DNA from: Chloroflexota bacterium
Lineage (GTDB): Bacteria; Chloroflexota; Anaerolineae; Anaerolineales; UBA4823
DNA: 64,000 nt
NCBI GenBank assembly: GCA_040752025.1
Contig: JBFMFR010000019.1
Coordinates: 1 to 64,000 of the forward strand
Direction of reading: 5' to 3'
Shown: piece by piece, positions 1 through 64,000 of the stretch
How the letters are laid out: every line of letters begins with the position of its first letter
How positions within the stretch are numbered: position 1 is the first letter of the stretch
The notes under the pieces: generated by a model
What the model was told of the DNA's origin: nothing
Database searches by the model: none
What the model saw: the letters and a program-made list of their open reading frames with translations, nothing else
Translations under genes and position numbers: made by a program

Positions 1-83
1 TCCTCCTGCAAGCGGGCAACTTCGGCCTCGAGAAAGCCCAGTTGTTTGAGCAAGACTTCTATTTCCAACGCTTGTTCAGCCAT
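1..83 (-). CDS. N-terminal fragment of a coiled-coil protein (gene runs off the window; start codon at 83)
   Basis: Reverse strand from 83 reads MAEQALEIEVLLKQLGFLEAEVARLQEE with no stop before the window edge. Heptad-like pattern; function unknown. Confidence 0.3.
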   Translation of the reverse strand, partial: MAEQALEIEVLLKQLGFLEAEVARLQE

Positions 84-359
84 GCTTATAGTTTAGCAAA
101 TTTCTGGTAAGATGGGTAGGTAGTTACTCGAATTCAGTGTTCTCAGCCGCCAATGTTTGGATGGTTACATCCCAAGCATTGCAGCCTTGGAACGTGAGAC
201 CTTGGCTTGGGAAACAGAACGCAACAATAGTGAAGCCACTGTCGAATGGCGCTTCACAACCGCTGATGCTCGTATCAAGCTCAAGAAACTCTATCCGATC
301 ATCCATCTCAATCAGAATGTTAAAGAATTACCACTTATCAAAGCATGATTGACAGAGTA

Positions 360-3300
360 CTAGGCAACCTGCGAACCTCCATAATCTCCCAGTTGTTCCA
401 GCTTCTCCCGCACTTGCTGTAATAATTCGTCCAGTTCAAAGGGCTTGTTCAAACAAACCAGCGCATTCTTTTCTAGAAATTGGCGCGTACCTGCGCTCAC
501 CGAGTCTCCAGTGGAAAAAACGACTCGCTGGGTCAGTTCAGGGTAGATTAATTCCAGCATTTGATAGAATTCTAGGCCGCTCATTTCAGGCATACGAATA
601 TCACACAGAATCAATGCATAATGATCATTTTTCAACAGCTCCAGCCCGACCATCGCATTGTTTACTGCCTCCACCAGGAAACCTTCCTGCTCCAAAATTC
701 GTTTCAGAACCTCTAACACACCCGGTTCGTCGTCGATAACCAGGATACGCGCAACCTGGCGCTCCGGGTCTATTTTCTTTTCCTCGGCGGTGGTTGAAAA
801 CAATAGACCATGTATCTCTATTTCCTCTGGCAGGATCAGGGGCAACTCGATATAAAAAGTAGTCCCCTGCCCAATCTCACTCTCTGCCCAGATGTGCCCA
901 CCATGCTCGCTGACAATCCCATGACAAATAGACAAACCCAGGCCTGTACCCTGCCCAGGGGGTTTGGTGGTAAAGAATGGATCGAAAATCGTCGCGAGCG
1001 TCTCTGGTGCGATTCCCGGTCCATTATCCCGAAATCGGATGCGGACCATCGGCGACTTATCCGCTTGAGCTATCCCAAAGATCGATAAGCCCAGTTCCGT
1101 TGTAACCAACAATCGCCCGGCTTGCCCGGACTGCCCATGCATGGCTTGCCAGGCATTGGTAATAATATTGACAAAGACTTGCTGTAACTGGTGAGGGTCC
1201 GCCATCGTATACGGCAAGTCGACAGCAAACTTTGTCTCAACCTGGATATTGTGAGTTCGCAATTCGTATCCCAGAAGTTCCAAAGCGCCCTGCAAAACGC
1301 TATTGATCTGGACCGGTTTGCGTTCCGCCGGGCGCTGGCGAGCGAATTCCAATAGACCACGCACAATCCGGCTGGCTCGTTGCGCCTCCGTTACAATTCG
1401 GTCCAAATCTCGATTGAAACGAATATCAGCAGATTGAGCCTGTAGCAGTTGAGCAAACAGCACGACAGAGGTCAACGGGTTATTGAGCTCGTGCGCCACC
1501 CCAGCTACCAGTTCACCAATCGCCGCCAGTTTTTCGCTCTGCACCAATCGCGCCTGAGTTCTCTGCAGCGTGGTATACTGCGCTTCAAGGTTCTCGTGTA
1601 ATTCAGAGCGATACATCGCATTCGCCACAATATCGCCGATCGCTACCAGCAAGTTCAACTCAGCCTCACTGATCTCGGTATTTCTTCCAATCCACAAACC
1701 TCCCATCAGCCGCTTGTCAGCGATCAATGGAGCTCCTGCGACACACTGCATCCCCAAGATAGGTTGCAGGTCAGTCTCTTGGGCAATAATTTCGCCCTCC
1801 AGGTGCAACGCGTTATTATCTAAATAGGGTTGGTCGAATCTGATTTTCCCAGCTTCACTTTCCTCCCCAAACAGAAACGCTTTGCCCGAAAACTGATCCC
1901 ACGCACCCATCCCGACCTCGAAAACAAAACCATCATGCCCGGTATCTTTGGTAATGAATGCCGCTCCCTCAGCATCGAAAAGCGATAACAGTTGCTCCAA
2001 CACGACTGAGGGGATATCTGCCCGAGTTCTGACTACGCGCATAGCTGCCGATACTTGCGCCAATGCCTCCATTTCCTCCGCTCGCTTGCGCGTCTCCTCC
2101 AGTAACCTTAAGCGCGCGATCGCCAACGCGATCAAACTAGCCGCCTGTTCACACCGCTGAACTTCTGCCTGGCTAAACGCATGGGTTTGACGGAAACCAA
2201 ACAGAACCGCCCCCAACTTTTGTCCACCTGCTTGTAAAGGGACTCCCAGCAAAGAACGGGATGGATATAGCGCCGCGATCTTCGGATCTAAATGAGGTGA
2301 GTTGAATACATCCTCAGCGATCAAAGCCTGCCCTGCATTCAGCACCGCAGCCGTCATTGAGCGTTCGCCAGCAGTTGTCTTGGCGATCCGGTAAGCTTCT
2401 CGCGCTTCTCCTGAAGCGGCCAACGGAATCGACCTCTGTTGGGCGTCATCCCAGCCCGTAATGTAGCACTCGTCTGCGTTAATCAACTTAGCCAAACGAT
2501 CAGATAGCGCCTGTATTACAATCATCAGGTTTTGGGAAGCCAGGGAAACTTGGGCAATCTCGTTCAGAGCTTGCAAAAACTCATGCCGCTCTCTCAATTC
2601 TTGCTCTGCTCTTCTGCGTTGACTGATATCCAATGCCGTGAAAGTCACACCAGCCGCTAGATCAGATGGATCCAGAGGCGTTGAGCTAAGCAAGACGTAC
2701 AAAATCGCCCCATCCCGATGCTGCCAGCGTGTTTCTACGGTTCCTGTTCCGCGCATCTGAATCTGGTCATATTTTTCGCGCCCCACAAAGTCAAAATCCT
2801 CATCCGATGGATATAGCACACGTGCGCTCTTCCCTACCAATTCTTCTTGGGTGAAGCCCACCATCTCGCAGATCCGTTGGTTAACCTGCTGCAAGACTCG
2901 ATTCTGAACCAGGCCGATCCCCACTGGCGCCACCCGGAAAATACTGCTCAAAGACGCTTCTCGCTCGCGTAATGCCAGTTCTGCCTGCTGCCGTCGAATC
3001 GCTGCCCCCAGGATACTGGCTGCTGCCCGCAGCGTCTCGATCTCCACAGATAACCATTCGCGCTCGTACCGGCATTCATCCAACCCAACGAAACCCCACC
3101 AGGTTAAACCTACCTTTACAGGCACAATCAAGATCGACTGGATATTCTGACCAGCGAGCAATTCCTGCTCGCCCAGCGGGAGACTGGCCACCGGTCCGGC
3201 AACTACCTCACCATGTGCGAGGATTTGTTCCCAGCGCGCCATCCCTGCAGCTTGATAGGGAACACCTTGCAAACTCGGGTTATCGATCTGCGCTTCAATT

Positions 3301-6300
3301 CCAGCCGCCGCCCATTCGTAGATCTGGTTGGAGCACAACTGCCCGTCCGAATTGAGCATGTTCTCGAAAACATACACCCGGCTGGCATCCGCTGCTTGCC
3401 CCAGGCGCTCCAATACCTCCTGAACAACATCCTGCAAAACACCCTCGCTCAAAAACCGCTCCGCCGCGAAGCTTACAGCTTCCAAAATACGGTCACGTCG
3501 GTCCAGGGCAGCTTGGGTACGTTGACGTTCTCCTAATTCATTCTGTGTAGATTGGTATAAACGGGCGTTTTCCAGAGCGGTCGCCACCTGTCCCGCCACA
3601 GTTTCCATCACCATTACATCATTATCATCAAATGCGCCTGCTTCAGAGCTTTGCACATCCAGCACACCCAAAACCTGTTCCCCCAATCTCACCGGTACAC
3701 TCAATTCAGAACGCGCCTCGGGCACTTCGGGATATAAGTGCACATAATGTTCTTCCGCGGCCACATCATTAGCCAACAAACTGTGCGCATGCGCCGCTAC
3801 CCAGCCCACCATACCCTGTTCCATCGCCAGGGCATGGTTCTCGGGATACAGCGCGGCCCGTTCCCCCACCATCACCTTCGCCTCCAGCATATTATTCGCA
3901 TGATTTAGCAAAAATATCCCCACGTGCTGGTAGCCAAAACGCTCCTGGATCAAGTTAGCTGCCCGACCAACCACTTCGGACGGCGCCAGTAGCGCTGCAA
4001 TCTGTCTACCCACATCGTTGAGCAGCGCCAGTTGCGCAACGCGCTTCTTCATCGACTCTTCCGCCCGTTTGCGATCTGTAATATCCAGCGCAGCTCCATA
4101 AAAATGCACCGGCTTGCCATGATCGTCAAGGACAACCCGTACCTGGTCGTGCAAATAGCGAACTGCGCCATCCGGGCGAACAATCCGGAATTCGATATCA
4201 AACGGTTCGCCTTGTTCGCGAGCCAGGCTTATCGTCCGAGCCAATTTCTCCCGGTCATCCGGATGTACCAGGCTGTGCATTGTCTCAAAAGAAGGTTCAC
4301 CATCCAGGTAGCCCATAATCTCCCGCATCTGTTGTGACCACCTCACTTGGCCACTGCGCGAATCCCAATCATAGCTACCCAATTTAGCTATCTCTTGAGC
4401 CAGGCTCAAACCCGCCTGACTTTGCCGCAAGGCGGCTTCCGCTTGCAATCGTACGATACTGCCCCCAATATGTGCTGCAATAGCCTCCAGAGCATTGCGC
4501 GTGCTGGGGGGGAAATCATCGTGAGTGTGTGAAGCCAGGTTGAAACAAGCAATGACCCGGTCTTCATGCAGCACCGGGATCCCAGTCAATACTTTTAGGG
4601 CCTCATTTTCGCGTACACCACCTTCCGCCTCTGGAAAAGCCTCTGAATATTTTTTATAGTAAGGCCTACCAGCTTTAATCAGTTCTGCCTGAGGCGTATC
4701 TGCCTCGAAGCAATGGACAGCTTGCACAAATTCATCGGTAAAACCACGGTGAGAAATCAGATCTATCCCCCCACTCTCTTGATTGACAAGATATACCCCG
4801 CCGCTATCAACCCCCTCGTATTCTAGCGCCGTCTCCAGGGCTCGATCCAAAGCCTCTGTCAAACTGCGCGCCGAACCAACCGCTACCGCCAGATCCCGCT
4901 CGATTTGCAATGCTGCCTCCGCCAGCTTGCGCTCTGTAATATCTAGCATCACCCCGCGCAGGCCAGTTGCCTGATCCGCCTCAACCACCACTGTTACCAC
5001 ATCTCGGAACCACAAAGTTTGTCCATCAGCAGAGATCATGCGATACTCGAACTCGTAATTTCGCATTTCCTCCACTGCCTGATGTGAATAGGCCGGTGCC
5101 CATTCTCGATCATCCGGATGCATATGCGTTTGCCAAAAATCTGGATCCTGAGCCCATAGATCCACCGGGTAACCCAGAAGGCGCTCTGCCTGGCGGTTGA
5201 CAAAAGTATATCCTGGGCGGCGCAAGTCGATTTCCCATACAATTCCTTCGATCGTATTGACCAGGTCATCCAACACCTGGCGAGCTTGTTGTTGCCCAAT
5301 TGCAGTTCCAAACATCCGTGCAGCCGTACGTAAAGCATCCACTTCAGCATCCATCCAGGTTCGCCCCTGTGTACAATCATCAAAACCCATAATCCCCCAA
5401 CAACGTCCTCCCACAAAAATTGGCACGGCCAGGAAAGAAGTAATATCCAGTGCAGACAGGATTTCTTGCACCCAGGCTGGAAATTCAGATGTGTAACCAA
5501 TTATTGGCTGCCCGGCCATTATCACATTGAACCAATGCTTCAACTCCGCTGCTGACAAAGGGATATCCCGCAACTGAAGGCCTTCCACCTGCGTTGCAAT
5601 CCCGGGCGCAGCCCACTGGAAACGCTGGCTGGTGAATTGTGCGCCAGTCGGATCGACGCGGTTTTCAAAGACATGTACCCGACTGGCCCCAGCTGCCTCA
5701 CCCAGGATTGCCAATACCTGTGTGATCTCGCTAGTCCAATCCGCCTCGCGCAAAAAACGCTCAGCAGCCAGGTTGATCGCCTGCAAGATCACATCTCTAC
5801 GCAGCAAAGCCTCTTCAGCCTGCACTGCTGCACTGACATTTTCAACAGTCGTCACCATGCCATCGATTTGGCCATCCTCATCAAACAAAGGCGCAGCATT
5901 GATCGACAGCAGCACTCGCCGTCCATCTGGCCACTGAATCGCATGCTTCACTTGCTGGACTGCCTGTCCTGAGCGCATTACCTTAACGAACGGTAACTCG
6001 TCATCCGGGAATGCACTCCCATCAAAGGCAGTTATTTGCCACCCAGGATCGTTATAGTCCCGATGACTGATCTCGTCTCGCTCCAATCCCAATACTTGTT
6101 CAGCGCGAGGGTTAGCAAAAACAATCTTTCCGGCTCGATCCAGGGTGACAATCCCCGCTGGGCTGGTTTCCATCACCTGCGCAATCAGGTCCCGCTCGCG
6201 CTGCAAAGCTTGCTCGGTCCTAACGCGTTCCGTGACATCCTGGAATATCGAAACCATCTTACCTGGGGAAGCTCGGAAAGCATGCACTTCAAAAGCGCCT

Positions 6301-6890
6301 GCTATTTGCCCCTCCTGATAGGTTATCTGGTCAGCTTTCCAACTCTCTCCCGACGAGGCCACCTTGCGATAATTTTCCGGCACCTCTAAGTCGACCAGCC
6401 CTGGAAAAGCTTCCTCAATTGTCTTACCTATGAATTGCCGGTTATCTACGCCCAGGATTTTGTCCGCTGCTGGGTTGGCTCCTTCGAACACCAGGCTCCC
6501 ATCTAACCGAAGCTCATATATGTGCATACCCAAAGGAACGGAATTCACAATGCTGCGGAATTTCTCTTCCGACTCTCGTAGCGCCTCTCCCATGCTGCGC
6601 AATTCTCTTTCCGCCAAGGTCAAATCCTGGAAATAATGGCGGATACGCCAGACACCGAGGAACATCAATAATGAGATAAACAATCCTAAGGCATCGAAAG
6701 AGACCGCGGCTTTAAATAAGTAGTCTCCACCTAAACTAAACAAAGACACAAAACGCCGGGCAGCCATCAGAGCCATACCCACCGCGATCAACACCCAGGC
6801 CACCCTGCGGCCTGTCAACGGGATCAATTGCAAGGCCAGAAATGCCGCCCCAAGTTGTAGAACGATAGAAAGCAAAATTAACAACACCAT
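360..6890 (-). CDS. Multi-sensor hybrid histidine kinase (N-terminal TM region, multiple PAS and GAF domains, HisKA, HATPase_c, C-terminal receiver)
   Basis: 2176-aa ORF. H-box HELNNPLTS, ATPase motifs DNGPGI and [12 protein letters not shown]-terminal receiver [10 protein letters not shown]...[12 protein letters not shown]. Repeated PAS/GAF blocks. Confidence 0.9.
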
Positions 6891-7044
6891 CGCAGCATTA
6901 CCTCCTGCCTGACAAATACCTGGCTTGCCCAGACAACGCCATAAGAAAAAAGCACCATTTTAGTTTAGCATATTCTGGCATGTTGTGCACCTGCCTTCAA
7001 AATCATTCGGTGCGACATCATCGATTCTGCAACACAGTTTGATG

Positions 7045-7050
7045 TATAAT
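7045..7050 (+). promoter_or_regulatory. TATAAT -10-like hexamer in the divergent intergenic region upstream of nfeD
   Basis: gatgTATAATg seen in sequence, about 165 nt upstream of the 7215 start. No good -35, so weak. Confidence 0.25.
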
Positions 7051-7134
7051 GATTCTACATGATCCGAGAGCAAGGTGCTTCAGCCTGAGGGTTTCGCTAA
7101 TCTCCTAAGATATTATGAGTTGCACTATCCATAG

Positions 7135-7146
7135 ATTGTATACAAT
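7135..7146. promoter_or_regulatory. Perfect 12-bp palindrome ATTGTATACAAT, candidate operator upstream of the nfeD-flotillin-pspA operon
   Basis: Exact dyad symmetry seen in sequence 70 nt upstream of the nfeD start codon. Confidence 0.3.
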
Positions 7147-7214
7147 CCAATCAACAATATTCGAAACGCCCCACAGCCTGCACTTGCTCGCCAAGTTTGC
7201 GTTGAGGGATACCT

Positions 7215-8036
7215 ATGATCGAAATCTGGAATTCTATCTCCACCTGGTATAACCTGCCCTTTACACTGCTGATCGCCATGGGCCTGATGCTTTCCGCCCT
7301 GCAATTAATCGGCCTGGGTGGCGACCAGGACAGTGAAAGTGATCTGGATCACGAAGTCGATCTACAGCATGACGTAGATCTAGATCACGATCTGGATTTG
7401 GATCATGATCTGGATTTGGATCATGAACTCGACCTTTCCCACGACATCGACGCCGATCACGATCTGGAGTTGGGACACGATTTGGAACACGACATCGATC
7501 ACGATTTCGAACAAGATCTTTCCCATGATATAGATGCTGGGGCATCATTTCTGAATCTAATGGCCTTCCTGGGCGTTGGCAAAGTGCCCCTGATGGTTGT
7601 ATTGTTAATCTTCTTCTACTCAATCGGTATGTTGGGCTGGCTGCTGAATGGTTTAGTGCGCTCGATTTTCAATGTGTATCCTGGTGCAATCTTCGCAGGC
7701 ATATTGCCGGCTGCTGTGATCGTTGGCAGCCTGATCACTTCACGCGCAACGCGCTTCATCGGGCAGGTTCTTCCTCCGATCAGCACCACCGCAACGCGCG
7801 CCCAGGGATTGGTAGGCCGGCGCGGCAAAGTGACCAGCCCTTTCGTGGACGATAAATACGGTCTGGTACATATACGCGACTCAGGCGGTACGCTCATCAG
7901 CATTTTTGTGGTCTCTCAGGACGAAGAACCAATTCCGCGAGGCGAAGAAATCCTGTTGTTATCCTATCAAGCCGAACAAAAACGTTATCTGGTAACACGC
8001 GCCAACCCCAATTTACCACCGGCGCATCAACTGTAG
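7215..8036 (+). CDS. NfeD-like membrane protein (YuaF-like short form) with C-terminal OB-fold domain and an unusual Asp/His-rich repeat insert
   Basis: Several TM segments. C-terminal GRRGKVTSPFVDDKYGLVHIRDSGG...ILLLSYQAEQKRYLVTRA resembles the NfeD beta-barrel. Lies immediately upstream of a flotillin gene, the classic NfeD-SPFH pairing. Confidence 0.65.
   Translation: MIEIWNSISTWYNLPFTLLIAMGLMLSALQLIGLGGDQDSESDLDHEVDLQHDVDLDHDLDLDHDLDLDHELDLSHDIDADHDLELGHDLEHDIDHDFEQDLSHDIDAGASFLNLMAFLGVGKVPLMVVLLIFFYSIGMLGWLLNGLVRSIFNVYPGAIFAGILPAAVIVGSLITSRATRFIGQVLPPISTTATRAQGLVGRRGKVTSPFVDDKYGLVHIRDSGGTLISIFVVSQDEEPIPRGEEILLLSYQAEQKRYLVTRANPNLPPAHQL
7341..7537 (+). repeat. In-frame imperfect tandem repeat (about 18-nt unit gatcacgatctggatttg) encoding DLDHDLDLDHDLDLDHELDL...
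   Basis: Seen in sequence: at least 10 consecutive D-x-D-H/H-D-L-D units (DLDHEVDLQHDVDLDHDLDLDHDLDLDHELDLSHDIDADHDLELGHDLEHDIDHDFEQDLSHDIDAG) inside the NfeD-like CDS. Confidence 0.75.
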
Positions 8037-8074
8037 TGAAAACTACACATCAACAATAGAGAAGGAGTGCCACA

Positions 8075-10147
8075 ATGGACAGCATATTCTCATTCAGCCT
8101 TCTGTTCGGGGTTTTGCTGCTCTTTCTGGTGTTCCTGGTATTCATCAGGACCATCTTGAAAGCATACGTAAAGACCCCCGCCAACCGGGCATTTGTCCGC
8201 ACGGGAGGCTTCAGCCCGCTGGGGCAACGCACGCCCTCGCCTCCCAAGGTTGTTATGAATGGTGGAGCCTGGGTGTTCCGCACTTTCCACGAAATTACCT
8301 GGGTAGACCTGGGAACCATGGCGATTGAAATCGAACGCACCGAAAATAACGCCCTGGTAACCATCGACCCTCAATATGCGGACATCAAAGCCATCTTTTA
8401 CATCAAGGTCAATCCCACGGTGGAAGGCATCAGCGATGCCGCCAGGACGATCGGCAGCAAACAAGTTGATGCCGAAGCCGTCAAGCAACTCGTCGATGCC
8501 AAGCTGGATGGCGCCCTGCGCGACGTAGCCGCATCTTTCAGCCTGATGAGCCTGCACCAGGAGCGCGAGAAATTCATCCAGGAAGTACAGAATCGGTTGA
8601 AGACGGACCTGGAAGAAAATGGCTTGGTATTGGAAGCAGTTGCGATCCTGACCCTGAAAGCTGCCCGCCAGGGCTCCTTCGGCACCGATGATGTCTTCGG
8701 CGCCCAGGTGGCCCGCGCTAATGCTCAAGTAATCCAGAAGGCCCTGAAAGAACGCAACGATATCGAACGCCAAACGGAAATCGAAATCAAACAACGCGAC
8801 ACCGAAACCGCCAAGCTTCGCCTGGATCTGGATCGCGACGTTGCCCTGGCTACCGCTGCACAAGACCGCGAGATCCGCTCTGTGCAAGCCGAACAAAAAG
8901 CCCAGGCTGAACAAAGTGAGTTCGAGCAAATGCAAAAGTCCGAGGCCGCCCGCGTGACCAAGGAACGTTCCGTTGCGCTGATGGAAATCGAGCGCGACCA
9001 GCAGGTTGCTATCCAGAACGAGCGCAAACAGCAGGAAGTCATGGCCACCGAGGTAACACGCCGGCAGGCCATCGAACTGGCCGAACAACAGCGCCAGATT
9101 GTTGTCACGCAGGAACAGCAGAAACGCGAGAACGCTGAAAAAGAGCGCATGGTTGTTTCCGCCGCTCGTGAAGAAGCTGCCCAGGCCGTGATCACCGTAC
9201 AGGCCACACAGGAAGCCCAACGTGAAGCCAAGATCAAAGTGATCGAAGCTGAGCGCGAGGCCCAAAAAGCAATGATCGAGCAGAAGAACCGCATCGAGCT
9301 CGAAGCGCTCCGCAAACAGCGCGAGGCTGAAGCCCAGGCTAAAGCCATGAAAGAAATCGCCAATGCCGAAGCCGAGGCTGCTCTCAAGCAGGCCGAAACC
9401 CTGCGCACACAGGCCAAGGCCGAGGCAGAAGCCGGGAAATTGCATGCCGAGGCCTCCAAAGCCAAAGAATCTGCCACCGGCCTGGCCGAAGCGGAGATCA
9501 TGCGCGCCAAAGCCGAAGCCGCCATGCGCGAAGCTGAAGCAATACGCGCCAAGGGCCTCGCCGAAGCAGAATCCGAAAAAGCCAAAGCTGAAGCCCTGGC
9601 AGCCTTCGATGGCGTCGCTCAAAGAGTGGAAGTGCTCAAACTGCAGCTCGATGCACAGATTCGCATCGAAATCGCTAAAGCCCAGGCTCTCGGTCAGGCA
9701 TTGGCCTCTATGGATCTCAAGTTGATCGGCGACCCGAACGCCGCCGCCACGCTGCTGCGCATGGTAACCCTGGCCGATGGTATCGGTGAAGTTCTCAAAG
9801 CTGCCCCACAGCCCGTGCGCGAGGCTGGCCAACAGCTCATCAATAAGCTCACAGGCGATAGCACAGGTAGCGGGTTGGTGGATATCGCCCCACAGGAACA
9901 ACAGTCTGGCCGCTCACTTCCCGAACTGGCCCAGCTCCTGCCCGAGTTGATCCAACTGATCGATGCACATCTGGACATCGAAAAGCTCAAAGGCAAGTCG
10001 GTTGGCGAAGCCCTGGAAGCCCTCTCTCGAAAGGTGAGCGAAAAAGATCGCCCCACCGTCAAGAAAGCTCAAGATGCTTTCGCCGTTCTGCCGATCTTGA
10101 ATGATCTCCCCTTTGAAGATCTTTACCTGCGAGCGACAACCAAATAG
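8075..10147 (+). CDS. Flotillin-like SPFH/Band-7 protein (YqiK/FloT type) with long Ala/Glu/Lys-rich coiled-coil tail
   Basis: 690 aa. N-terminal TM then SPFH-like region, followed by extended EA-repeat coiled coil (AEAEAALKQAETLRTQAKAEAEAGK...), typical of flotillins. RBS AAGGAG before the ATG. Follows the NfeD gene. Confidence 0.85.
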   Translation: MDSIFSFSLLFGVLLLFLVFLVFIRTILKAYVKTPANRAFVRTGGFSPLGQRTPSPPKVVMNGGAWVFRTFHEITWVDLGTMAIEIERTENNALVTIDPQYADIKAIFYIKVNPTVEGISDAARTIGSKQVDAEAVKQLVDAKLDGALRDVAASFSLMSLHQEREKFIQEVQNRLKTDLEENGLVLEAVAILTLKAARQGSFGTDDVFGAQVARANAQVIQKALKERNDIERQTEIEIKQRDTETAKLRLDLDRDVALATAAQDREIRSVQAEQKAQAEQSEFEQMQKSEAARVTKERSVALMEIERDQQVAIQNERKQQEVMATEVTRRQAIELAEQQRQIVVTQEQQKRENAEKERMVVSAAREEAAQAVITVQATQEAQREAKIKVIEAEREAQKAMIEQKNRIELEALRKQREAEAQAKAMKEIANAEAEAALKQAETLRTQAKAEAEAGKLHAEASKAKESATGLAEAEIMRAKAEAAMREAEAIRAKGLAEAESEKAKAEALAAFDGVAQRVEVLKLQLDAQIRIEIAKAQALGQALASMDLKLIGDPNAAATLLRMVTLADGIGEVLKAAPQPVREAGQQLINKLTGDSTGSGLVDIAPQEQQSGRSLPELAQLLPELIQLIDAHLDIEKLKGKSVGEALEALSRKVSEKDRPTVKKAQDAFAVLPILNDLPFEDLYLRATTK

Positions 10148-10166
10148 CGAACGGTATATTTCTGCC

Positions 10167-10793
10167 ATGAAATGGTCCCAGCGTCTGCGACTTGCACTCC
10201 AAACTTTCCTGAAAGATATTTTCAGTGAAGAAGTGGCGCCTGCCAATAACAGTACATCTATGCACGCTGCGGATGAACTCTTGAGCCAGGTGATCGCCAA
10301 AGCGCAGACTCGTCTGGATACCTTGCGTGTCGAGTTGGCCAATGCGCAGTCTCACCAAAAGCGCATTGAGCTTGACTGGCAGCAAACCCAGGCGCAAGCG
10401 CAGGCCATGAGCGACGCTGTGGACCATGCCCTACAAGCCGGGCAAGATGATTTAGCCCGTTACAAGCTGATACAAACACAGGCGCTTGAGAAGAGAGTAC
10501 AAGAACTCTACGAACTCAACCAGTCCTATGCACAATGGGTGAGCATGCTTCGAGAGGCTGTCTACACTCAACAAGCCAGGCTGGAAAGCACCCAACGCAA
10601 GGCGCATGACCTTCTTCACCGGGAGCGCAGCGCTGAAACCCTGGAAGAACTCTCCAACCTGCGTCGCGAATTGGATCGCCAAATGAACACACTTCAGACC
10701 GATTTGAGAGCGCGCCAGGAACAGCTCGAACGCCGTGAAGATCGCATTGCCGCCCGCCAAGAGATCAACCGCCGCAACGAGAGTCGAGAGTAG
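10167..10793 (+). CDS. pspA: PspA/IM30 (phage-shock protein A / Vipp1 / ESCRT-III-like) family protein, copy 1
   Basis: All-helical coiled-coil protein about 210 aa; profile similar to PspA (LDTLRVELANAQSHQKRIELDWQQTQAQAQAM...). Start chosen at MKWSQRLRLALQTFLKDIF (amphipathic N-helix); the upstream in-frame ATG at 10101 overlaps the flotillin 3' end. Confidence 0.7.
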   Translation: MKWSQRLRLALQTFLKDIFSEEVAPANNSTSMHAADELLSQVIAKAQTRLDTLRVELANAQSHQKRIELDWQQTQAQAQAMSDAVDHALQAGQDDLARYKLIQTQALEKRVQELYELNQSYAQWVSMLREAVYTQQARLESTQRKAHDLLHRERSAETLEELSNLRRELDRQMNTLQTDLRARQEQLERREDRIAARQEINRRNESRE

Positions 10794-10796
10794 CAC

Positions 10797-11270
10797 ATGG
10801 CCCTATCACCCGAACAACAACACGCCTTGGATGAACTGGTAAGCTATATACCCGAGCAAAAACCGGTTCAACCCGACTGGTTGAAGACCTGGTTGGGCTT
10901 GTCGAAGGAAGACGTGAAATCTGCTGTAAACTCTCTGCTGGCTGTCAAAGGCGAGTACGAGGGCAAATTCCTAGATTGGATTGAAGCCAGTCCACTGGAT
11001 GCAACCTTCGAGTTCATTGCTATCGCATCCTGGGCGTATTACCAGGTAGAAAAGGGAGATAACCCCAAAGTCAATACCTTTATTGATGCGTTTTACTATA
11101 TCTCTACCTGCGCATCAGTCGGATATGCCGATGTCTTCGCAGCTACGCAAACTGGGCGAGCCATCGCCTCGCTGGTCATGATCGTGGGTCCTTCCATTAC
11201 GAACCAGGCCCTGGCACGCCCGAAACGAAGCTGCGCGAACGATACCGCAGGACAACCAGAAATTTCATAA
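10797..11270 (+). CDS. Small two-TM potassium-channel-like pore protein (filter SVGYAD) with about 75-aa N-terminal soluble domain
   Basis: FIDAFYYISTCASVGYADVFAATQTGRAIASLVMIVG aligns with the KcsA pore helix/filter/inner helix (ALWWSVETATTVGYGDLYPVTLWGRCVAVVVMVAG). Start is 3 nt after the pspA-1 stop, so likely translationally coupled. Confidence 0.55.
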   Translation: MALSPEQQHALDELVSYIPEQKPVQPDWLKTWLGLSKEDVKSAVNSLLAVKGEYEGKFLDWIEASPLDATFEFIAIASWAYYQVEKGDNPKVNTFIDAFYYISTCASVGYADVFAATQTGRAIASLVMIVGPSITNQALARPKRSCANDTAGQPEIS

Positions 11271-11307
11271 ACCATGCCTATGTTTCAAATGGAAAGGAGA
11301 AAAAACC

Positions 11308-11988
11308 ATGGCTACCTTACTTGAGAAAGTTTCAACCTTGATCTCGGCAAATCTGCATGCCCTCGTAGACCAGGCGCTTGAGAGCAACAGCCTGGCAGTA
11401 GTCGATCAGTATATTCGCCAGGTAGAGGAACAATTGGAGAACCTGGAAGACGCGGCCACCACCGTGGGCGGAGAAATCCGCTCCCTCAGACGCAAGCTGG
11501 ATGAGCACCAACAAAAAGCGACCGAACTGGATCGTGCCATCGACGCCTTCTTGGTGGAAGGCAACGATACTGCAGCCGCCTCCACCCAAAGCAAGCTCAA
11601 CAGCACTCAGCGTCTGGTAGAAACCTACCAGGCCCAGATCGCCGGTCAGGAAACCGAATACCAGAAGTTGCTGGATGCCAAAGTGAAGCTTGAAGCCCGC
11701 CTGGCAACTATGAAGCAGCAGCGCGACGAACTGCAATCCCTGCTGGAGCTGGCCAAGAGCAAAGAGGTCGTTGTCAAAACCGTCAAGAGCCTGGATGATA
11801 TGATGGGCTCGGGTGACAGTGATGTCAGCCGCATCGCCCAGAGCATCTACAATCGCCTGGACAAAGCCTCCGCTGCTGTTGAATTGCGCTCTACTGGCCT
11901 GGATGAACAGATCGATCGTGTTCTCGAACGCGACGCAATCAACGCTCAATTGGAAGAGCGCAGGAAGCGCCTGGTCAAGAAACAATAA
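11308..11988 (+). CDS. pspA: PspA/IM30 family protein, copy 2
   Basis: 226 aa. N-terminal MATLLEKVSTLISANLHALVDQALE matches the conserved PspA first helix; coiled coil throughout. RBS AAAGGAG. Confidence 0.8.
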   Translation: MATLLEKVSTLISANLHALVDQALESNSLAVVDQYIRQVEEQLENLEDAATTVGGEIRSLRRKLDEHQQKATELDRAIDAFLVEGNDTAAASTQSKLNSTQRLVETYQAQIAGQETEYQKLLDAKVKLEARLATMKQQRDELQSLLELAKSKEVVVKTVKSLDDMMGSGDSDVSRIAQSIYNRLDKASAAVELRSTGLDEQIDRVLERDAINAQLEERRKRLVKKQ

Positions 11989-12032
11989 GCGCCTGGCTGG
12001 CTCGCAGTTCGAGCATAGATTGATACACCTAA

Positions 12033-12080
12033 CCTGAGGCTTCCTCTGAAATAACGAGGAAGCCTCAGGATTTGTTATAA
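12033..12080 (+). terminator. Rho-independent terminator after pspA-2 (14-bp perfect stem, 9-nt loop, T-rich tail)
   Basis: cctgaggcttcctc-tgaaataac-gaggaagcctcagg followed by atttgttataatt. The tail also contains TATAAT, which may serve as the -10 for the next gene. Confidence 0.6.
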
Positions 12081-12119
12081 TTCCCCCGCACACCGAACTC
12101 CGGAACGAAAAGGACATCT

Positions 12120-13760
12120 ATGACCAGAACATCAAAGCCCTGGCAAACGCCCAAAGTCATCTTCAATCCACAAGCCTATCAGGGCATGCAGCGTGGCATC
12201 AATGCCCTGGTGGATGCGGTCCGCCCAACATTGGGGCCGTTTTCTCGCCTGGTAATCAACGATGACGCCATCCGCCAGCACAAGCTCGAGTTCCTGGATA
12301 GCGCTGCTCTCATTGCACGGCGCATTACCCAGATCGAAAATCGCGACGCCGATATGGGTGCCATGTATCTGCGCCAACTGCTCTGGCATTTGCATGAGAC
12401 AACCGGTGACGGCACTGCCGCTGCCGCGGTATTATTCGAATCAGTGTACAACCTCGGCATTCGCTACCTGGTTGCTGGCGGCAACGCTATGCGCCTGCGC
12501 CGTTACCTTGATGAAGGCGCCGGCTTCATCCTGGAGCAGTTCGCAGGACAGACCCAGCAGGTATCTGGGCCAGGCGAACTGGCGCGTCTGGCAGAAACCA
12601 TCTGCTATGACCCACCCCTCAGCCAGGCGCTGGGCCAGGCTTTCGACCTGATCGGCCCTTATGGGCGATTAGAGATCCGTCCAGGGCGCGGTCGAGATAT
12701 CGAACAGGAATATGTTCAGGGTAGTTACTGGGACAGCGGTTTATCCTCGCCATTGCTGGTCACCGATGCCCGCACCCAGCGTGCTGAGCTAGACAACCCT
12801 GCCATCTTGATCAGCGACCTGGAAGTGCAAGAACCCCAAGACCTGATCCCAATCCTGGAGGCAACACTGTCCTCGGGGGCCGAATCTTTGCTGCTGATTG
12901 TAAAGGCGCTCTCCGAAAAAGCGCTCTCCCTGCTGGCCTCACCGGCCAACCGCCAGAGACTGCCCATGACCGCCGTCAAAACGCCCGGGGCAGAGATGAC
13001 TAAACTACACAACCACCTTCAAGATATAGCCATCCTGACTGGCGGTCAATTCCTGACCCAGGCCACTGGCGCCAAACTTGATGCAGTGCGCATCGAGCAT
13101 TTGGGGCGAGCACGCCATGCCTGGGCTAACGATCAGTACTTTGGCATCACCACGGGCAGCGGAGACCCCATATCGATACGCCAGCACACTGCCAGCTTAA
13201 AAGCCGCTTACGAACGCGCCGAGAAAGCCAGCGATCAGAAAGATCTACTGGCGCGCCTGGGCAATCTACTTGGAGGTACAGCAGTTTTGTGGATTGGCGA
13301 CCTGAATCTCACCACGCTTGAGCTGCGCAAAGAAAAAGCATCGCGCACCGCCGACGCGCTGCGCGGCGCCTTGCGGCACGGCCTGCTGCCGGGTGGAGGC
13401 GTGGCGCTGCTGGATTGCCGCCCCGCACTACAGGCGCGCCTGCATGCTGCTGGCGATGCGGATGAACGCGCCGCTTATCACATCCTCCTCCAGGCGGTTG
13501 AGGCCCCTTTCCGCACCCTGCTCCATAATGCCGGTTTCAATCCCAGTGAGATTTTTGCACAATTACCCCAATCTGAGCCAGGCTACGGCTTCGATGTCAC
13601 CCGCCAGCGTACGGTGAATATGAGCCAGGCTGGCATCCTCGACTCTGCTGCCGTAATCCGTGCTGCTACCTGGGGTGCAATCCACAGCGCAGCCCTGGCG
13701 CTCACCGTGGATGTACTCGTGCACAAGGCTAACCCCCTGGATTCCTCACATGCCCCGTAA
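12120..13760 (+). CDS. Divergent group I chaperonin (Cpn60/GroEL-family) paralog
   Basis: 546 aa. Retains the GroEL signatures GDGTAAAAVL (GDGTTTATVL), LLPGGGVALL (VVAGGGVALI) and AVKTPGAE...LQDIAILTGG ([24 protein letters not shown]), but is otherwise highly divergent, lacks the C-terminal GGM tail, and has no adjacent groES. Confidence 0.7.
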   Translation: MTRTSKPWQTPKVIFNPQAYQGMQRGINALVDAVRPTLGPFSRLVINDDAIRQHKLEFLDSAALIARRITQIENRDADMGAMYLRQLLWHLHETTGDGTAAAAVLFESVYNLGIRYLVAGGNAMRLRRYLDEGAGFILEQFAGQTQQVSGPGELARLAETICYDPPLSQALGQAFDLIGPYGRLEIRPGRGRDIEQEYVQGSYWDSGLSSPLLVTDARTQRAELDNPAILISDLEVQEPQDLIPILEATLSSGAESLLLIVKALSEKALSLLASPANRQRLPMTAVKTPGAEMTKLHNHLQDIAILTGGQFLTQATGAKLDAVRIEHLGRARHAWANDQYFGITTGSGDPISIRQHTASLKAAYERAEKASDQKDLLARLGNLLGGTAVLWIGDLNLTTLELRKEKASRTADALRGALRHGLLPGGGVALLDCRPALQARLHAAGDADERAAYHILLQAVEAPFRTLLHNAGFNPSEIFAQLPQSEPGYGFDVTRQRTVNMSQAGILDSAAVIRAATWGAIHSAALALTVDVLVHKANPLDSSHAP

Positions 13761-13774
13761 ACCCAGATACCAAC

Positions 13775-14749
13775 ATGACAACAAATAAAAATGCTATTGA
13801 AGACACACTTGGAGACTCCCACACTGTGGATATCGTATATCAAATCGTAACCAGCCCCTCAGGATGGTACGCTGCCCGCAATTCCGGCTTGTATTTTTCG
13901 ATAAATCAAGGGCAGTCCTGGCAATCTGCCTACGCCTCACTCAATCTCTCGGAACCGCTGCCGACCCTCGCTCTGGCAGTTCCACCTGCCCAAGAGCAAT
14001 CGCCCATCGTATTTGCCGGCCTGGACGGCGGGTTACTTCGCTCGTTACATGGCGTCGACCAGTGGGAATCTTTACCGTTGCCCTCCCCCTTGCCCACCTT
14101 TACCGCCTTGGTATCTTCCCCCGAGTTCGAAAAGGATGGCCTATTGTTCGCCGGGACCATGCAAGACGGTGTGCTGATATTCACCAATCCAGGCCCGAGT
14201 TGGGCTGCCTGGAATTTCGGCCTTCAAGATGCGAACATGCTCTGCCTGGCTTGTTCGCCTGATTTCGCCAGGGATCAGATGCTCCTGGCAGGTGTGCAAA
14301 GCGGCCTGTTCCGCAGCACAAACGCTGGGCGCTCCTGGCAAGAAATCGATCTTCCAGTAGGTTATGTCCCTGTCCTCTGTATTGCCTGCTCGCCAGACTT
14401 TGCTCAAGACGGTGTGATTTTTACCGGAACTGAAACGCAAGGCTTATTACGCTCGAGCGATGGTGGGCAGACCTGGCATCAGTTGCTACAGGAACCCCTT
14501 GCTGCCGATCAGCCTTTGAACGCCATTTTACTGGGCAGGGACTATCCGGCAAAACCGGAAATCCTCATCCTATATGGCAGCAGCCTGCTGTATTCGCCGG
14601 ATGATGGCCTCACCTGGCAGCCTTGGTTAGCGGGCGAACTAAACGGACAGGAGGTTACAGCCTGTGCGGCTCCGCAAGGCTTTAGCGCGAACGCCCCGAT
14701 CATCGTTGGCCTGGCAGGTGGCGAAATTCGCCTGCTTTCCCCGGTGTAA
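13775..14749 (+). CDS. BNR/Asp-box repeat beta-propeller protein (Ycf48-like / sialidase-like fold)
   Basis: Repeated S-x-D/N-x-G-x-S/T-W motifs (INQGQSWQSA, STNAGRSWQEI, SSDGGQTWHQL, SPDDGLTWQPW). Confidence 0.5.
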   Translation: MTTNKNAIEDTLGDSHTVDIVYQIVTSPSGWYAARNSGLYFSINQGQSWQSAYASLNLSEPLPTLALAVPPAQEQSPIVFAGLDGGLLRSLHGVDQWESLPLPSPLPTFTALVSSPEFEKDGLLFAGTMQDGVLIFTNPGPSWAAWNFGLQDANMLCLACSPDFARDQMLLAGVQSGLFRSTNAGRSWQEIDLPVGYVPVLCIACSPDFAQDGVIFTGTETQGLLRSSDGGQTWHQLLQEPLAADQPLNAILLGRDYPAKPEILILYGSSLLYSPDDGLTWQPWLAGELNGQEVTACAAPQGFSANAPIIVGLAGGEIRLLSPV

Positions 14750-14787
14750 GCAAGTTCTCATTTCAATACCCACTCGGAGACTTCAAA

Positions 14788-16107
14788 ATGACGATCTATC
14801 GTTTCCCCCCTAAATTTCTTTGGGGAGCCGCTACCGCGGCTTACCAAATCGAAGGCGCCTGGAACGCAGACGGCAAAGGCGAATCTATCTGGGATCGCTT
14901 CAGCCATACCCCAGGCCGCATCTACAACGGTGACACGGGTGATATCGCCTGCGACCACTACCACCTCTACCAACAAGATATCGCGCTCATGCGTAGCCTG
15001 GGCTTGAAAGCATACCGGTTTTCGATCTCCTGGCCGCGTGTCCTCCCTGCCGGGCGTGGAGCGATCAACCCGGCCGGGCTGGACTTCTATGACCGCCTGG
15101 TCGACAGCTTGCTATCTGCCAACATTGAACCCTTTGCCACACTTTATCATTGGGATCTACCCCAGGCTCTGCACGAACAGGGCGGCTGGCCCGAACGGAA
15201 CACCGCTTACGCTTTCGCCGATTATGCCGCGCTGATGGTGCGTCGTCTGGGCGATCGCATCCAGCATTGGGCAACTTTCAACGAGCCCAGCGTAGTAGCT
15301 ATCGATGGTTACCTCAGGGGCGAACATGCCCCTGGCTTAAAAGACGAAAAAACAGCCCTGCAAGTATCCCATAACCTTCTAGTCGCACACGGTCTGGCCG
15401 CCCAGGCCATCCGCAGCATCAACCCCAAACTGGAAGTTGGCATCGTGATCAATCTCTGGCCTGCCGATCCAGCCAGCAGCTCACCTGACGATGTTAACGC
15501 CGCTGAACTGGCCTGGCAGTTGAGTCAGACCTGGTACCTGGGTCCTTTGTTCCGCGCCTGCTATCCACTGGCAGCCTGGAACGCAGCCGGCGCTAACGCT
15601 CCGGTCGTTCAGGCTGGTGATCTGGCGCTCATCGCTCAACGCCTGGATTTCCTTGGGGTCAATTACTATTCACGCAACCTGGTCAGCGCCGCTGGCCAGA
15701 TTACCCCGGTGAGCGGCTCCGAATATACCGAAATGGGCTGGGAAGTGCACGCCCCCGCCTTGCGCAGGCTGCTGGTGCGCCTGAAGAATGACTACCCCGT
15801 ACCACCTATCTATATCACAGAAAACGGCGCTGCCTTCGCCGATCACCTGACTCCAGAAGGCCAGGTTCACGACCCGCGCCGGCTGAGCTACCTGCGCGAA
15901 CATTTCATCCAGACCCATCTGGCAATGCAAGACGGTGTGGATGTGCGCGGTTACTTCGTCTGGTCACTGTTCGACAACTTCGAATGGGCCCATGGCTATT
16001 CGAAACGTTTCGGCCTTTATTATGTTGATTACGCCACCCAGCAGCGTATCCTCAAAGACAGCGGCAAATGGTATTCCAGTGTAATTAGCAGCAGCACGGT
16101 CGAATAG
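14788..16107 (+). CDS. Beta-glucosidase, glycoside hydrolase family 1
   Basis: FLWGAATAAYQIEGA N-terminal signature, acid/base NEP, nucleophile ITENGAA, C-terminal FVWSLFDNFEWAHGY. 439 aa. Confidence 0.9.
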   Translation: MTIYRFPPKFLWGAATAAYQIEGAWNADGKGESIWDRFSHTPGRIYNGDTGDIACDHYHLYQQDIALMRSLGLKAYRFSISWPRVLPAGRGAINPAGLDFYDRLVDSLLSANIEPFATLYHWDLPQALHEQGGWPERNTAYAFADYAALMVRRLGDRIQHWATFNEPSVVAIDGYLRGEHAPGLKDEKTALQVSHNLLVAHGLAAQAIRSINPKLEVGIVINLWPADPASSSPDDVNAAELAWQLSQTWYLGPLFRACYPLAAWNAAGANAPVVQAGDLALIAQRLDFLGVNYYSRNLVSAAGQITPVSGSEYTEMGWEVHAPALRRLLVRLKNDYPVPPIYITENGAAFADHLTPEGQVHDPRRLSYLREHFIQTHLAMQDGVDVRGYFVWSLFDNFEWAHGYSKRFGLYYVDYATQQRILKDSGKWYSSVISSSTVE

Positions 16108-16123
16108 CCTGTAAGCCCCACAG

Positions 16124-16152
16124 CCCCTCTCAACGCCGCCCGTTGAGAGGGG
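16124..16152. terminator. Bidirectional hairpin terminator between the convergent bgl and esterase genes (12-bp perfect stem, loop ccgcc)
   Basis: cccctctcaacg-ccgcc-cgttgagagggg seen in sequence in the 53-nt gap between convergent stop codons. Confidence 0.55.
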
Positions 16153-16160
16153 CTGAAATG

Positions 16161-17132
16161 TCAACCCCACAACTGCTTCAAAAAACGCATCTGCTCGACC
16201 ACCTGGTAAGAGTCGCCGCCTTCGTGGTGGTTATAAGGATAGACACGAATCTGTTTCGGCCCGGCGAAATGGTTGTAAGCAGCAAAAACCGTAGAAGGTG
16301 GGCAAATCTCGTCCATCAGCCCAACCGAAAAAAGTGCCTGGGCCCTGGCCCGCGCCGCAAAATTCACTCCGTCAAAATAAGATAACGTCTGGAAAACCGT
16401 TTCGATCTTATCGCGGTGGACCTCGCAGAATTTACCGATCTCGCGGTACGGATGCGCGTCTGTGATTTCAGTCGCCCGGCGGTAGTGGCACAAAAATGGC
16501 ACATCTGGCATCGTTGCCTGCACCTGCAAATCCAACCCGCTTACAATCAGCGCCAGCCCGCCTCCCTGGCTGCCCCCCGTCACAACGATCCGCTCGGCAT
16601 CCACCGCCGGGTGCTCCCTGGCAGCCTCCACCGCCCGCACGGCATCCGTGATCAATCGCTGGTAGTAATACATCTCCGGCTTGAGCACGCCGCGTGTCAT
16701 GAAACCCGGGTGCTGCGGTGAAGAGCCCTCCGGCTCTACATCCGGTGTATCGCCTTGCTGCCAGGCGCTGCCCTGCCCGCGCGTATCCATGACGAAATTA
16801 GCGTAACCGGCTGCTGACCAGGTCAACCAGTCCAGCGGGAAACCGCGCCCGCCGCCATACCCGATATACTGCACTACGCAAGGCAAATGCCCGGATTGCC
16901 CCTTGGGCAGCAGCAGCCAGCCTTTGATCGGCTGCCCGCCATAACCATTGAAAGTCACATCAAAAGCTTCGACTGTTTGCAAACCGGCCTCGACAAATTC
17001 GAAGGTTGCATTCAGAGGAAAACCACGCGCCTCAGCCAGAGTTCGCTGCCAAAACGCATCGAAGTCCGCTGGCTCCTGTCGCTTTGGTGTATAAACTTTC
17101 AATTCGTCCAGGCTAAGATCGAATATCGCCAT
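16161..17132 (-). CDS. Carbohydrate esterase family 7 acetyl xylan esterase / cephalosporin-C deacetylase
   Basis: [17 protein letters not shown]-terminus typical of the AXE1/CAH family. Nucleophile elbow [10 protein letters not shown]. 323 aa. Confidence 0.85.
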
Positions 17133-17211
17133 TTCTCACTCTCCGTATAAAATAAATACCCAACCCGAAAGCTTAGCCGGCCTCCAGGTTGGGCAAATCT
17201 CAACTCATCCT

Positions 17212-18342
17212 TTATCCCAGCAGTCGCTCCAGAGCCGCCAGCAGCAAGACCACGTTCTCGGGTCGGGATGAATATCCCATCAAACCCACCCGGATCACCT
17301 TGCCTTTCAACTCTCCCAAGCCGCCGCCCACCTCGATATTGTATTCTTTTAGCAAACGTCCTCGCAGTTGCGCATCGTCCACTCCCGATGGCACGCGCAC
17401 CGTCGTCAGAGTCGGCAAACGATACTCCAAAGGCACGTGTGCGGTCAGATCCAGGGCTTGCAACCCATCCCACAGCAGTTCGGCGTTCTGGCGATGGCGT
17501 GCCCAGCGCGTCTCCAATCCCTCCTCTGCTATGATCCTCAGCGCTTCATATAGCGCGTAATAACTAGAAATTGAAGCGGTGTGGTGATAGGCGCGCTCGC
17601 TGCCCCAGTACTTTCGCAGCAAACTTAAGTCCAGATACCAGTTAGCCACCGGCGACTTGCGCCCTTCCAGCTTCTCAACCGCTCGTGGCCCCAAGGTGAT
17701 CGGGCTGGCCCCAGGAGGCCCGCCCAGGCACTTCTGCACCCCGCTGTAGCACACATCGATATCCCTGGCTCCCACCTTCACCGGCAGCCCGCCCAACGAA
17801 GTAACTGCGTCCACGATAACCAAAGCACCATGCCGGTGTGCCACTTGGACAATCTCATCCAGCGGCTGCAAAACGCCGGTGGAGGTTTCTGCATGCACAA
17901 TCGCCACCAGCTTTGCCGGGCGCGCTTTTAAGGCAGCCTCCACTTCCTCTGGTGTGAATATCTCCCCCCACGGACGCTGGATGATTTCCACTTCCCCGCC
18001 ATAGCGGCGCGCCATTTCTGCAATCCGCAGGCTGAAGAAGCCCTTCACGCACACCAGCACGCGGTCGCCCGGCTCTACCATATTGGCAACTGCCGTCTCC
18101 ATTGCCGCCGTGCCCGTGCCCGAAACAGCCAGCGTCAGCGGGTTATCCGTCTCGAACGCGTAGCGCAGCAGCTCTTGGATGCGCGACATTAATTCCAGGA
18201 AACTGGGATCCAGGTGGCCAACCAGAGGCGTGGCCATCGATTGCAGAATACGTGGATCTGCCATACTGGGCCCCGGCCCGAGCAGCACCCGGGGCGGCAT
18301 CTGTAACTGTGGAAATTTCGTCATATCGATTTGATTATCCAT
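17212..18342 (-). CDS. Class V pyridoxal-phosphate aminotransferase (alanine/serine--glyoxylate aminotransferase family)
   Basis: AGXT-family profile: LLGPGPS N-terminus, PLP-lysine context SGVQKCLGGPPG. 376 aa. Confidence 0.8.
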   Translation of the reverse strand: MDNQIDMTKFPQLQMPPRVLLGPGPSMADPRILQSMATPLVGHLDPSFLELMSRIQELLRYAFETDNPLTLAVSGTGTAAMETAVANMVEPGDRVLVCVKGFFSLRIAEMARRYGGEVEIIQRPWGEIFTPEEVEAALKARPAKLVAIVHAETSTGVLQPLDEIVQVAHRHGALVIVDAVTSLGGLPVKVGARDIDVCYSGVQKCLGGPPGASPITLGPRAVEKLEGRKSPVANWYLDLSLLRKYWGSERAYHHTASISSYYALYEALRIIAEEGLETRWARHRQNAELLWDGLQALDLTAHVPLEYRLPTLTTVRVPSGVDDAQLRGRLLKEYNIEVGGGLGELKGKVIRVGLMGYSSRPENVVLLLAALERLLG

Positions 18343-18526
18343 TGTGTCTCCGTTCTATAGAATTATCCAGCAAAATGTGCCAGGACGAAAACGGTCGCGC
18401 CACAATACACGCGGCTCATCCGCCTCTTGCTGCCTGAATCAAACCGGTCTTCTGGTGAACCTTGCAAACGAACATATCTTCACATACTTTAACCTGCCTG
18501 CTATGATCGGCACTTCACAAGGTGCC

Positions 18527-19087
18527 TTACCCACCCACAATGCTGATGGTCACATAGGTTCCATCGAACAGGAAATCCACCTCGATTTCAACAGTAGCCT
18601 TACGCCCTTCTTTTTGGAAAACCAGCTTGGCCATCTCGTTAGGCAAATCGACCTTGGATTCGGCTTCCACCTTTATCCACCCGTTCACAGGCATCTCGCG
18701 CTCGTAGAAATCCACCGCGGCCTTGATTTCTGCCTCTACCCCATATTCAACGGAAGTCGGGGAAGTGAAATCCATCTTTGCTCCCGGCATCACCGGGATA
18801 TCCGCCGGCTTCTCTCCCATCGGCTCTTCGGTCTCGTCGAAGAATGGGATGCCCGTTTCATCGAGAAATGGGATATCGGTAAACTCAGCCGCCATGGTAT
18901 CGATCATTCCTTCACCGCCCATATCCGTTATCAGCGCATCGACCTCAGTTCCGATGCTTTCCATCTCGGTCTCGATACCTTTCTCTATCTGGCGCTCGAC
19001 GACCCCCGAGAGCATACTGCAGCCCAGGGCGATTACAACCAGGATAGAGATCAGCCAAAGATATTGAAAGAGTTTCTTGCTGTGCAT
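18527..19087 (-). CDS. Hypothetical acidic lipoprotein
   Basis: Signal peptide plus lipobox (LGCSM); Glu/Asp-rich. No recognisable domain. Confidence 0.45.
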   Translation of the reverse strand: MHSKKLFQYLWLISILVVIALGCSMLSGVVERQIEKGIETEMESIGTEVDALITDMGGEGMIDTMAAEFTDIPFLDETGIPFFDETEEPMGEKPADIPVMPGAKMDFTSPTSVEYGVEAEIKAAVDFYEREMPVNGWIKVEAESKVDLPNEMAKLVFQKEGRKATVEIEVDFLFDGTYVTISIVGG

Positions 19088-19168
19088 AGTTCCTCCAAAA
19101 ACCTTGCTTCACTAAACTTGTTCAGAAAAACCGACTAACCTTCCATACCGCTAAATTAATTTGCTAAT

Positions 19169-19413
19169 ATCAAACCAGGATGACCTTAGCCAGCGCTTCC
19201 AGGCCAGCTAAATCATCCAAATCCAGCCATTGCAGCATTACCCGCTGCGCGCCAGCTTCCCCCAACAACGCAATCTGTTCTCCGATTTCCACCGCATCCC
19301 CAACCAAAATCCCTTCCTTCCGCACCCAAATCTTCTACCGCCCGGGCAATGCGCTGCCAGCGCTCCCAATTCAGGCCATTCTGCCCTTCGATCATGAGCG
19401 CAATTTCAATCAT
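19169..19413 (-). pseudogene. Remnant of an LLM-class (luciferase-like) flavin/F420-dependent oxidoreductase: N-terminal 30 aa plus frameshifted C-terminal 46 aa, with the core deleted
   Basis: Reverse translation gives [31 protein letters not shown] (typical LLM N-terminus). A different frame then gives ILVGDAVEIGEQIALLGEAGAQRVMLQWLDLDDLAGLEALAKVILV-stop (typical LLM C-terminus). Only about 245 nt in total. Confidence 0.5.
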
Positions 19414-20428
19414 AATGCTGGACAAACTCCTCAGCTTTTTGAACAAGTTCGAGATTGCCAATAAACAGTGGCGTGCGCTGGTGCAAACCCTTCGGAACGA
19501 TCTCGGAGATCGGCCTTCTGCCATCCGATGCCCTGCCCCCCGCTTGTTCGGCCAGGAAAGCCAGCGGCGCAGCCTCATACAGCAGTCGCAGCTTGCCCTC
19601 CGGCTTCTTGGTTTCGGCCGGATAATAAAACACGCCGCCTGCCAGTAGATTGCGATGGAAATCCGCCACCAGCGAACCCACGTAACGCAACGAGAGCGGC
19701 GTCTCGATTTTCCCATCTAGTCCCTGTAAGTAATCGGTGTAACGTCGCACACCCTCCGACCAATTCCGGCGATACCCCAGGTTTACGCTGAAGTAAGTGG
19801 GTGCGTCTGGAATGCGAATGCGGTCGTGGGACAGCAGAAATTCGCCTACAGTAGGATCCAGCGTAAAACCGTGTACGCCATCTCCAGTGGTGTAAACCAG
19901 CATGGTACTCATCCCGTAAATAATATACCCCGCTGCCACCAAACGGTTTCCTGGCTGCAAACAATCAACCAGCTTACCGCGCCCGGAACGCGTCACCCGC
20001 TTGTAGATTGAAAAGATCGTCCCAACCGGGATATTGAAATCGATGTTCGAAGAACCATCCAGAGGGTCGAATAGCAATACATATTTGCCCTTGGGATATC
20101 GTTCGGGGATCGGCAGCAAGCCCTCATGCTCTTCGGAGGCCATTGCTGCCAGCCGTCCGGTATGATCATTCAATCGGTAGATCGTCAGGTCTGCCAGTCG
20201 ATCCAGCTTCTGAACCACTTCTCCCTGGATGTTGATTTCCCCTGTACGCCCCAGGATTTCTGCCAGTCCAGCGCGTGTGGTTTTGCTGGCAATTACTTTC
20301 CCCGCTAAAGCAATGTCATAGAGAAGCTGCGTTAGCACACCTGTAGCCTCCGGGTGATGACGTTGCTCTTCCAGGATATGGCGTTCAATCGTTATGATTG
20401 GTACATGCCCTTGATCATCAGCAACCAT
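19406..20428 (-). CDS. fbp: Fructose-1,6-bisphosphatase class I
   Basis: 340 aa. Motifs [10 protein letters not shown] and [21 protein letters not shown] are characteristic of FBPase class 1. Confidence 0.9.
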
Positions 20429-20630
20429 GCTATTCCCTTTTCAGAAGATGAATGTTAGAGGTCTCGTCCGGGTATCGGTGTTTGTGCCTTGCTCTAGCAC
20501 CCATTATACAGGATTATTGGGCCTCTGGTGCGCAGCCGCGCTTCAATCTCATCCAAATCTCATTGACGAGTTTCTAAAAATGAAGTAAGCTAAACTCCAG
20601 TAAAAATTACCCAAAATAAATCCAATAACC

Positions 20631-22490
20631 GTGAAAATACACAGCGACTCGATCCGGAAACTGCTTACAATACCGTGGATAGCAGAAATCATAGCCCTCA
20701 TAGGCGGGTTGTGGAGCACTCTACAGCTTTGGCGTTTTGCCCATCTGCAAGACTCGGTGCTCGATGAGGGAGCTTATGTCTACAAAGGCTATTTATTTGC
20801 CAGTGGTCAATACCAGCCCTACCAGCCCTATGGGCCCTGGAGCAACCACATGCCGCTGGCCTTTCTCATCCCGGGTTACATCCAGGAATGGTTTGGGCCA
20901 GGCTTACGCACCGCGCGTCTGTTTGCCATATTCACAGCGATCCTGATGCTATTAGGCCTCTGGCTGCTCATCCGGCGGCTGAGCACGCGCGGGTGGGCCG
21001 CGAGCGCGATCTGGATCATGGCGCTAAACCCGGCCATGCTGAAAGCTTACAGCACGGCCGTATCGCAAGGATTGACTGCCTGCATGCTGGTCTGGGTTCT
21101 GGTGCTCGTTTTGGGAGAACGCCGTTCAGTCTGGCAGTTGGTGCTGGGGTCAATCCTGGCCGGATTGATCGTGATGACGCGCGAAAATATGCTCCCGATC
21201 CTGCCCCTCCTGGTGCTCTATTTGCTTTGGGAATATGGCTGGCGGATTGGCCTGCTATCGGCCTTCGCCAGCGGCCTGACCTTGATCTTCTTTTTCGCCC
21301 TGTACTGGCCCAATATCATGCAAGTGTGGAATCGTCTGCCGCGCTGGGCCACTCCCTTTCTGAGCGCCTGGCGGCTTCCCAAGGACTACGATGGCACTTG
21401 GGACCCTACGGTCACCAACGCCGGTCGCGTTTTGAGCTTCTTCCATGCACTGCGCTTTCAATTTGCCAGCATCATAGGCCCTCTCGCAGCAGTACTGCTT
21501 TGGCCCAAGACTTGGAAAAGCAAAGCTCAATTCCGCAGCGGGGTTTTTCTCCTGGCGCTTTTCGTGGCCTTGATGGCCACGCACATGTGGGCTGCTCTGG
21601 GCAAAGAGTATTGTGTTTTCTGCCTGGCAGGTTACGTGGCATTCTTCTCTCCCTTGGGCCTGATCCTGCTGATCCTGACCTTTCAAAACTGGCGCAGCCA
21701 GCTCCCCATCTGGTTGCAAGTAATCATTATCGTTATGATCTTATCCAGCAGCGCCGGGTTGGGTTTTGGATCTTTCGAAGAATTAGGCAAATCTATCTAC
21801 AATATCAGCATTCCGCAATGGCTGTTGGGTTCAAGTACCCCGGGTTCGGCCGCCCTGGGTGCAGTGTTGGTCAACAAATTCGGCCTGCTGGCGCAAGATT
21901 TACGCCGAATCTTGCCCACCGTCTTTGGCTTTGCCTTAGGGGTTTTGGTATTGCTCCTGGCCTGGAGCGCCAGGAAAATCACCCATTCCAGGCGCCAATC
22001 GTTTGGATACTGGTCTTTGGTTACTTTTCTTGTTCTCGGGATTTTGCTCAGCCCAACCCTGGTTCTGGGCGGCGGTTATAATGCTTATGACTGTTCAGAA
22101 GATGTAATCGCTTCTTACGAAGCTGCCGGGCAGCACCTGGCTGCCACGATTCCCCCTGGCTCACGCGTTTACTGGCGCGGCACTCTTTCTGCTGTTCCGC
22201 TGCTGTATGTGCCGGACATCCGCATCTATCCGCCCCAAATCAACGATGGCTACACTTACCTGGAAGGCGGTGAAGATCTGGATCAGATCTATCGCCTGGG
22301 CAGGTGGAACGAAGCTCTGGCGCGCCAGTGGTTGGATGAAGCCGATATCTTGCTGGTCGAAGCCCGCTTTTTCAAAGGCTGGCTGCGCGACGCCATCATG
22401 ACTCTGCCCCTAGAACAATTACCACCCACGCCGCCCACCGTTTATTGCCGGGAAGACTCGCAAATCTTGATCTTCAAGAAAATCCCCTGA
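20631..22490 (+). CDS. GT-C fold membrane glycosyltransferase (family 39/83, ArnT/PMT-like)
   Basis: 619 aa, about 12 TM segments. Early periplasmic loop DEGAYVYKGY (the DE motif of ArnT/PMT-type transferases). GTG start. Confidence 0.65.
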   Translation: MKIHSDSIRKLLTIPWIAEIIALIGGLWSTLQLWRFAHLQDSVLDEGAYVYKGYLFASGQYQPYQPYGPWSNHMPLAFLIPGYIQEWFGPGLRTARLFAIFTAILMLLGLWLLIRRLSTRGWAASAIWIMALNPAMLKAYSTAVSQGLTACMLVWVLVLVLGERRSVWQLVLGSILAGLIVMTRENMLPILPLLVLYLLWEYGWRIGLLSAFASGLTLIFFFALYWPNIMQVWNRLPRWATPFLSAWRLPKDYDGTWDPTVTNAGRVLSFFHALRFQFASIIGPLAAVLLWPKTWKSKAQFRSGVFLLALFVALMATHMWAALGKEYCVFCLAGYVAFFSPLGLILLILTFQNWRSQLPIWLQVIIIVMILSSSAGLGFGSFEELGKSIYNISIPQWLLGSSTPGSAALGAVLVNKFGLLAQDLRRILPTVFGFALGVLVLLLAWSARKITHSRRQSFGYWSLVTFLVLGILLSPTLVLGGGYNAYDCSEDVIASYEAAGQHLAATIPPGSRVYWRGTLSAVPLLYVPDIRIYPPQINDGYTYLEGGEDLDQIYRLGRWNEALARQWLDEADILLVEARFFKGWLRDAIMTLPLEQLPPTPPTVYCREDSQILIFKKIP

Positions 22491-22503
22491 TCTACATCTC
22501 GAA

Positions 22504-23370
22504 TCAGCCCGATCCCACCAGTTTAGCCAGAACGATCCAATCGCCTGGGTGATTGGCAAACTTCACCCCTTGACAGGCAACACCGGCCTTCACCAGCCGC
22601 TCCACGGCGCGTTCTACTGCCACCAGACGCCAGCCAAACAGCTTGCGGATATCACCCACCCGAGCCGCACCAACCGAAATCAGATAGGCTTCCAATAGTC
22701 TCTGGCAGGCCTGGTTTTCTGTGATCTCGTGTGCCTGGTCAGGTAGTTCTGGATAGTGGCGCGCCACGACATCATAAGCAAAGGCGTAATGCCAGGCGCC
22801 GGCCTGTGTCACCCGCACCGGCAAAATCTTGAAATCCGCCTGCAGGTTGGTCAAAGCCCGGTTGAAGCGCCCCTCGCTGCCCACGCCCGATAGGTGTGTG
22901 GCCCGTCGTAGTGCGGGTGTATCTAACGCCCCCTCGTCCAACAGCACCTCGTACACCGTTTTTGCTTCCTGCGTCAACTTCCCCTGTTCGTACAGGGTCA
23001 AATAATCATCCTCGTAAGAGCCGTAGTTCTCAGACAGGGCATAGAAATAGGGCAATAGATCGAAGGAAATCATCGTAGCTTTCTTGCGCAGCACCTTGGC
23101 GTAGTACCAATCCCGCCCGCCCAGTAATGCATCCTTCCAACCCCAGGTAATATGACCTGGATCGTCGTGAGCATCCGCCACCGGACGGTCCCCCGCCGCC
23201 GCCACCCACAGGCTGGGCAACACCACGCCGGTGATCGGCCAAAAATAGACAAAGCCGCGCTCATTTACCCACCGTACAGCTTCTTCGGGTGTGTGAACAC
23301 GCCTACCGGGTAATGCACAGAAAACTTCAGATCGATAGCTTTGGATAGATTTGAAAGATGAATCTGGCAT
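22504..23370 (-). CDS. Hypothetical protein (possible winged-helix/YcaQ-like); function unknown
   Basis: 288-aa ORF with good coding character; no motif recognised with confidence. Confidence 0.4.
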   Translation of the reverse strand: MPDSSFKSIQSYRSEVFCALPGRRVHTPEEAVRWVNERGFVYFWPITGVVLPSLWVAAAGDRPVADAHDDPGHITWGWKDALLGGRDWYYAKVLRKKATMISFDLLPYFYALSENYGSYEDDYLTLYEQGKLTQEAKTVYEVLLDEGALDTPALRRATHLSGVGSEGRFNRALTNLQADFKILPVRVTQAGAWHYAFAYDVVARHYPELPDQAHEITENQACQRLLEAYLISVGAARVGDIRKLFGWRLVAVERAVERLVKAGVACQGVKFANHPGDWIVLAKLVGSG

Positions 23371-23387
23371 TGCAAGATTTTACCAGA

Positions 23388-24395
23388 TTACCCCTGGCGT
23401 TTCACGACTGTCTCGGCCAATGCAAACATCCCCGAAACATAAACCGAGTCTGGCAGCCTGGCTAATGCACTTTGCCCCTGTGCCGCCAGCCGCCGCGCCT
23501 CCTCCATCGCTGCTTCAACGGCTCCGGCCCGGCGCACCTTTTCGATCAGGCGCTCAATCGCCGGATGGTTGCCATCTCGCTCGTTTAACACAACCAGCAG
23601 GTCAGCATCATCCGGGTTTGCCTCAGCGTAGATAATCGCCGGCAGAGTGAACAGGCCCTGGCGCAGATCACTCCCGATAGGCTTGCCCACCTGCTCGATT
23701 GAACCAGAAATATCGAGTACATCATCCACAATCTGAAACGCCATCCCCACATCATGCCCATATTCGACGATGGCCTCCAGGAGCTCGCTCTCGGCCTGCG
23801 CTAAAATTGCTGGGGCTTGCATTGCCAGGACGAACATTGCAGCCGTCTTTGCGTAGATGCGCTGGTAGTATTCCTTCCGGTCGATCTGCCAGCGCGAGAA
23901 GCGCTGAGCAATTTCACCATTTAGGACCACCATCAAGGTCCTGACAAAAAGTTCCATCACCTTCAGGTCTCCTGCCTGTAACACCAGGTTGGCGGCCCTG
24001 GAAAACAGGTAATCGCCCGCCAGGACAGCCGCGTCGGGATCCCAGGTTGAGTTCAACGTGGGCGCGCTTCGCCGCATCGAGGCCCCATCGATTAGATCAT
24101 CGTGAACCAATGTAGCGGTGTGCAGCAATTCGATCCCGGCTGCAACAACAACTGCGTTTTCGAAATCGGCATCGAAGCTGCCAGCCGATAGCAAGCACAG
24201 CGCCGGCCGCACGCGCTTTCCACCAGCCCGCAGCAGACCATCGATCACCGCGGTCAGCAAAATATGTTCATCCGCCGCAGCCTGTCGCAGTCTGGCTTCG
24301 ACTGCCTGCATGCCAGATTGCACAGGTGCAATCCAGGGAAGGATAGCCGGCACAATCATAGGTGTAAGCGTATCTAGCAAATCAGCGCTGGCCAT
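23388..24395 (-). CDS. Trans-polyprenyl diphosphate synthase (hepta/octaprenyl type, IspB/HepT family)
   Basis: First and second aspartate-rich motifs LVHDDLIDGASMRR and IVDDVLD. 335 aa. Confidence 0.85.
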   Translation of the reverse strand: MASADLLDTLTPMIVPAILPWIAPVQSGMQAVEARLRQAAADEHILLTAVIDGLLRAGGKRVRPALCLLSAGSFDADFENAVVVAAGIELLHTATLVHDDLIDGASMRRSAPTLNSTWDPDAAVLAGDYLFSRAANLVLQAGDLKVMELFVRTLMVVLNGEIAQRFSRWQIDRKEYYQRIYAKTAAMFVLAMQAPAILAQAESELLEAIVEYGHDVGMAFQIVDDVLDISGSIEQVGKPIGSDLRQGLFTLPAIIYAEANPDDADLLVVLNERDGNHPAIERLIEKVRRAGAVEAAMEEARRLAAQGQSALARLPDSVYVSGMFALAETVVKRQG

Positions 24396-24409
24396 AGCAA
24401 TACTCCAAA

Positions 24410-24949
24410 CTAACTCCGGATCGTTTTATTCAGCAATTTTACAAGCCGGTCACTTGTCTTGGCGGCCTTCTTCAAAGTTTCGGTGGGCAATTCTTCTGCT
24501 TGCTCGTATACACTCATGACAACATCGAAGAACTCCAACATTTCCCGCAAACGTTCGCATACGTGAGCATCCACTTGATTGTCATCTCTGACTTCCTCCA
24601 CGCTTTTCTGCAAGATCGCCATCGCCGGATCGATCTCGCGCCGCTTGCGCTCGCGCAAGATCACCCGGAACATCTCCCACACGTCACTCATCGTCTCGAA
24701 ATGATCCCGGCGGTCCCCCAGGATGTGCACGGTGCGCACGACCCCCCATCCCAGCAATTCTCGCAGGCCCGTGCTTACAGTAGAACGAGCAATCGACAGA
24801 GTCTCGCTGATCTCCTCTGCTGTCAAAGGGCTGGGCGAAAGGTACAACATTGCATAAATTTGCGCCATCGTACGGTTCAAACCCCAACTTGTTCCCATCT
24901 CACCCCAGTGCAGGATGAACTTTTTCATAACCGGAGTCAATTCAGCCAT
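24410..24949 (-). CDS. GbsR/MarR-type winged-helix transcriptional regulator
   Basis: 179 aa. N-terminal wHTH (TAEEISETLSIARSTVSTGLRELLGWGVV) plus C-terminal helical domain, as in the GbsR family. Confidence 0.65.
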   Translation of the reverse strand: MAELTPVMKKFILHWGEMGTSWGLNRTMAQIYAMLYLSPSPLTAEEISETLSIARSTVSTGLRELLGWGVVRTVHILGDRRDHFETMSDVWEMFRVILRERKRREIDPAMAILQKSVEEVRDDNQVDAHVCERLREMLEFFDVVMSVYEQAEELPTETLKKAAKTSDRLVKLLNKTIRS

Positions 24950-24986
24950 TGTTTTTGCAGCCTGTTCTCTACGTATATTTCAGTTA

Positions 24987-25030
24987 TTTTCGATTTTACC
25001 GAAATAATCGAAATTTGTCAAACCGAAATT
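24987..25030. promoter_or_regulatory. Cluster of inverted/direct repeats (TTTTCGATTTT / AATCGAAATT / ACCGAAAT x2) just upstream of the GbsR-type regulator gene; candidate autoregulatory operator
   Basis: Seen in sequence: ttttcgattttaccgaaataatcgaaatttgtcaaaccgaaatt, 40 to 80 nt upstream of the regulator start. Confidence 0.3.
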
Positions 25031-25059
25031 ACACACCCTTCTCGTAAGCGCCTCGCCGA

Positions 25060-25587
25060 TCAGGGCACAGTGAATTCCTGCAACTGGCGTTCTATCGTTA
25101 TATATTTCGTCTGGCAGTTGAATGATTCGCCCCCAAAATCGCGCTCGCACCAGCGGATCCGGTATTTGCCAAAGTCAGAAATTGGATACTCCCCATAGTA
25201 ATTGGGAGCCAGCCAACCCAGGAAAATAATCTCGCCAGAATTCTTGAAGCGATACAGGTTGACGTTAACGCCCGTTTTATTCCGAATCCGGTACCACAAG
25301 CCAGTCAGAGTCGTGGGCGTAAAGCTGAAAGTTGCCCAACCCGTAGATTCTGCGCTGGGCAATTCAGTAGGTGTCTCCGTGATGGTGGGCGCAGCGCTTG
25401 GTGCAGGTGTGTCTGTGGCAATTGGCTCAACAACCTCAGGAAGTGGGGTATCGGTTGGCACAGGCGTATCACTGGGCACAGGCGTCTCGGTTGGAGTAGC
25501 CGCCCGGAAAGTTGGGAAAGAGCAGCTTGCCACCAGGCTGGCACAAACAATCACCATGCTACATACGCGCCCAAAGGGAATCCTCAT
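25060..25587 (-). CDS. Secreted protein: signal peptide, Pro/Thr-rich linker, about 80-aa C-terminal two-Cys domain paralogous to the ectodomain of the adjacent Ser/Thr kinase
   Basis: C-terminus YRIRNKTGVNVNLYRFKNSGEIIFLGWLAPNYYGEYPISDFGKYRIRWCERDFGGESFNCQTKYITIERQLQEFTVP aligns along its length with the kinase C-terminus (VQIRNRTGGDANLYRIGSSGNRNFLGWLSNGFYGIYTFPSLGSWTIEYCQRDAQGNDANCRQKDIDVSESGQEFAVP). Confidence 0.6.
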   Translation of the reverse strand: MRIPFGRVCSMVIVCASLVASCSFPTFRAATPTETPVPSDTPVPTDTPLPEVVEPIATDTPAPSAAPTITETPTELPSAESTGWATFSFTPTTLTGLWYRIRNKTGVNVNLYRFKNSGEIIFLGWLAPNYYGEYPISDFGKYRIRWCERDFGGESFNCQTKYITIERQLQEFTVP

Positions 25588-25607
25588 CGTTTTATTCCTT
25601 TCTGAAC

Positions 25608-27137
25608 CTAAGGCACTGCAAACTCCTGCCCGGACTCGGAAACATCAATATCCTTCTGTCGGCAATTGGCATCATTACCCTGCGCGTCGCGTTGACAGTA
25701 TTCGATCGTCCAACTGCCCAGCGACGGGAAAGTATATATCCCATAAAACCCATTGGACAGCCAACCCAGGAAATTCCTATTGCCCGAACTTCCAATACGA
25801 TACAGGTTGGCGTCCCCGCCAGTTCTGTTACGAATCTGCACTTTTACAGTTCCCTGCACCGGAGGCGATGTGGGACTCGGCTCCACCCGCGTCGCTGTTG
25901 GTGGGGGTTGTGTAGGAACCCTGGTGGGTACCGGCGTGGCTGATGCGTTTACTGCGGGTTGCGGAGTCGGCAAAACTGGACTGGTTGCAGTGGGGCGTGT
26001 TTCGATCCTTTGTGTGGCCGGCGCGCTGGTCACGAACATCCTCTGCAGTGCGGTTTGTGTTGCTCGCAGGTTCGTTACGTCCCCTCTATTGCCCAACATG
26101 GCTGCCACCAGCAATACAACCACAAGCAATCCCCCCCCACCCAGCCCCAGCCCGGCGATCAATAGCCAGGGGATACTGCTGCGTCGGGGTGGCTGTTGGC
26201 GAACCTCCGAAACAACTTCGCTGCTGCCATAACTGACCTCACGTGTGCCAGGCTGGACAACCTGTGTTGCCACAGCAGGCAATGAAACTTGTGTGACAGC
26301 TTCTGGTCTTCTGGCCGGCGTTGTTGACAACGCCGTCCAAAAGGCATCCACAGTCAAATAGCGATTTTGTGCCTGCACTGCCATCGCTTTGAGGATGGCA
26401 GCCTCCACTTGCGTGCTAACCTCTGGATTCAGCTCACTTGGGGGTGTAAGATCTGCCTGCCCGGCTACCCTAAGAACACTCTCTACTGGCACCTCACCGG
26501 TCAGCAAGGCATACATTGTTGCCCCCAGTGCGTAAATATCTGATCGGCTATCGGTGCCCGTTCCGCTGTATTGTTCTGGGGGGCTGAAGCCCGGAGTAAC
26601 GGCTTTTGCAGCCGCGGCAGTCGCCATGTTCGGGGTAAAGGTTTTAGCAATCCCAAAGTCCACCAACACCGCTCGGCCCTCAGAGGTGATGCGGATATTG
26701 GCTGGCTTGACATCCCGGTGGATGATCGGCTTCGTCCGGCTGTGCAAATACTTCAGCGCGTCGCATACCTGCCCCATCCACTCCAGGATCTGCGCCTCCG
26801 CCAGGTGACCGGGCTCGCCGGGTAAATTGGCGTGATCCAGCTTCTCCTGTAGATCCTCCCCATCGATATATTCCATTACCAAATATTGACCCATGCCCTG
26901 GATCGTAAAATAATCCGTCACCTTAGGTAGATGGGCATGATTCAAGTTAGCCAACATCGAGGCTTCGAGGGCAAATTGGCGCGCCGCCTCTTCAGATATC
27001 TCCGTATTGATTTTCACAGCACATGGGGCCTTCAAGTTGAGATCCCAGGCGCGATAAATTGCCCCAAAACCGCCCTGTCCGAGTTTCCGAACTATTCGGT
27101 AGCGATTATTCAGTATTCTTCCGGAATCCAGATCCAT
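25608..27137 (-). CDS. PknB-like Ser/Thr protein kinase: kinase domain, one TM, Pro/Thr linker, small extracellular two-Cys domain
   Basis: YRIVRKLGQGGFGAIYRAWD...AVK (ATP site), HRDVKPANI (catalytic loop), DFGIAK. Hydrophobic stretch WLLIAGLGLGGGGLLVVVLLVAAMLG. Start at MDLDSG with AGGAG RBS. Confidence 0.85.
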   Translation of the reverse strand: MDLDSGRILNNRYRIVRKLGQGGFGAIYRAWDLNLKAPCAVKINTEISEEAARQFALEASMLANLNHAHLPKVTDYFTIQGMGQYLVMEYIDGEDLQEKLDHANLPGEPGHLAEAQILEWMGQVCDALKYLHSRTKPIIHRDVKPANIRITSEGRAVLVDFGIAKTFTPNMATAAAAKAVTPGFSPPEQYSGTGTDSRSDIYALGATMYALLTGEVPVESVLRVAGQADLTPPSELNPEVSTQVEAAILKAMAVQAQNRYLTVDAFWTALSTTPARRPEAVTQVSLPAVATQVVQPGTREVSYGSSEVVSEVRQQPPRRSSIPWLLIAGLGLGGGGLLVVVLLVAAMLGNRGDVTNLRATQTALQRMFVTSAPATQRIETRPTATSPVLPTPQPAVNASATPVPTRVPTQPPPTATRVEPSPTSPPVQGTVKVQIRNRTGGDANLYRIGSSGNRNFLGWLSNGFYGIYTFPSLGSWTIEYCQRDAQGNDANCRQKDIDVSESGQEFAVP

Positions 27138-27294
27138 AACACTGCTCCTGGAACACGATACCTGTAAACCTGTACACACACTTCACTAGTTAAGATTGTA
27201 GATCGAAAGCAAAGGGCTGTCAAGCATCATAAGGGTGATACCAGAATCATCCTTCCGGATTATTGAAATCCCTCCACACAATCCAGCCGGGTTG

Positions 27295-27323
27295 ATGACA
27301 ATTGCGAGTAGATTTGGTAAATT
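27295..27323 (+). promoter_or_regulatory. Sigma-70-type promoter: -35 ATGACA, 17-nt spacer, extended -10 TGgTAAATT (core motif GTTGATGACAAT-N11-TTTGGTAAATT)
   Basis: Seen in sequence. The identical flanking motif recurs at 39216..39247 upstream of ctaA-ctaB. Lies 38 nt upstream of the 27361 ATG. Confidence 0.5.
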
Positions 27324-27360
27324 ATCGTTGTCAGATTTGTGTCTTACTGAGTTATCTTTC

Positions 27361-27795
27361 ATGAAACACACCAGTCAAACGCCCACCAGACGTGTACTGA
27401 TCGCCTCCAGCCATCCACTCTTTGGCCAGGGGTTACGTAGCCTGCTGCATGAACGCCGCCAGACAGGCGTCGAAGTCATTGGCATGGTCTCTAATCTAGA
27501 AGAAGCTCTGCAAGCGATCGAGCAATTGACTCCCGATCTGGTGATCGTTGATTACGATGATCAGGCGCTCAACCGTGATGAATTCCTGGCTCGCTTTGTA
27601 GAAGGCGAAAAGAAGCTGCGCGTGGTTTTGCTTTCCCTGCAAAGCAGCAGCCAGGCCATCATTTACGACCGGCGTACCCTGGCGGCCGCAAAAATCGACG
27701 ACTGGCTAGAGGAGTGGCGTTCTAACAGTGAAATCCCCATTACATCCGCCGAAAATGGCGCACTTCCACCGAAAACCCCAAGCAGGAGTTCAAAT
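27361..27795 (+). other. Receiver-domain-like (degenerate, pseudo-receiver) ORF segment in frame with, and with no stop before, coxB
   Basis: RRVLIASSHPLFGQGLRSLLHERRQTGVEVIGMVSNLEEALQAIEQLTPDLVIVDYDD...LRVVLLSLQSS has NarL/LuxR-type receiver topology. The acidic pair is SS instead of DD and the conserved Lys is missing. Reads through into MKHLVIAGF (coxB) in the same frame. Confidence 0.45.
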
Positions 27796-28806
27796 ATGAA
27801 ACATCTTGTCATCGCAGGTTTCCTGGTTGTGCTTGTCACCGCCTTGCTCATTTTAGGCCTGGGACAGGCGCACCTGCTGCCCATTCAAGCCAGCGCCCAG
27901 GCCAGACCCATCGACCAGCTATTCCGCCTGGAATTTATGGTGATAGCCTTCCTCTTTTCTCTTATCGTCGTCTTTATGATCTATAGCATCTTCGTTTTCC
28001 GGCGCAAGCCCGGCGACACCAGCGACGCTCGCCACGTGGAAGGCAATACCCGCCTGGAAGTTGCCTGGACCGTTGCTCCGCTGGCACTTGTAATGGTTTT
28101 CGCCTACCTGGGCGGCGATTCGCTCTCCGAGACACTGCGCGCCGATCCCAGGCCGCTGGAGATCAATGTAATCGGGCAGCAGTGGACCTGGCGATTCGAA
28201 TATCCCGATTACAACCTGACCTCTAGCACGCTTTATATGCCGGTCGATAAACAGGCCATCTTGCACCTGAGTTCAGCAGACGTTATCCATTCCTTTTGGG
28301 TGCCGGAGTTCCGGGTAAAGCAAGATGCCCTGCCCGGAGGGGACGATTTTATCCGCGACTTACGTATCACGCCAACGCTCATCGGCGATTACAAAGTGCG
28401 CTGTGCTGAGCTTTGTGGGTTACAACATGCCCTGATGGAGAGCCCTGTAAAAGTTGTCTCGCAAGCAGATTTCGATGTCTGGCTCGCCGAACAGTCCGAT
28501 TTCAACGCCGATCCGGTAGCCCGCGGCGAGAAGGCTGTCAAGGATTACGGCTGCCTGGCCTGCCACAGCCTGGATGGCTCCAAAGGTATTGGCCCTACCT
28601 GGAAAAGCCTTCTCGGCCGCCAGGAGAAACTCACTGATGGCAGTACAGTCACAGTGGATGAGTCCTACCTTCGCTATTCGATCCTCAATCCGAACAGCCA
28701 GATCGTTGAGGGTTTCCCGGCTGGAGTCATGCCACAGAACTTCGCCCAGCAGCTTTCACAAGCCACTCTCGCCGATATCATCGCCTATCTGTCCACGTTG
28801 AAATAG
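27796..28806 (+). CDS. coxB: Cytochrome c oxidase subunit II with fused C-terminal cytochrome c domain (caa3-type)
   Basis: Two N-terminal TM segments. CuA site HSFWVPEF...CAELCGLQHALM. C-terminal heme-binding CLACHS. Strong internal RBS AGGAG 6 nt before the ATG at 27796. Confidence 0.85.
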   Translation: MKHLVIAGFLVVLVTALLILGLGQAHLLPIQASAQARPIDQLFRLEFMVIAFLFSLIVVFMIYSIFVFRRKPGDTSDARHVEGNTRLEVAWTVAPLALVMVFAYLGGDSLSETLRADPRPLEINVIGQQWTWRFEYPDYNLTSSTLYMPVDKQAILHLSSADVIHSFWVPEFRVKQDALPGGDDFIRDLRITPTLIGDYKVRCAELCGLQHALMESPVKVVSQADFDVWLAEQSDFNADPVARGEKAVKDYGCLACHSLDGSKGIGPTWKSLLGRQEKLTDGSTVTVDESYLRYSILNPNSQIVEGFPAGVMPQNFAQQLSQATLADIIAYLSTLK

Positions 28807-28820
28807 GCCCGGAGGTTGCA

Positions 28821-30764
28821 ATGTCCGAAAAACGAAAACCCACACTTCTCAACATAGGTCTGATCCGCGGCCTGATCGGCTTCATCATTGGCTTTTTGAT
28901 CGGTGTACTTCTTGTCACTCTGATCCGTGCCGTTTTGGGCCTTTCCGCCTGGGCATGGGATCCTGGAGCCGGGAAGTTCGGCTTCAGTGAGCCAGCCTGG
29001 GTTCTCGGCGGCATTTTCGCCTGGGCCGGCTTCATGCTGCGCGTCGGCGTAATGGATGATTGGATCGCTTGGTCGTTTGGGCGTGAGACTGCCAACCATC
29101 CCCAGGACGCTTTCGAATCCGGCCCAGCCCGTTTTCTTAGCGCCACCTATGATCACAAAGCCATTGGTGTGCAGTATGGCGCCACCTCCCTGGTTGTCTT
29201 CCTGGTCGCCGGACTGTTTGCACTGATTTTCCGCAGCGAACTCTTCGCCCCTGGCATCCAGTTCTTGCCGCTCAAAGAATTCAACACCATCATGAGCCTG
29301 CATGGCATCGTCATGATCGTCGCCATCTTGTTAGGCGTTGGCGCCATGTCGAACTACCTGGTTCCCCTGATGATCGGCGCTAACGATATGGCCTTTCCTC
29401 GCCTGAATGCCTTCGCCTTCTGGGTCAACGTGCCCGCCGCGCTGCTGCTGCTCAGCAGCCTGGTTCTGGGAGGCTTCGACACCGGTTGGACCGGCTATCC
29501 ACCCCTGAGCGCTAAAGCTCCCCTGGGGATGGATTTCTTCTTCCTGGGCGTTTATTTTGCCGGCCTATCTTCCATCCTGGGCTCCATCAACATTATCGTG
29601 ACCACCATCCGGTTGCGCGCCAAAGGCATGACTTACTTCCGTATGCCCATTTTCGTTTGGACCGCCCTGGCAACAGCCGCCATCGGTGCCACAGCAACAC
29701 AATTGATCGGCCTTTCTTTCCAGATGGTATTATTTGAGCGTCTGTTTGGCATGGGATTTTTCAACCCGCTCATCGGCGGCGATCCGATCCTGTTCCAACA
29801 CCTCTTCTGGTTCTACTCACATCCTGCCGTCTATGTCTTCGTGCTCACCGGCCTGGGCGTGATCAGCGAACTGCTGCCTGTCTTCGCCCGCAAGCCGCTC
29901 TTTGGCTACCGCTGGGTCGCCCTTTCTTCCTTCGGCATCGCCCTGGTTGGATTCCTGGTCTGGGCCCATCACATGTTCACCAGCGGCATGGCTTCCTATC
30001 TGCGTGTTCCCTTCATGTACAGCACCTTGCTGGTGGCCATCCCCACTGGGGTCAAATTCTTTAGCTGGATAGCAACCATCTGGGAGGGCAAGCTTTCATT
30101 CGAAACGCCTATGCTGTTTGTCCTGGGCGCCATCTCGATTTTTCTGTTAGGTGGGTTGAGCGGTCCCCCGAACGCCACCGTAGCCACCGACCTGCACCTG
30201 CAAGACACCTATTGGATCGTCGGGCATTTCCACGCCACCATGTTTGGCGGCTACGTCTTCCCATTCTTTGCCGCCTTGTACTACTGGTTCCCCAAGTTCA
30301 CCGGGCGTATGTACAACGAGAAACTGGGCAAACTGCATTTCTTCTTGATGCTGCCTGCCTTCTACGTGCAATCGCTGGGGCAAATGCAAATAGGTCTCCT
30401 GGGCATGCGCCGCCGCATCGGCGACTACGACCCCACTCTGGATATCCAGACCTCACACATGCTCATCACCATCGCCGGTTTCATCATCGGCATCTCGGTG
30501 CTGATCGCCATTTATAACCTGGTTTACAGCGCCTCGCGCGGGCGCGTCGCCGAGCGCAATCCCTGGCGCTCTCGCTCGCCGGAGTTTATGCTGCCTTCTC
30601 CCATCCCGGTTCACAACTACGATCAGCCCTTCGAGGTAATCGGTGAGCCCTACGATTATGGCCTGGAAGGCTCAGCCTATGTTAGCATCGATCCCGACCG
30701 CGCTCCTGCCGCCCAATCCTCGCCGGGCATCGGCCCGGCTGCCGAAACAGCCGCGGCCGATTGA
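28821..30764 (+). CDS. ctaD: Cytochrome c oxidase subunit I, with about 95-aa N-terminal two-TM extension
   Basis: Heme-copper oxidase signatures WFYSHPAVYVF, VGHFHATMFGG, HHMFTSG. The canonical start region (DHKAIGVQYG) begins about residue 100. 647 aa. Confidence 0.9.
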   Translation: MSEKRKPTLLNIGLIRGLIGFIIGFLIGVLLVTLIRAVLGLSAWAWDPGAGKFGFSEPAWVLGGIFAWAGFMLRVGVMDDWIAWSFGRETANHPQDAFESGPARFLSATYDHKAIGVQYGATSLVVFLVAGLFALIFRSELFAPGIQFLPLKEFNTIMSLHGIVMIVAILLGVGAMSNYLVPLMIGANDMAFPRLNAFAFWVNVPAALLLLSSLVLGGFDTGWTGYPPLSAKAPLGMDFFFLGVYFAGLSSILGSINIIVTTIRLRAKGMTYFRMPIFVWTALATAAIGATATQLIGLSFQMVLFERLFGMGFFNPLIGGDPILFQHLFWFYSHPAVYVFVLTGLGVISELLPVFARKPLFGYRWVALSSFGIALVGFLVWAHHMFTSGMASYLRVPFMYSTLLVAIPTGVKFFSWIATIWEGKLSFETPMLFVLGAISIFLLGGLSGPPNATVATDLHLQDTYWIVGHFHATMFGGYVFPFFAALYYWFPKFTGRMYNEKLGKLHFFLMLPAFYVQSLGQMQIGLLGMRRRIGDYDPTLDIQTSHMLITIAGFIIGISVLIAIYNLVYSASRGRVAERNPWRSRSPEFMLPSPIPVHNYDQPFEVIGEPYDYGLEGSAYVSIDPDRAPAAQSSPGIGPAAETAAAD

Positions 30765-30812
30765 ACCATCGCTCCACACAGCCTTTCTTCTATTACTTGA
30801 GGAGTAAACAAC

Positions 30813-31025
30813 ATGGATGAAGACAAAAAAAAACAGATCTACAGCAACGGCGCTGCCGTGCTTCTTATCCTGGGCGTTGCCACCGTTGGTGAGTATTTCA
30901 TCGGCTCTGTAGCTTCTATCTGGTGGGCCCCCCTGATGGGCATCGCTCTGTTCAAGGCTTACTTTATCGTCCGAGACTACATGCACCTGGCGCGCCTGTT
31001 TGCCAGTGAAGAGGAAGGACATTAA
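30813..31025 (+). CDS. Small two-TM protein, probable prokaryotic cytochrome c oxidase subunit IV
   Basis: 70 aa, position between subunits I and III, GAGGAG RBS, stop overlaps the ctaE start (TAATG). Confidence 0.45.
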   Translation: MDEDKKKQIYSNGAAVLLILGVATVGEYFIGSVASIWWAPLMGIALFKAYFIVRDYMHLARLFASEEEGH

Positions 31026-31606
31026 TGACCGCGCAATCCGTTTCACTTCCCGAATATCGCACCAAAACCGCCACCAATCGCCTCGGGTTGTGGTTGTTCA
31101 TCCTCTCCGATGCTTTTATATTCGGCGGGCTGCTGGTAGCGCGCTTCTATTTGTTAGGTACCGCAGAGCGTCCCGAGGTAAGCCAGTTCGTTGGTTTGAT
31201 TGTCACCGCCATCTTGCTGGTTAGCAGTTTCTTCATGAACCGCGCCGAAACCGCCATCACCTTTGGCGATCAAAAAGCTTTCTTGAACAATGTCCTGGTC
31301 ACCATCACCCTCGGCACGCTCTTCTTGGTTGGTGTGGTTGGCGTGGAATGGCAAATTTCTCCACATGCTCCTAACTATTCTGCCGCCTATTCACTCTTCT
31401 ACACCATGACAGGCTTCCATGCCTTTCACGTTCTTACCGGCGTGATCTTTCTGCTCATTGTGTACCGCAATGGCCGCAAAGGACTATACAATGCCGAGCG
31501 CCACTGGCCCGTTGAAGCTGCGGCGGTTTACTGGCACTTCGTTGACGTAGTCTGGGTCTTCTTCTATCCAGCCTTGTACCTGATCGGAAGAGTAGCTTTG
31601 CAGTAA
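31025..31606 (+). CDS. ctaE: Cytochrome c oxidase subunit III
   Basis: 193 aa, 5 TM segments. Heme-copper oxidase subunit III profile (LGLWLFILSDAFIFGGLL..., HAFHVLTGVIFL). Confidence 0.85.
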   Translation: MTAQSVSLPEYRTKTATNRLGLWLFILSDAFIFGGLLVARFYLLGTAERPEVSQFVGLIVTAILLVSSFFMNRAETAITFGDQKAFLNNVLVTITLGTLFLVGVVGVEWQISPHAPNYSAAYSLFYTMTGFHAFHVLTGVIFLLIVYRNGRKGLYNAERHWPVEAAAVYWHFVDVVWVFFYPALYLIGRVALQ

Positions 31607-31613
31607 ACCTGAC

Positions 31614-32213
31614 ATGAAACGTATTTTTTGGACTATTCTTGGGATGACGATTGGCCTGGGGCTCGTACTCATCGCCTGGTATGTGACACAACGGAACTAC
31701 GCCTACCAGGGCGTCGTGATCGATCCGCCAGCGCCCGCCGCCGATTTCGAACTGGCTGATCAACACGGCCAACCTTTTCACTTAAGAGGTCAGCAAGGCA
31801 AGATCGTTTTGATCTTCTTCGGTTACACCAATTGCCCGGACGTATGCCCGGTCACCCTTTCGGAATATAAGCAAATCAAGGCCCAGCTCGGCGAACAAGC
31901 CGAAAATGTGCGCTTTGTCTTCATCACTGTCGATCCCGAGCGTGACAGCCCGGAACGCCTCGCCGCCTATCTGGCTAACTTCGATTCAACCTTCATTGGC
32001 CTGTCTGGCACGCGTGCTCAACTCGAGCCAATCTGGAGAAGTTATGGCGTCTACCAGGAGAAGCGCGACGTGGGTAGTGCCTCTGGCTACCTGGTAGATC
32101 ACACCGCCATCACTTTCTTGATCGATGCGCAGAGCAACTGGCATATCAATTACCCGTTTGGCATGGAAACCGAGAAAATCGTAGCTGATCTTCAACACCT
32201 GATCAAGGAATAG
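31614..32213 (+). CDS. SCO1/SenC copper chaperone (thioredoxin fold)
   Basis: N-terminal TM. CxxxC copper-binding motif FFGYTNCPDVCP plus conserved downstream His region. Confidence 0.85.
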   Translation: MKRIFWTILGMTIGLGLVLIAWYVTQRNYAYQGVVIDPPAPAADFELADQHGQPFHLRGQQGKIVLIFFGYTNCPDVCPVTLSEYKQIKAQLGEQAENVRFVFITVDPERDSPERLAAYLANFDSTFIGLSGTRAQLEPIWRSYGVYQEKRDVGSASGYLVDHTAITFLIDAQSNWHINYPFGMETEKIVADLQHLIKE

Positions 32214-32216
32214 GAC

Positions 32217-32744
32217 ATGTCCAAACAATCCCGTTTCTATCCATACCTGCTTCGTCTTTTGTTGGTTTCAGCCATTTCTCTGGGTATTGTCATCACCTTC
32301 AACGAAATTGCCTACCTCATTCAAAAGGATGAAAATGATCGCGCTCCAAAGACCATCCAACTCACTATTCCGGCAGGAACTGCACAAAGCCTCGAATCTG
32401 GTGTGGACGTGTCAATCATTCCCCCAGAGATGGTTTTCGTCTTGGGCGATGTGTTAGAAGTCAAGAACGAAGATATCGTGACCCACCAGATTGGTCCAAT
32501 CTGGGTGCCCCCAGACGCCACAGGCAGTCTGGTGATGGGAGATGCCCAAAAATTCACCTATGCTTGCTCCTTCAAAGCCAGCAAATATTTCGATTTTGAT
32601 GTGCGCCAACCCACAACGCTTGGTACGCGCCTCACCGCCATCTCCATTACGGCGCCCACGATGGGCTCCTTGCTATTCCTATACAGTTTGCTGGTATATC
32701 CAATCAAAACCAAACAGAATACCCGGTCTCCTCAGGCTGGATAA
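32217..32744 (+). CDS. Hypothetical membrane protein embedded in the oxidase assembly cluster
   Basis: 175 aa. N-terminal signal anchor and C-terminal TM. No recognisable motif. Confidence 0.4.
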   Translation: MSKQSRFYPYLLRLLLVSAISLGIVITFNEIAYLIQKDENDRAPKTIQLTIPAGTAQSLESGVDVSIIPPEMVFVLGDVLEVKNEDIVTHQIGPIWVPPDATGSLVMGDAQKFTYACSFKASKYFDFDVRQPTTLGTRLTAISITAPTMGSLLFLYSLLVYPIKTKQNTRSPQAG

Positions 32745-32790
32745 CCCCGGTTTTCCTCCTGCCATCCCCCCATCGTTTATAATTGCCAGC

Positions 32791-33564
32791 ATGTCTATCG
32801 TCTCGCGCATGTTCAGTCGCCGTTGGTTCATCGCGACTCTGCTGGTTGCAGTTGGTGTGGCTGCGCTCACCCGCTTGGGTATCTGGCAGCTCGATCGCCT
32901 GGATCAACGCCGCGCCTTCAATGCGCGTGTCCAGGCCCAAATTGACGCCCCCTTGTTGGTCCTCACAGGCGAAGCCTTGAGCGCCGATCTTTTCGATATG
33001 GAATACCGCCAGGTGCAAGCCACCGGCGAATATGATTTTTCGAACCAGATCGCCTTACGTAACCAGTACTGGGAAAATCAATGGGGAGTACATTTGATCA
33101 CACCACTGATCATCTCAGGCAGCCAACAGGCCATCCTGGTCGACCGCGGCTGGATCCCCGCCGAGGACTTCGAGAGCGGCGATTGGTCTAAGTTCGATGA
33201 GCCGGGTCAGATTACCGTAAATGGCGTTCTCCGCCGTCCGCAAGTAAAAGCTGAACTGGGCGGGCGCAGCGACCCTACCCCCGCTCCTGGCTCGGCCCCG
33301 TTGAAAGCCTGGAACTTCGTCAATATTGAGCAAATTGCCAGGCAAATTCCTTACACTTTATTGCCTGCTTATCTCCAACAAGCCCCTGACTCAACCTGGA
33401 GCGCCATGCCCTACCGCACCCAGCCCGAACTGGAATTGACTGAAGGGCCACATCTAAGTTATGCGATGCAGTGGTTTGCCTTCGCTACCATCCTGGGGTT
33501 GGGTTATCCCTTCTTCATCCGCAGGCAGGAAAGAAAGCCCCCCACAAAGAAATCAGACTCTTGA
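32791..33564 (+). CDS. SURF1 family cytochrome oxidase assembly protein
   Basis: N-terminal TM plus GIWQLDRLDQRRAFNARV (the SURF1 GxWQLxR motif) plus C-terminal TM. 257 aa from the ATG at 32791. Confidence 0.8.
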   Translation: MSIVSRMFSRRWFIATLLVAVGVAALTRLGIWQLDRLDQRRAFNARVQAQIDAPLLVLTGEALSADLFDMEYRQVQATGEYDFSNQIALRNQYWENQWGVHLITPLIISGSQQAILVDRGWIPAEDFESGDWSKFDEPGQITVNGVLRRPQVKAELGGRSDPTPAPGSAPLKAWNFVNIEQIARQIPYTLLPAYLQQAPDSTWSAMPYRTQPELELTEGPHLSYAMQWFAFATILGLGYPFFIRRQERKPPTKKSDS

Positions 33565-33675
33565 TCATCGCGGGCTGATTTCGCAAATTTTCGCCCCAAA
33601 TTCTGTACAACCTTATAGCCAGTGGTTGTCTGGCATTACCTTTGCGCCCCATCAACCTTCAAGAAGGAGTTCCCA

Positions 33676-34205
33676 ATGAAATCTGCCCTCCGATTGGCCT
33701 TCGTCGCACTGATCCTGGCCGCGTTGGCCTGCGGCTCAGAAGAACCCGGCGCCATCCCTACACTGGCTTCCGACCCATTTCAGGAGGATAGCACAGCTTA
33801 CGGATTCTTCCCAGTGCCGCCAGAAACCAGCCTGCAAAGCGCTCTCAAGCTATACAAGGACCTTGGCCAACACGCTGATGTAATGAAGTAATCTTCGTTG
33901 TAGACCCGCTCAATGGGCTCAATCGCCGTGAGTTCATGGGCCTGCCCTCCGGCTGGGAGCCCAGCTTCGGCAATCCGCAAGTCCGCGCCGCCTTCAGCAA
34001 TTTCGCTCTACGCATCGCCCGCCAGTTCCATCCACGCTATATCGGCCTGGCTTCAGAGATCAACACCTACATCGACGCCCACCCCGAAGATTTTCAAAAC
34101 TATCTCAGCCTGTATCGTGAAGTCTACGCTCAGATTAAGGCCGAAGTACCTGATGCCCAGGTATTCGTCACCTTTCATGGGACAGCTTCCGGCTCCCATA
34201 AGTAG
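33676..34205 (+). pseudogene. Frameshifted/truncated secreted glycoside-hydrolase-like lipoprotein gene
   Basis: Frame 1 gives a lipoprotein N-terminus MKSALRLAFVALILAALACGS...LGQHADVMK-stop. A +1 frame continues ...NEVIFVVDPLNGLNRREFMGLPSGWEPSFGNPQVRAAFSNFALRIARQFHPRYIGLASEINTY...GSHK-stop, short for a GH domain. Confidence 0.35.
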
Positions 34206-34290
34206 ATTCCCAACCTCCAGGCGTTGACGCACGCCATGCTTTAGGATACACTCAAGAGGGTTTCATTCGCCTGACCGGCGAGAAAGGTGG

Positions 34291-35805
34291 TTGATCATGA
34301 AAAAGGCCGCCCTCTTGAACAAATGGCCTGTCGTCTGTTCGATCGTGCTCATTTTCCTGAGCCTGGCTTGTAGCCTGTTTTCGTCCCATCCTGCTCTGCT
34401 GCCCACTGACCTGCCATCAACGGATATCGCCCCAACCCTGGCTGCTGCATCACCGCTGCCCACATCCCCACTTGCCACCGCGCCCGCGGGGACAGACACA
34501 TCGAAACGATTGCAGCCTGCGAATTTGCAATATCTGGGAGCTTTCCGCCTGCCCTATGGCGAAGACCGCCCCTTAACCTTTGCCTACGGCGGCAATGCCA
34601 TGACATTCAACCCCCAGGGCGATCCCGGCGGAGCGGCCGATGGCTTCCCCGGCTCACTGTTCATCACCGGGCACGACCGCCTGGCCTACGGAGAATTGCC
34701 TGATGGCAGCCAGGTAGCCGAAATCGACATCCCCGCTCCGTTACCATCGAGAGACCTGCAAGCGCTCAACCAGGCTACCTTTATCCAGGGTTTCCATGAC
34801 ATAGCCCGCGGCTATTTTCAAGGGCTGGATGAGATTCCGCGCATTGGCATGCTCTACCTGGATACTCCTGCTACCGGGCCAAAGATCCATCTGGCCTGGG
34901 GACAGCACTTGCAGCCCGATCCCCCAGACGCCTCGCATGCCTGGTTCGATCCCAACCTGGCAGATCCGCACATGCAGGGCGCCTGGTATATCGACGATTT
35001 GCACCCACAGAGTGTCAATGGCTACATGTTCGAGATCCCTGCCGAATGGGCTAACGCCTACGCTCAGGGCCGGCCAATTGCCACCGGACGCTTCCGAGAC
35101 GGTGGCTGGTCAGGCATGGGCCCATCCATCGTCGCTTATCGGCCCTGGGTCGACGAACACGGCACCCCTGCCCCAGACCAGACTCACCTGGAGGCCAGTG
35201 TGCTCCTGCTCTACGAGAGTTCACTGAACACCTCGGAAATCGAGCGCAGTATGACAGGCTACCAACATCCCGATGAATGGGAGGGCGGCGCCTGGATCAC
35301 AACGCCTTCCGGCCAATCCGCCATCCTCTTCGCTGGCACCAAGAGCGTTGGCGACAAGTACTGGTATGGATTCCTGCACCCCACCGATCCGCAGCAGCCT
35401 TGCGTTGAAGTTGAAATGGTCGGCATGTTCACCTTGTGCCGTCAGGCCGATGGCTCTCCCTGCCCGCAAGCCGATTTCGCCGGCTGTAGCAACCACACCG
35501 AATACCGCGGCTGGTGGAGCACGCGCTTCCAGGCGCAGTTCATTCTATATGATCCGGACGATCTCGCCCGCGTGGCTGCCGGGCAATTACAGTCCTGGGA
35601 ACCGCAGCCCTATGCCAGCCTGAACCTGGACGAACACCTGTACCTGAATCCTGCCGGCCTGGAACCCGAGATGCTCGGCACGGGTGAGCAGCAGCGCAAC
35701 CGCATCGGCGATGTAGCCTATGACCGCCAAAATGGGTTGCTCTATGTGTTGGAATTATTCGCCGACGAAGCTCAGCCGGTAGTGCACGTCTGGCGCATCC
35801 AATAA
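34291..35805 (+). CDS. Hypothetical secreted lipoprotein (504 aa)
   Basis: Signal peptide/lipobox (LSLACS), Pro/Thr-rich linker, large uncharacterised domain with a Cys-rich C-terminal segment. Confidence 0.5.
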   Translation: MIMKKAALLNKWPVVCSIVLIFLSLACSLFSSHPALLPTDLPSTDIAPTLAAASPLPTSPLATAPAGTDTSKRLQPANLQYLGAFRLPYGEDRPLTFAYGGNAMTFNPQGDPGGAADGFPGSLFITGHDRLAYGELPDGSQVAEIDIPAPLPSRDLQALNQATFIQGFHDIARGYFQGLDEIPRIGMLYLDTPATGPKIHLAWGQHLQPDPPDASHAWFDPNLADPHMQGAWYIDDLHPQSVNGYMFEIPAEWANAYAQGRPIATGRFRDGGWSGMGPSIVAYRPWVDEHGTPAPDQTHLEASVLLLYESSLNTSEIERSMTGYQHPDEWEGGAWITTPSGQSAILFAGTKSVGDKYWYGFLHPTDPQQPCVEVEMVGMFTLCRQADGSPCPQADFAGCSNHTEYRGWWSTRFQAQFILYDPDDLARVAAGQLQSWEPQPYASLNLDEHLYLNPAGLEPEMLGTGEQQRNRIGDVAYDRQNGLLYVLELFADEAQPVVHVWRIQ

Positions 35806-35822
35806 CTGAACAAAAACCCGTT

Positions 35823-38800
35823 CTAAGACTGCCTGCCGAGCAAGCTCTCCACGACTCTTTCCAGGTCGGCCGCCGCGCCGCGCTCCAACGCCGCCTGAAA
35901 CTCAATCTCTCCCAACGCCGCGCCCACCCTATCGAGAATTTCAGCCGCCTCCGCCTCCCAATATTTTCCACGCCCCGGGTGGTTCTTAGCCAGGCCGAGG
36001 TATTCAGCGGCCCGCACAACATCGCCATTCCTGGCATAAATATCTGCGAATTGAGCCAGTGCATCCAGCGTCAACCACATCACACCAATGTCGTAAGACT
36101 CCGCCAGCGCCTGGCGCAAGTATTCTACAGCCAAATCGTCATCATTTTGCAGCACTGCGATTCTAGAGAGATTCCCGAACCAGATCGATCGGCATTCACG
36201 ATCGCCAATCTCATTGGCAATTTCCAAAGCTTCTTGATAGTACCTGCTTGCCTGCGCATAATTTTCGATTGCCAGATCGACGCCCCCCAGGTTCCCCAAG
36301 CAGTTATTGATTCCCCAACGGTCGCCGATCTGTCGATAGATCGCCAGGCTCTCTTCATAATACCCTCTGGCCGCTTCGAAATCGTCCTGATGGTAGGTCA
36401 GATTTCCCAGGTTCAGCAAGCAGGTAGCTTCTCCTGATCGGTCGCTTGCTGCTTTGAAGAGTGCCAGGGCTTCTTCCAAATATTGGCGCTCTTCGTTTGC
36501 GTCAATCTTTTCATCCGCTACACGGATCAGCGCATGGGCCACCATGACACCATCGCCACCCTGGCGGGCCATCGCCAGGGCCTGCTCGGCCAGATCATAT
36601 CCTTCCTGTGCCGCCCCCTGGATACAGGTGATCCAGGACAACGTTATCAGCGCGCTGGCCAATGTAGTCCAATCGCCAGCCTTTCGTGCCAGGTCGGCTC
36701 CCATTCGCAAGCACTCGCTTGCTTGAGCATATTGACTCAGCTTCTCGTGTGAGTCGCCCATGTGCACCAATATCTGGGCGCGCTCTGCAAGGTCTGTCTC
36801 GGGCAATAATGCCAACGCCCGGCCATACAAATCCAGGGCATCATGGAAAGCGCTAAAGCGCTGCGCCGCCCGGCCCGCCTTGCGCAGCCAGGTAACAGCC
36901 TTTGCAGGCTCTCGCGCTGCCTCGTAATGCCCGGCGATCACCTCAGCATATTCTTCCAACCTTTCCATGCAATTTACCTCTAGCCATTCGGCCACTTGCT
37001 GGTGATAGACCCTTCGCAACTTGAGCAATACCGTTTCATAAGTCACATCCCTCAGGACCGCGTGCTTGAAAAGGTATTCATTCACGCCAGCGAACACCGA
37101 ACGCCGCTCCGGGAAGATCAACTGTCTCCCCAAGAGGGATTGCAACAGCTCAACGACACCGTCTGGCTCGCCATCCAATCCACCCATCCTGTCCACCACC
37201 ACATCCCAAAAGCGCCGCCCCACTACCGCTGCCCGTTGTAAGATTTGCTTCTCCGCCTCTGGCAGGCTGTCCAGCCGCGCTTGCAGCACTCCCGTCAGAG
37301 TCGTAGGTACGCGCACGTTCTTCAACCGCTCCATTTCCACGCGCCAGGCATCACCATCCACCACGATCACGCCATCTCCCATCAACATCACAATCAGCTC
37401 TTCGATATAATATGGGTTTCCTTCCGCGCCTCTAACGATCAAATCCTGCATCTCGCCAGGCAGATCGGCCACTTTCTCCAGAATCGCCCTCACCAACGCC
37501 TGGCTGTCATTCTCCGCCAGCGGCAGTAAATCCATCCTCTGCTGCCGGTGTGACAGGCCCCATTTTGTTGCTCGTTCATAGAGCGTCGGGCGGGTAAGCC
37601 CAATCACCAACAGGCGCTCCGCTGTCTCAACCAGATCGGTAAAAAAGTTCAAGCTCAGCTCATCCGCCCAGTGCAGATCCTCCAGCAAAACCAGCAACGG
37701 GCGTTCCTTCGCCAGCGAGAGAAAGTAAGTTGTTAGGTGGATGCGCGCCTCACCTGCTAGCGAACTGCTGGCAGCCAGGTCCCGCACAGCCGCCGTTTGC
37801 TCGAAGCCCAAACCCACCAGATACCCCACCAGATGTGCCTGTCTGGGTTCGAGATATGGAGCTGTTCCCCTCTCGAATTTGACCTGCACTTCGGCAGGTC
37901 TATCGCTATCCAGGATGCTGAATCGCCGGCAAAACAAATCACGCAGCACGCCGTAGGGTGTACGCATCGTGGTAGGCAGCGCTCTGCCTCGGCAGCAATC
38001 GTGCGCTTCAGACCATCCTTCTAAACAGCCCTCGAATTCTTGCAGCAGGCGCGTCTTGCCCATCCCGGCGTCCCCTACAACAGTGATCGTTTTCGTCGCC
38101 CCGTTCTCAACCAACCCGGCGAACGCATCTTGTAGAATCGACAGTTCCATTTGCCGACCTATCAACTGCGTTCGGACGCCATGCACACCGCGGCCTTCGC
38201 GATAAAAATCGTCTCTTCGGGCGCGCAGCACTTCGTAAACCCGCACAGGTTCCGTCTTCCCCTTGACACTCAGAGGTTCTAACGCCTGCACGTCGAACAG
38301 CCCGCGTATATGCTGGTAAGTGTCTGCCGAAATCAAGACGCCTCCCACCGGGGCATTCTGCTCCAGGCGTGACGCCAGGTTGATCGCGTCTCCCATCGCT
38401 GTATATTCCACACGCAAATCCGAGCCGACCTCGCCAACCACAACCAGGCCTGTATGGATACCCACGCGCACGTTGAAGCCCTTGATGCCCCATTCTTGTT
38501 CCAGCTTGCTGGCATAAGCCTTCGATTCCTCCAAGATATCCAATGCGGCGCGCACCGCTCGTTCTGGGTCATCCTCGTGGCTGATTGGCGCGCCAAAAAA
38601 GGCCAGGATCGCATCCCCCATCAGCCGCGCCAGCGTGCCCTCATGCTGATAAATCGGTTCGATCAAGAAATCGAATGCCCCATCCATGATCTCCATGACT
38701 TCTTCTGGGTCCAATTTTTCAGCCATTGCCGTTGAGCCTTTGACATCCGAAAACAGGATCGTCACCAGCCGCCGCTCGCGCTCGACCTTGCCACGCGTAG

Positions 38801-39065
38801 CCAATAGCCGCTCGGCGAACTCCTTCGGGATCATGCGCTGTAGCCGGCGCGCCATAAGATCGCCTGGTAAATCTGGCACAGGCTCATCTGCAAGCACGCG
38901 AACCCCTGGCTCTGTCTCCACCTTGTGCCCGCATGCCTGGCAAAAACGTGCCCCGCTGGTGATCTTAGCGCCACATCGCTTGCAAATCACCGCCAGCCGC
39001 GTTCCACAATTTGCGCAGAATTGCGCCGAATCGAGATTTTCGCTTCCACATGATGGACAAAACAT
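35823..39065 (-). CDS. Class III adenylate/guanylate cyclase with N-terminal double zinc ribbon, AAA/NB-ARC-like ATPase and C-terminal TPR array
   Basis: CPSCGSEN...CANCG...CKRCG...CQACG. CYC domain LFSDVKGST...RVGIHTGLVVVGEVG...AMGDAINLASRLE. P-loop VVGDAGMGKTRLL. Multiple TPR-like repeats. Confidence 0.85.
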   Translation of the reverse strand: MFCPSCGSENLDSAQFCANCGTRLAVICKRCGAKITSGARFCQACGHKVETEPGVRVLADEPVPDLPGDLMARRLQRMIPKEFAERLLATRGKVERERRLVTILFSDVKGSTAMAEKLDPEEVMEIMDGAFDFLIEPIYQHEGTLARLMGDAILAFFGAPISHEDDPERAVRAALDILEESKAYASKLEQEWGIKGFNVRVGIHTGLVVVGEVGSDLRVEYTAMGDAINLASRLEQNAPVGGVLISADTYQHIRGLFDVQALEPLSVKGKTEPVRVYEVLRARRDDFYREGRGVHGVRTQLIGRQMELSILQDAFAGLVENGATKTITVVGDAGMGKTRLLQEFEGCLEGWSEAHDCCRGRALPTTMRTPYGVLRDLFCRRFSILDSDRPAEVQVKFERGTAPYLEPRQAHLVGYLVGLGFEQTAAVRDLAASSSLAGEARIHLTTYFLSLAKERPLLVLLEDLHWADELSLNFFTDLVETAERLLVIGLTRPTLYERATKWGLSHRQQRMDLLPLAENDSQALVRAILEKVADLPGEMQDLIVRGAEGNPYYIEELIVMLMGDGVIVVDGDAWRVEMERLKNVRVPTTLTGVLQARLDSLPEAEKQILQRAAVVGRRFWDVVVDRMGGLDGEPDGVVELLQSLLGRQLIFPERRSVFAGVNEYLFKHAVLRDVTYETVLLKLRRVYHQQVAEWLEVNCMERLEEYAEVIAGHYEAAREPAKAVTWLRKAGRAAQRFSAFHDALDLYGRALALLPETDLAERAQILVHMGDSHEKLSQYAQASECLRMGADLARKAGDWTTLASALITLSWITCIQGAAQEGYDLAEQALAMARQGGDGVMVAHALIRVADEKIDANEERQYLEEALALFKAASDRSGEATCLLNLGNLTYHQDDFEAARGYYEESLAIYRQIGDRWGINNCLGNLGGVDLAIENYAQASRYYQEALEIANEIGDRECRSIWFGNLSRIAVLQNDDDLAVEYLRQALAESYDIGVMWLTLDALAQFADIYARNGDVVRAAEYLGLAKNHPGRGKYWEAEAAEILDRVGAALGEIEFQAALERGAAADLERVVESLLGRQS

Positions 39066-39218
39066 AATCTTCTCCTGGGTTCTTATATTTTAGGGCAGGT
39101 CCGGCTCCAATGCAAGCTTTCTCATAGAAAATCGGCTTTTTTAGTTGAGAAAAGTGGGTGATGCCAGAATCACCCCATTGGGCAGACGAATTTCCTCCCC
39201 AGGAATACAAAAATGTTG

Positions 39219-39247
39219 ATGACAATCCTCTCAAACTTTGGTAAATT
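39219..39247 (+). promoter_or_regulatory. Second copy of promoter motif GTTGATGACAAT-N11-TTTGGTAAATT (-35 ATGACA, 17 nt, TGgTAAATT)
   Basis: Identical -35 and -10 blocks and spacing to 27295..27323. Sits 52 nt upstream of ctaA-ctaB. Confidence 0.5.
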
Positions 39248-39298
39248 TAGATCGTCAAGCTCTGAATTGTACATCTCATCGTTTGCATCTATCGCTTT

Positions 39299-41119
39299 TT
39301 GAGTGACCGCCTGATGAACAACCTGAAAACCAACTCTATTCCCGACCTTCTCCCTTTCCGCCGTCTGGCGCTTGCCACAACCATTGTACTGTTTCTGGTC
39401 ATTGTTACTGGGAGTATCCTGCGCACGGTTAGCCCAGGGAATAGCTGCCCGGATTGGCCCACCTGCTTCAATACCTGGATGCCTCCAGACAATCAAGGCC
39501 CTTTGATTGACTATGCGCACAGAGCGGCCACTGTTCTGGCAGTCATCCTGGCGCTCGGCTTTGCCGTTCTGGCGCTGATTCGCCACCGCCAACAGCCTTT
39601 ACTGTTCTGGTTCGCCCAGGTTGCCATGTTCCTGATGAGTGTACAAGTTGCTCTGGGAGCAGCCCTGGCATTGAACTTACTATCCTCTTCGCAGGCCTGG
39701 CTTTCCACCCTCCACCTGGGGTTTTCTTTGCTCGCTCTAGCAGCCTCACTCACCGCCACTTTAGCAGCATTTGGTGTAGCCATTCCCCACAATCTCGCTT
39801 GGTCTGGTTTTACCCGCCTTTCCTTGCTGACTACCCTGGCGGTTTTCCTTCTACTGGTCAGCGGCGCAATCGTAGCTGGTAGCCAGGCATCCTCGACCTG
39901 CCAGGCATGGCCTTTGTGTGACACTTTCCCCTCTAACAGTGCCGCCTGGATCAATCTCTCTCATCGCGGCTTAGTTGCCCTGGCAGGAATATTGCTGTTT
40001 ACATTGCTCGTGCAGGCCTGGCGCACACAGCGCACCCAAACCCCCGTAATCACAGCGACCACTGCCGCTGCGGTGTTGTTTCTCGCTCAGGCGTTGTTAG
40101 GTGCTCGCATGGTGCAAGGCTTCCCGGGTTACCTGCTGGTTCTGCATACGGCCACAGCCGTTGCCGTCTGGGCCGTATTAGTGGTGCAGTTCATTACCGT
40201 TCTGCATGCCAACCGCGCCAGCGAACAGGAAAGCCTCGAAGCCGCCAGCCTCCGCGGGCGCAAAGGTCTGCTCAAAGATCTACTGTTACTCACCAAACCC
40301 ATTGTGGTGCTCCTGCTCTTGGTCACCACCTACGCCGGGATGGTGATCGGCGCTCGAGAATGGCCCGCTTTCCCCGTCGCCTTTTGGACTCTCGTAGGAG
40401 GCTTCATGGCGGCCGGCGGATCGGGAGCCATCAACCAATACATCGATCGCTACGACGACCAAAAAATGCAGCGCACCCAAAAGCGTCCCATCCCCGCTGG
40501 CCGCCTGACCCCGGGCGAGGGTTTAGCCTTCGGAGTTGCCATGACCCTGGCCTCATTTTACCTGGTGACAGCCTATGTCAACTTATTGGCAGCCTTGCTC
40601 ACTTTGGCAGGCATAATCTATTATGTGTTGATCTACAGCATCTTCCTGAAAAAGACCACTGTTCAAAACATCGTCATCGGCGGCGGTGCAGGCGCCATCC
40701 CACCCCTGGTTGGTTGGGCCGCTGCTACCGGCAGTTTGAACATTCCTTCGCTGTTCTTGTTCGCCGTCGTTTTCATGTGGACTCCACCGCACTTCTGGGC
40801 ATTGGCGTTGGTGCGGCGCAAAGATTATGCCCGTGCTGGCGTGCCCATGCTGCCGGTCGTGCGCGGCGAGGCTGAAACCCGCTGGCAGATTTTTATCTAC
40901 ACCCTGGAGCTCGTCGCTCTAACCCTGGTTTTGCCCATCTTCGGGTTGGGGGGCGGCATTTATCTGGTTGGAGCTGGCATGCTCGGCCTCTGGCTGCTCT
41001 CTACCGCCTACCGGGTCTGGAAACAGGGTGGCAATAAGCTGGCCTGGAAAATGTACCGCTATTCCAGCATGTACCTGGCCTTCATCTTCCTCGTCTTGAT
41101 GATCGATCGATTAGTGTAG
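39299..41119 (+). CDS. Fused heme A synthase (CtaA/COX15) and protoheme IX farnesyltransferase (CtaB/CyoE)
   Basis: N-terminal half has the CtaA Cys pair CPDWPTC and 8 TM segments. C-terminal half begins LLKDLLLLTKPIVVLLLLVTTYAGMVIGA (UbiA-family CtaB). Single 606-aa ORF (TTG at 39299, alternative ATG at 39314). Confidence 0.8.
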   Translation: MSDRLMNNLKTNSIPDLLPFRRLALATTIVLFLVIVTGSILRTVSPGNSCPDWPTCFNTWMPPDNQGPLIDYAHRAATVLAVILALGFAVLALIRHRQQPLLFWFAQVAMFLMSVQVALGAALALNLLSSSQAWLSTLHLGFSLLALAASLTATLAAFGVAIPHNLAWSGFTRLSLLTTLAVFLLLVSGAIVAGSQASSTCQAWPLCDTFPSNSAAWINLSHRGLVALAGILLFTLLVQAWRTQRTQTPVITATTAAAVLFLAQALLGARMVQGFPGYLLVLHTATAVAVWAVLVVQFITVLHANRASEQESLEAASLRGRKGLLKDLLLLTKPIVVLLLLVTTYAGMVIGAREWPAFPVAFWTLVGGFMAAGGSGAINQYIDRYDDQKMQRTQKRPIPAGRLTPGEGLAFGVAMTLASFYLVTAYVNLLAALLTLAGIIYYVLIYSIFLKKTTVQNIVIGGGAGAIPPLVGWAAATGSLNIPSLFLFAVVFMWTPPHFWALALVRRKDYARAGVPMLPVVRGEAETRWQIFIYTLELVALTLVLPIFGLGGGIYLVGAGMLGLWLLSTAYRVWKQGGNKLAWKMYRYSSMYLAFIFLVLMIDRLV

Positions 41120-41140
41120 GCTTCTAATCTGGGATGCCAT

Positions 41141-42784
41141 TCACTTCACCACCAGGGTATATTTTTGTTGGATAGGAGTCTTGGAATTGTAAGTATCCAA
41201 CTTCCCATCCTTATTCACATCATACCCATCCGTGATCTCCTGTGAGAAAGTAAAATCGACCTGGATACTGTAAGTACCCGAAGAATATGAGCCAAGATCG
41301 ATCGTGTAATACACCCAATACGCCCCATCCAGGTTCGTTCCACACGGCACTTCGGACATGGACAGCAGATCCGATTGTAGCTCCCCTTGCAAACGCGAGC
41401 CATTGATCGTCAGGCGTACGTTGATCGCCGGGCGCGTTTCTCGCGCCAGGTCAGCGCCTTTCACTCCCCACAACCCATAGATCAAATGAATTGGGCGATT
41501 TGCCTGAACCGTGAACGATTTACCGCAAGAAGGGCGCAAATATAATACTTGCGGAGGTAGCGAGGTGGGCGTATCGCTTGGCAAAACTCGAGTTGGCGTT
41601 GAGGTATTGGTAGCTGTAGGTAAAATTTTCGCCTGTGTAGCGACTGGGCGCGTTGGCGATGGTGTAACTCGCGGCGACGATGTAACTCGCCTGGTGTTGG
41701 TAGCCACCGGCTCATCTGCTATCGAAGCACTGGTCACACGCGCGCTGGTAGGCGCTGGCGGGGCCGGAGTCGCAGGCGCGCCTCCCATCAAATTGTAAAC
41801 CACCAAAACACACAATACTACAAACAGGCCGATAACTGCAAATCCCCAGGCGGGGATCTTGGCCCCTGAGGCCGCTCGCGCTTGTCCAACCTGTGGCAGC
41901 GCCACTGCCTGCGTTCTGCTGGCGCCAATTTGCGTTGCCCCATCTACCTGCACCGTTGCCGGCCAGGGTTTGGAGGCTGTAGCCTGTATAACGAGGGCCT
42001 GCTTGAAAGCCGCCGTGCTTTGGAAACGTTGGTCTGGCTGCAACTGCATTGCCCGCCCCAATGCCGCTACACTGTTGCGCGACACAGCCAGATTCATACT
42101 CCCCAGGGAAGGAAGCCTGTCGCCTGTAGCTCGTTGGATGCTCTCTTGTGGCTGCTGACCAGACAAAAGATGGTATAGAGTGGCCCCTAAAGCATAAACA
42201 TCCGTCCGGGCATCCGTTCGGCCTTGCCCATACTGTTCCAGGGGTGAATATCCTGGTGTAACTGCCCTTGCTCCTATGGTGGTCCTTAGATGTGGGTCAT
42301 ACACCTTGGCAATCCCGAAATCTACCAGCACAGCCCTGCCGTCTGGCCGGACGCGGATGTTAGCCGGCTTGATATCCCGATGGATTATCGGCGGATTCTG
42401 GTTGTGCAGATAAATCAGCGCATCGCACACCTGCAAAATCCAGGGCAACACTTGCGCCTCGGGCAGTGGACCGCCTGCCCGGTCCAGCTTCTCCTGCAAA
42501 TCTTCGCCCTCGATATACTCCATCACCATGTATTGCCCTTGCCCGGCAATGCTGAACGAATCAATTACCCGCGGCAACCCCTGGTGATTTAGCGAATACA
42601 GCATCGAAGCTTCATGCCGGAATTGTCGTTGTGCTTCTGGAGAGGTATCCAGGCTTTCCTTGACCGCGCATGGCGCTTGAAGATTCAAATCCCAGGCGCG
42701 GTAGACCGCCCCAAAACCGCCCTGCCCCAGTAATTTGACGATCCGATAACGGCTATTCAGAACCTGGCCTGTAGCTAAAGGCAT
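41141..42784 (-). CDS. PknB-like Ser/Thr protein kinase (paralog of 25608..27137) with a different extracellular C-terminal domain
   Basis: YRIVKLLGQGGFGAVYRAWDLNLQAPCAVKE, HRDIKPANI, DFGIAK. TM IPAWGFAVIGLFVVLCVLVV. Start at MPLATGQ with GGAGAAG RBS. Confidence 0.85.
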   Translation of the reverse strand: MPLATGQVLNSRYRIVKLLGQGGFGAVYRAWDLNLQAPCAVKESLDTSPEAQRQFRHEASMLYSLNHQGLPRVIDSFSIAGQGQYMVMEYIEGEDLQEKLDRAGGPLPEAQVLPWILQVCDALIYLHNQNPPIIHRDIKPANIRVRPDGRAVLVDFGIAKVYDPHLRTTIGARAVTPGYSPLEQYGQGRTDARTDVYALGATLYHLLSGQQPQESIQRATGDRLPSLGSMNLAVSRNSVAALGRAMQLQPDQRFQSTAAFKQALVIQATASKPWPATVQVDGATQIGASRTQAVALPQVGQARAASGAKIPAWGFAVIGLFVVLCVLVVYNLMGGAPATPAPPAPTSARVTSASIADEPVATNTRRVTSSPRVTPSPTRPVATQAKILPTATNTSTPTRVLPSDTPTSLPPQVLYLRPSCGKSFTVQANRPIHLIYGLWGVKGADLARETRPAINVRLTINGSRLQGELQSDLLSMSEVPCGTNLDGAYWVYYTIDLGSYSSGTYSIQVDFTFSQEITDGYDVNKDGKLDTYNSKTPIQQKYTLVVK

Positions 42785-42815
42785 GTTCTTCTCCCAAGAA
42801 ATGGATACCATTATT

Positions 42816-42855
42816 ATAAACGAGGCTGATCGCTAATTGCGACAGCCTCGTTTAT
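42816..42855 (-). terminator. 13-bp perfect-stem hairpin (ataaacgaggctg / cagcctcgtttat, 14-nt loop); terminator for the tetR-merB-like unit or a 5'-leader structure of the kinase gene
   Basis: Seen in sequence, 190 nt downstream of the MerB-like stop and 5 to 30 nt upstream of the kinase start codons. Followed on the minus strand by an A/U-rich stretch. Confidence 0.4.
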
Positions 42856-43045
42856 CGTGACGAACTGGCGTTCATCTTTCCTGGAAAGTCCGTAATTCCT
42901 CCAGGGGGATATTGAATATTGGCCCTTGTGTCCAGGGCGTTAGCCAAGCCGCCTGTTCCAAAGTCAGGTATAACCCTTTCAAGTTGCTCATCTTACTGCG
43001 GTATCCACGTGCGTGTTCTTCTGACCAGAAGAAAACCGAGTTCAT

Positions 43046-43534
43046 TCAGAAAGCATCGATGATGCTGGGATCCTCAAGCGTTTCAAAATCGATCAGAGGG
43101 ATGAACACAATTGGATCAGCGCCTTGCTCAGTAACACGGAAGTTGAGCTTTTCATCAAACTCAATATTCAGGGATTGTTTACAACAGGCACAACTGGTTT
43201 GAATATGGACCTTGAGAGGTGTTTTTCGAAGTTGCCCTTGCACGAAGGGCACCGCTACCGCGTCGATCGCTCAAGCTGCATGACATTGCTCACCCGTATC
43301 GAATGAAACCCGGTGTGGCGTTGCCTCGCTCGTTACAGGGTATGCCCAATGCACTTCCCCTTGTTTATTGCGATACAAAAAAGTCATCCCCTTTTCAAGC
43401 TCATCCAAAATGATTGCCAGCTTCCCTTCTGGAATGCTCAATTCCTGAGAGATAAAAGTTGGCGAAAGCGGCTTGCCCGTCCGTGGAATTTCAGTGACCA
43501 CAAAATTACGCACCCGGTGGTGATCTTCGGACAT
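43046..43534 (-). CDS. MerB-like (organomercurial lyase family) protein with an in-frame TGA at the position of the catalytic cysteine: candidate selenocysteine codon, or a nonsense pseudogene
   Basis: GKPLSPTFISQELSIPEGKLAIILDEL aligns with MerB [27 protein letters not shown]. ...GEQCHAA-TGA-AIDAVAVPF aligns with MerB ...RRLYAWCALDTLIFPAL, so TGA falls on Cys96 and the Asp on Asp99. QTSCACC aligns with SSHCAAT (Cys159). The two ORF-track pieces (43271..43648 and 43046..43252) are in the same frame, separated only by TGA 43271..43273. Confidence 0.5.
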
Positions 43535-43647
43535 GAAACTTAAGCTGGCATAACTGTGCTGCACTCGTTTGGGCAACTGGCTTTTCCACAACTGGGTGGG
43601 CAAGGGCAGCAAAAAACGCCAGATACCCATCAACAGACTTTCTTTCA

Positions 43648-44319
43648 TTAGTTTTCCCTTTCTATTTTAGTATGACCACGATCTTCATCTGGTTTCAAGC
43701 CCTCGTACAAAAGCGAAACCAGCGCTTCGGGTAATTCAGCCACATCATCTAAATGCATAGGAACATCGAGCAAATCCAATACGATCAGGCCAATGTGTAG
43801 TGCGGTAAGCGCTCGTGCCGTCAGGCGATAATTTACTGGGCGAATGTGCCCTCCGGCTGCACGCGCCTCCAGATGCTTGCTCATCGCGCTCAAAGTATGC
43901 ACAATCGATTGACTGTGATAGCGCTCTCGCAGCACGGGGTCAACCAGTAACTCCGGGAGTATCGCCCGGAATATCTCCTTATGGGCGAAATACGCTTCCA
44001 GGCGTTGGTGCATCAATGCTCCGAAAGTTTGGCGGAAGTCAGCCGCAGAAAGCCCCTCAAATTTCCCTTCATCGGTTTCGACCTCGATCAGGTGATCCAG
44101 GATCCCCAACAGCAAATCGGCTTTGTTCTCGAAGTAGTTGTAGATCGTGCCATCGGCAATTCCCGCGCATTCCGCCACCTGCCGGATCGTCGCCCGATGA
44201 TAGCCGCGCTCGGCGAACACCCGGGCAGCCGCATTCAAAATTTGCGCACGCCTGGCTTGCGTCAAAATTTCCTGGATCGAATCGCTTGGCTGATTCTTTG
44301 CCATCCCGGCTCCTTTCAA
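43648..44319 (-). CDS. TetR/AcrR family transcriptional regulator
   Basis: N-terminal HTH RRAQILNAAARVFAERGYHRATIRQVAECAGIADGTIYNYFENKADLL. 223 aa. Confidence 0.85.
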   Translation of the reverse strand: MKGAGMAKNQPSDSIQEILTQARRAQILNAAARVFAERGYHRATIRQVAECAGIADGTIYNYFENKADLLLGILDHLIEVETDEGKFEGLSAADFRQTFGALMHQRLEAYFAHKEIFRAILPELLVDPVLRERYHSQSIVHTLSAMSKHLEARAAGGHIRPVNYRLTARALTALHIGLIVLDLLDVPMHLDDVAELPEALVSLLYEGLKPDEDRGHTKIEREN

Positions 44320-44504
44320 TTTCTGAATTTCTATTCATTTGCTTGAACGCCCGTTCATTTCAAGTATATCGCCATCTTTCGGTTCTGTCAACCCAACTAG
44401 GGCTCGAAATCTTACAAGACTCTTACATTAATTGCACAATTGCGATATAATATATCCACATCAGCCCCGAGCCACTTCGGCTCGGATTTTCCATCTGAAA
44501 GGTA

Positions 44505-45707
44505 TTGCTCCATATGAAAACTCGCTTTTTGGCTCTCATTCTTCTCATAGCGCTTATGCAAATGGCCTGCGCGTTAGTTGGCGGTGCGCCAGATGCCACG
44601 CAAGCCCCAGTTGCCACCAACGCTCCTACCCGGGCTGCTACTCAACCATCAGGTCAGGCAGCCACCCAACCAGCTCCCACGGCGACTCAAGCCGAGCCCA
44701 CCGCCATACAGCCAGCCCCAACGCCCGACCAATCGAAAGCCCCGGCCGGCCCGGCTTCGCTCGACCTGAGCGATGCAACCTTGTTCCAGATTACACTCAC
44801 TGATTACACCGAGCGCTATCTCGACCAGATCGAAGGCCTGGATCCAGGCAACTCCCCGTTTACCATGCGCATCAGCCTGGAAACGCGCTACCAGAGCCAG
44901 CCCAGCACGGCCTGGTACTCGATCAATGGTCTGATGGGTGATGAGTTTAAAACCGATTCCGCCATTGTGGATGGTCAGCTTTACACAATCAGCGTAGATG
45001 GCTCCTGCACAACCTCCGCCCCAGGCGATCCTCCCCCCAGCCCATACACATCCCTATCGGCGGTTCTCACCGGCCAGGCGCAGCAAGTTGAAACTGGCGT
45101 AGAGATCAACGGCTTTATCACAGACCGCTACGCTATTCAGGTGGAAAACCTGGTTCCCGATGCGCAAATCGAGCTTAAAGAGACAATAACAGACGGCGAT
45201 TCAACCTCGACCACCACCACCACCATCCACCTGCAAGGCACAGGCAATCTGTACCGGGCGCGCCTCGGCGGTTTCGTAGTTCGCCTGGAATTAGCAGATA
45301 GCGCCACGGCAACCGAGAACGATTTCTTCTTTGCCCCAGGCAGTGAGATGAAATCCTCGCGCTCCTTTGAGCTGATTCAGACGCTTCCCGACATGGCTCC
45401 TATCGCCCCGCCATCAGGGTGCCAGGTCGCAACTACCGGAGGTGGAGACGATGCCGCCTACCCGATGATGGATGATGCCACAGTTGTCATGCAAGATTCT
45501 GGTAATCTTTTCTACCAGACCAACCATTCGCTGCAAGAAGTGCAGCAGTTTTACCTCGCCGAAATGGTTGTGGCCGGCTGGAAAAAAACTAACGAAACCA
45601 CCCTCGGCATGATCGTTGTACTCACTTTCGCCAAAAATGGCCAATCGATCTCGATCACGCTGATGGAAACGGGCGACACGGTCTCCGTTCAAATCACGCC
45701 GGAATGA
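44505..45707 (+). CDS. Hypothetical secreted lipoprotein with Ala/Pro/Thr/Gln-rich linker
   Basis: Signal peptide/lipobox (MQMACALVGG), low-complexity linker, then about 300-aa uncharacterised domain. Confidence 0.5.
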   Translation: MLHMKTRFLALILLIALMQMACALVGGAPDATQAPVATNAPTRAATQPSGQAATQPAPTATQAEPTAIQPAPTPDQSKAPAGPASLDLSDATLFQITLTDYTERYLDQIEGLDPGNSPFTMRISLETRYQSQPSTAWYSINGLMGDEFKTDSAIVDGQLYTISVDGSCTTSAPGDPPPSPYTSLSAVLTGQAQQVETGVEINGFITDRYAIQVENLVPDAQIELKETITDGDSTSTTTTTIHLQGTGNLYRARLGGFVVRLELADSATATENDFFFAPGSEMKSSRSFELIQTLPDMAPIAPPSGCQVATTGGGDDAAYPMMDDATVVMQDSGNLFYQTNHSLQEVQQFYLAEMVVAGWKKTNETTLGMIVVLTFAKNGQSISITLMETGDTVSVQITPE

Positions 45708-45843
45708 GTCCTCCAACCTGACCTGGCACAGCGGGGCCTCTTCGAGCATGAGGCCCCGCTTTTCATTCTCGCCGTCAATCTGACAAAAGTATTAACCGCT
45801 GCCACAGATTCCTGGGTATACTTATCCTCCGAGACTCTACACC

Positions 45844-47610
45844 ATGAAACCACTACGATTGATCTTCAAATACTCGCGCAACTACTCGTTGCACCTCACC
45901 ATCACCGTCATCAGCATGCTGCTCCTGGTCGCCATGCAGTTGATGATTCCCTGGATCATCAAGACCCTGATCGAGAACGTCACCGATCCCAGTGGGGGTA
46001 CACACTCCCTGGATGTAATCACCAACCTGGCCTTGATCGTCCTGGGCATCTTTATTCTGCGCAGTTTCCTGCAATTCGTGCGCAGCTATGTGGCCCACAT
46101 AGCTGGTTGGGGCGTGGTCGCCGATCTGCGCAAGCATATCTACCAACACCTGCAGCGCCTCTCCTTGCGTTTCTACGAGGACAAACAAACCGGGCAGTTG
46201 ATGTCTCAGGTTGTCAACGATTCCGATTTGTTCGAGACACTCATTGCACATGCCGTACCAGACGTTTTCGTGAACGTACTCACACTTCTGGGCGTTGTCA
46301 TGGTCTTGATCAACTTGAACTGGCGTTTGTTGCTGCTCAGTTTATTGCCCGTGCCAATGATCATTCTGGCGTTGCGCATCTATGCTCGCTACGTTCGCCC
46401 TGCTTTCCGCTTCCGGCAAAAAGAGCTGGGCGATCTGAATGCCTTGCTCAACGAAAATATTTCAGGCATACGTGAAATCAAAGCCTTCACCCGTGAAGAC
46501 AACGAATTTCAGCGTGTAGGTGAGCGCATCGATAATTATCGCCGCGCCCTCTTGAAAGCTCTGCGCCTGATGGCCACCTTCTCCCCGTTCATCGAATTCG
46601 CCTCCTCTCTAGGCACCCTGGTGGTCATCTTTTTCGGTGGTCGCCTGGTTTACCAGGGCATCTTGCCGGTCAGCGATCTTGTAGCTTTCTTCCTTTACTT
46701 AGAAATCCTGTACCAGCCCATTCGCAATCTAAGCAGCGCCTGGGAAAACGTCCAGTCTGCGCTGGCAGGCGCCGACCGTGTCTCTGAATTGTTACAGGAA
46801 GACCAGGAAGTTCAAGATCAGAAACACGCCTACAACTTGCCACAACCCGTGCGTGGCGAGATCGTTTTCCAGGATGTAGACTTCGCCTATCACCACGGCG
46901 AGACAGTTTTGGAAAAGATCACCCTTTCCATCCCCTCTCAGCGCGTCACCGCCCTGGTCGGACCGACTGGCGTGGGCAAATCCACCCTGGTCAGCCTGAT
47001 CCCGCGTTTCTACGATGTGACCGAAGGCAGGATTACCCTGGACGGGCATGATATTCGCCAACTCAGGCTTGAGAATTTGCGCCAGCAAATCAGCATCGTG
47101 CTTCAAGACGTCTATCTGTTCTACGGCACCGTGCGCGAGAACATCCTCTTTGGTCGTCCGGATGCCAGCGAAACTGATGTGATCACAGCCGCCCAAATCG
47201 CCAACGCCCACGATTTCATTCAGGATCTTCCTAACGGTTACGACACGATGATTGGTGAGCGCGGCATCAAGCTCTCCGGTGGGCAGAAACAACGCCTGTC
47301 TATCGCCCGCGCTGTGCTCAAAAACGCCCCCGTTTTGATCCTGGACGAGGCTACATCTTCGGTAGACACCGAAACCGAACTGCTCATCCAACAAGCCCTG
47401 GAACGCCTGATTGCCGGGCGCACCACGATCATCATCGCCCACCGCCTATCCACCATCCGTAACGCTCACCAGATCGTTGTCCTGGAAGGCAAGCGCATCA
47501 AAGAGATGGGCACTCACACCGACCTGATCGCCCAGGATGGGCTCTACAGGCGCCTGTGCACTGTGCAGCAGAACTTTGACGTGCACCTGGCTACTGTACA
47601 AGCCTCATAG
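45844..47610 (+). CDS. ABC exporter, fused permease/ATP-binding protein (MsbA/multidrug type)
   Basis: 6 TM segments then NBD: Walker A GPTGVGKST, signature [16 protein letters not shown], Walker B ILILDEATS, H-loop. Confidence 0.9.
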   Translation: MKPLRLIFKYSRNYSLHLTITVISMLLLVAMQLMIPWIIKTLIENVTDPSGGTHSLDVITNLALIVLGIFILRSFLQFVRSYVAHIAGWGVVADLRKHIYQHLQRLSLRFYEDKQTGQLMSQVVNDSDLFETLIAHAVPDVFVNVLTLLGVVMVLINLNWRLLLLSLLPVPMIILALRIYARYVRPAFRFRQKELGDLNALLNENISGIREIKAFTREDNEFQRVGERIDNYRRALLKALRLMATFSPFIEFASSLGTLVVIFFGGRLVYQGILPVSDLVAFFLYLEILYQPIRNLSSAWENVQSALAGADRVSELLQEDQEVQDQKHAYNLPQPVRGEIVFQDVDFAYHHGETVLEKITLSIPSQRVTALVGPTGVGKSTLVSLIPRFYDVTEGRITLDGHDIRQLRLENLRQQISIVLQDVYLFYGTVRENILFGRPDASETDVITAAQIANAHDFIQDLPNGYDTMIGERGIKLSGGQKQRLSIARAVLKNAPVLILDEATSSVDTETELLIQQALERLIAGRTTIIIAHRLSTIRNAHQIVVLEGKRIKEMGTHTDLIAQDGLYRRLCTVQQNFDVHLATVQAS

Positions 47611-47661
47611 ATATCACTATTGAGCCCTGCTAGAAAATCTGGCAGGGCTCAATAGTGATAT
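47611..47661 (+). terminator. Rho-independent terminator with an unusually long (about 21-bp perfect) stem immediately after the ABC exporter stop
   Basis: atatcactattgagccctgc-tagaaaatctg-gcagggctcaatagtgatat followed by aataatttcc. Confidence 0.65.
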
Positions 47662-47827
47662 AATAATTTCCAGTCCTGCTCCACACTGCAACAACATTCC
47701 AAGGACTCTCATTACAAACCGGTCCGAAGATCGACCAACAGGAGGTGAATCGCCGCTAACATCCTGTAAGTTTCTGATTCGTCAAAAGCTCCAAGAACCA
47801 AACATACACATATCTAGGAGGAACAAA

Positions 47828-48760
47828 ATGAGGAGACTATACCTATTCCTGACCGTGTTCATCGCCCTTAGCCTGTTGTTGGCTTCCTGTGGCGCGCCCG
47901 CTACGCAACCCGCGGCCCAAGATAAGATCGGGGAAATTACAGCCCGCGGCACCTTGCTGATCTCCACCGACCCGGCCTATCCACCCCAATCCGAATTGGT
48001 CGAAAATGCCAAGCGCCCCGACAATACCAAGTGCGCCTCAGACCAGCGTACCGCAGCCGAACTGCGCGGCTTTGATATCGATGTCGCCGTCGAAATCGCC
48101 AAGCGCCTGGGTGTGGAAGCCTGTTTTACCACCCCCGACTGGACCTTGATCGTAGCTGGCAACTGGGCCGACCGCTGGGATATCTCCGTCGGTTCTATGA
48201 CCATCACCCCTGAACGCATGGAGAATCTGTACTTCACCCAGCCTTACTATACCACCCCGGCTGCCTTCTTCGTTCACAAAGACAACACCACCCTCACGCA
48301 GCCCAGCGATCTCTCCGGCAAGAAAGTTGGCGCCTGCACCGGTTGTACCTACGATTTCTTCCTGGCAGGTACGCTGCAAATTCCTGGCGAGACGATGAAT
48401 TATGTGGTCAAGAACCCAGTCTTCACTGGCTATGAGACCGACCTCAACGCCCTGCAAGATCTGGCCCTCGGAGATAGCGTCCGCCTGGATGCCGTTCTGA
48501 CTGCGCAGCCCACTGGGGCTGGGGCCATCGCCGATGGGTTGCCGCTCAAGCAGTTAGGCGATCCGGTTTACTTCGAATATCTGGCTGCTGCGGTAGATAA
48601 AACCGCCAGCAAAGATCCCAAGTCTTTCGTAGACAAGGTTACCGAAATCATCAAAGCCATGCACGCCGATGGCACCTTGCTCAAGCTCTCCCAGCAGTAT
48701 TACAACCTGGATCTGACCTCTGCCGCAGGCAAGTTCGATCTCGCACAGCTTAAACAGTAA
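47828..48760 (+). CDS. ABC transporter substrate-binding lipoprotein (polar amino acid, SBP family 3)
   Basis: Lipoprotein signal (LLASCG). SBP_bac_3-like fold, two-lobe pattern. Followed by permease and ATPase genes. Confidence 0.8.
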   Translation: MRRLYLFLTVFIALSLLLASCGAPATQPAAQDKIGEITARGTLLISTDPAYPPQSELVENAKRPDNTKCASDQRTAAELRGFDIDVAVEIAKRLGVEACFTTPDWTLIVAGNWADRWDISVGSMTITPERMENLYFTQPYYTTPAAFFVHKDNTTLTQPSDLSGKKVGACTGCTYDFFLAGTLQIPGETMNYVVKNPVFTGYETDLNALQDLALGDSVRLDAVLTAQPTGAGAIADGLPLKQLGDPVYFEYLAAAVDKTASKDPKSFVDKVTEIIKAMHADGTLLKLSQQYYNLDLTSAAGKFDLAQLKQ

Positions 48761-48776
48761 CCTTTTGTTTTCACAG

Positions 48777-48808
48777 GCAGGTGAGGCTCTTAGGTGAGCC
48801 TCACCTGC
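48777..48808 (+). terminator. Intra-operon hairpin (13-bp stem) between the SBP and permease genes; likely partial terminator/attenuator giving SBP excess
   Basis: gcaggtgaggctc-ttaggt-gagcctcacctgc followed by gtttcatctgc. Sits 17 nt after the SBP stop and 45 nt before the permease ATG (AGGAGG RBS). Confidence 0.5.
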
Positions 48809-48852
48809 GTTTCATCTGCAATGCATCCTCATCTTGCCAAAGGAGGCTGGCT

Positions 48853-49722
48853 ATGAGCACAGAAATCTCGCCGCCCGCAACCCCGGACAGCGATCCCCAC
48901 TTATCGATGGGCCATCGCCTGGTAGCCATCGAACGCCACAACTTGTGGATTCACACACTCAAAGTTGGACTGGTGTGGCTGGCCTTGGTTACATTACTAT
49001 CCCTGGTCTTGATGACACTCAAAGTTGACCCCGGATACGTTGCCAATCATTACAACTTTGTGCTGGAAGGTGTATGGGTTACCATCGGTGTCTCATTGGC
49101 ATCTATTTCCATCGCATCCATTCTGGCTTTGTTAGGAGCCTTGGGGCGATTGTCCTCCAGTCCTATAGCTCAGGGTATCTCAGGCTTTTATGTCTCTGTG
49201 GTGCGTGGCACGCCACTGCTGATCCAGATCTATCTGATCTATCTGGGGCTGCCTCAAGTCGGTCGCCAGCTACAAATCCTCGGCTACCAGGAACTCGGTC
49301 GGCTCTTCACACTGACCGCCATCCAATCGGGTATCCTGGCCCTCAGCCTGAACTACGGCGCCTACATGACAGAGATCTTCCGCGCCGGCATCCAATCCAT
49401 TGGCTATGGACAGCGTGAAGCCGCCCAGGCCATCGGCCTGACTCGCTGGCAGATGATGCGCCGCATCATCCTGCCCCAGGCCGTACGTGTGATCATCCCA
49501 GATATCGGCAACCAGTTCATCGCCATGCAGAAAGATTCCGCCCTGGTGTCCGTGATGGGCATCTGGGAAATCACCTACCGCGCCAACCGCCTGGCTCGCC
49601 AGGAAAGCAAATTCATGGAAATGTTCGTGTTGGCGGCTGCTCTCTATTGGATCATTACCATTGTCTCATCCTGGCTCGAAGACCGCCTGGAACGCCGCCT
49701 TGCACACGCCTATGAACGCTAA
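48853..49722 (+). CDS. Amino acid ABC transporter permease (His/Glu/Gln/Arg/opine family)
   Basis: EAA-like loop within the [20 protein letters not shown] region. 5 to 6 TM segments. Stop overlaps the ATPase start. Confidence 0.85.
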
Positions 49723-50482
49723 CCCGATCATCCACGTTGAAAACTTACATAAGTGGTTTGGCCTGTTGCACATCCTCAAAGGGATATCCTTCAACGTCCA
49801 GACCAGTGAAGTCCTGGTGATCATCGGCCGCAGTGGCTCTGGCAAGAGTACGCTGCTGCGCTGTTTGAACTTCCTCGAACAGCCCTCCTCTGGGACGATC
49901 ACCATCGCCGGCCAATCCGTGGTCACTGGCCCAGGCATCACCCCTGACCGCAAGCAGGTGCTCGCCCTGCGCTTGAGCACGGGTATGGTATTCCAGGAGT
50001 TCAACCTTTTCCCTCACATGACTGCTATACAGAATGTCATCGAGGGCCTGGTTACCGTGAAAAAGATGCCGAAAGATGAAGCTATTGCCCTGGGAGAAAC
50101 CTATCTGAGTAAAGTCGGCTTGTTGGAGAAGCGCGACGTTCACCCAATCCGCCTGTCAGGCGGCCAAAAGCAGCGCGTCGCCATCGCTCGCGCCCTGGCT
50201 ATGCAGCCCGCCGTCATGCTCTTTGATGAACCAACCTCTGCCTTGGATCCTGAGTTGATCGGTGAAGTGCTGGATGTGATGAAACAGCTTGCCCAGGAAG
50301 GCACCACCATGCTGGTCGTCAGTCACGAGATGGGTTTTGCCCACGATGTTGCCGATCGCATTCTGTATGTAGATCACGGCGAGATCGTCGAAGAAGGCCC
50401 ACCTGAGCAAATCTTCGATAACCCCAAAGACCCGCGTACCCGCACCTTTTTGGAGCCGTTGCGCAAAGTGCAACACATGTAA
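49712..50482 (+). CDS. Amino acid ABC transporter ATP-binding protein
   Basis: Walker [10 protein letters not shown], signature [15 protein letters not shown], Walker [23 protein letters not shown] start/stop overlap with the permease. Confidence 0.9.
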
Positions 50483-50527
50483 CAATCGCTCGCTCTTTAC
50501 AAGAATTTCAAGCTTTGTAGGAGAAGT

Positions 50528-51787
50528 ATGAGCCAGGCAGATCTTTTCTTACGCTTTAGCCTAGCCATCGGCATTGGCTTTATGATCGGCTTGCAGCGCG
50601 AGTTTGCTTCGCGCGGCTCATCACGTAAGCTGGTCGCCGGAGAACGCACCCTGGCCCTGATGGGCCTGGCCGGAGCCCTGGCAGCCATGGTCGCCGACCT
50701 GCTCAACGCTGCCCTGGCCTTTATAGCCATCATCATCCTGGTCGGTTTGTTCGTTCTGGTTGCCTATTTCATCGAAGCCTGGCGCGGGCATCCGGGCCTG
50801 ACCAGCGAAATCGCCTCCCTGATCGTGGTCCTGCTGGGCGCTTTGTGCTATTGGGGTCACATGGGCTTGGCGGTCGCCCTGGGCATCACCACGGCTGTAT
50901 TGCTCACCATAAAATTCGAGACCGAACGTCTGGTCCAGGCGCTGACCAACGAAGATATTTTTGCCGCCCTGCAACTGGCCGTCATCAGCGCCATCGTATT
51001 GCCGGTTCTACCCGATCAAAGCATCGGTCCTCCGCCCTTCGATGCCCTCAACCCTTTCAACATCTGGCTGATGGTTGTTTTCATCTCGGCAATAAACTTC
51101 TTAGGATATGTTCTGATGAAAGCTGTCGGCGCCGAGAAAGGCATCGAACTGACCGGTTTTCTCGGCGGCCTGGTATCCAGCACCGCCGTCACCCTGGGTT
51201 TCTCCGAGCGCAGCCGCCGGGAAGAACACCTCTCCAAGACCTTCGCCCTGGCCATCACCCTGGCCTGGACGGTGATGTTCGCCAGAGTGCTGGCTGAAGT
51301 GGCCGTAATGAACAAAGCTCTGCTCGCTAAAGTGGCGCCGCCTCTTCTGGCAGCCGCTTTGGCAGGCCTGCTCTACTGCGCTTTCCTGCATTTCACCCAA
51401 CATGCCACCGCCGCTGGCGAGTTGAAAGTCTCCAAGCCCGATCTGGCTTCCGCTGTCAAATTTGGCTTGTTTTACGCCGCCATCCTGCTGGTAGCCCGCA
51501 CTGCCTTGCTGTACTTCGGCAATACTGGCGTGCTGGTTTCCAGTGTCCTTTCCGGACTGGCAGACGTAGACGCCATCACCCTTTCGATGGCCGAGTTGAG
51601 TTTCGCTGGCGCTCTGGATATCGAAATTGCCGCCCTGGCAGTCATCCTGGCTACCATGTCCAACACAGTCATCAAGGGGAGCATCGTGCTCCTCGGCAGC
51701 GCCCCTGGTTTACGCAAAACCATCCTGCCTGGTCTGCTGCTGATCCTGGTTGCTGGAGTTGGGTTGGGGATAGCTCTCTTGATCTGA
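50528..51787 (+). CDS. MgtC/SapB-family membrane protein with DUF4010 domain
   Basis: N-terminal MgtC-like block (FSLAIGIGFMIGLQREF...AG.RT) followed by long polytopic DUF4010-like region. 419 aa. Confidence 0.65.
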   Translation: MSQADLFLRFSLAIGIGFMIGLQREFASRGSSRKLVAGERTLALMGLAGALAAMVADLLNAALAFIAIIILVGLFVLVAYFIEAWRGHPGLTSEIASLIVVLLGALCYWGHMGLAVALGITTAVLLTIKFETERLVQALTNEDIFAALQLAVISAIVLPVLPDQSIGPPPFDALNPFNIWLMVVFISAINFLGYVLMKAVGAEKGIELTGFLGGLVSSTAVTLGFSERSRREEHLSKTFALAITLAWTVMFARVLAEVAVMNKALLAKVAPPLLAAALAGLLYCAFLHFTQHATAAGELKVSKPDLASAVKFGLFYAAILLVARTALLYFGNTGVLVSSVLSGLADVDAITLSMAELSFAGALDIEIAALAVILATMSNTVIKGSIVLLGSAPGLRKTILPGLLLILVAGVGLGIALLI

Positions 51788-51891
51788 AAGTAATACGCCT
51801 GTCAAGCACCTGAGTGCGCGCCTGCGCGCCCCTGAGAGGTTGTAAAGCTCCCTGCTCTGGTCTATACTATGCCACGAAGGAGCCACCCCCT

Positions 51892-53505
51892 ATGCAACTC
51901 AATCGCCCTACACGCCTGATTGTCGTCGCCCTCTTGCTCGCCTGGTGCTTCGACCAGTTGTTCTGGCGCAAAACGCCGGGCATTTCTTTCCCCATCTTCA
52001 CCCTGCTCTGCCTGGCAGCCGGTTTCTGGCTGGCCTGGGTAGAGAAACGGCCCATTGCCAGTAGCAGCCTGCTGCTGCTGATCCCGATTCTGTTTTTCTC
52101 TGCCATGAGCTTCCTGCGCCGGGAGCCATTCACGCAATTCCTGAACTACACCTTCACGCTGTGGTGCCTGGCGCTGCTTTCGATCACCTGGATGGGCGGC
52201 AAATGGTGGCAGTACACCCTATTCGATCACCTGTGGAGCAGCCTCCGCTGGGTGGGCCTGGCCCTGGCAAAGCCATCCCAATTGCTGCGCTCCCCACATC
52301 CGGCAAACCCCGCAACAGACGCCCCAGCAGATCAACCCACAACCTCCAGCGCTGCGCCGCGCCAGTTTCCATCCAAGACAATTGCCGCCATCCTGCGCGG
52401 CCTGCTGCTGGCTCTGCCCGTAGTTTTCGTGCTCGCCGGCCTGCTGGCCCAGGCCGACCCGGTCTTTTCACGCGAGCTGCAACGCCTGCTCAAGATCGAG
52501 AAGCTCGGTGAATATATTTTTCGCCTGTTCTACATCCTGATTGCCGCTTACCTGTTCAGCGGCGTCCTGCTGTATTTGCTGTTTTCGAGCGCAGATGAGA
52601 AAACCACCTCTGGCGAAAAACCCCTGGTCGCCCCGTTTCTGGGCTGGCTGGAAGCCGCCACGCTCTTGTTCAGCGTGGATCTGTTATATGCCTTTTTCGT
52701 AACCGTGCAGTTCAAATACTTCTTCGGCGGCCAGGCCAACATTAACCTGGAAGGCTTCACCTACGCTGAATACGCCCGCCGCGGCTTCGGCGAGCTGGTC
52801 ATCGTCGCCATCCTCAGCCTGCTGCTGTTCCTCGGCCTGAGCGTCATCGCCCGCCGGGAGCAAAGCTGGCCGCGCCGTGTTTTCTCGGGCCTGGGCGTTG
52901 CCCTGGTCGCCCTGGTCGGGGTGATCCTGGTCTCCGCCTTCCAGCGCCTGCTCCTGTACGAGGCCGCCTACGGCTTCTCGCGCCTGCGCACCTATTCACA
53001 CGTTTTCATGTTCTGGCTGGGAGCGCTGCTGTTGGCAACCATCCTCATGGAAACCACCAGCAGGTTGCGCCATTTCGCCCTGGCGTTGGTCATCGCCAGC
53101 CTGGGCTTCGGCGCGACCCTCAACCTGCTCAATGTGGATGGCTTCGTTGCCAGCCAGAATGTGGCGCGTGCCCAGCAAGATAAAGCTCTGGATATCCCCT
53201 ATCTGGTCAGCCTTTCCGATGACAGTGTGCCCACCCTGTTTCGCCTGTTCCATGCCAGCCAGCTTCCACAACCCGTGAAAGATAAAGCCGGTGCCACCCT
53301 GGCCTGTCGCACCGCGCTTGCCCAGGGCAGCGCCCCCACACTCTGGCCCTCATTAAATATCTCACAAGAGCAGGCTCGCCTCCTGTTACAAACCTACCAG
53401 CCTGAATTGGATGCCTATCCAACCAGCCAGGATGCCGGTCATTGGCAGGTATTCATCAACCAGTTTCCTCAGAACTGCGTACAACCTGACTACTGGATGG
53501 ATTGA
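51892..53505 (+). CDS. Polytopic membrane protein of unknown function (DUF4153/DUF4173-like)
   Basis: More than 10 predicted TM helices. GAAGGAG RBS before ATG 51892. No catalytic motif recognised. Confidence 0.4.
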   Translation: MQLNRPTRLIVVALLLAWCFDQLFWRKTPGISFPIFTLLCLAAGFWLAWVEKRPIASSSLLLLIPILFFSAMSFLRREPFTQFLNYTFTLWCLALLSITWMGGKWWQYTLFDHLWSSLRWVGLALAKPSQLLRSPHPANPATDAPADQPTTSSAAPRQFPSKTIAAILRGLLLALPVVFVLAGLLAQADPVFSRELQRLLKIEKLGEYIFRLFYILIAAYLFSGVLLYLLFSSADEKTTSGEKPLVAPFLGWLEAATLLFSVDLLYAFFVTVQFKYFFGGQANINLEGFTYAEYARRGFGELVIVAILSLLLFLGLSVIARREQSWPRRVFSGLGVALVALVGVILVSAFQRLLLYEAAYGFSRLRTYSHVFMFWLGALLLATILMETTSRLRHFALALVIASLGFGATLNLLNVDGFVASQNVARAQQDKALDIPYLVSLSDDSVPTLFRLFHASQLPQPVKDKAGATLACRTALAQGSAPTLWPSLNISQEQARLLLQTYQPELDAYPTSQDAGHWQVFINQFPQNCVQPDYWMD

Positions 53506-53509
53506 CAGT

Positions 53510-54790
53510 TTACGCCACCACGCGCTGCTCCACCACGCCGTCTCGCTTCGCCAGGTCGCCCTGATAGGTGCGCAGCAGCGCCAGGCACACCAGGATGCCC
53601 AGGGCGTACATCACCAGCACCGAGCCGCCGAACGCCAGGCGCAGTTCGGTCGCATCGCTGATCAGCCCGATCAAGACAGACAGCACCGCCGTTACCAGGT
53701 TGAGCATCACGTTGCTGGCCGAGATCGTCGTCGCCTTGGTTTCCGGCGGCACCACGCTGAATTGGATCATCGTCACGCCTGGCATGACCATGTAAGTCAC
53801 CGTGCCCAGCACAAAGGCCGCCGCCATCAGCGCCGTCAGGTTATAAAGATTGAAAACGAACAACGCCGCTATCAGCCCGCCCGACATTGCCGCCAGGCTG
53901 ACCCACACCGGCGCCATGCGCGTGCGCTGGCGCACCCGGTCGATGACCCAGCCGCCCAGGACCGCTCCCAGGACGAACCCCAGGATCGCCGGCAGCAAAG
54001 CCAGCGCCGCCGCCTCGGAGTTCGGGGCGATATGATAGCGCGTCAGGTAGGTGGGCGCCCAGAAAGCAAACCCCCAATTGACCGAAGCCTGGCAGGTGTC
54101 TAAGCCAAAAGCCAGCAGCAAGCTTGGCGTGCGCAGCACGCGGGCGAACTCTCGCAAAGAAAATCGCCCGGTATATGCCCCATCGCGCCCTTCCACCGAC
54201 TCCTCGTTGGCTCCACGCTGTGGCTCGCGCACGATCCACAGCACCAACGCCCCTAGCACCAGGCCTGCCACCCCATAGTAAACAAACGGCAGCCGCCAGT
54301 GCCGCGTCCCAACCAGGCTGGCAATCACCAGCGCCGCTGCCGTTCCGACCGGGTAGGTCAGACTCATCAATCCCAGGATCAGCCCATGTCGCGGCTTGGG
54401 TACGGTGTCGGTAATCAGGGCATAAGCAGACGGGTTGAAACAGCCTTCCGCGAAGCTCATGCTCGCCCGCGCCGCCAGCAGGCCTGGGAAGCCAGTCACA
54501 AAGGCAGTCACCCAGGTCACTGCGCTCCACACCACCGTGCCCGTCGCGATAATGTACTTGCGCACCCAGCGATCAGATAGGGGTCCCCAGACAAGCTGCC
54601 CCAGCAGGGCCGCCAGGAACACCGCCGAGCGCACCGTCCCAAGCTGGGTATCGTTCATCCCCAGGTCAGCCTTCACCGCGTCGGCTACCGGTGCCAGCAG
54701 TTCTTTGTCGGCAACATTGACCACCGAGACCAGCATCAACAATAACGTAACCACCACCAGATATCGACGAGAATAGAGCACGCCTGGCAT
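53510..54790 (-). CDS. MFS transporter
   Basis: 12-TM profile. MFS motif A-like GPLSDRWVRKY. Start at MPGVLYS with AGGAGG RBS. Confidence 0.8.
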   Translation of the reverse strand: MPGVLYSRRYLVVVTLLLMLVSVVNVADKELLAPVADAVKADLGMNDTQLGTVRSAVFLAALLGQLVWGPLSDRWVRKYIIATGTVVWSAVTWVTAFVTGFPGLLAARASMSFAEGCFNPSAYALITDTVPKPRHGLILGLMSLTYPVGTAAALVIASLVGTRHWRLPFVYYGVAGLVLGALVLWIVREPQRGANEESVEGRDGAYTGRFSLREFARVLRTPSLLLAFGLDTCQASVNWGFAFWAPTYLTRYHIAPNSEAAALALLPAILGFVLGAVLGGWVIDRVRQRTRMAPVWVSLAAMSGGLIAALFVFNLYNLTALMAAAFVLGTVTYMVMPGVTMIQFSVVPPETKATTISASNVMLNLVTAVLSVLIGLISDATELRLAFGGSVLVMYALGILVCLALLRTYQGDLAKRDGVVEQRVVA

Positions 54791-54933
54791 AGCTTGACCT
54801 CCTGAGAGCGAAATATCACGGATGGGGTCAGAAGAATTGCGGCCAAGTATAGCACACCAGCCACTTGCCGAAATAGCCAAAATCGAGCATACTATCCTCA
54901 GTAAGAATTTCCACGACCCAGCAGGAGGCAGCT

Positions 54934-56235
54934 ATGTTCACGACAAAAACCGAGATTGCCATCGTTGGTTCAGGCCCGGGTGGAGCAACCCTCGCCCGCC
55001 AGTTAGCCCGGCAAGGCAAACAAGTTGTCTTGCTGGAGAGGGGCATCGACCACCGCCCACGCAGTTACTACGGCACCTACCTGGGCGCTATTCTCTACTC
55101 AGATCGAGGCAGCCTGCTCTTCACCCAGGAAGGCCTGAACATTGTGCGCCCTCTGCTGCTCGGCGGCGCCACCAGCATGTACTGCGGCTGCGCCGCTCCC
55201 CCGCCGCCCTGGCTGAAAGAGAAATACAATGTGGATATCGATGCCGAAGTCGCCGAGACCATCGACGAGTTGCACATCGCTCCTCTGCCTCCTGAGCTGC
55301 GCGGCCAGGCCTCCACCCATATAGCTCAGGCCGCCCAGGCCCTGGGCTATGACTGGCAACCCCAACTGAAGTTCATGTCGCCGGCCCGTTCGTCACGTTT
55401 CGACTGCGGCGCCAAGTGTATGCTGGGCTGCCGCTGCCGCGCCAAGTGGAACGCCGCCGAGTGGGTCGACGAAGCTGTCCAGGCTGGTGCGACCCTGTGG
55501 ACCGGGGCGCGTGTCGACCGTGTGCTTCACGCTGGTGGGCAGGTCATCGGCGTAGCTGGCCGGCGCAACGGTCAGGCCTTTCAACTCCAGGCCGATACCG
55601 TCATCCTGGCCGCTGGCGGCATCGGCACGCCGCGCATCTTGCAAGCCTCGGGTCTGTCCGCCGCCGGGCAGGGCATGACCATGGACGTGACCGTTATGGT
55701 CTATGGCTTTATCAAAGGACGCGGCATCGGCAACGAGCCTCCCATGACCTGGTCATGGGAAAACGATGAAGTCGGTTACATGCTCAGCACCCTGATCGAC
55801 CCCTGGCTGCTCTACCCGCTGATCAACATCCTCAAAGGGCCGAAATACGCTCTGTATTGGCCGCGCTGGAACAACATCCTGGGTGTGATGATCAAGCTCA
55901 AGGATTCTATCTCTGGTGGCGTTTTCCCCAACGGCAAGATCAGCAAGCCACTCACCGAGAATGATCGCCCACGACTGAGGATGGCCGAAGAGGTCTGCCG
56001 CAAGATTCTCGTTGAGGCCGGTGCCAGGCCCGAAACCATCTTCATGACGCCCCTGCGCGGCACCCACCCTAGTGGCACCGTGCGCCTGGGGGAGATGCTT
56101 GACGACAATTTGCAGACTGAAATCCAGGGCCTGTACGTATGCGACGCCAGCACCTTTCCCGAAGCCCTGGACCGTCCCACCGTGCTGACCATCATCGGCC
56201 TGGGTAAGCGCCTGGCCAGGCATCTGGCAGCATGA
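54934..56235 (+). CDS. GMC-family FAD-dependent oxidoreductase
   Basis: N-terminal Rossmann AIVGSGPGGATLARQLARQGKQVVLLERG. C-terminal GMC block with His-containing active-site region (GTHPSGTVRLG). Confidence 0.75.
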   Translation: MFTTKTEIAIVGSGPGGATLARQLARQGKQVVLLERGIDHRPRSYYGTYLGAILYSDRGSLLFTQEGLNIVRPLLLGGATSMYCGCAAPPPPWLKEKYNVDIDAEVAETIDELHIAPLPPELRGQASTHIAQAAQALGYDWQPQLKFMSPARSSRFDCGAKCMLGCRCRAKWNAAEWVDEAVQAGATLWTGARVDRVLHAGGQVIGVAGRRNGQAFQLQADTVILAAGGIGTPRILQASGLSAAGQGMTMDVTVMVYGFIKGRGIGNEPPMTWSWENDEVGYMLSTLIDPWLLYPLINILKGPKYALYWPRWNNILGVMIKLKDSISGGVFPNGKISKPLTENDRPRLRMAEEVCRKILVEAGARPETIFMTPLRGTHPSGTVRLGEMLDDNLQTEIQGLYVCDASTFPEALDRPTVLTIIGLGKRLARHLAA

Positions 56236-57257
56236 CACTCGATCCCGCCGCCCTCGCCTGCCAGCTTCAAAGCTTCCCGCGCTTGCCGCTGGCCCAATAT
56301 CCCACTCCGCTCGAATACCTGCCGCGCCTGAGCCAGGAGTTGGCCCGTCCGGTTTACGTCAAGCGCGACGATCAGCTAGGTCCCGGACTGGGCGGCAACA
56401 AGACCCGCAAACTGGAATACTTATTGGCTGACGCCTTGCAGCGCAAACACAAAAAAGTCGTCACCTTCGGCGGCTTGCAGTCCAACCACGCCCGCATCAC
56501 TGCCGCCGCCGCCCGCCGGTGCGGCCTGGAGCCTCACCTGTTCTACTTCGAGCGCCGCCCGCCGCGCCTGTCTGGCAACCTGCTGCTCAACCAGGTGCTC
56601 GGCGCCAACATGCATTTCATCCCCCTCGGTGAAGGCGCCGGCGGCATGACCCTGGAAACCACTATCCGCCTGGTGCGCTGGGTCTCCCGCTTGCTGGTTG
56701 GGCAGCACTACTTCATCCCGGTAGGTGGGCACAACTGGCTGGGCTGCCTGGGCTACGTGCAGGCCGCCCTGGAAATCGACCAACAGGCGCGTGAAATCGG
56801 GCTTTCCAACGCCTGGCTGCTGCTGGCTGCTGGCTCTGGCGGCACCCTGGCGGGCCTGTTGGCCGGTCTGGCCCTGATCGCTTCGCCCCTCCATCCCCTG
56901 GGCGTTGATGTAGGCAAGCTTTGGAAAGGCTTCCTCGCCTCCATCGCCCATCTGGCCGGCGAACTCTGCCAGCGCCTCGGCCAGCAACATAACTTCGCAC
57001 CATCTGAAATTCCACTGATCGAAGCAACCTACGTTGGCGAGCGCTACGGCCTGCCCTCCTCAGCCGGGAATATGGCTATGCGCAAATTAGCCGCCCTGCA
57101 AGGCCTGCTCCTCGACCCGGTCTACACCGCCAAGGCCTTCGCTGGCCTGCTCGATCTGGCTCAAACAGGCCAGCTTGGGCGCGACGAACCCATTATTTTC
57201 CTGCACACTGGCGGCCTCCCCGCCATCTTCGCCTTCGAACCGCGCCAGTTGGTGTAG
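56232..57257 (+). CDS. PLP-dependent 1-aminocyclopropane-1-carboxylate deaminase/D-cysteine desulfhydrase family enzyme
   Basis: YPTPLEYLPRLSQELARPVYVKRDDQLGPGLGGNKTRKLEYLL (PLP-lysine in GGNKTRKL). ATGA overlap with the preceding gene. Confidence 0.8.
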   Translation: MTLDPAALACQLQSFPRLPLAQYPTPLEYLPRLSQELARPVYVKRDDQLGPGLGGNKTRKLEYLLADALQRKHKKVVTFGGLQSNHARITAAAARRCGLEPHLFYFERRPPRLSGNLLLNQVLGANMHFIPLGEGAGGMTLETTIRLVRWVSRLLVGQHYFIPVGGHNWLGCLGYVQAALEIDQQAREIGLSNAWLLLAAGSGGTLAGLLAGLALIASPLHPLGVDVGKLWKGFLASIAHLAGELCQRLGQQHNFAPSEIPLIEATYVGERYGLPSSAGNMAMRKLAALQGLLLDPVYTAKAFAGLLDLAQTGQLGRDEPIIFLHTGGLPAIFAFEPRQLV

Positions 57258-57279
57258 AGACACCTTTCCCAAAGGTCGT

Positions 57280-58455
57280 ATGCCATCATCAACCATCGAC
57301 TACCACGAATTGATGCGCATCTTCTCCGTGCCGCGCCTCAACGGCAGCCGCGCCGAAGCCGCCACCCGCCGCGCCGTTCTTGATTGGCTCATCCAACGGA
57401 ACATCCCGTATCGTCTGCAAAGTTTCCGCCTGTATCCGTATTTCTTCATCGCCATCGGCGCCTGGATCATCGTCTCGCGCAGTCTCCTGGCCCTGGCAAT
57501 CTGGCTGCGCTGGGGTTGGCTGGCGCTGCCCATCGCCTTGCTCGGCCTTTTAGGTGGCCTGCTGGACGTTGCCCTGGATATTCCCCTGGTTTCCTGGCCC
57601 TTTGCCACCCAGGGCCACAACATTCTGCTGGAATTCGGCCCACCTGATCCGAAGCAGGAGTTGGTCATCTCGGCCCACTACGACAGTAAAACCGAACTGC
57701 TCGACCATCGACAGCGCCTGTTTTTTGTCAAGAATCTGCCGCTAGGTATCCTGCTCACCGCCCTGCTCGGCCTGCTCGGCGCTGCTGATGGCTGGCTGCT
57801 CTCGCTGGGCTCAACCTGGGCCACCTGGACTTATGCGATTGGCATCCTGCTCAGCCTGCCGCTGCTTTTCCTGGCCTGGGGTCTCGGCCTGAACCTCTCC
57901 TTGGGCCCCATGCGCCCGGTTCCCAGCCAGGGCGCAGTCGATAACGGCGCCGCCTGCGCTATCCTGCTCGGTCTGGCCCAGCGCCTGGCAGATGGCGAAA
58001 TTACCTTGCAAAACACCCGCCTGACTCTGGCCCTCTTTACCGGCGAAGAAGTCAACATGCAAGGCTCGCGCGCCTACGCCCTGCATCGTGCCTGGCCTAT
58101 CCCTGCCCTGGCTCTCAATCTGGAAGTCATGGCGCAGAGCGGCCCATATGTGTATTGGGAACAGGATGGCACCGCTTTCAAGCTGGTTCCCACCGCACCC
58201 AACGTCAACCAGAAAGTTGTCCAGGCCGTGCGAGACGTTACCGGCGTCGATCCCCAGCCCGCTGGCCCGGTCAGCAGCGACGGTTATTCATTCCTCAGAG
58301 CCGGCATCCCTACCGCCGTACTGGGCACTTACGATACGGACTTGCAAGACCGTGGCTTCCACCTGCCCAGCGACAATCTCGACCGCCTCGTCATTTCTCG
58401 CCTGCCGGAAGGTGTAGAAATCCTTACCCAATTCATCGCCAGTTTAGATCAATAG
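57280..58455 (+). CDS. M28-family zinc peptidase with N-terminal membrane segments
   Basis: Metal ligands in order: AHYDS (His-x-Asp), VDNGAACA (Asp), TGEEV (Glu-Glu), late His (FHLPSD). Confidence 0.65.
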   Translation: MPSSTIDYHELMRIFSVPRLNGSRAEAATRRAVLDWLIQRNIPYRLQSFRLYPYFFIAIGAWIIVSRSLLALAIWLRWGWLALPIALLGLLGGLLDVALDIPLVSWPFATQGHNILLEFGPPDPKQELVISAHYDSKTELLDHRQRLFFVKNLPLGILLTALLGLLGAADGWLLSLGSTWATWTYAIGILLSLPLLFLAWGLGLNLSLGPMRPVPSQGAVDNGAACAILLGLAQRLADGEITLQNTRLTLALFTGEEVNMQGSRAYALHRAWPIPALALNLEVMAQSGPYVYWEQDGTAFKLVPTAPNVNQKVVQAVRDVTGVDPQPAGPVSSDGYSFLRAGIPTAVLGTYDTDLQDRGFHLPSDNLDRLVISRLPEGVEILTQFIASLDQ

Positions 58456-58469
58456 AGTCAGGCTGCATC

Positions 58470-59519
58470 TCAGCGAATGATCACCCGCGTCCCCAGCCCG
58501 CTGCCATAACGCTTACCCGGCGCAACCGGCGGCGTTGTCCAGCGGTACAGCCATTTGGCATCCTCGTTGCGCATGTTGACGCACCCGTGGCTCATCTTGC
58601 GCCCGAAGTTATCGTGCCAGTAAGTCCCGTGAAAGGCGATCCCCCAATGGTGGAAGATGCTCACCCACGGCACGCCGGGCAGCTCGTAAGCCTCGACATC
58701 GTCTGTCAGCGCCAGGTCGCCCATGTGCCGCGATGGCCACTTCACCTGAACGTTGAACGCCCCTTGCGGTGTGGCCGTCGGCAGCCCGTCTTCACTGGAC
58801 TGGCCACGCGCCCCCGTGGATACCTGGCAGCGCCGTACCACCCGCTCGCCCTCGTAAGCAACCAGCATCTGCTCGTCCAGATTTACTTCGATGCGCTTTT
58901 CTTCAGCCGGAACATCCACAGCCAGCGGCCTGATTTCCTCTTTCGGGATCAGGCGCACGTGCGCCGCCGGGACGTAATATCTCACGTGCAGCGGCTCGTC
59001 CACCAGGGCATACCATCCTGTGCCATCCGGACCCATTTCCAATGCCGTCGCCCAGTGCACCGACTGGTAATACAGGCGATACAGCCGCTCCCAGGAGCTA
59101 TGCTGCACCCATTGCAGACTGTCTGTGAACGGCACGCTGATTTCCCCTAACTGCCCATCCTCCGGCAGCGCCTCCACAACCCGGTTGGTGTGCGCCCCAT
59201 CGATGCGCTGCACGTAGCCGCTGTGGATGTAACCCTCCCACACCCGGTACCAGCGCGGGTTGTAGCCCGGCCCGGAAGGCGATTCGATTTCTTCGATTAG
59301 CTTCAGGGTAGTATCGCGCCGCAGCCAGCCCAGCCGCGGGCTGCTGAAATCTGGTTCTTCGTGGCGGCTGATGTGGCTCGCCGTTACCCGCCCGCGCATG
59401 CGCGCCGCTTTGAACTCCTGCGGAGGCCAGGGCCCGGCCAGCGGCCCCCGCCCGGGGAACGCCGCCCCCGCCAGGCACATCCCGCTCAGCTTGAGAAAAT
59501 CTCGCCGGGAAAACCTCAT
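58470..59519 (-). CDS. Tat-exported L,D-transpeptidase (YkuD domain), copy B
   Basis: Twin-arginine signal MRFSRRDFLKLSGMCLAGAAF. Catalytic HGTYWHDNFGRKMSHGCVNMRNEDAKWLYRW. Start overlaps the copy A stop (ATGA). Confidence 0.75.
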   Translation of the reverse strand: MRFSRRDFLKLSGMCLAGAAFPGRGPLAGPWPPQEFKAARMRGRVTASHISRHEEPDFSSPRLGWLRRDTTLKLIEEIESPSGPGYNPRWYRVWEGYIHSGYVQRIDGAHTNRVVEALPEDGQLGEISVPFTDSLQWVQHSSWERLYRLYYQSVHWATALEMGPDGTGWYALVDEPLHVRYYVPAAHVRLIPKEEIRPLAVDVPAEEKRIEVNLDEQMLVAYEGERVVRRCQVSTGARGQSSEDGLPTATPQGAFNVQVKWPSRHMGDLALTDDVEAYELPGVPWVSIFHHWGIAFHGTYWHDNFGRKMSHGCVNMRNEDAKWLYRWTTPPVAPGKRYGSGLGTRVIIR

Positions 59520-60628
59520 CCCAGTACGATTACAGTGGTTCCGTTGCCGGTCTTTTCCCAGTCGCGGTCGCTCTCTACTGCCGTTGGGTCGAAAAACGGC
59601 GTCGTCCAGCGGAACAGCCACTTGGCGTCTTCGTTGCGCATGTTGACGCAGCCGTGGCTCATCTGCAAGCCGAAGTTGTTGTGCCAGTAGGTGCCATGCA
59701 ATGCATATCCGCCTGGGCTGCGGAAGAAGCACGTCCAGGGCACGCCCGGCAGGCTGAAGCCGCCGTTCTCCTCCACCTCGGCCCCGCCCGCCACGCTGCC
59801 CATGTGCTTGGAAGGCATCTTCGAATAGATCTTGAAGCGCCCCTCCGGCGTCGCCGTGGGCAGTTCGTCGCGATCCAGGCGGTTGTTGGGGATGCCCGAT
59901 GAGATGCGCGCCTCGTAAGCCAGCACGTCATCCTCGTACGCCCGCAGCGTCTGCTCCGGCAAGGATACTTCGATGCGTTTCTTCTCGGCCGGTACGTTGG
60001 TCGCCAGCGGCGCGTACTCCTGCGGCGGGATCAGGCGCAGGTGCTGCGCCGGGATGTAGTACACCTCCGTCTCGCTCAGTTCACTGACGATCTTATACCA
60101 GGCCTTGCCATCTGGGCCTGTCTCCACGCCAGTAGCCCAGTGCGTCGAAGAATAATACAGCCGCGAGCCGCGCCAGGGGATCCAGCCCTGGATCTTGTTG
60201 AGTTGGTAAGCTTCCGTAAACGGCACTGTCACCTCGCACAGCGTGCCGCCTTCCGGCAGCCAGTTTTTCTCTTTATTCAGGCGTACCTGCACCATCTGCA
60301 AATGAGCGCTGTGCATATACCCCCCCCACACACGGTACCACAGCGTATTGTAGAAGCGCGGCGCGTCTGGCGGGCGCAATTCCTCATACACATGGATCAA
60401 CTGGTCACGGAAGCGGTTGCCCACGATCGGGGCTTCGTCGTTCGGGCGCGAGCGCACATCCACTTGCTTGCTCGCCACGCGTGCCAGCAGCCCTTGATCC
60501 TGTTCCACCCAACGCGAGAAATAAGGACGATAGCCCGGCACTCCAGGAGCCAACTTCCTCGAAGCCAAACCGCCCAGGGCCAGCCCTCCCAGCTTCAGCA
60601 AATCTCGCCGATTAAATCTGGATCGCAT
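59516..60628 (-). CDS. Tat-exported L,D-transpeptidase (YkuD domain), copy A
   Basis: Twin-arginine signal MRSRFNRRDLLKLGGLALGGLAS. Catalytic HGTYWHNNFGLQMSHGCVNMRNEDAKWLFRW. Paralog of copy B. Confidence 0.75.
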   Translation of the reverse strand: MRSRFNRRDLLKLGGLALGGLASRKLAPGVPGYRPYFSRWVEQDQGLLARVASKQVDVRSRPNDEAPIVGNRFRDQLIHVYEELRPPDAPRFYNTLWYRVWGGYMHSAHLQMVQVRLNKEKNWLPEGGTLCEVTVPFTEAYQLNKIQGWIPWRGSRLYYSSTHWATGVETGPDGKAWYKIVSELSETEVYYIPAQHLRLIPPQEYAPLATNVPAEKKRIEVSLPEQTLRAYEDDVLAYEARISSGIPNNRLDRDELPTATPEGRFKIYSKMPSKHMGSVAGGAEVEENGGFSLPGVPWTCFFRSPGGYALHGTYWHNNFGLQMSHGCVNMRNEDAKWLFRWTTPFFDPTAVESDRDWEKTGNGTTVIVLG

Positions 60629-60640
60629 CCCGTCTTGCCC

Positions 60641-61681
60641 TCACGACTGCAGCGCCTGCGACTTATATCGGCGCAGTGCATCAAAACCGACCAACCGCCG
60701 GGCGGTCTCGTCCCACAAATGCAGGCGCATCGACTTCAGGCTGCTCCACAGCGTCAGCGGGCGCACCTGAAAAGCCGCGTTCTCCCGGTGACATTTGGGC
60801 AGGTTGTAATTGGGGATTTTCGGGCTCAAATGGTGAATGTGATGGAAGCCGATATTTCCACTGAACCACTGCAACACCGCCGGCAGCTTGTAAAACGAGC
60901 TGCCCTGCAAACCTGCGCGCACGAAGCTCCAGTTCTCTTTGCGTTCCCAGTAAGCTTCCTCGAACTGGTGCTGCACGTAGAACAGCCACACCCCCACACC
61001 GCAGGCCAGCACAATGATCGGGGTAAACACCAGCAAGAAGGCCTTCAGGCCCACCAGCCAGCTCATCCCCGCCACGATCGCCGCCAGCGCCAGGTTGGTG
61101 TAAACCACGCTCAGCCGCTCCTCCCGCCCCGCCTTCGGTGTCCAGAAACGGTGAGAGACCACGAACACGAAAGTCGCCCCGATCGTCAGCAAGAACAACG
61201 GGTGGCGCATGATCCGGTATCCCGCTCGCTTCCACCACGGAGAAGCCAGGTATTCCTGCACAGTCAGCGTAAACACATCCCCCACGCCCCGCCGGTCCAG
61301 GTTGCCCGCCGTAGCGTGGTGCACGGCGTGGTCGTGCCGCCACTGGGCGTAAGGCGTCAGCATCAGCACACCCAGGAAGAACCCCAGGGAGTCGTTAGCC
61401 TTGCGCGACTTAAAAAACGAGCCGTGACAGCAATCGTGAAAGATGATGAACCCCCGCATCATGAAGCCCGCCGCCGGGATCGCCAGCGCCAGCGTCAGCC
61501 AGTAAGAAACCTGCAGGCTCCACAGCATCATCGCCCACAGCGCAAAATAAGGCAGCAGCGTATTCGCCACCTGCCACAAACTGCGCCTCAGGTCAGGCCG
61601 CGCGTAAGCCGCTACCAGTTTTTGCCAGTTCAGTTTTTCGAAATCCGTTCCTACACTCATTTCATCGCCTCTTTCAGCCAA
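60641..61681 (-). CDS. Membrane fatty-acid (acyl-lipid) desaturase
   Basis: Three His boxes HDCCH, HDHAVHH, HHIHH in canonical order and spacing. 4 TM segments. Confidence 0.85.
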   Translation of the reverse strand: MAERGDEMSVGTDFEKLNWQKLVAAYARPDLRRSLWQVANTLLPYFALWAMMLWSLQVSYWLTLALAIPAAGFMMRGFIIFHDCCHGSFFKSRKANDSLGFFLGVLMLTPYAQWRHDHAVHHATAGNLDRRGVGDVFTLTVQEYLASPWWKRAGYRIMRHPLFLLTIGATFVFVVSHRFWTPKAGREERLSVVYTNLALAAIVAGMSWLVGLKAFLLVFTPIIVLACGVGVWLFYVQHQFEEAYWERKENWSFVRAGLQGSSFYKLPAVLQWFSGNIGFHHIHHLSPKIPNYNLPKCHRENAAFQVRPLTLWSSLKSMRLHLWDETARRLVGFDALRRYKSQALQS

Positions 61682-61769
61682 TTCTCAAAGGGATTATATC
61701 AAATTCTGTCACTTGCCGATATAATGGGAAAATGAGCATTGACATCCTGAGCACCCCACAAGGAGCACC

Positions 61770-64000
61770 ATGCGCATCACCTTCCTCGGCGGCGCCGACG
61801 AAGTCGGCGGCAGCAGCCTCCTGATCGAAATCGCCGGCCGGCGTCTGCTGGTTGACGCCGGCATCCGCCCCTCGCCCAAAGCGCGCTGGGGCCTGGGCGG
61901 CGACCAACTGCCCCATTTCAGCCTCATCGAGCAGGCCGGCGGCCTGGACGCCGTCCTGGTCACCCACGCCCACGCCGACCACACCGGCGCCCTGGAATTG
62001 ATCGCCGAGCGCTACCCGCACATCCCCTTCTACGCCACCCCCGTCACCATCGCCCTGGCGCGCGTCCTGCACCAGGACTCGCGCCGCATCATGCAAACCC
62101 GCCTGGACGAAGAAGGCGAGCTGCCCCTGTTCGACGACGTGGCCGTCAGCCGCCTGTTTGCCTCCTTCGTGCCGGTCTCCTTCCTCACCCGCCTGCCCCT
62201 GGGCGAGGGCCTGGTCGCCACCTTCTACCCTGCCGGGCACATCGCCGGCGCCGCCATGCTCGGCCTGCACAGCGAAGAAGGCCGCATTTTGATCAGCGGC
62301 GACCTCTCCATTTCCCCGCAGCGCACCGTCGACGGCGCCCGCCCGCCCGCCTTCCAGCCCGACGTCCTGATCCTGGAGAGCACCTACGGCGGGCGGCTGC
62401 ACGCCAACCGCGCCGTCCAGGAGCGTCTGCTCGCCAAAACCGTGGCTGAAGTTCTGCAAGGCGCAGGCAAAGTGCTCATCCCCGCCTTCGCCCTGGGCCG
62501 CGCCCAGGAAGTGCTGCTCACCCTGGGCGAGTTCCGCCGCCGCGGCGAGCTGCCCGCCGCCCCGGTGTGGGTTGATGGCATGGTGCGCGCCATCTGCCAG
62601 ACCTACACCAGCTTCGCCGCCGACCTGCCCCTGGCGCTGCAAGAACGCGGCGCGCAGTTCTACGACGAAGTCATCCGCCCCGTGCAGAGCAGCGAGCAGC
62701 GCAGCGCCATTATCTGGGAGCCTGGCCCGGCCGTCATCGTCTCCAGTTCGGGCATGCTCTCCGGCGGGCCCTCGCAGGCTTACGCCCGCGCCCTGGCCGG
62801 CAAACCCCAGCACGCCATCCTGCTCACCGGCTACCAGGATGAGGAGGCCCCTGGGCGGCGCTTGCAAGAAGTCGCCCAGCGCGGCGGCGGCTCGATCTGG
62901 CTGGGCAAGGACAAAGTCGACGTGCAGTGCCGCATCGCCGCCTATTCCCTCTCCGCCCACGCCGACGAGGGCCAGTTGCTCAGCCTGGCCGAAAGCCTCG
63001 ATCCCCAGGAAGTCGTCCTGGTGCACGGCGACCACCCCGCCCGCGCCAGCCTGGCCAAAGCCCTGGAAGCCCGCACCCGCCCCACCCACCTGCCCCACGC
63101 CGGGCAAACCCTCCAGTTCCACTTCTCCCTGCGCAAGCTGTGGCCTTCTGCCAGTTTGGGCGCTGGCCGGCCCCTCTCCCTCGAAGCCCTGTGGAAACAG
63201 GTCGCCGCCCCCGCTGGCGGCCTGTTCCTGCTGGCCGAGCTGGCCCGCCTGTGGTGGGGAGAATATACCCCCTCGCAGTTGGCCGAACTGGAGCAGGCTT
63301 TAAAGCAAGATGCCCTGTATTTCCTCCCCGATCCCTTGCGCCCCGAGCTTTACCGCGCCGCCTCGCCCGCCCAACTTGAGCGCGCCCGCCAGCGCCGGGA
63401 ACACATGCCCGCCTACCGCCAGGCCGTCGGCTGCTGGCTGGCCCTGCGCCAGCCGGGCGGCGACCCGCTCCTGGCGTGCTGCCTGGCCCTGGCCAAGGAT
63501 CACCTGCAAGTGCAGAGCGAAGACGACGCTTTGCTCCAGGCCTGGCCCGAGGATGTCCTGCAAGTCTTCGGTCCCCAACCGCCCGAGCCGCAGGTTTTAC
63601 AGCAGCTTTCCGCCCGCCAGTTCACCGGAGCCCAGGCCAGCATGGAACCCAACCAGGCCCTGGCCTTCGCCAACCAGCACTTCCCGCCCGAGGCGCGCCT
63701 GCGCCGCGCCGGTTACCGCCTGGAACAGAAGCTGCTGGTGCTCACCTTCGATTTCCCCCTCGCCGCCCGCCAGCAGTACCAGGAACACATCCACAGCCTG
63801 CAAGCCGCTACCGGCTGGCAGATCGAAATCGCCCCCGAGACCAACCAGGAAGCCCTCAAAAGCCTGGCATCCAGCCTGCTCCCCTCCGGCTGGAAGCTGC
63901 TCAAAGGCCCGGCCGTCTACCGCGAGCAGCAGCGCCTGGCCCTCACCGCCGCCCCGCCAGACCCAGCCGCCGACAACGCCAACGACAACGCCGCCGCCAT
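61770..64000 (+). CDS. Beta-CASP / metallo-beta-lactamase-fold RNA-processing-type hydrolase with a long C-terminal extension (3' partial; no stop within the window)
   Basis: MBL motifs LVTHAHADHTGAL, ..GH.., ILESTYG, then beta-CASP region ending SAHADEGQL and VVLVHGD. AAGGAG RBS. GC3 close to 90 percent; not in the ORF track because open to the window edge. Confidence 0.75.
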   Translation, partial: MRITFLGGADEVGGSSLLIEIAGRRLLVDAGIRPSPKARWGLGGDQLPHFSLIEQAGGLDAVLVTHAHADHTGALELIAERYPHIPFYATPVTIALARVLHQDSRRIMQTRLDEEGELPLFDDVAVSRLFASFVPVSFLTRLPLGEGLVATFYPAGHIAGAAMLGLHSEEGRILISGDLSISPQRTVDGARPPAFQPDVLILESTYGGRLHANRAVQERLLAKTVAEVLQGAGKVLIPAFALGRAQEVLLTLGEFRRRGELPAAPVWVDGMVRAICQTYTSFAADLPLALQERGAQFYDEVIRPVQSSEQRSAIIWEPGPAVIVSSSGMLSGGPSQAYARALAGKPQHAILLTGYQDEEAPGRRLQEVAQRGGGSIWLGKDKVDVQCRIAAYSLSAHADEGQLLSLAESLDPQEVVLVHGDHPARASLAKALEARTRPTHLPHAGQTLQFHFSLRKLWPSASLGAGRPLSLEALWKQVAAPAGGLFLLAELARLWWGEYTPSQLAELEQALKQDALYFLPDPLRPELYRAASPAQLERARQRREHMPAYRQAVGCWLALRQPGGDPLLACCLALAKDHLQVQSEDDALLQAWPEDVLQVFGPQPPEPQVLQQLSARQFTGAQASMEPNQALAFANQHFPPEARLRRAGYRLEQKLLVLTFDFPLAARQQYQEHIHSLQAATGWQIEIAPETNQEALKSLASSLLPSGWKLLKGPAVYREQQRLALTAAPPDPAADNANDNAAA

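Follow-up and report, generated by a model that had tools for sequence, protein, structure and literature searches.

The region at 7215-11988 is, with a probability of about 60%, a conserved cassette for membrane organisation and repair that most likely forms one transcription unit and works by the mechanism proposed below. It lies in a window (the whole stretch of DNA analysed) of 64,000 nucleotides from the MAG of an Anaerolineae-type Chloroflexota bacterium and consists of five plus-strand genes, separated by 38, 19, 3 and 37 nt in the list of open reading frames. The Pfam matches of all five proteins exceed the gathering cut-offs, and the gene identities and gaps of the first-pass annotation were borne out by both sources. 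PGAP labels the entries MEW5870297-301 as SPFH, PspA/IM30, potassium channel family, PspA/IM30 and cpn60. The features are the following:

6891-7214, plus strand: intergenic region between the cluster and the divergent histidine-kinase gene, presumed promoter and 5' leader of the cluster
7215-8036, plus strand: gene 1, YqiJ/YuaF-type short NfeD, 273 aa, YqiJ_N
7323-7535, plus strand: Asp/His/Leu-rich repeat loop of YqiJ (DLDHDLDLDH...), from the translation
8075-10147, plus strand: gene 2, flotillin-like SPFH protein, 690 aa, Band_7
10167-10793, plus strand: gene 3, PspA1 (divergent PspA), 208 aa, PspA_IM30
10797-11270, plus strand: gene 4, 2TM K-channel-like protein, 157 aa, Ion_trans_2
11115-11132, plus strand: selectivity-filter codons S-V-G-Y-A-D, from the translation; Ala takes the place of the second Gly of GYG
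11308-11988, plus strand: gene 5, PspA2 (canonical PspA), 226 aa, PspA_IM30
12033-12069, plus strand: hairpin, probable intrinsic terminator, perfect 14-bp stem and 9-nt loop

To evaluate the conservation of gene order, loci were gathered in two ways, selected either by the channel or by the flotillin without reference to the channel. The arrangement, for which the first-pass annotation had suggested a gene-neighbourhood comparison, recurs in more than 60 loci and is thus decidedly not confined to this genome. Flotillin, PspA1 and channel share a common order and strand in 40 non-redundant channel-selected loci, nearly all from Anaerolineae MAGs and with YqiJ in front (YqiJ-flotillin-PspA1-channel). 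Three further channel-selected loci carry flotillin and channel, and PspA1 is kept between the two in 40 of the 43. Only four channels with adequate flanking sequence have no flotillin neighbour (L043, L051, L054, L056). Starting from the flotillin, PspA1 and/or the channel come next in 17 of 18 informative contigs when the flotillins are at least 57% identical; with flotillins of about 30% identity from other lineages, a small channel of the same family is directly next in 10/15 informative contigs and missing in five. Flotillin and channel are linked in both directions of the search. Because the arrangement is seen again in dozens of divergent genomes, it is far beyond chance.

The order YqiJ-flotillin-channel was also detected in genomes of Armatimonadetes (L055) and Polyangiaceae (L057), and flotillin-channel pairs without an intervening PspA gene occur at these two loci, at L046, L066, L068 and L074 and in the 10 distant contigs. 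Since in other phyla the channel follows the flotillin directly, the evolutionary core is NfeD-flotillin-channel. The genes outside the cluster (histidine kinase, GroEL-like, GH1 and others) do not accompany the module at any other locus.

Regarding expression, sequence signals suggest that the five genes are co-transcribed. The region 6891-7214 is presumed to hold the promoter and leader of the cluster: it contains TATAAT at 7045-7050 and a GAGGGA Shine-Dalgarno ahead of the YqiJ ATG at 7215, while the consensus promoter scan gave no call and an Rfam search no match within it. At the other end, the strong terminal hairpin claimed earlier was found at 12033-12069 and probably closes the cluster as an intrinsic terminator. 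Its folding energy is -28 kcal/mol (z = -7.55 relative to shuffled sequences, 0/200 of which are equally stable), and the interrupted U tract AUUUGUUAUAAUU comes next; the hairpin escaped the consensus terminator scan solely on account of its loop, which is longer than 8 nt. The hairpin is unique within the window and is thus no dispersed repeat. Internal signals, which would have spoken for independent expression, were searched by consensus scan: no plus-strand terminator lies inside the cluster, and the six sigma70-like sites are not above expectation (3.6 +/- 2.0 in shuffles), so that no convincing internal promoter was found. The gap between PspA1 and channel has a median of 8 nt, being at most 10 nt in 24/45 cases with several 4-nt overlaps, and that between channel and PspA2 a median of 22 nt (at most 52 nt in 13/13). 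A single transcript is not obligatory everywhere, because the flotillin-PspA1 gap measures 297-1151 nt in 8/55 cases and the PspA1-channel gap reaches 210-292 nt in some lineages.

The product of gene 1 is a short, NfeD2-like membrane protein, judging from its profile matches. YqiJ_N was matched at E = 1.2e-10 (42 bits, cut-off 23) and is present in 28/29 members of the family, whose profile finds the soluble domain of B. subtilis YuaF (2k14, E = 1.2e-3) as top PDB match. According to hydropathy, a transmembrane segment (13-36) precedes the acidic loop and a hydrophobic stretch (111-177); a C-terminal OB-like domain follows. The loop, with 26 D and 11 H in 75 aa, is underlain by DNA tandem repeats of 6, 12 and 18 nt; among homologs its length varies and its acidic character is found in all, making it a candidate divalent-cation-binding loop. 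In the case of the flotillin, preceded by an AAGGAG Shine-Dalgarno, the Band_7 match (1.4e-13, 51.7 bits, cut-off 23.6) is accompanied by human flotillin-1/2 as top PDB matches of the family profile (9bq2 and 9l3g, 6e-9). After a hydrophobic N-terminal anchor (1-34) come the SPFH domain, a long coiled coil rich in Ala and Glu, and a C-terminal tail that is conserved; identity between Anaerolineae loci is 63-80%.

The two PspA proteins differ in conservation. PspA1 is a fast-evolving PspA/IM30 paralog of the ESCRT-III superfamily: it scores 36.1 bits for PspA_IM30 (cut-off 33.9), its family profile matches the Vipp1/PspA structures 8qbr and 6zvr over positions 1-182 (E = 4e-18), and identity from locus to locus is only 27-44%. 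Conserved motifs are the N-terminal amphipathic helix MKLxxR...DLFSEE and a C-terminal RREDxLAAR. The start at 10167 is backed by the family-conserved MK[LW] N-terminus, whereas the longer TTG start of PGAP at 10113 lacks this support; inspection of the upstream sequence gave no obvious Shine-Dalgarno. PspA1 is probably a lineage-specific insertion, putatively coupled in translation to the channel, whose gene begins 3 nt past the PspA1 stop codon. The highly conserved PspA2, preceded by AAGGAG, matches PspA_IM30 over its full length (1.1e-16, 61.6 bits, cut-off 33.9), has 2727 homologs and is 71-88% identical among the loci that carry it. The bracketing of a pore protein by two PspA paralogs, emphasized in the first-pass annotation, holds here but not as a conserved design, as PspA2 adjoins the cluster in just 12/51 informative channel loci. 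Orthologs of 75-76% identity are found elsewhere in an SBP-VWA-PspA context, and PspA2 is the general PspA of the lineage and a subclade add-on in the cluster.

The small channel-like protein is predicted to adopt a pore-only 2TM K-channel-like fold with an altered pore signature. Ion_trans_2 was matched at 2.5e-9 (37.3 bits, cut-off 22.5), and cytoplasmic N-terminal helices (5-16, 37-64) are followed by TM1 (66-85), a pore helix (95-108), the filter and TM2 (118-140) with an invariant Gly-Pro. The AF2 model has a pLDDT of 75 overall and 85-94 across the pore region; its top Foldseek matches are all KcsA, KCNQ2, MlotiK1 and KvLm pores, and the family profile matches Lmo2059, KCNQ2 and KcsA. 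Among 120 close homologs the filter reads SVGYAD in 113, SVGFAD in 4 and SVGYSD in 3, with GYG in none. It aligns to the TTVGYGD of canonical channels and follows the family signature SVGY-x-D/N, where x is Ala here and A, S, G, D, H, C or T in the wider family; some members retain SVGYGD and one representative (P0258) has lost the motif. The earlier K-channel-like assignment stands, but K+ selectivity should not be assumed since the filter is non-canonical, and selectivity, even conduction, is uncertain as the filter lacks the second Gly and that position varies across the wider family. Of the 33 invariant positions, 13 fall in residues 97-112 (pore helix and filter), and Anaerolineae channels also conserve a cytoplasmic N-terminal domain (Q7, L11, W32, G34 and S36 invariant). 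Compared to minimal 2TM K+ channels (KcsA and the KvLm pore module Lmo2059), the TM1-pore helix-filter-TM2 fold and S-V-G-Y are common; the differences are the residue in place of the second Gly (Ala here; S, D, H, C or T among relatives), a pore helix that falls one residue short when aligned to Lmo2059, a short TM2 with its Gly-Pro, and the extra N-terminal domain.

Parts of this architecture are known. In E. coli yqiJ-yqiK and B. subtilis yuaF-floT, the NfeD2-SPFH2 operon (Hinderhofer et al. 2009, PMC2636767), a short multi-TM NfeD with C-terminal OB-like domain likewise stands immediately 5' of a long flotillin-like SPFH gene, and the YqiJ_N, Band_7 and YuaF matches agree with this likeness; these pairs have no channel or PspA genes, the present flotillin is longer and, at 51 bits, stays well short of the 700 set as the NCBIfam FloT equivalog cut-off, and the D/H-rich loop is greatly expanded. 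The direct NfeD/SPFH/PspA linkage seen here is not new, being described in PMC11237479, PMC9239133 and PMC8581546. The PspA operons of Ravi et al. 2024 (PMC11237479) and Popp et al. 2022 (PMC9239133, Acidobacteriota) that include band-7/flotillin and YqiJ/YuaF proteins are built around a CesT/Tir-PspA(YjfJ) dyad together with a beta-propeller AAA+ ATPase, both absent here; the passages and supplement text searched contain neither a 2TM pore-only channel among the PspA operons nor a Chloroflexota example of the present architecture. In one system of the 2024 supplement text a PspA gene adjoins a K-channel-family gene, as here, but that channel is of the large ligand-gated (RCK/TrkA) type and belongs to a polyamine-metabolism operon without flotillin or NfeD, whereas the present one is tied primarily to flotillin. 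The best functional analogy for flotillin, channel and PspA1 is B. subtilis pspA-ydjGHI (Scholz et al. 2021, PMC8581546), where PspA depends for its membrane localisation on the SPFH protein YdjI and small integral membrane proteins encoded with it; YdjI is of soluble type, YdjG/H are zinc-ribbon/TPM proteins, and channel and NfeD partner are missing. The FArhodopsin cluster of SAR11, HIMB59 and Pseudothioglobus (PMC10308929) has a divergent ion-translocating protein beside, and co-transcribed with, a flotillin of ~660 aa; the partner is a rhodopsin, the taxa differ and the main text never mentions 'PspA'. Stomatin domes with AQP1/UT-B (PMC12407830), the flotillin cage (PMC11260169) and FliL rings around flagellar stators (PMC8794807) share the structural logic of SPFH proteins enclosing or surrounding channels, transporters or other membrane proteins, but are not operon-encoded with their client and an ESCRT-III protein. 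We found no report in the literature of the present dedicated channel, and this channel is the new element.

Alternative explanations were weighed. It is possible, if unlikely, that the channel-like protein serves mainly as a non-conducting anchor or receptor in the membrane that recruits PspA1, with a vestigial pore, in parallel to LiaI for LiaH, PspB/C for PspA and YdjG/H for B. subtilis PspA. The PspA1-channel junction, tightest and best conserved in the cluster, would fit such a role, as would the N-terminal domain of the Anaerolineae channels as docking site, the missing GYG in all close homologs, the drifting second-Gly residue and the lost filter of P0258. However, conservation of the channel across phyla is strongest in the pore helix and SVGY, which is hard to explain for an anchor; many flotillin-channel pairs have no PspA gene between them, and canonical SVGYGD persists in some members. 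A unit of flotillin, NfeD and channel for K+/osmotic or membrane-potential homeostasis, independent of the Psp response and with the PspA genes as opportunistic neighbours linked by a common promoter but not by mechanism, is rather improbable. The PspA-free core in several phyla, the clearly mobile PspA2 with its other native context and the tie of stomatin cages to water/urea transport and volume regulation (PMC12407830) favour it; yet PspA1 holds its place in 40/43 loci despite its low identity, indicating long-term selection for position, start codons overlap the preceding stop codons or lie very close to them, and experiments in B. subtilis have established the functional coupling of SPFH and PspA (PMC8581546).

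An anti-phage or abortive-infection system with the channel as membrane-depolarising effector is very improbable. Small pore-forming effectors are common among defence systems and the coiled-coil proteins give weak PADLOC noise, but PADLOC returned no specific matches for YqiJ, flotillin or channel and only low-scoring coiled-coil ones (14-18 bits) for the PspAs. Moreover, the genes around the cluster serve housekeeping and carbohydrate functions and form no defence island, and the cassette is syntenic across Anaerolineae orders, which together with the flotillin identity suggests vertical inheritance rather than patchy spread. Fortuitous adjacency of five unrelated, independently expressed genes could draw on a weak sigma70-like match at 10133-10160 just upstream of PspA1, but is essentially refuted by order, strand and short gaps kept across divergent genomes, by the linkage under both selections and by the unremarkable number of promoter-like sites.

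Returning to the membrane-organisation and repair cassette, the YqiJ/YuaF-type NfeD and the long flotillin would build an SPFH scaffold, as cage or microdomain, on the cytoplasmic membrane face, with the small, tetrameric channel-like protein as its dedicated membrane client or partner. In Anaerolineae, the divergent PspA1 would have been inserted immediately 5' of the channel gene and coupled to it in translation; it probably docks on channel or flotillin and may nucleate or target an ESCRT-III-type PspA polymer there. In the subclade including the present genome, the main PspA would then have been drawn into the operon, so that the bulk polymer is co-expressed. Such contacts, ion conduction, selectivity and induction by stress are inferred, as is the envelope-stress/ion-leak response suggested in the first-pass annotation. 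Our functional guess is that a regulated cation flux, probably of K+, or cation sensing may be coupled to the PspA-mediated protection of damaged or depolarised membrane.

The five genes lie on one strand as open reading frames with gaps of 38, 19, 3 and 37 nt, as the first-pass annotation had described, and all five (5/5) encoded proteins exceed the curated Pfam thresholds (in gene order YqiJ_N, Band_7/SPFH, PspA_IM30, Ion_trans_2 and PspA_IM30). In short NfeD proteins (YqiJ/YuaF), YqiJ_N forms the membrane domain. The PGAP accessions for the region are MEW5870297-301 (NCBI MAG 'Chloroflexota bacterium'), and the closest relatives are Anaerolineae MAGs. The genes and their surroundings are as follows.

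360-6890, - strand: hybrid histidine kinase, 2176 aa, with multiple PAS and GAF domains, HisKA, HATPase and a receiver domain
7215-8036, + strand: YqiJ-type NfeD protein (YqiJ)
7323-7535, + strand: Asp/His/Leu-rich repeat loop of YqiJ (DLDHDLDLDH...), 70 residues between hydrophobic segments 13-36 and 111-177
8075-10147, + strand: flotillin-like SPFH protein (Flot)
10167-10793, + strand: first PspA protein (PspA1)
10797-11270, + strand: small channel-like protein (Chan)
11308-11988, + strand: second PspA protein (PspA2)
12120-13760, + strand: divergent GroEL paralog, 546 aa, starting 51 nt past the module hairpin
13775-14749, + strand: BNR/Asp-box beta-propeller protein, 324 aa, after a 14-nt gap from the GroEL-like gene
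18344-19138, + strand: putative ORF of 264 aa, no Pfam match at E <= 1e-5
20631-22490, + strand: putative ORF of 619 aa, no Pfam match at E <= 1e-5

The genes of YqiJ, flotillin and PspA2 each have a good Shine-Dalgarno sequence, and the Chan start codon follows the PspA1 stop codon by 3 nt. The PspA1 frame is open from an ATG at 10101, and PGAP starts the protein at a TTG at 10113 (226 aa). The family alignment places the start at 10167, with the family-conserved MK[LW], so that the PGAP protein is probably too long by 18 codons. No Shine-Dalgarno sequence was found upstream of 10167, which suggests that translation of PspA1 is coupled to that of the flotillin. A consensus scan gave no + strand terminator inside the cluster, and its promoter-like sites (6, against 3.6 +/- 2.0 in shuffles) were not above expectation. 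No Rfam family matched anywhere in the window; thus no known riboswitch or leader is present. Regarding the strong terminator proposed at the end of the module, the hairpin is real (12033-12069, a perfect 14-bp stem, -28 kcal/mol, z = -7.55), but because its U tract is interrupted, a role as terminator is plausible and short of proof. The hairpin is single-copy in the window and is therefore not a dispersed repeat.

The GroEL-like protein, which PGAP names 'TCP-1/cpn60 chaperonin family protein', scores 323.7 bits against the NCBIfam GroEL subfamily, under the 352 cut-off, and a TATAAT lies just upstream of its gene at 12075-12080. The BNR/Asp-box protein shows weak similarity to Ycf48 / F510_1955-type glycosylhydrolase-like proteins. 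Both genes were considered as module members and rejected, as neither ever accompanies the module in related loci. The histidine kinase gene and the cluster are transcribed divergently, with an intergenic region of 324 nt between them; its candidacy as cognate regulator was left unsupported, as in other loci it is not conserved at this upstream position. Towards the window end (52000-64000), G+C climbs from about 0.53-0.57 to 0.61-0.70, and this part may be a compositionally distinct segment.

The gene-neighbourhood comparison across relatives, proposed as a check on the module, was carried out from two sides. Loci selected by the channel came from a genome collection plus contig look-ups and were made non-redundant. 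Forty of them carry YqiJ/Flot-PspA1-Chan in constant order and strand; three have Flot-Chan without PspA1, two are cut upstream, and four channels with sufficient flank stand alone. Nearly all of these loci are from Anaerolineae (Anaerolineales, Thermoflexales, Ardenticatenaceae, Ca. Aquidulcis, Trichofilum and Leptovillus). A metagenome scan then used the flotillin alone for selection, and contigs with enough downstream DNA were taken as informative. For flotillins at least 57% identical, PspA1 and/or the channel come next in 17/18 informative contigs. For flotillins only ~30% identical, a small channel of the same family directly follows in 10/15 informative contigs, with the filters SVGYGD, SVGYAD or SVGYT[NS]. 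YqiJ-Flot-Chan also occurs in an Armatimonadetes genome (locus L055) and a Polyangiaceae genome (locus L057). Flotillin and channel are thus linked in both directions and across phyla, and the core of this linkage is NfeD-flotillin-channel.

The core begins with the YqiJ gene, directly upstream of the SPFH gene (38 nt here, median ~70 nt in 72 loci). Its protein has the N-terminal multi-TM YqiJ_N domain (PF21001, 42 bits, cut-off 23), which is detected in 28/29 family members, and hydrophobic segments at 13-36, 111-148 and 151-177. For the OB-fold partner-binding domain expected at the C-terminus, assessed at the sequence level, this part is sub-threshold for Pfam NfeD (PF01957, 12.2 bits, cut-off 29.1); by family profile, its best PDB match is the soluble domain of B. 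subtilis YuaF (2k14, E = 1.2e-3). The repeat loop contains 26 D and 11 H per 75 aa, and its coding DNA consists of tandem repeats of 6/12/18 nt. It is acidic in all homologs and highly variable in length. The loop may be a candidate binder of divalent cations. A weak, compositional profile match to a region of the zinc transporter ZnT7 was also seen.

In Flot, hydrophobic residues 1-34 form an N-terminal anchor, and the SPFH/Band_7 domain (PF01145) scores 51.7 bits against 23.6. The closest solved structures to the family profile are the SPFH domains of human flotillin-1/2 (6e-9). Residues ~230-560 are EA/Q-rich and heptad-like, which reads as a long Ala/Glu-rich coiled coil. The Pfam Flot family (PF15975) had no match in this protein, and orthology to B. 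subtilis FloT was rejected, with 51 bits for the NCBIfam equivalog NF058507 against a cut-off of 700.

The third core component, Chan, has a conserved cytoplasmic N-terminal domain, with the motifs QQxALDxL and TWLGxS, followed by a TM1-pore helix-filter-TM2 module (PF07885, 37.3 bits against 22.5). Its AF2 monomer model is a KcsA-like pore module with TM1 at 66-85, pore helix at 95-108 and TM2 at 118-140 (pLDDT 85-94 there). The top Foldseek matches of the model are all tetrameric K/cation channel pores (KcsA, KCNQ2, MlotiK1, KvLm), and the Chan profile matches Lmo2059, KCNQ2 and KcsA. The filter, aligned opposite T-T-V-G-Y-G-D of canonical channels, reads S-V-G-Y-A-D and so departs from the canonical K+ signature T/S-x-G-Y/F-G; its second Gly is present in 0/120 close homologs. 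Given this non-canonical filter, Chan is best described as a K-channel-like protein rather than a proven K+-selective channel.

Searching 1.84 billion cluster representatives (50% identity clusters) gave a Chan family of 182 clusters at E <= 1e-10 (representatives and loci used: P0247-P0395; L096, L100, L104, L107-L113). Within the filter motif SVGY-x-[DN], x in the best 150 of the 182 representatives is A in 54, S in 30, G in 9, D in 8, H in 7, C in 4 and T in 3. Loci L104, L108, L109 and L111 carry a natural SVGYGD filter, and one representative of the family, P0258, has lost the motif. Members from outside Anaerolineae are without the N-terminal helix and have a C-terminal 'LDAILxEL' helix instead. 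Invariant positions number 13/33 within pore helix and filter. As TM2 is short, with an invariant Gly-Pro and without a long inner helix, a classical bundle-crossing gate is perhaps absent, and one may speculate that the filter or a bound partner does the gating.

Both PspA paralogs match PspA_IM30 over its full length (PspA1 36.1, PspA2 61.6 bits against 33.9). PspA1 is weak alone, yet the profile of its 30 orthologs matches Vipp1/PspA structures from residue 1 at 4e-18, which identifies it, at the profile level, as a genuine but fast-evolving PspA. Because of this fast evolution, a word-indexed homolog search with PspA1 returned 3 proteins only, and family HMMs built from the fetched loci were used instead. 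PspA2 is canonical and highly conserved (mean column identity 86% in 14 orthologs); its profile matches Vipp1/PspA structures at 1e-6, and the two PspA profiles match each other with 79% probability (hhalign). The predicted N-terminal amphipathic helix alpha0, a criterion for the PspA family, is found in both paralogs: their profiles align to Vipp1 starting at residue 1-4, with the conserved segments MKLxxRxxxxLxxAxxDLF in PspA1 and MATLLDKVSTLISANLHALVDQA in PspA2. At its C-terminus, PspA1 has a RREDxLAAR motif. Neither pspF, pspB, pspC nor liaI/F/S/R was found among the five module genes or their neighbours, and scores for the NCBIfam PspA equivalogs are far under their cut-offs. A classical Psp operon with PspF/PspBC or Lia regulation was therefore rejected.

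The two paralogs differ in their attachment to the channel. Anaerolineae carry PspA1 between the genes of the flotillin and the channel, as does a related group in which it is ~160 aa long. No junction in the cluster is tighter than that of PspA1 with the channel gene (median gap 8 nt, <=10 nt in 24/45, several 4-nt overlaps), a spacing that indicates translational coupling of the two genes. PspA2 directly follows the channel in only 12/51 informative loci, and its homologs number about 2700, against about 300 for the channel. In other Anaerolineae, orthologs 75-76% identical to PspA2 lie in another context, at the following comparison loci.

L115, 2641-7512: PspA2-ortholog context
L116, 2635-7624: PspA2-ortholog context
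L117, 2511-7549: PspA2-ortholog context

Four conserved genes follow each other there, encoding a ~540-aa protein, an SBP_bac_11+VWA protein (~545-568 aa), the PspA and a 274-aa protein. The ~540-aa protein has NMT1-type SBP matches (SBP NMT1/OmpA) in L115 and L116 and no Pfam match in L117; the 274-aa protein has no Pfam match in any of the three. This SBP/VWA/PspA context resembles one described in PMC11237479. From the 12/51 loci and this other context, it follows that the PspA pair around the pore is a subclade feature and not a design principle. The observation in the first-pass annotation is thereby confirmed, and its interpretation holds in part and is sharpened: the bracketing of a pore by two PspAs gives way to the NfeD-flotillin-channel core.

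What these comparisons show directly is the identity and fold of the proteins, the synteny and spacing of their genes, and selection acting on the pore; it is from genomic context that we infer all functional claims. In the mechanism that we consider most likely, a scaffold of YqiJ and flotillin would assemble on the cytoplasmic face, as in SPFH assemblies of solved structure, with the channel tetramer as its client; such assemblies include the flotillin cage (PMC11260169), the stomatin dome around AQP1/UT-B (PMC12407830) and the cage of QmcA-YbbJ (cited in PMC13086221). PspA1 would be produced stoichiometrically with the channel and dock at the scaffold-channel site. Such docking would parallel B. 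subtilis, where PspA is localised by the SPFH protein YdjI and the membrane proteins YdjG/H (PMC8581546). PspA1 would then direct an ESCRT-III-type polymer to the site, PspA2 adding bulk polymer in the subclade that has it, and the channel, by conducting or sensing cations, would tie membrane potential or turgor to repair. In a more novel reading, which we hold less likely than not (probability about 0.25), a flotillin/NfeD dome would enclose a minimal cation channel dedicated to it, in which the outer filter is re-engineered; PspA1, as an ESCRT-III protein, would dock on the cytoplasmic domain of this channel, whose flux or gating would report or correct membrane damage and trigger local PspA polymerisation.

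Other explanations were weighed against the same data. The channel could be a non-conducting anchor for PspA1, but the pore is conserved phylum-wide and Flot-Chan pairs occur without any PspA, and we consider this unlikely. That PspA is instead a passenger on a flotillin-NfeD-channel unit of ion homeostasis appears still more doubtful, as PspA1 is kept at its position and is tightly coupled. A role in defence was dropped as very improbable because the PADLOC matches were coiled-coil noise only, and the chance adjacency of five genes, refuted by the comparative data, is scarcely credible.

NfeD2-SPFH2 operons have been published (PMC2636767), as has a specialised rhodopsin that accompanies a flotillin (PMC10308929). 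PspA together with band-7/flotillin and YqiJ/YuaF has been described in PMC11237479 and, for Acidobacteriota, in PMC9239133; the PMC11237479 supplement lists polyamine operons in which PspA lies beside a large K channel of the RCK type. Searches of the open-access literature gave nothing on operons of flotillin/SPFH with a potassium or other ion channel, nor on a 'GYAD' filter or KcsA G79A. Neither the flotillin-linked family of pore-only channels with a GY(A/S) filter nor the YqiJ-Flot-PspA-channel(-PspA) cassette of Anaerolineae was found described in that literature, and either may have been described elsewhere. Altogether, the cassette is a flotillin/NfeD/PspA module to which a dedicated non-canonical small channel is a conserved extra component.

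Within the K-channel superfamily, the small-channel family makes up an uncharacterised branch of about 180 clusters (50% identity). Which clients bacterial flotillins serve, and which signals bring PspA/ESCRT-III to membranes, are long-standing questions; the cassette offers one concrete candidate client, genetically hard-wired to the flotillin scaffold. As a 150-aa pore protein, this candidate is expected to be easy to express and record. Natural variants of the cassette exist with or without the coupled PspA, and they also differ in the residue at the critical filter position (G, A, S, D or H). They allow three questions to be addressed directly with a system of four genes: the regulation of ion channels by SPFH cages in bacteria, the targeting of PspA via an SPFH-channel complex, and the effect of a GY(A/S) filter on selectivity. 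If the caged-channel reading is true, the cassette would represent the first 'caged channel' encoded in a prokaryotic operon, and its eukaryotic counterparts would be stomatin-regulated channels and the ion-triggered repair of membranes by ESCRT-III.

Follow-up and report, generated by a model that had tools for sequence, protein, structure and literature searches.

We consider it likely that the open reading frame at 27361-28806 is the conserved first gene of a caa3-type oxidase operon and encodes a receiver domain joined to cytochrome oxidase subunit II (receiver-CoxB), that an internal start gives CoxB alone, and that the receiver acts in assembly or regulation of the oxidase. Translation from the upstream ATG would give one polypeptide of about 53 kDa in which a flexible linker joins a cytoplasmic degenerate receiver to a complete subunit II, and initiation at codon 146, directed by the internal Shine-Dalgarno sequence and ATG, would yield receiver-less subunit II of about 37 kDa as a second product of the ORF. 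The receiver, probably not phosphorylated in the canonical Mg2+-dependent manner, would make protein contacts on the cytoplasmic side of the membrane, and these would serve oxidase assembly or regulation in cis when the domain is fused and in trans when it is split off. The features of the locus are listed below by their position in the window, which here means the whole 64,000-nt stretch of DNA that was analysed.

27231..27254, + strand: palindromic operator-like site AAGGGTGAT-ACCAGA-ATCATCCTT, core GGGTGAT-N6-ATCACCC at 27233-27252 with one mismatch
27292..27324, + strand: promoter-like region with TTGATGACAAT (-35-like, 27292-27302) and TTTGGTAAATTA (extended -10, 27313-27324); consensus scan 9/12 with TG
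27361..27363, + strand: start codon of the long (receiver-CoxB) product, in nearly all 83 loci an ATG precedes the conserved VLIAS core by about 8-11 codons (range 2-13)
27388..27717, + strand: degenerate NarL-family receiver-like domain, residues 10-119 (Pfam/NCBIfam, family alignments, NarL structure alignment, AlphaFold, Foldseek, dN/dS)
27718..27795, + strand: linker, residues 120-145, predicted to be disordered; 19-48 codons in relatives
27784..27798, + strand: internal Shine-Dalgarno sequence AGGAG (27784-27788), 7-nt spacer and ATG 27796, the short CoxB start (sequence, cross-locus conservation)
27790..27861, + strand: TM0, N-terminal signal-anchor-like helix of CoxB, residues 144-167 (AlphaFold helix, pLDDT 85-89)
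27874..27915, + strand: periplasmic N-terminal COX2 motif LLPxxASxQAxPID, residues 172-185 (invariant L173, P174, A177, Q180, I184, D185)
27904..28137, + strand: TM1 (182-212), cytoplasmic loop FRRKPGD..LEVAWT and TM2 (230-259) (AlphaFold; Pfam COX2_TM; invariant L232, E233, W236, T237)
28156..28458, + strand: CuA cupredoxin domain, residues 266-366, with ligands H310, C348, C352, H356 and M359 (Pfam COX2, TIGR02866)
28516..28806, + strand: C-terminal cytochrome c domain with CxxCH (C398, C401, H402) and M457, stop at 28804-28806 (Pfam Cytochrom_C; invariant columns)
28821-30764, + strand: ctaD (Pfam)
30813-31025, + strand: COX4_pro (Pfam)
31025-31606, + strand: ctaE (Pfam)
31614-32213, + strand: SCO1 (Pfam)
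32217-32744, + strand: conserved ORF of unknown function (conserved gene order)
32542-33564, + strand: SURF1 ORF (Pfam), the true start of which is probably internal

An earlier, sequence-only reading of this DNA had stated that no stop codon lies between ATG 27361 and the end of coxB, and the ORF listing bears this out: a single stop-free frame, which includes this ATG, extends from a GTG at 27235 to 28806, and its first stop is the TAG at 28804-28806. Residues 146-481 correspond to CoxB with a C-terminal cytochrome c (TIGR02866, 165.3 bits against a cut-off of 147.7), and H310, C348, C352, H356, M359, C398, C401 and H402 occupy invariant columns of the CoxB alignment. Together with the CuA ligands, the CxxCH motif and an operon that carries COX1, COX4_pro, COX3, SCO1 and SURF1, this assigns the enzyme to the caa3 type, and by its domain content the ORF is a complete subunit II of that type, with TM0, TM1, TM2, CuA domain and cytochrome c. 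The genes after coxB (28821..33564, + strand) follow the same order as in relatives. A divergent Ser/Thr kinase gene (25608-27179) was also considered as a component of the system and was set aside, as its upstream position is not conserved in relatives.

We compared 83 loci, 82 of them from other assemblies, mostly GTDB species-representative MAGs; every genome in the comparison is a MAG. The same in-frame arrangement is found in these relatives, with the receiver frame open through the end of coxB in 66 of the 83 loci, in frame with a recent stop in 7 more, and in frame at the junction in a further 3. A full-length protein search gave at least 120 clusters of fusion proteins of 477-517 aa with the domains Response_reg, COX2_TM, COX2 and Cytochrom_C, and the product of the window (protein P0121) is among them. 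Linker sequences from different species do not align and come in 15 distinct lengths, but in 70 of 74 loci the number of nucleotides is divisible by three; given this and the 66 open loci, frame continuity far exceeds chance. Stops within the linker number 13 in the receiver frame, all of them in split loci, compared with 35 and 158 in the two alternative frames, and 65 of 74 loci have no linker stop in the receiver frame. As judged from these genomes, receiver-CoxB is encoded in one frame across a whole order of Chloroflexota. The receiver is present in 169 GTDB species. We give almost no credence to the idea that an assembly or sequencing error removed a stop codon from the window. The window does come from a metagenome-assembled genome, and a few long-read loci (L002, L019, L038) have likely indel errors inside coxB, but the frame is equally open in 65 other loci, from species-representative genomes and metagenome contigs of many projects and assemblers, and in the protein clusters.

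Stop codons that separate the two parts, which the sequence-only reading had named as a sign against fusion, do occur in relatives, but only in a minority: 12 loci are clearly split, and in roughly 8 lineages a stop or a frameshift has cut the receiver off from coxB. Fused loci occur throughout the tree and the splits are scattered, a distribution in which the fused state is ancestral and the splits are derived events. Receiver dN/dS is 0.01-0.2 in fused and split lineages alike, a range indicating that the domain is under strong purifying selection, including where it is split off. That about 12 lineages tolerate the split argues that the covalent linkage is dispensable. These loci bear on a two-cistron explanation, under which receiver and CoxB would be functionally separate, the shared frame would be a neutral relic of history and read-through fusion would be irrelevant. 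The continued constraint on the receiver in split loci fits this explanation, as do the internal Shine-Dalgarno sequence and ATG that are conserved everywhere, one locus (L087) in which the receiver is a separate first gene ahead of ctaD, and a first receiver-only homology search that returned mostly stand-alone proteins of 117-150 aa. However, the bias of that search towards short proteins stems from sampling in its word-index candidate step, and the DNA-level and full-length searches overrode the separate-gene reading initially drawn from it. Moreover, the linker has kept its frame despite being saturated with substitutions, and the fused state is both ancestral and pervasive, such that we regard functional separation as very unlikely. 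The sequence-only reading had left a choice between a receiver-CoxB fusion and a translated leader of the operon. The first of these is upheld by conservation of the frame, the folded receiver and the internal start in dozens of species, while the second lacks support because what lies upstream is a folded domain whose amino-acid sequence is strongly constrained.

The receiver is at the edge of profile detection. Residues 1-145 alone score 30.2 bits against Pfam Response_reg (PF00072), exactly its gathering cut-off of 30.2, the full-length protein scores 26.9 bits, and the NCBIfam NarL model matches residues 1-145 at 1.4e-10, with a score far under its equivalog cut-off. Foldseek places NarL, EvgA and M. 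tuberculosis NarL at the top of the matches to the receiver model (approximately 86 columns aligned, TMq 0.57). The CheY/NarL-type topology proposed earlier is NarL-type but degenerate. AlphaFold predicts the element order b1-a1-b2-a2-b3-a3-b4-b5-a5 (pLDDT 76), in which b5 follows b4 after only about 5 residues, and the models thus depart from the canonical (beta-alpha)5 receiver topology (PMC4601284) in that alpha4 is missing. The folded part ends near residue 119 and is followed by a linker of about 26 aa, rather than comprising about 145 codons ahead of a 40-aa linker, as first supposed. The receiver sequence includes the stretches VLIASSHPLFGQGLR and VVLLSLQ..YDRR.

The phospho-acceptor position at the end of beta3 is kept as D64, the counterpart of NarL D59, with no variation in family alignments of 82 and of 71 sequences, and S92 at the end of beta4, the acidic residues D66 and D67, and W115 are likewise invariant. 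The acidic pair is Ser-Ser, as had been noted from the sequence: S16, aligned with NarL D13, is invariant, and S17, aligned with NarL D14, varies (S/G/N/C/A), so the acidic pair of the Mg2+ site is absent. The conserved Lys after beta5 is indeed missing, as also noted. An invariant Y102-D103-R104 comes after b5, and R104 probably occupies the Lys position, where it may act as a substitute. The domain is thus a candidate pseudo-receiver, a receiver fold without part of the catalytic quintet (acidic pair and Lys), and it is probably not phosphorylated via the canonical Mg2+-dependent route. A working phospho-receiver, in which a DosS-like GAF-HisKA_3 kinase would phosphorylate D64 and the domain would serve as a phosphate sink or an on/off switch of the oxidase, would account for the invariant D64 and S92 and the retained D66 and D67. 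It would also fit the HisKA_3 kinase and NarL-type regulator encoded immediately ahead of the operon in 38 of about 80 loci, and the 32-40% identity between the receiver and the receiver domains of those adjoining regulators. Nevertheless, the acidic core is required for canonical receiver chemistry (PMC4601284) and both of its Mg2+-binding residues are Ser here, the Lys is replaced, alpha4 of the alpha4-beta5-alpha5 output face is missing, and a search of the 64-kb window for a kinase of the GAF-HisKA_3 type found none. We therefore view phosphorylation of this kind as quite unlikely, and favour a receiver that would act by protein contact.

In the preferred model the receiver lies in the cytoplasm. 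Positive residues before TM0, the RRK after TM1 and the known topology of COX2 point to an N-in, C-out orientation of TM0, and this topology is compatible with a cytoplasmic receiver. The linker has pLDDT below 50 and the full-length AlphaFold model a pTM of 0.53, and no confident placement was obtained when docking of the receiver on the membrane part was sought in this model. It is possible, though unlikely, that the fusion is a precursor that signal peptidase, cutting after TM0 (for example after ASAQA, residue 181), would divide into mature CoxB of the ordinary kind and an anchored receiver-linker-TM0 fragment of about 180 aa; the equally doubtful corollary is that fusion would deliver or anchor the receiver beside the oxidase rather than make it a permanently fused subunit. 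TM0 resembles a signal peptide and is followed by a Pro and the A-x-A-like ASAQA, N-terminal presequences of proteobacterial subunit II are cleaved, and the split lineages show that the receiver can do without covalent attachment to mature CoxB. We initially read ASAQA as a signal-peptidase site and then dropped it as an argument either for or against cleavage, as it lies within the conserved N-terminal COX2 motif LLPxxASxQAxPID, which aligns with SPVATQIHWLD in the solved chain of R. sphaeroides subunit II, a stretch that we take to belong to the mature protein. Conservation of the motif is thus explained without any need for cleavage, and the motif is no proof of it. Furthermore, position -3 is variable, being E, R, Q or M in some species, and no consistent small-x-small motif is present between TM0 and LLP.

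The second start of the proposed dual-product gene is well conserved. The AGGAG reported by the sequence-only reading before the internal coxB ATG at 27796 is present at 27784-27788, 7 nt ahead, and AGGAG or GAGG occurs at a fixed distance from the internal ATG in nearly all loci. The codons at this site are AGG (52 of 52) followed by AGA, AGT or AGC, although only 18.5% of the Arg codons of these ORFs are AGR, and the element is therefore conserved as nucleotides rather than as Arg-Arg, which argues that receiver-less CoxB is probably also made from the internal ATG (codon 146). An uninterrupted frame with an internal Shine-Dalgarno sequence and start codon, both conserved, is the expected layout of a dual-start gene, and perfect conservation of the internal start means that fusion is not required for making CoxB. 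The Shine-Dalgarno sequence before the upstream ATG is weak or variable across loci and absent in the window, and as such the long form may be a minor species. A clade of three species that have lost the canonical internal start (L069, L074 and L081) was considered as proof of an obligatory fusion, an argument that fails because all three carry a new GGGAGG-10 nt-ATG just after the receiver. A search for an RNA switch gave one chance-level Rfam match on 27100-27900 (E 0.97), and the predicted RNA fold around the internal start was not unusual (z = -1.4); together these provide no evidence for such a switch.

The -35 and -10 elements are kept in most related loci at equal distance from the receiver ATG. 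The promoter first guessed from the sequence is thereby supported across species, the TSS near 27330 being its predicted start point. Of 88 fetched loci, 63 contain a single exact copy of the palindrome GGGTGAT-N6-ATCACCC, placed 110-160 nt ahead of the receiver ATG. In the window, a further GGGTGAT-N6-ATCACCC-type site lies at 39156-39175. The receiver family is always the first coding element behind the conserved promoter and palindrome, and this holds also for loci in which the receiver is fused to SURF1, a fusion found in at least 16 clusters. Because it is fused to CoxB, fused to SURF1, or placed first before ctaD, under one promoter and operator, the receiver family is tied to oxidase and oxidase-biogenesis genes, and from this linkage and conservation we infer that its function lies in oxidase assembly or regulation. 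A more specific proposal, which we think unlikely, is a feedback device in which the receiver on subunit II or SURF1 would be a non-phosphorylatable copy of the receiver of a DosR-like regulator, through which the assembled oxidase would feed back on transcription or activity. The DosR-like regulator would control this same promoter, and the receiver, exposed on the cytoplasmic face of the oxidase, would bind either that regulator or a DosS-like kinase, or would alternatively be placed near E233 of subunit II, where the K-pathway is entered. The amount or state of the assembled oxidase would in this way influence enzyme activity or the transcription of the regulon for the oxidase and heme A, with a coupling strength that depends on how much long CoxB is made relative to the short isoform.

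Terminal oxidases are normally regulated via transcription and assembly factors. Neither a receiver-CoxB or receiver-SURF1 protein nor a signalling-type domain within a core terminal-oxidase subunit was described in the literature that we searched, and databases name these proteins simply "cytochrome c oxidase subunit II", so that the extra domain has been overlooked. The fused and split pattern, together with the parallel fusion to SURF1, constitutes a Rosetta-stone argument for a new accessory component in heme-copper oxidase biogenesis or control in the Anaerolineales, organisms that are abundant in sludge, sediments and soils and whose aerobic capacity has been recognised only from genomes. 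The locus is a clean natural case, combining two conserved start sites in one ORF, conserved promoter and operator elements, and a candidate oxygen-sensing two-component system.

Among solved proteins, the chain closest to the CoxB part is subunit IIc of the Thermus thermophilus caa3 oxidase (2YEV chain B, 2e-36), with which it shares the C-terminal 290 residues, including two TM helices, the CuA cupredoxin domain and the fused cytochrome c. In contrast to solved or characterised subunits II, the present protein has a predicted cytoplasmic domain ahead of the N-terminal hydrophobic segment. The adjoining systems in relatives, with kinases of two GAF, HisKA_3 and HATPase domains and regulators of REC and GerE domains, are like DosS/DosT-DosR (DevS-DevR) in kinase and regulator architecture and in a G-rich 20-bp palindromic putative operator; this likeness is architectural only and concerns relatives and not the window, which holds no such system. 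The receiver itself is closest in sequence and fold to NarL/FixJ receivers (E. coli NarL 1RNL/1A04, M. tuberculosis NarL 3EUL, EvgA), sharing their b1-a1-b2-a2-b3-a3-b4 core and xxHPLFxxGL motif, a phospho-acceptor Asp that closes b3 and a Ser that closes b4. It differs from them in the Ser-Ser pair, the replaced Lys (probably by R104) and the missing alpha4, and in that it has no HTH output domain and is instead attached N-terminally to a respiratory-enzyme subunit in the membrane. Examples of pseudo-receivers and of atypical receivers that act independently of phosphorylation are FrzS, the KaiA N-domain, HP1043 and aspartate-less regulators. The present domain shares with these the receiver fold, an incomplete catalytic quintet and an expected action via protein contacts rather than phosphotransfer, but it keeps the Asp itself and has as partner a terminal oxidase subunit or SURF1, while to our knowledge none of the known examples belongs to a respiratory complex. 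Genes that encode long and short isoforms in one ORF with an in-frame internal start include those for E. coli CheA-L/CheA-S, IF2 alpha/beta and ClpB, and receiver-CoxB resembles them in having an upstream start, a conserved internal Shine-Dalgarno sequence and start, and a short form without the N-terminal domain. Unlike in those genes, the two products here are predicted from sequence, and the short form would be a complete enzyme subunit to which the long form adds a signalling-type domain.

The receiver domain and CoxB are encoded in the window by a single open frame running from ATG 27361 to TAG 28804-28806 (+), as the sequence-only reading had claimed; the mechanical ORF containing this ATG begins at GTG 27235 in the ORF listing. 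Residues 1-145 score 30.2 bits against Pfam Response_reg, exactly the gathering score, and 1.4e-10 against NCBIfam NarL, in agreement with the receiver-like character proposed for the first 145 or so codons. Residues 146-481 are CoxB (TIGR02866, 165.3 bits, cut-off 147.7), and this part also matches COX2_TM, COX2 and a C-terminal cytochrome c. The genes that follow match ctaD, a COX4_pro gene, ctaE, SCO1, an ORF of unknown type and SURF1. The ORF between SCO1 and SURF1 (32217-32744, +) encodes 175 aa without a Pfam match, and a similar unannotated gene occupies the same position in three related loci (L001-L003). The best supported reading is that one gene would give two products, a long form in which subunit II bears a cytoplasmic pseudo-receiver and a short form that is plain CoxB. 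Both are probably made, and the receiver may take part, by protein contacts, in assembling or regulating the oxidase. The sites to which we refer are as follows.

27233-27252: palindrome GGGTGAT-N6-ATCACCC, one mismatch
27292-27302: TTGATGACAAT
27313-27324: TTTGGTAAATTA
27784-27788 (+): internal AGGAG, 7 nt ahead of ATG 27796
39299-41119: ctaA-ctaB (heme A/heme O synthase) fusion gene, 3' of the second promoter/operator copy

A search with the receiver only returned mainly proteins of 117-150 aa, and in three long contigs a separate receiver gene lies immediately 5' of coxB. These short matches reflect sampling bias, since the full 481-aa query returned the window product (P0121) and, besides it, no fewer than 120 clusters of 477-517 aa (61-70% identity, about 100% coverage), which carry COX2, COX2_TM and cytochrome c and, for the most part, a Response_reg match. 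We traced the receiver frame in 83 unique loci: the window, three metagenome contigs and 80 loci, less one duplicate, from species-representative genomes. The latter are MAGs throughout, of Anaerolineales or other Chloroflexota, and their receiver identity is 52-85%.

State of the receiver frame in the unique loci
66 of 83: open frame continuing through coxB to its end
7 of 83: in frame, linker with 1-3 stops
3 of 83: in frame at the junction, frameshift within coxB (long-read assemblies, likely errors)
5 of 83: out of frame and split
2 of 83: other defects

The in-frame arrangement sought in relatives is thus the common one; stops between the two parts, named by the sequence-only reading as evidence against a fusion, do occur, in the second class, against the stop-free frame of the first. 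That the open frame is an assembly artefact is excluded. Breaks in the TM0 region of coxB in three long-read MAG assemblies (L002/L027, ~5436-5560; L019, ~3436-3570; L038, ~3411-3630) are probably homopolymer indel errors rather than real frameshifts. If receiver and coxB were two independent cistrons, continuity of the frame would be neutral, and this is contradicted by the linker. It has 15 different lengths of 57-144 nt and is unalignable between species, yet 70/74 loci keep a length divisible by three. In the receiver frame it contains 13 stops, every one in a split locus, compared with 35 and 158 stops in the other two frames. On a neighbour-joining tree built from receiver plus CoxB, fusions are also found throughout, whereas splits are dispersed over about eight positions; several of the splits are due to one nonsense change each in a frame that is otherwise intact (L075 beside L073, L037 beside L036). 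DNA-level frame analysis of relatives likewise rejected a separate receiver gene whose stop was lost in the window. Frame, fold, start signal and context are conserved, and comparative support for a receiver-CoxB fusion is solid.

The ribosome-binding site attributed to the internal coxB ATG is present, and AGGAG or GAGGAG stands at a fixed distance 5' of the pre-TM0 ATG in nearly all loci, fused or split. Among 52 fused ORFs with an R[RS]xxM motif the first codon is AGG in 52/52 and the second AGA, AGT or AGC, while AGR accounts for just 18.5% of all the Arg codons across these ORFs; in the window AGGAG reads Arg-Ser. It is therefore the nucleotide string AGGAG that is conserved, not Arg-Arg, which argues that CoxB is initiated internally as well. 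The upstream receiver ATG is conserved in position, with a Shine-Dalgarno sequence that is weak or variable among loci and absent in the window, so the long form may be a minor product. Three related species have lost the canonical internal signal (L069 ~2065-2090, L074 ~3354-3380, L081 ~3315-3340) and encode RR as CGG CGG. All three have TGG CTG GGA GGN ATY ACY KCT ATG immediately 3' of the receiver, possibly a relocated internal start (GGGAGG-10 nt-ATG), and consequently this loss is no proof of obligatory fusion.

In the full-length AlphaFold model a disordered linker (residues 120-143, pLDDT below 50) precedes helices TM0 (144-167), TM1 (182-212) and TM2 (230-259), followed by cupredoxin and cytochrome c domains. 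The two COX2 helices have an N-out/C-out topology, and this, with basic residues before TM0 and RRK after TM1, would place the receiver in the cytoplasm. Cleavage after TM0, leaving a membrane-anchored receiver and mature CoxB, would find a candidate signal-peptidase site in ASAQA after TM0, but we regard it as unlikely: ASAQA overlaps a conserved N-terminal COX2 motif, which is matched in the subunit II chain of R. sphaeroides by residues 23-33, and these lie within the mature protein.

Almost every locus has, 5' of the receiver ATG, the palindrome (exact and single in 63/88 loci), TTGATGACAAT and TTTGGTAAATTA; conservation of the latter two across loci supports the transcription start proposed near 27330. 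This promoter/operator arrangement is present in two copies in the window (27231-27324 and 39156-39248). The second copy is perfect as a whole and lies 5' of ctaA-ctaB, and the pair points to a small oxidase/heme A regulon. Beside these promoters lie two paralogous Ser/Thr protein kinases (25608-27179 and 41141-42811, both -), and a small ORF (25060-25587, -) has a C-terminal domain of ~90 aa in common with the former; conservation of this neighbourhood was not found in the relatives compared.

CoxB is not the only partner of the receiver domain, whose associations are with N-in membrane proteins and with the 5' end of operons for oxidases and for oxidase biogenesis. At least 16 protein clusters carry a receiver of this family at the N-terminus of SURF1 (P0266, P0385-P0399; genes at L084 10001-11173, L085 8338-9510 and L086 10001-11197), where the gene is first in an operon, followed by a CtaA-CtaB fusion, and adjoins a ba3-type oxidase with an Rrf2 regulator. 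The receiver stands alone at L087 (6001-6432), first in an operon ordered receiver, COX1, COX4, COX3, COX2, SURF1, SCO1, and a very divergent CoxB fusion is found in P0382/L088. More distant receiver-like domains are fused N-terminally to MoaA (radical SAM, molybdenum cofactor synthesis) in P0357 and P0355, where Ser/Arg-type residues (FSSHPLF, VSRYSLF) replace the acidic pair and only a short stretch connects b4 to b5.

In 38/~80 loci a kinase (2 GAF + HisKA_3 + HATPase) and a REC-GerE regulator, resembling DosS/DosR, are the immediate 5' neighbours of the receiver gene and share its strand, with a gap of 110-250 nt to its ATG (~450-2830 in each of L019, L024, L028, L031, L034-L038, L042-L044, L047-L060, L063-L069, L072-L075, L078 and L081; L084 7209-9670; L088 1-2899). 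No such system was found in the 64-kb window, and its clade is without these genes nearby. The receiver is 32-40% identical to the receiver domains of these regulators; with E. coli NarL the figure is 25.5%. The lack of an acidic pair contradicts the idea that the neighbouring kinase has a working phospho-receiver here, and the domain is presumably not phosphorylated.

The receiver is a distinct, tightly conserved, NarL-derived family, with I14, S16, H18, F21, G24, P58, D64, D66, D67, R87, S92, L93, Y102, R104 and W115 invariant in 82 sequences. Profile alignment to solved structures pairs NarL D13/D14 with S16/S17, D59 with D64 and S87 with S92; an invariant Arg follows b5 and Lys is absent, as the description of a degenerate receiver with SS for the acidic pair had it. 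The AlphaFold model (pLDDT 76) has the order b1-a1-b2-a2-b3-a3-b4-b5-a5, with about five residues in place of alpha4, and Foldseek retrieves NarL, M. tuberculosis NarL and EvgA over ~86 columns. Its dN/dS is 0.01-0.2 between fused species and 0.05-0.13 within an older split clade, and the domain therefore appears functional whether attached or detached.

Databases label receiver-CoxB proteins as plain subunit II, the window product (P0121) being named merely 'cytochrome c oxidase subunit II' at NCBI, and no description of a receiver-type domain within a terminal-oxidase subunit or SURF1 was found in the literature searched. There are precedents for receiver domains, for caa3 subunit II and for dual-start genes taken separately. 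Compared with a canonical receiver (PMC4601284), the CoxB-fused domain keeps the Asp and Ser and is without the Mg2+-binding acidic pair, the Lys and alpha4, which is part of the usual alpha4-beta5-alpha5 output face.

Follow-up and report, generated by a model that had tools for sequence, protein, structure and literature searches.

The closest described relatives of the gene reported here are MerB (EC 4.99.1.2; plasmid R831b, PDB 3F0P/1S6L), MerB2 (5C17) and SaoL (NCBIfam NF040728). The mechanism of MerB and the essentiality of its catalytic triad, Cys96/Asp99/Cys159, have been described (PMC10114901), while SaoL, known from Clostridioides difficile and other anaerobes, is a MerB-like protein named 'selenocysteine-assisted organometallic lyase' (bioRxiv 10.1101/2022.07.06.499078; J Bacteriol 2023). 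SaoL has the MerB fold (PF03243), an Asp at the Asp99 column, a Cys at the Cys96 column and one selenocysteine (Sec), encoded by UGA at the Cys159 column, with a C-U dipeptide; it belongs to a conserved nine-gene SAO operon (saoTECXLBPAD), found mainly in Firmicutes. According to Haft & Gwadz, the presence of Sec at the metal site makes its substrate uncertain (bioRxiv 10.1101/2022.07.06.499078). Furthermore, genes with two UGA(Sec) codons are known, for example those for MbdU, the UxxU metal-binding protein and VhuD, several of which bind metal; these proteins have no MerB fold, and their Sec residues are placed in short motifs (UxxU, CU) (PMC13188914). In the 2026 catalogue of 119 prokaryotic selenoprotein families, the sole entry with a MerB fold is SaoL, with its one Sec (PMC13188914).

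The gene under study lies in a window of 64,000 nucleotides, the whole stretch of Chloroflexota DNA that was analysed (contig JBFMFR010000019.1). The reading preferred here, to which we assign a probability of about 85%, is that of an intact gene for a 258-residue MerB-fold protein in which both internal UGAs are decoded as Sec, each by means of its own bacterial SECIS (bSECIS), and which performs a MerB-like carbon-metal chemistry. With MerB and MerB2 it would share the fold (Foldseek E-values of ~1e-11 to 1e-12, TM ~0.75), the triad positions with the X-x-x-D spacing, and the F-X ... FF motif at the second ligand. It differs from MerB in that both catalytic Cys are replaced by predicted Sec, in an N-terminal extension and in the lack of a mer operon or of MerA nearby, the identity being only ~15-19%. 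Like SaoL, the protein has the MerB fold, a UGA at the Cys159 column and an Asp at the Asp99 column; moreover, both families occur in anaerobes and are routinely truncated in databases. Unlike SaoL, it would have Sec at both columns, with F-U instead of C-U, and its family has no conserved neighbours and carries an extra conserved N-terminal segment of ~38 residues and a CxxC motif. As in the listed two-Sec proteins, there are two UGA codons in the gene, but the predicted Sec residues are 75 positions apart, are served by a dedicated hairpin each and would be brought together by the fold. These comparisons with known selenoprotein families were made with the table of the 2026 catalogue (PMC13188914) and with NCBIfam release 20, and the double-Sec MerB-like family is absent from the 119 families of that catalogue.

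Structure of the gene and fold of its product

The features of the locus were located as follows.

42872..43648, minus strand: MerB-like gene of the putative selenoprotein, a single frame with two internal TGAs, an architecture common to 82 orthologues
43271..43273, minus strand: UGA1, predicted Sec126, in the column of MerB Cys96 by profile alignment to PDB 1s6l/3f0p (MerB) and 5c17 (MerB2)
43262..43264, minus strand: Asp129, in the column of MerB Asp99 by the same profile alignment
43046..43048, minus strand: UGA2, predicted Sec201, in the column of MerB Cys159 by profile alignment (F158-C159 of MerB and T-C of MerB2 against F-U)
43181..43192, minus strand: family-conserved CxxC, C153..C156 (here C-A-C-C), between both predicted Sec residues
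43233..43251, minus strand: hairpin 1, candidate SECIS for UGA1, UGCCCUU-CGUGC-AAGGGCA, with near-invariant nucleotides
43016..43033, minus strand: hairpin 2, candidate SECIS for UGA2, UUCUUCU-GGUC-AGAAGAA, with a 7-bp stem and a GGUC loop
43648..44319, minus strand: TetR-family regulator gene (Pfam TetR_N, E=1.2e-17), upstream of the selenoprotein gene
42816..42855, no strand assigned: perfect 13-nt inverted repeat found by repeat search, between the stop of the selenoprotein gene and the start of a kinase gene

The minus-strand frame comprises 258 sense codons, including the two UGA(Sec), from an ATG at 43646..43648 to a TGA stop at 42872..42874. The original prediction had described two adjacent ORFs in this frame parted by the TGA at 43271..43273, which was confirmed, as was the placing of that TGA in the column of MerB Cys96 with Asp99 three residues on, now by HMMER profile alignments to the MerB and MerB2 sequences of the PDB crystal structures. 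It had joined both ORFs into a MerB-family protein of ~162 aa with one TGA. The family was right, as the joined protein matched Pfam MerB PF03243 with 54.8 bits (cutoff 27; E=1.2e-14; profile positions 2-118 of 126) while the separate pieces had no Pfam match in the same test; the size was not, the protein having 258 aa and two UGAs. At one end, the presumed stop at 43046..43048 turned out to be a second in-frame TGA, aligned with Cys159, beyond which the same frame stays open for 57 more codons. At the other end, the ATG at 43646..43648 is most likely the start, in preference to Met39 at 43534, since the 38 residues that it adds are conserved among the homologues and database entries that cover only the first segment usually measure exactly 125 aa. 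Moreover, the region formerly taken for that of the second catalytic Cys (SC against HC) matches the region of MerB Cys117, a non-catalytic residue, and not Cys159.

Of the canonical triad, the protein has the Asp, with a UGA in the place of each Cys, which would make a site (Sec126, Asp129 and Sec201) that is chemically analogous but not canonical. Regarding the CxxC motif, it was found in 73 of 82 orthologues, C153 being invariant and C156 at least 90% conserved in family alignments A4/A5. The contig bears the locus tag AB1894_13730, and the GenBank record for the locus (P0028) contains only the first 125 aa, labelled as a hypothetical protein. On its sequence and that of its orthologues, the stretch 42872..43648 is almost certainly one intact gene, both of whose internal TGA 'stops' encode Sec at metal-binding catalytic positions.

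The fold was taken from an AlphaFold prediction for a homologue of 57% identity, which has Trp at the Sec columns and is not the window protein itself (pLDDT 87.5, pTM 0.86). When this homologue model was searched against the PDB with Foldseek, the top 11 matches were all MerB or MerB2, with E-values down to 3e-12 and TM scores of 0.64-0.79 (by target length), and no non-MerB match appeared below E=0.01. The protein was nevertheless rejected as an authentic MerB, as it scored 31.6 bits against a cutoff of 200 and 35 against 193 with the two NCBIfam MerB models (NF033555 / NF009710), and no mer operon surrounds it. Identity with SaoL was rejected as well, given a score of 44.7 bits (cutoff 140) that covered the N-terminal 129 residues only, the lack of C-U and the lack of an SAO neighbourhood.

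Conservation of the two TGAs and of the downstream hairpins

Of the species-representative genomes scanned, 292 contained a relative, and 80 of them were fetched; these 80, one metagenome contig and the window gene made up a set of 82 genes. The orthologues were spread over Chloroflexota, Desulfobacterota-type lineages, Acidobacteriota and other phyla, with the family mainly found in the first two; the groups that carry it include Anaerolineae, Dehalococcoidia, Desulfobacterota and Spirochaetota, along with related ones. In addition, 430 metagenome protein clusters matched at E<=1e-10.

Both columns were TGA, never TAA or TAG, in all 82 orthologues, and the Asp at U+3 was equally present in 82/82. 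Nucleotide diversity at codon positions 1/2/3 was 0.31/0.23/0.61 in the segment before UGA1, 0.35/0.25/0.59 between both UGAs and 0.39/0.31/0.64 after UGA2, a coding-type pattern in all three segments which indicates that translation runs on past both TGAs. The features by which bacterial selenoproteins are recognized were thus found at both sites, namely an in-frame UGA aligned to a homologue Cys (UGA1 with Cys96, UGA2 with Cys159) and a conserved UGA followed by coding constraint.

Each UGA is followed by a hairpin at a fixed distance. The stem of hairpin 1 has 6 bp across the family and 7 bp here, with GU within the loop; it begins 20 nt after UGA1, and the UGA-to-loop spacing is 26 nt. Its core, CCC TTC GTG CAA GGG, was found in 77 of the 82 genes, and the remaining genes differ from it at a single base; counted from the U of the UGA, the hairpin always lies at 24 nt. 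With a sequence that hardly varies, no compensatory changes were detected among the 82 genes. The stem of hairpin 2 begins 12 nt after UGA2, with a UGA-to-loop spacing of 19 nt; counted from the U of UGA2, the hairpin lies at 15 nt in each of the 82 genes. Its sequence TTCTTCTGGTCAGAAGAA was exact in 66 of them, and the variants were wobble or compensatory, including three sequences with changes on both sides, at two of the seven pairs. Third-position diversity within hairpin 2 was 0.064, compared to ~0.6 elsewhere, and synonymous-codon entropy fell to ~0 at the two hairpins only, other invariant residues showing 1.6-1.9 bits.

The published bSECIS constraints comprise a loop of 3-9 nt, a stem of 4-16 bp, a G in the first two loop positions, a UGA-to-loop spacing of 16-37 nt and a minimum free energy (MFE) of at most -7.5 (PMC13188914), and both hairpins satisfy them. 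Folded as 49-nt stretches, hairpin 1 had an MFE of -15 kcal/mol (z = -0.04 against shuffles) and hairpin 2 one of -7.9 kcal/mol, which is marginal with respect to the -7.5 limit (z = 0.44), while the bare hairpins reached z = -1.8 and -1.3, respectively. Since the single-sequence folding energies of the window hairpins were no better than those of shuffled controls, the argument at the RNA level rests on conservation, and it is as conserved elements downstream of each UGA that the hairpins bear the sequence signature of SelB-dependent decoding.

Sec/Cys interchange was observed among relatives, both as Cys/UGA forms, which like SaoL keep Cys at column 1 but have F/Y-U in place of its C-U at the second site, and as Ser/Cys forms. 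The column 1 Cys is encoded by TGT in relative L083 and by TGC in L084, and a column 2 Cys is present in relatives P0092 and P0096. The peptide PFVQG encoded by hairpin 1 varies in six of eight relatives with Cys at column 1; in L084, the one such relative checked that has diverged there, the hairpin sequence is gone, and L083 has retained it despite its Cys. Moreover, most of hairpin 2 is retained in L085 (Cys at column 2), and L002, with sense codons at both columns, keeps both hairpin sequences. Loss of the UGA is not always accompanied by loss of the hairpin, and this control is uneven. Finally, the triad is fully lost in some family members (G/L, D/S and E/L forms).

These results strongly support the selenoprotein reading of the original prediction, which had called for an orthologue alignment and a SECIS check: a TGA occupies the Cys96 column of every orthologue examined (82/82, down to ~47% identity), relatives have Cys there, coding constraint continues downstream, a nearly invariant hairpin lies within the published limits of loop, stem, spacing and MFE, and frameshifts or extra stops were present in none of the 82 genes. 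The predicted 7-bp hairpin ugcccuu-cgugc-aagggca exists, but its first coordinate had been given one base too low (43232 for 43233). The Cys four residues before the first UGA (C-H-A-A-U), to which attention had been drawn, is present, but it is peculiar to this genome, with I/V/L in the orthologues. The evidence supports regarding that interpretation as incomplete rather than wrong, in that the gene appears to have two Sec codons with one hairpin each and to be longer at both ends.

Genomic neighbourhood

A TetR gene directly upstream had also been predicted, and the one found at 43648..44319 overlaps the start codon of the selenoprotein gene with its stop (TAATG), so both genes probably form one operon. 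A TetR neighbour was specific to this genome and one other; elsewhere, among 72 upstream neighbours, regulators were of the MerR (4), TetR (2), MarR (2) and PadR (2) families. The downstream neighbour in the window is a Ser/Thr kinase gene, and the inverted repeat at 42816..42855, which has no T-run, may be a candidate terminator or attenuator. Another inverted repeat, at 44337..44369, is a candidate binding site for the TetR protein. All-versus-all ORF clustering within 4.5 kb at 83 loci, together with Pfam searches on the nearest genes, revealed nothing common to more than seven loci, and neither MerA nor MerP nor MerT was found among the 72 upstream and 76 downstream neighbours.

Genes for the Sec machinery were searched for with ARAGORN (window and 60 loci), with Rfam at gathering thresholds (window and locus L016) and by tblastn with E. 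coli SelD and SelA queries, run on the window as well as on every locus. Neither the 64-kb window nor any of the 85 fetched loci contained selA, selB, selD or tRNA-Sec, an absence that is uninformative, as only ~12 kb per genome was covered. Elsewhere in the window, 39 candidate pairs of same-frame ORFs split by a TGA were found, of which the two most Cys-rich were rejected as antisense artefacts of real genes and the remaining ones were dismissed by their junction sequences alone.

Proposed chemistry, rival explanations and implications

According to the proposed mechanism, each UGA would be decoded as Sec through its own short mRNA hairpin downstream, and Sec126, Asp129 and Sec201 would occupy the places of Cys96, Asp99 and Cys159 in the MerB triad. 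The metal of an organometallic compound, for which methylmercury or another organomercurial is the most plausible candidate, would be bound by both selenolates, and Asp129 would then supply the proton for cleavage of the carbon-metal bond. Selenolates are deprotonated at neutral pH and have a higher affinity for soft metals than thiolates, which would be of advantage where the substrate is very dilute. The metal product may be passed on to the conserved CxxC, or this motif may re-reduce a diselenide. The overlapping TetR gene probably shares a transcript with the selenoprotein gene and regulates it. By analogy with MerB, the biochemical function is probably the cleavage of carbon-metal bonds.

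In the rival that survives best, the product is a genuine double-Sec MerB-fold selenoprotein but no carbon-metal lyase. Its Sec/Asp/Sec site would serve to bind a soft metal or metalloid (Hg, Cu, As, Se, Te), to sense or sequester it or to pass it on; alternatively, the substrate would not be a metal at all. We consider this rival possible, although rather unlikely. A mer operon or any other conserved partner is missing, and the scores lie far under the MerB equivalog cutoffs; moreover, low activity has been described for MerB2 and Cu(II) binding for the D99S variant of MerB (PMC10114901), the uncertainty expressed by Haft & Gwadz about SaoL would extend to this metal site, and the triad-less G/L, D/S and E/L members suggest non-catalytic uses of the scaffold. 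Hg(II) might also be held too tightly by a bis-selenolate site for turnover, which counts against a lyase function. Such binding roles, however, leave unaccounted for a full triad geometry with its Asp at U+3 in 82/82 orthologues, the position of the proton donor for protonolysis and not of mere binding, and a MerB fold that appears, from the homologue model, to be kept over the whole catalytic domain. The double-Sec lyase is the function preferred here.

The remaining rivals concern the decoding itself. A reading of TGA as Trp or Gly under an alternative code, or its SECIS-independent near-cognate read-through, is very improbable: database translations of homologues do show Trp at both columns, but the DNA there reads TGA, and these Trp are gene-caller artefacts on short contigs. 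Furthermore, TGA is the ordinary terminator of 15 of the 39 long ORFs in the window and of 39 of the 82 genes (TAG 24, TAA 19), relatives have Cys at these columns and not Trp or Gly, degenerate forms excepted, and the conserved hairpins downstream point to SelB-dependent decoding. A decaying pseudogene, in which nonsense mutation(s) in a MerB-like gene would have left a remnant of 125 aa at most, would agree with the GenBank annotation of the first 125 aa only (P0028) and with the lack of visible Sec machinery in the window, but it is extremely improbable given two identical TGAs, never TAA or TAG, on both catalytic Cys columns in 82/82 orthologues of several phyla, downstream segments under coding-type purifying selection and intact frames throughout. 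In particular, the single nonsense mutation in a decaying gene, which the original prediction had kept as its alternative, is excluded by the conserved TGAs and the downstream coding constraint. Three separate small proteins (125, ~68 and 57 aa) assembling into a split MerB after translation can hardly be credited either, for although segments 2 and 3 have potential starts here (GTG at 43252, ATG at 43045), the ATG after UGA2 is peculiar to this genome (CGG, AGG, AAG and others in orthologues), the pieces would be without both catalytic residues and the breaks are always TGA, always at Cys columns.

With the double-Sec selenoprotein as the preferred reading, a more specific role can be proposed, doubtful as it is at present: the family might be a mer-operon-independent, high-affinity demethylase of organomercurials (methylmercury) in anaerobes. 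The groups that carry it (Anaerolineae, Dehalococcoidia, Desulfobacterota, Spirochaetota and related ones) also include many hgcAB mercury methylators. If this role is true, the gene would offer a genetic handle on anaerobic methylmercury degradation, and its product would be the first demonstrated case of an enzyme that breaks carbon-metal bonds by means of a bis-selenolate site. The pathways of anaerobic methylmercury degradation 'remain to be investigated' (PMC10114901). The family would also escape merB-based environmental surveys, because gene calling always reduces it to a fragment of 125 aa. Estimates, from merB counts, of the potential for methylmercury degradation in anoxic sediments, groundwater and paddies, habitats of which these lineages are typical, would miss it entirely.

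The gene is carried by no fewer than 292 genomes at species level and is represented in hundreds of metagenome protein clusters. Its database entries are today typically a 125-aa 'hypothetical protein' or mistranslated with Trp at the Sec positions, and all these annotations would be put right by a family model that includes the two Sec sites. Moreover, the replacement of both metal-ligand Cys of a carbon-metal lyase by Sec would raise the question of how a metal product bound by a bis-selenolate site is released. Finally, two different near-invariant candidate SECIS hairpins, 225 nt apart and conserved across phyla within a short gene, together with natural Sec-to-Cys variants at either site, would provide a compact system for multi-Sec decoding.

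Gene structure and surroundings of the MerB-like locus

The MerB-like gene was found to occupy a single frame interrupted by two internal TGA codons (UGA1 and UGA2) and preceded by a regulator gene:

42872..43648, minus strand: MerB-like gene, from ATG (43646..43648) to stop codon TGA (42872..42874)
43271..43273 and 43046..43048, minus strand: UGA1 and UGA2, exactly two TGA codons within the frame
43648..44319, minus strand: TetR-family gene (TetR_N, E=1.2e-17)

The original prediction described a one-TGA gene; its first TGA was real, and the second in-frame TGA had been taken for the end of the gene. None of the single pieces (125, 74 and 57 codons) matched any Pfam family, and the joined product, with Cys at both TGAs, matched Pfam MerB PF03243 with 54.8 bits (E=1.2e-14; gathering cutoff 27 bits) over residues spanning both TGAs. 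The TAA stop of the TetR-family gene overlaps the ATG of the MerB-like gene (TAATG), and the next gene downstream encodes a Ser/Thr kinase. Between the MerB-like stop and the kinase start, a gap of 60 nt holds a perfect 13-nt inverted repeat (42816..42855; ATAAACGAGGCTG / CAGCCTCGTTTAT, 14-nt spacer), with no T-run after it, and an imperfect one (44337..44369; ATTTGCTTGAA / TTCAAGTATAT), a candidate TetR operator, lies in the divergent intergenic region immediately upstream of the TetR gene.

Among 72 upstream and 76 downstream genes of the family, no conserved neighbour was found, and MerA, MerP, MerT and Sao genes were absent. The regulators among the 72 upstream genes were mixed (MerR 4, TetR 2, MarR 2 and PadR 2); together with the lack of a conserved neighbour, this is what stress or detoxification genes that stand alone typically show. 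Searches of the window and the fetched loci (about 12 kb per genome) detected no tRNA-Sec, SelA or SelD, and the window contained no other convincing TGA-interrupted gene. Immediately downstream of one orthologue (L016 5138..5234, minus strand), ARAGORN called a 97-nt 'tRNA-Phe (aaa)', probably a false positive, since Rfam found no tRNA or tRNA-Sec there. Elsewhere in the window, two Ser/Thr protein kinase genes (41141..42811 and 25608..27179, both minus strand) resemble each other in their kinase domains and carry related C-terminal domains that contain Cys; a small 175-aa protein (25060..25587, minus strand) shares this C-terminal domain. A 606-aa membrane protein (39299..41119, plus strand) resembles, on visual inspection alone, heme A synthase fused to protoheme IX farnesyltransferase.

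Relatives, translation past both TGAs and the catalytic columns

A protein search returned more than 55 clusters of relatives of about 125 aa, most of exactly 125, which reflect gene calls ending at the first TGA; one of them, the GenBank entry 'MAG: Chloroflexota bacterium AB1894_13730', is 100% identical. When 1.84 billion representative proteins were searched exhaustively with HMMER, 876 matched at E<=1e-3 (430 at E<=1e-10), most of them stopping at profile position 125 or 200, that is, at the two TGAs. About 30 'full-length' relatives from short metagenome contigs carried Trp at both columns, a gene-caller artefact, since in the one relative whose DNA was checked both Trp positions were stop codons under the standard code. 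Such calls (L001 164..916; P0001-P0027) probably arose because the gene caller picked a code-4 model, and public databases thus hold 'full-length' versions, some labelled 'Alkylmercury lyase', with artefactual Trp at both Sec positions. In one 296-aa protein (P0033, alignment A1), a GNAT N-acetyltransferase domain is joined to the C-terminal two thirds of a family member, where both columns again read 'W'. Reassignment of TGA in this genome was rejected, as TGA terminates 15 of the 39 long ORFs in the window.

When every GTDB species was scanned through one genome each, 292 genomes encoded a relative, and the best 80 loci were fetched. Among these, 46 were labelled Chloroflexota (Anaerolineae, Dehalococcoidia and others) and about 19 belonged to Desulfobacterota- or 'delta'-type lineages, the remainder being Acidobacteriota, Binatia, Bacteroidota, Rokubacteria, Gemmatimonadota, Spirochaetales or unclassified. 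Both columns held TGA in 82 of 82 genes (the 80 loci, a metagenome contig and the window) and TAA or TAG in none, with Asp three residues past the first TGA in all 82. Their terminal stops, about 50 codons past the second TGA, were TGA (39), TAG (24) and TAA (19). Mean pairwise nucleotide diversity at codon positions 1/2/3 was 0.31/0.23/0.61 before the first TGA, 0.35/0.25/0.59 between the two and 0.39/0.31/0.64 after the second; therefore, all three segments evolve as translated protein.

A profile of the window protein and 25 full-length relatives, aligned by HMMER to PDB sequences, matched MerB2 (5c17, E=4e-5) and MerB (1s6l/3f0p, E=0.026). In this alignment UGA1 fell in the column of MerB Cys96 (YA-W-C-A-L-D vs. 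YA-A-U-A-I-D) with Asp kept in the Asp99 column, as first proposed, and UGA2 in that of Cys159 (S-F-C-C-H-V-H-F-F vs. A-F-U-x-x-S-V-F-F); Cys96, Cys159 and Asp99 are the residues that MerB catalysis cannot do without (PMC10114901). Moreover, the structure model of a 57%-identical database homologue, not of the window protein itself (pLDDT 87.5, pTM 0.86), had MerB or MerB2 as all top 11 Foldseek matches in the PDB (best E 3e-12; target-normalised TM 0.64-0.79), and no match outside MerB/MerB2 below E=0.01.

Hairpins after both TGAs and Sec/Cys interchange

Alignment of the 69 nt around each TGA across orthologues revealed nearly invariant nucleotide blocks at both, including the hairpin already noticed after the first TGA:

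43233..43251, minus strand: hairpin 1, after UGA1, GCCCUU-CGUGC-AAGGGC, stem of 7 bp in the window
43016..43033, minus strand: hairpin 2, after UGA2, UUCUUCU-GGUC-AGAAGAA

In all 82 genes the motifs start at a fixed distance, counted from the U of the UGA (24 nt for hairpin 1, 15 nt for hairpin 2). P-F-V-Q-G was encoded as CCC TTC GTG CAA GGG in 77 of 82 genes (256 encodings are possible), and F-F-W-S-E-E as TTC TTC TGG TCA GAA GAA in 66 of 82 (96 possible). Synonymous-codon entropy was about 0 at the hairpin codons vs. 1.6-1.9 bits at other invariant four-fold residues (e.g. the WAYPVT motif), and third-position diversity was 0.125 in hairpin 1 and 0.064 in hairpin 2 vs. about 0.6 elsewhere. 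RNAalifold recovered both stems; in hairpin 2, some sequences preserved two of the pairs by double substitution (C-G to U-A once, U-A to C-G twice), and wobble changes also occurred, while hairpin 1 varied too little for covariation to appear. The bacterial SECIS model (PMC13188914) sets an apical loop of 3-9 nt with G in its first two positions, a stem of 4-16 bp, 16-37 nt from UGA to loop and MFE <= -7.5 kcal/mol, and both elements fell within it: hairpin 1, for which the original prediction had already noted a suitable spacing (loop CGUGC, stem 6-7 bp, 26 nt, -15 kcal/mol), and hairpin 2 (loop GGUC, stem 7 bp, 19 nt, -7.9 kcal/mol). The case for RNA elements rests on conservation, since folding energies of the hairpin regions in the window sequence alone were no better than those of dinucleotide shuffles.

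Alignment of the longer HMMER matches showed the following forms (column 1/column 2) in the family:

U/U: Sec at both columns
Cys/U: column 1 is Cys and the called protein ends at column 2 (eight clusters)
Ser/Cys: seen in P0092 and P0096
degenerate: triad lost (G/L, D/S, E/L and others)

At DNA level, two Cys/U relatives (L083 and L084) carried a Cys codon, TGT or TGC, at column 1, whereas column 2 was TGA with hairpin 2 after it. L084 has lost the sequence of hairpin 1 (CCG TTC GTA TAT GGC), and the peptide PFVQG, invariant across the 82 U/U genes, varied in six of the eight Cys/U clusters; on these comparisons, the segment fits one constrained as a putative SECIS of UGA1 and not as protein. 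However, this is not a clean control, as L083 keeps hairpin 1 although column 1 is Cys, L002, with sense codons at both columns (Gly/Leu), still has the sequences of both hairpins, and most of hairpin 2 persists in the Ser/Cys form L085; such cases could have converted recently. The L002 gene (2030..2782, P0017), with GGT and TTA at the two columns and its hairpin nucleotides intact, adjoins TehB/TPMT-type and LCM-type methyltransferase genes, and may have lost its use of Sec recently or be an inactive paralogue. In alignment A8, P0094, P0095, P0100, P0127, P0143 and P0031 formed a sub-branch without both ligand positions or Asp (e.g. E/L, G/-, G/G) that retains fold-level motifs, which suggests a non-catalytic paralogue group.

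Comparison with SaoL and proposed function

A MerB-like selenoprotein, SaoL (Haft & Gwadz; NF040728), was already known; its single Sec is part of a C-U dipeptide at the Cys159 position, the Cys96 position is still Cys, and the protein marks a nine-gene SAO operon found mostly in Firmicutes. Identity with SaoL was rejected on every criterion tested: the window protein scored 44.7 bits against the SaoL HMM (cutoff 140), its Sec pattern differs and the SAO neighbourhood is absent. It also scored below the NCBIfam cutoffs for MerB proper, and no model of NCBIfam release 20 captures it. In a 2026 catalogue of 119 prokaryotic selenoprotein families and subfamilies, SaoL is the sole MerB-fold entry, with one Sec (PMC13188914, Table 1); the Haft & Tolstoy 2025 families were covered through this table and NCBIfam. 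A full-text literature search combining MerB, alkylmercury lyase or organomercurial lyase with selenocysteine or selenoprotein gave nothing beyond SaoL.

The locus holds one MerB-fold gene in which each of the two metal-ligand positions is a UGA followed by a conserved hairpin. The selenoprotein interpretation first offered, from an incomplete description, is thus supported and extended to two Sec columns, and a double-Sec selenoprotein of the MerB fold is given a probability of about 0.9. Both UGAs would be decoded by SelB and tRNA-Sec. It is established selenium chemistry that selenolates are already ionised at neutral pH and hold soft metals more tightly, and such a site would make a high-affinity enzyme suited to trace substrates; the same strong binding would make release of the product difficult, a problem that the CxxC conserved in the family (C153/C156) might solve. 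By analogy to the MerB mechanism (PMC10114901), Sec126 and Sec201 would coordinate the metal of an organometallic substrate, and Asp129 would then protonate the leaving carbon. A carbon-metal lyase acting on organomercurials is given slightly less than an even chance. The locus is an intact gene of a widespread, apparently uncatalogued MerB-like family in which, as read from sequence, both catalytic cysteines would be selenocysteines.
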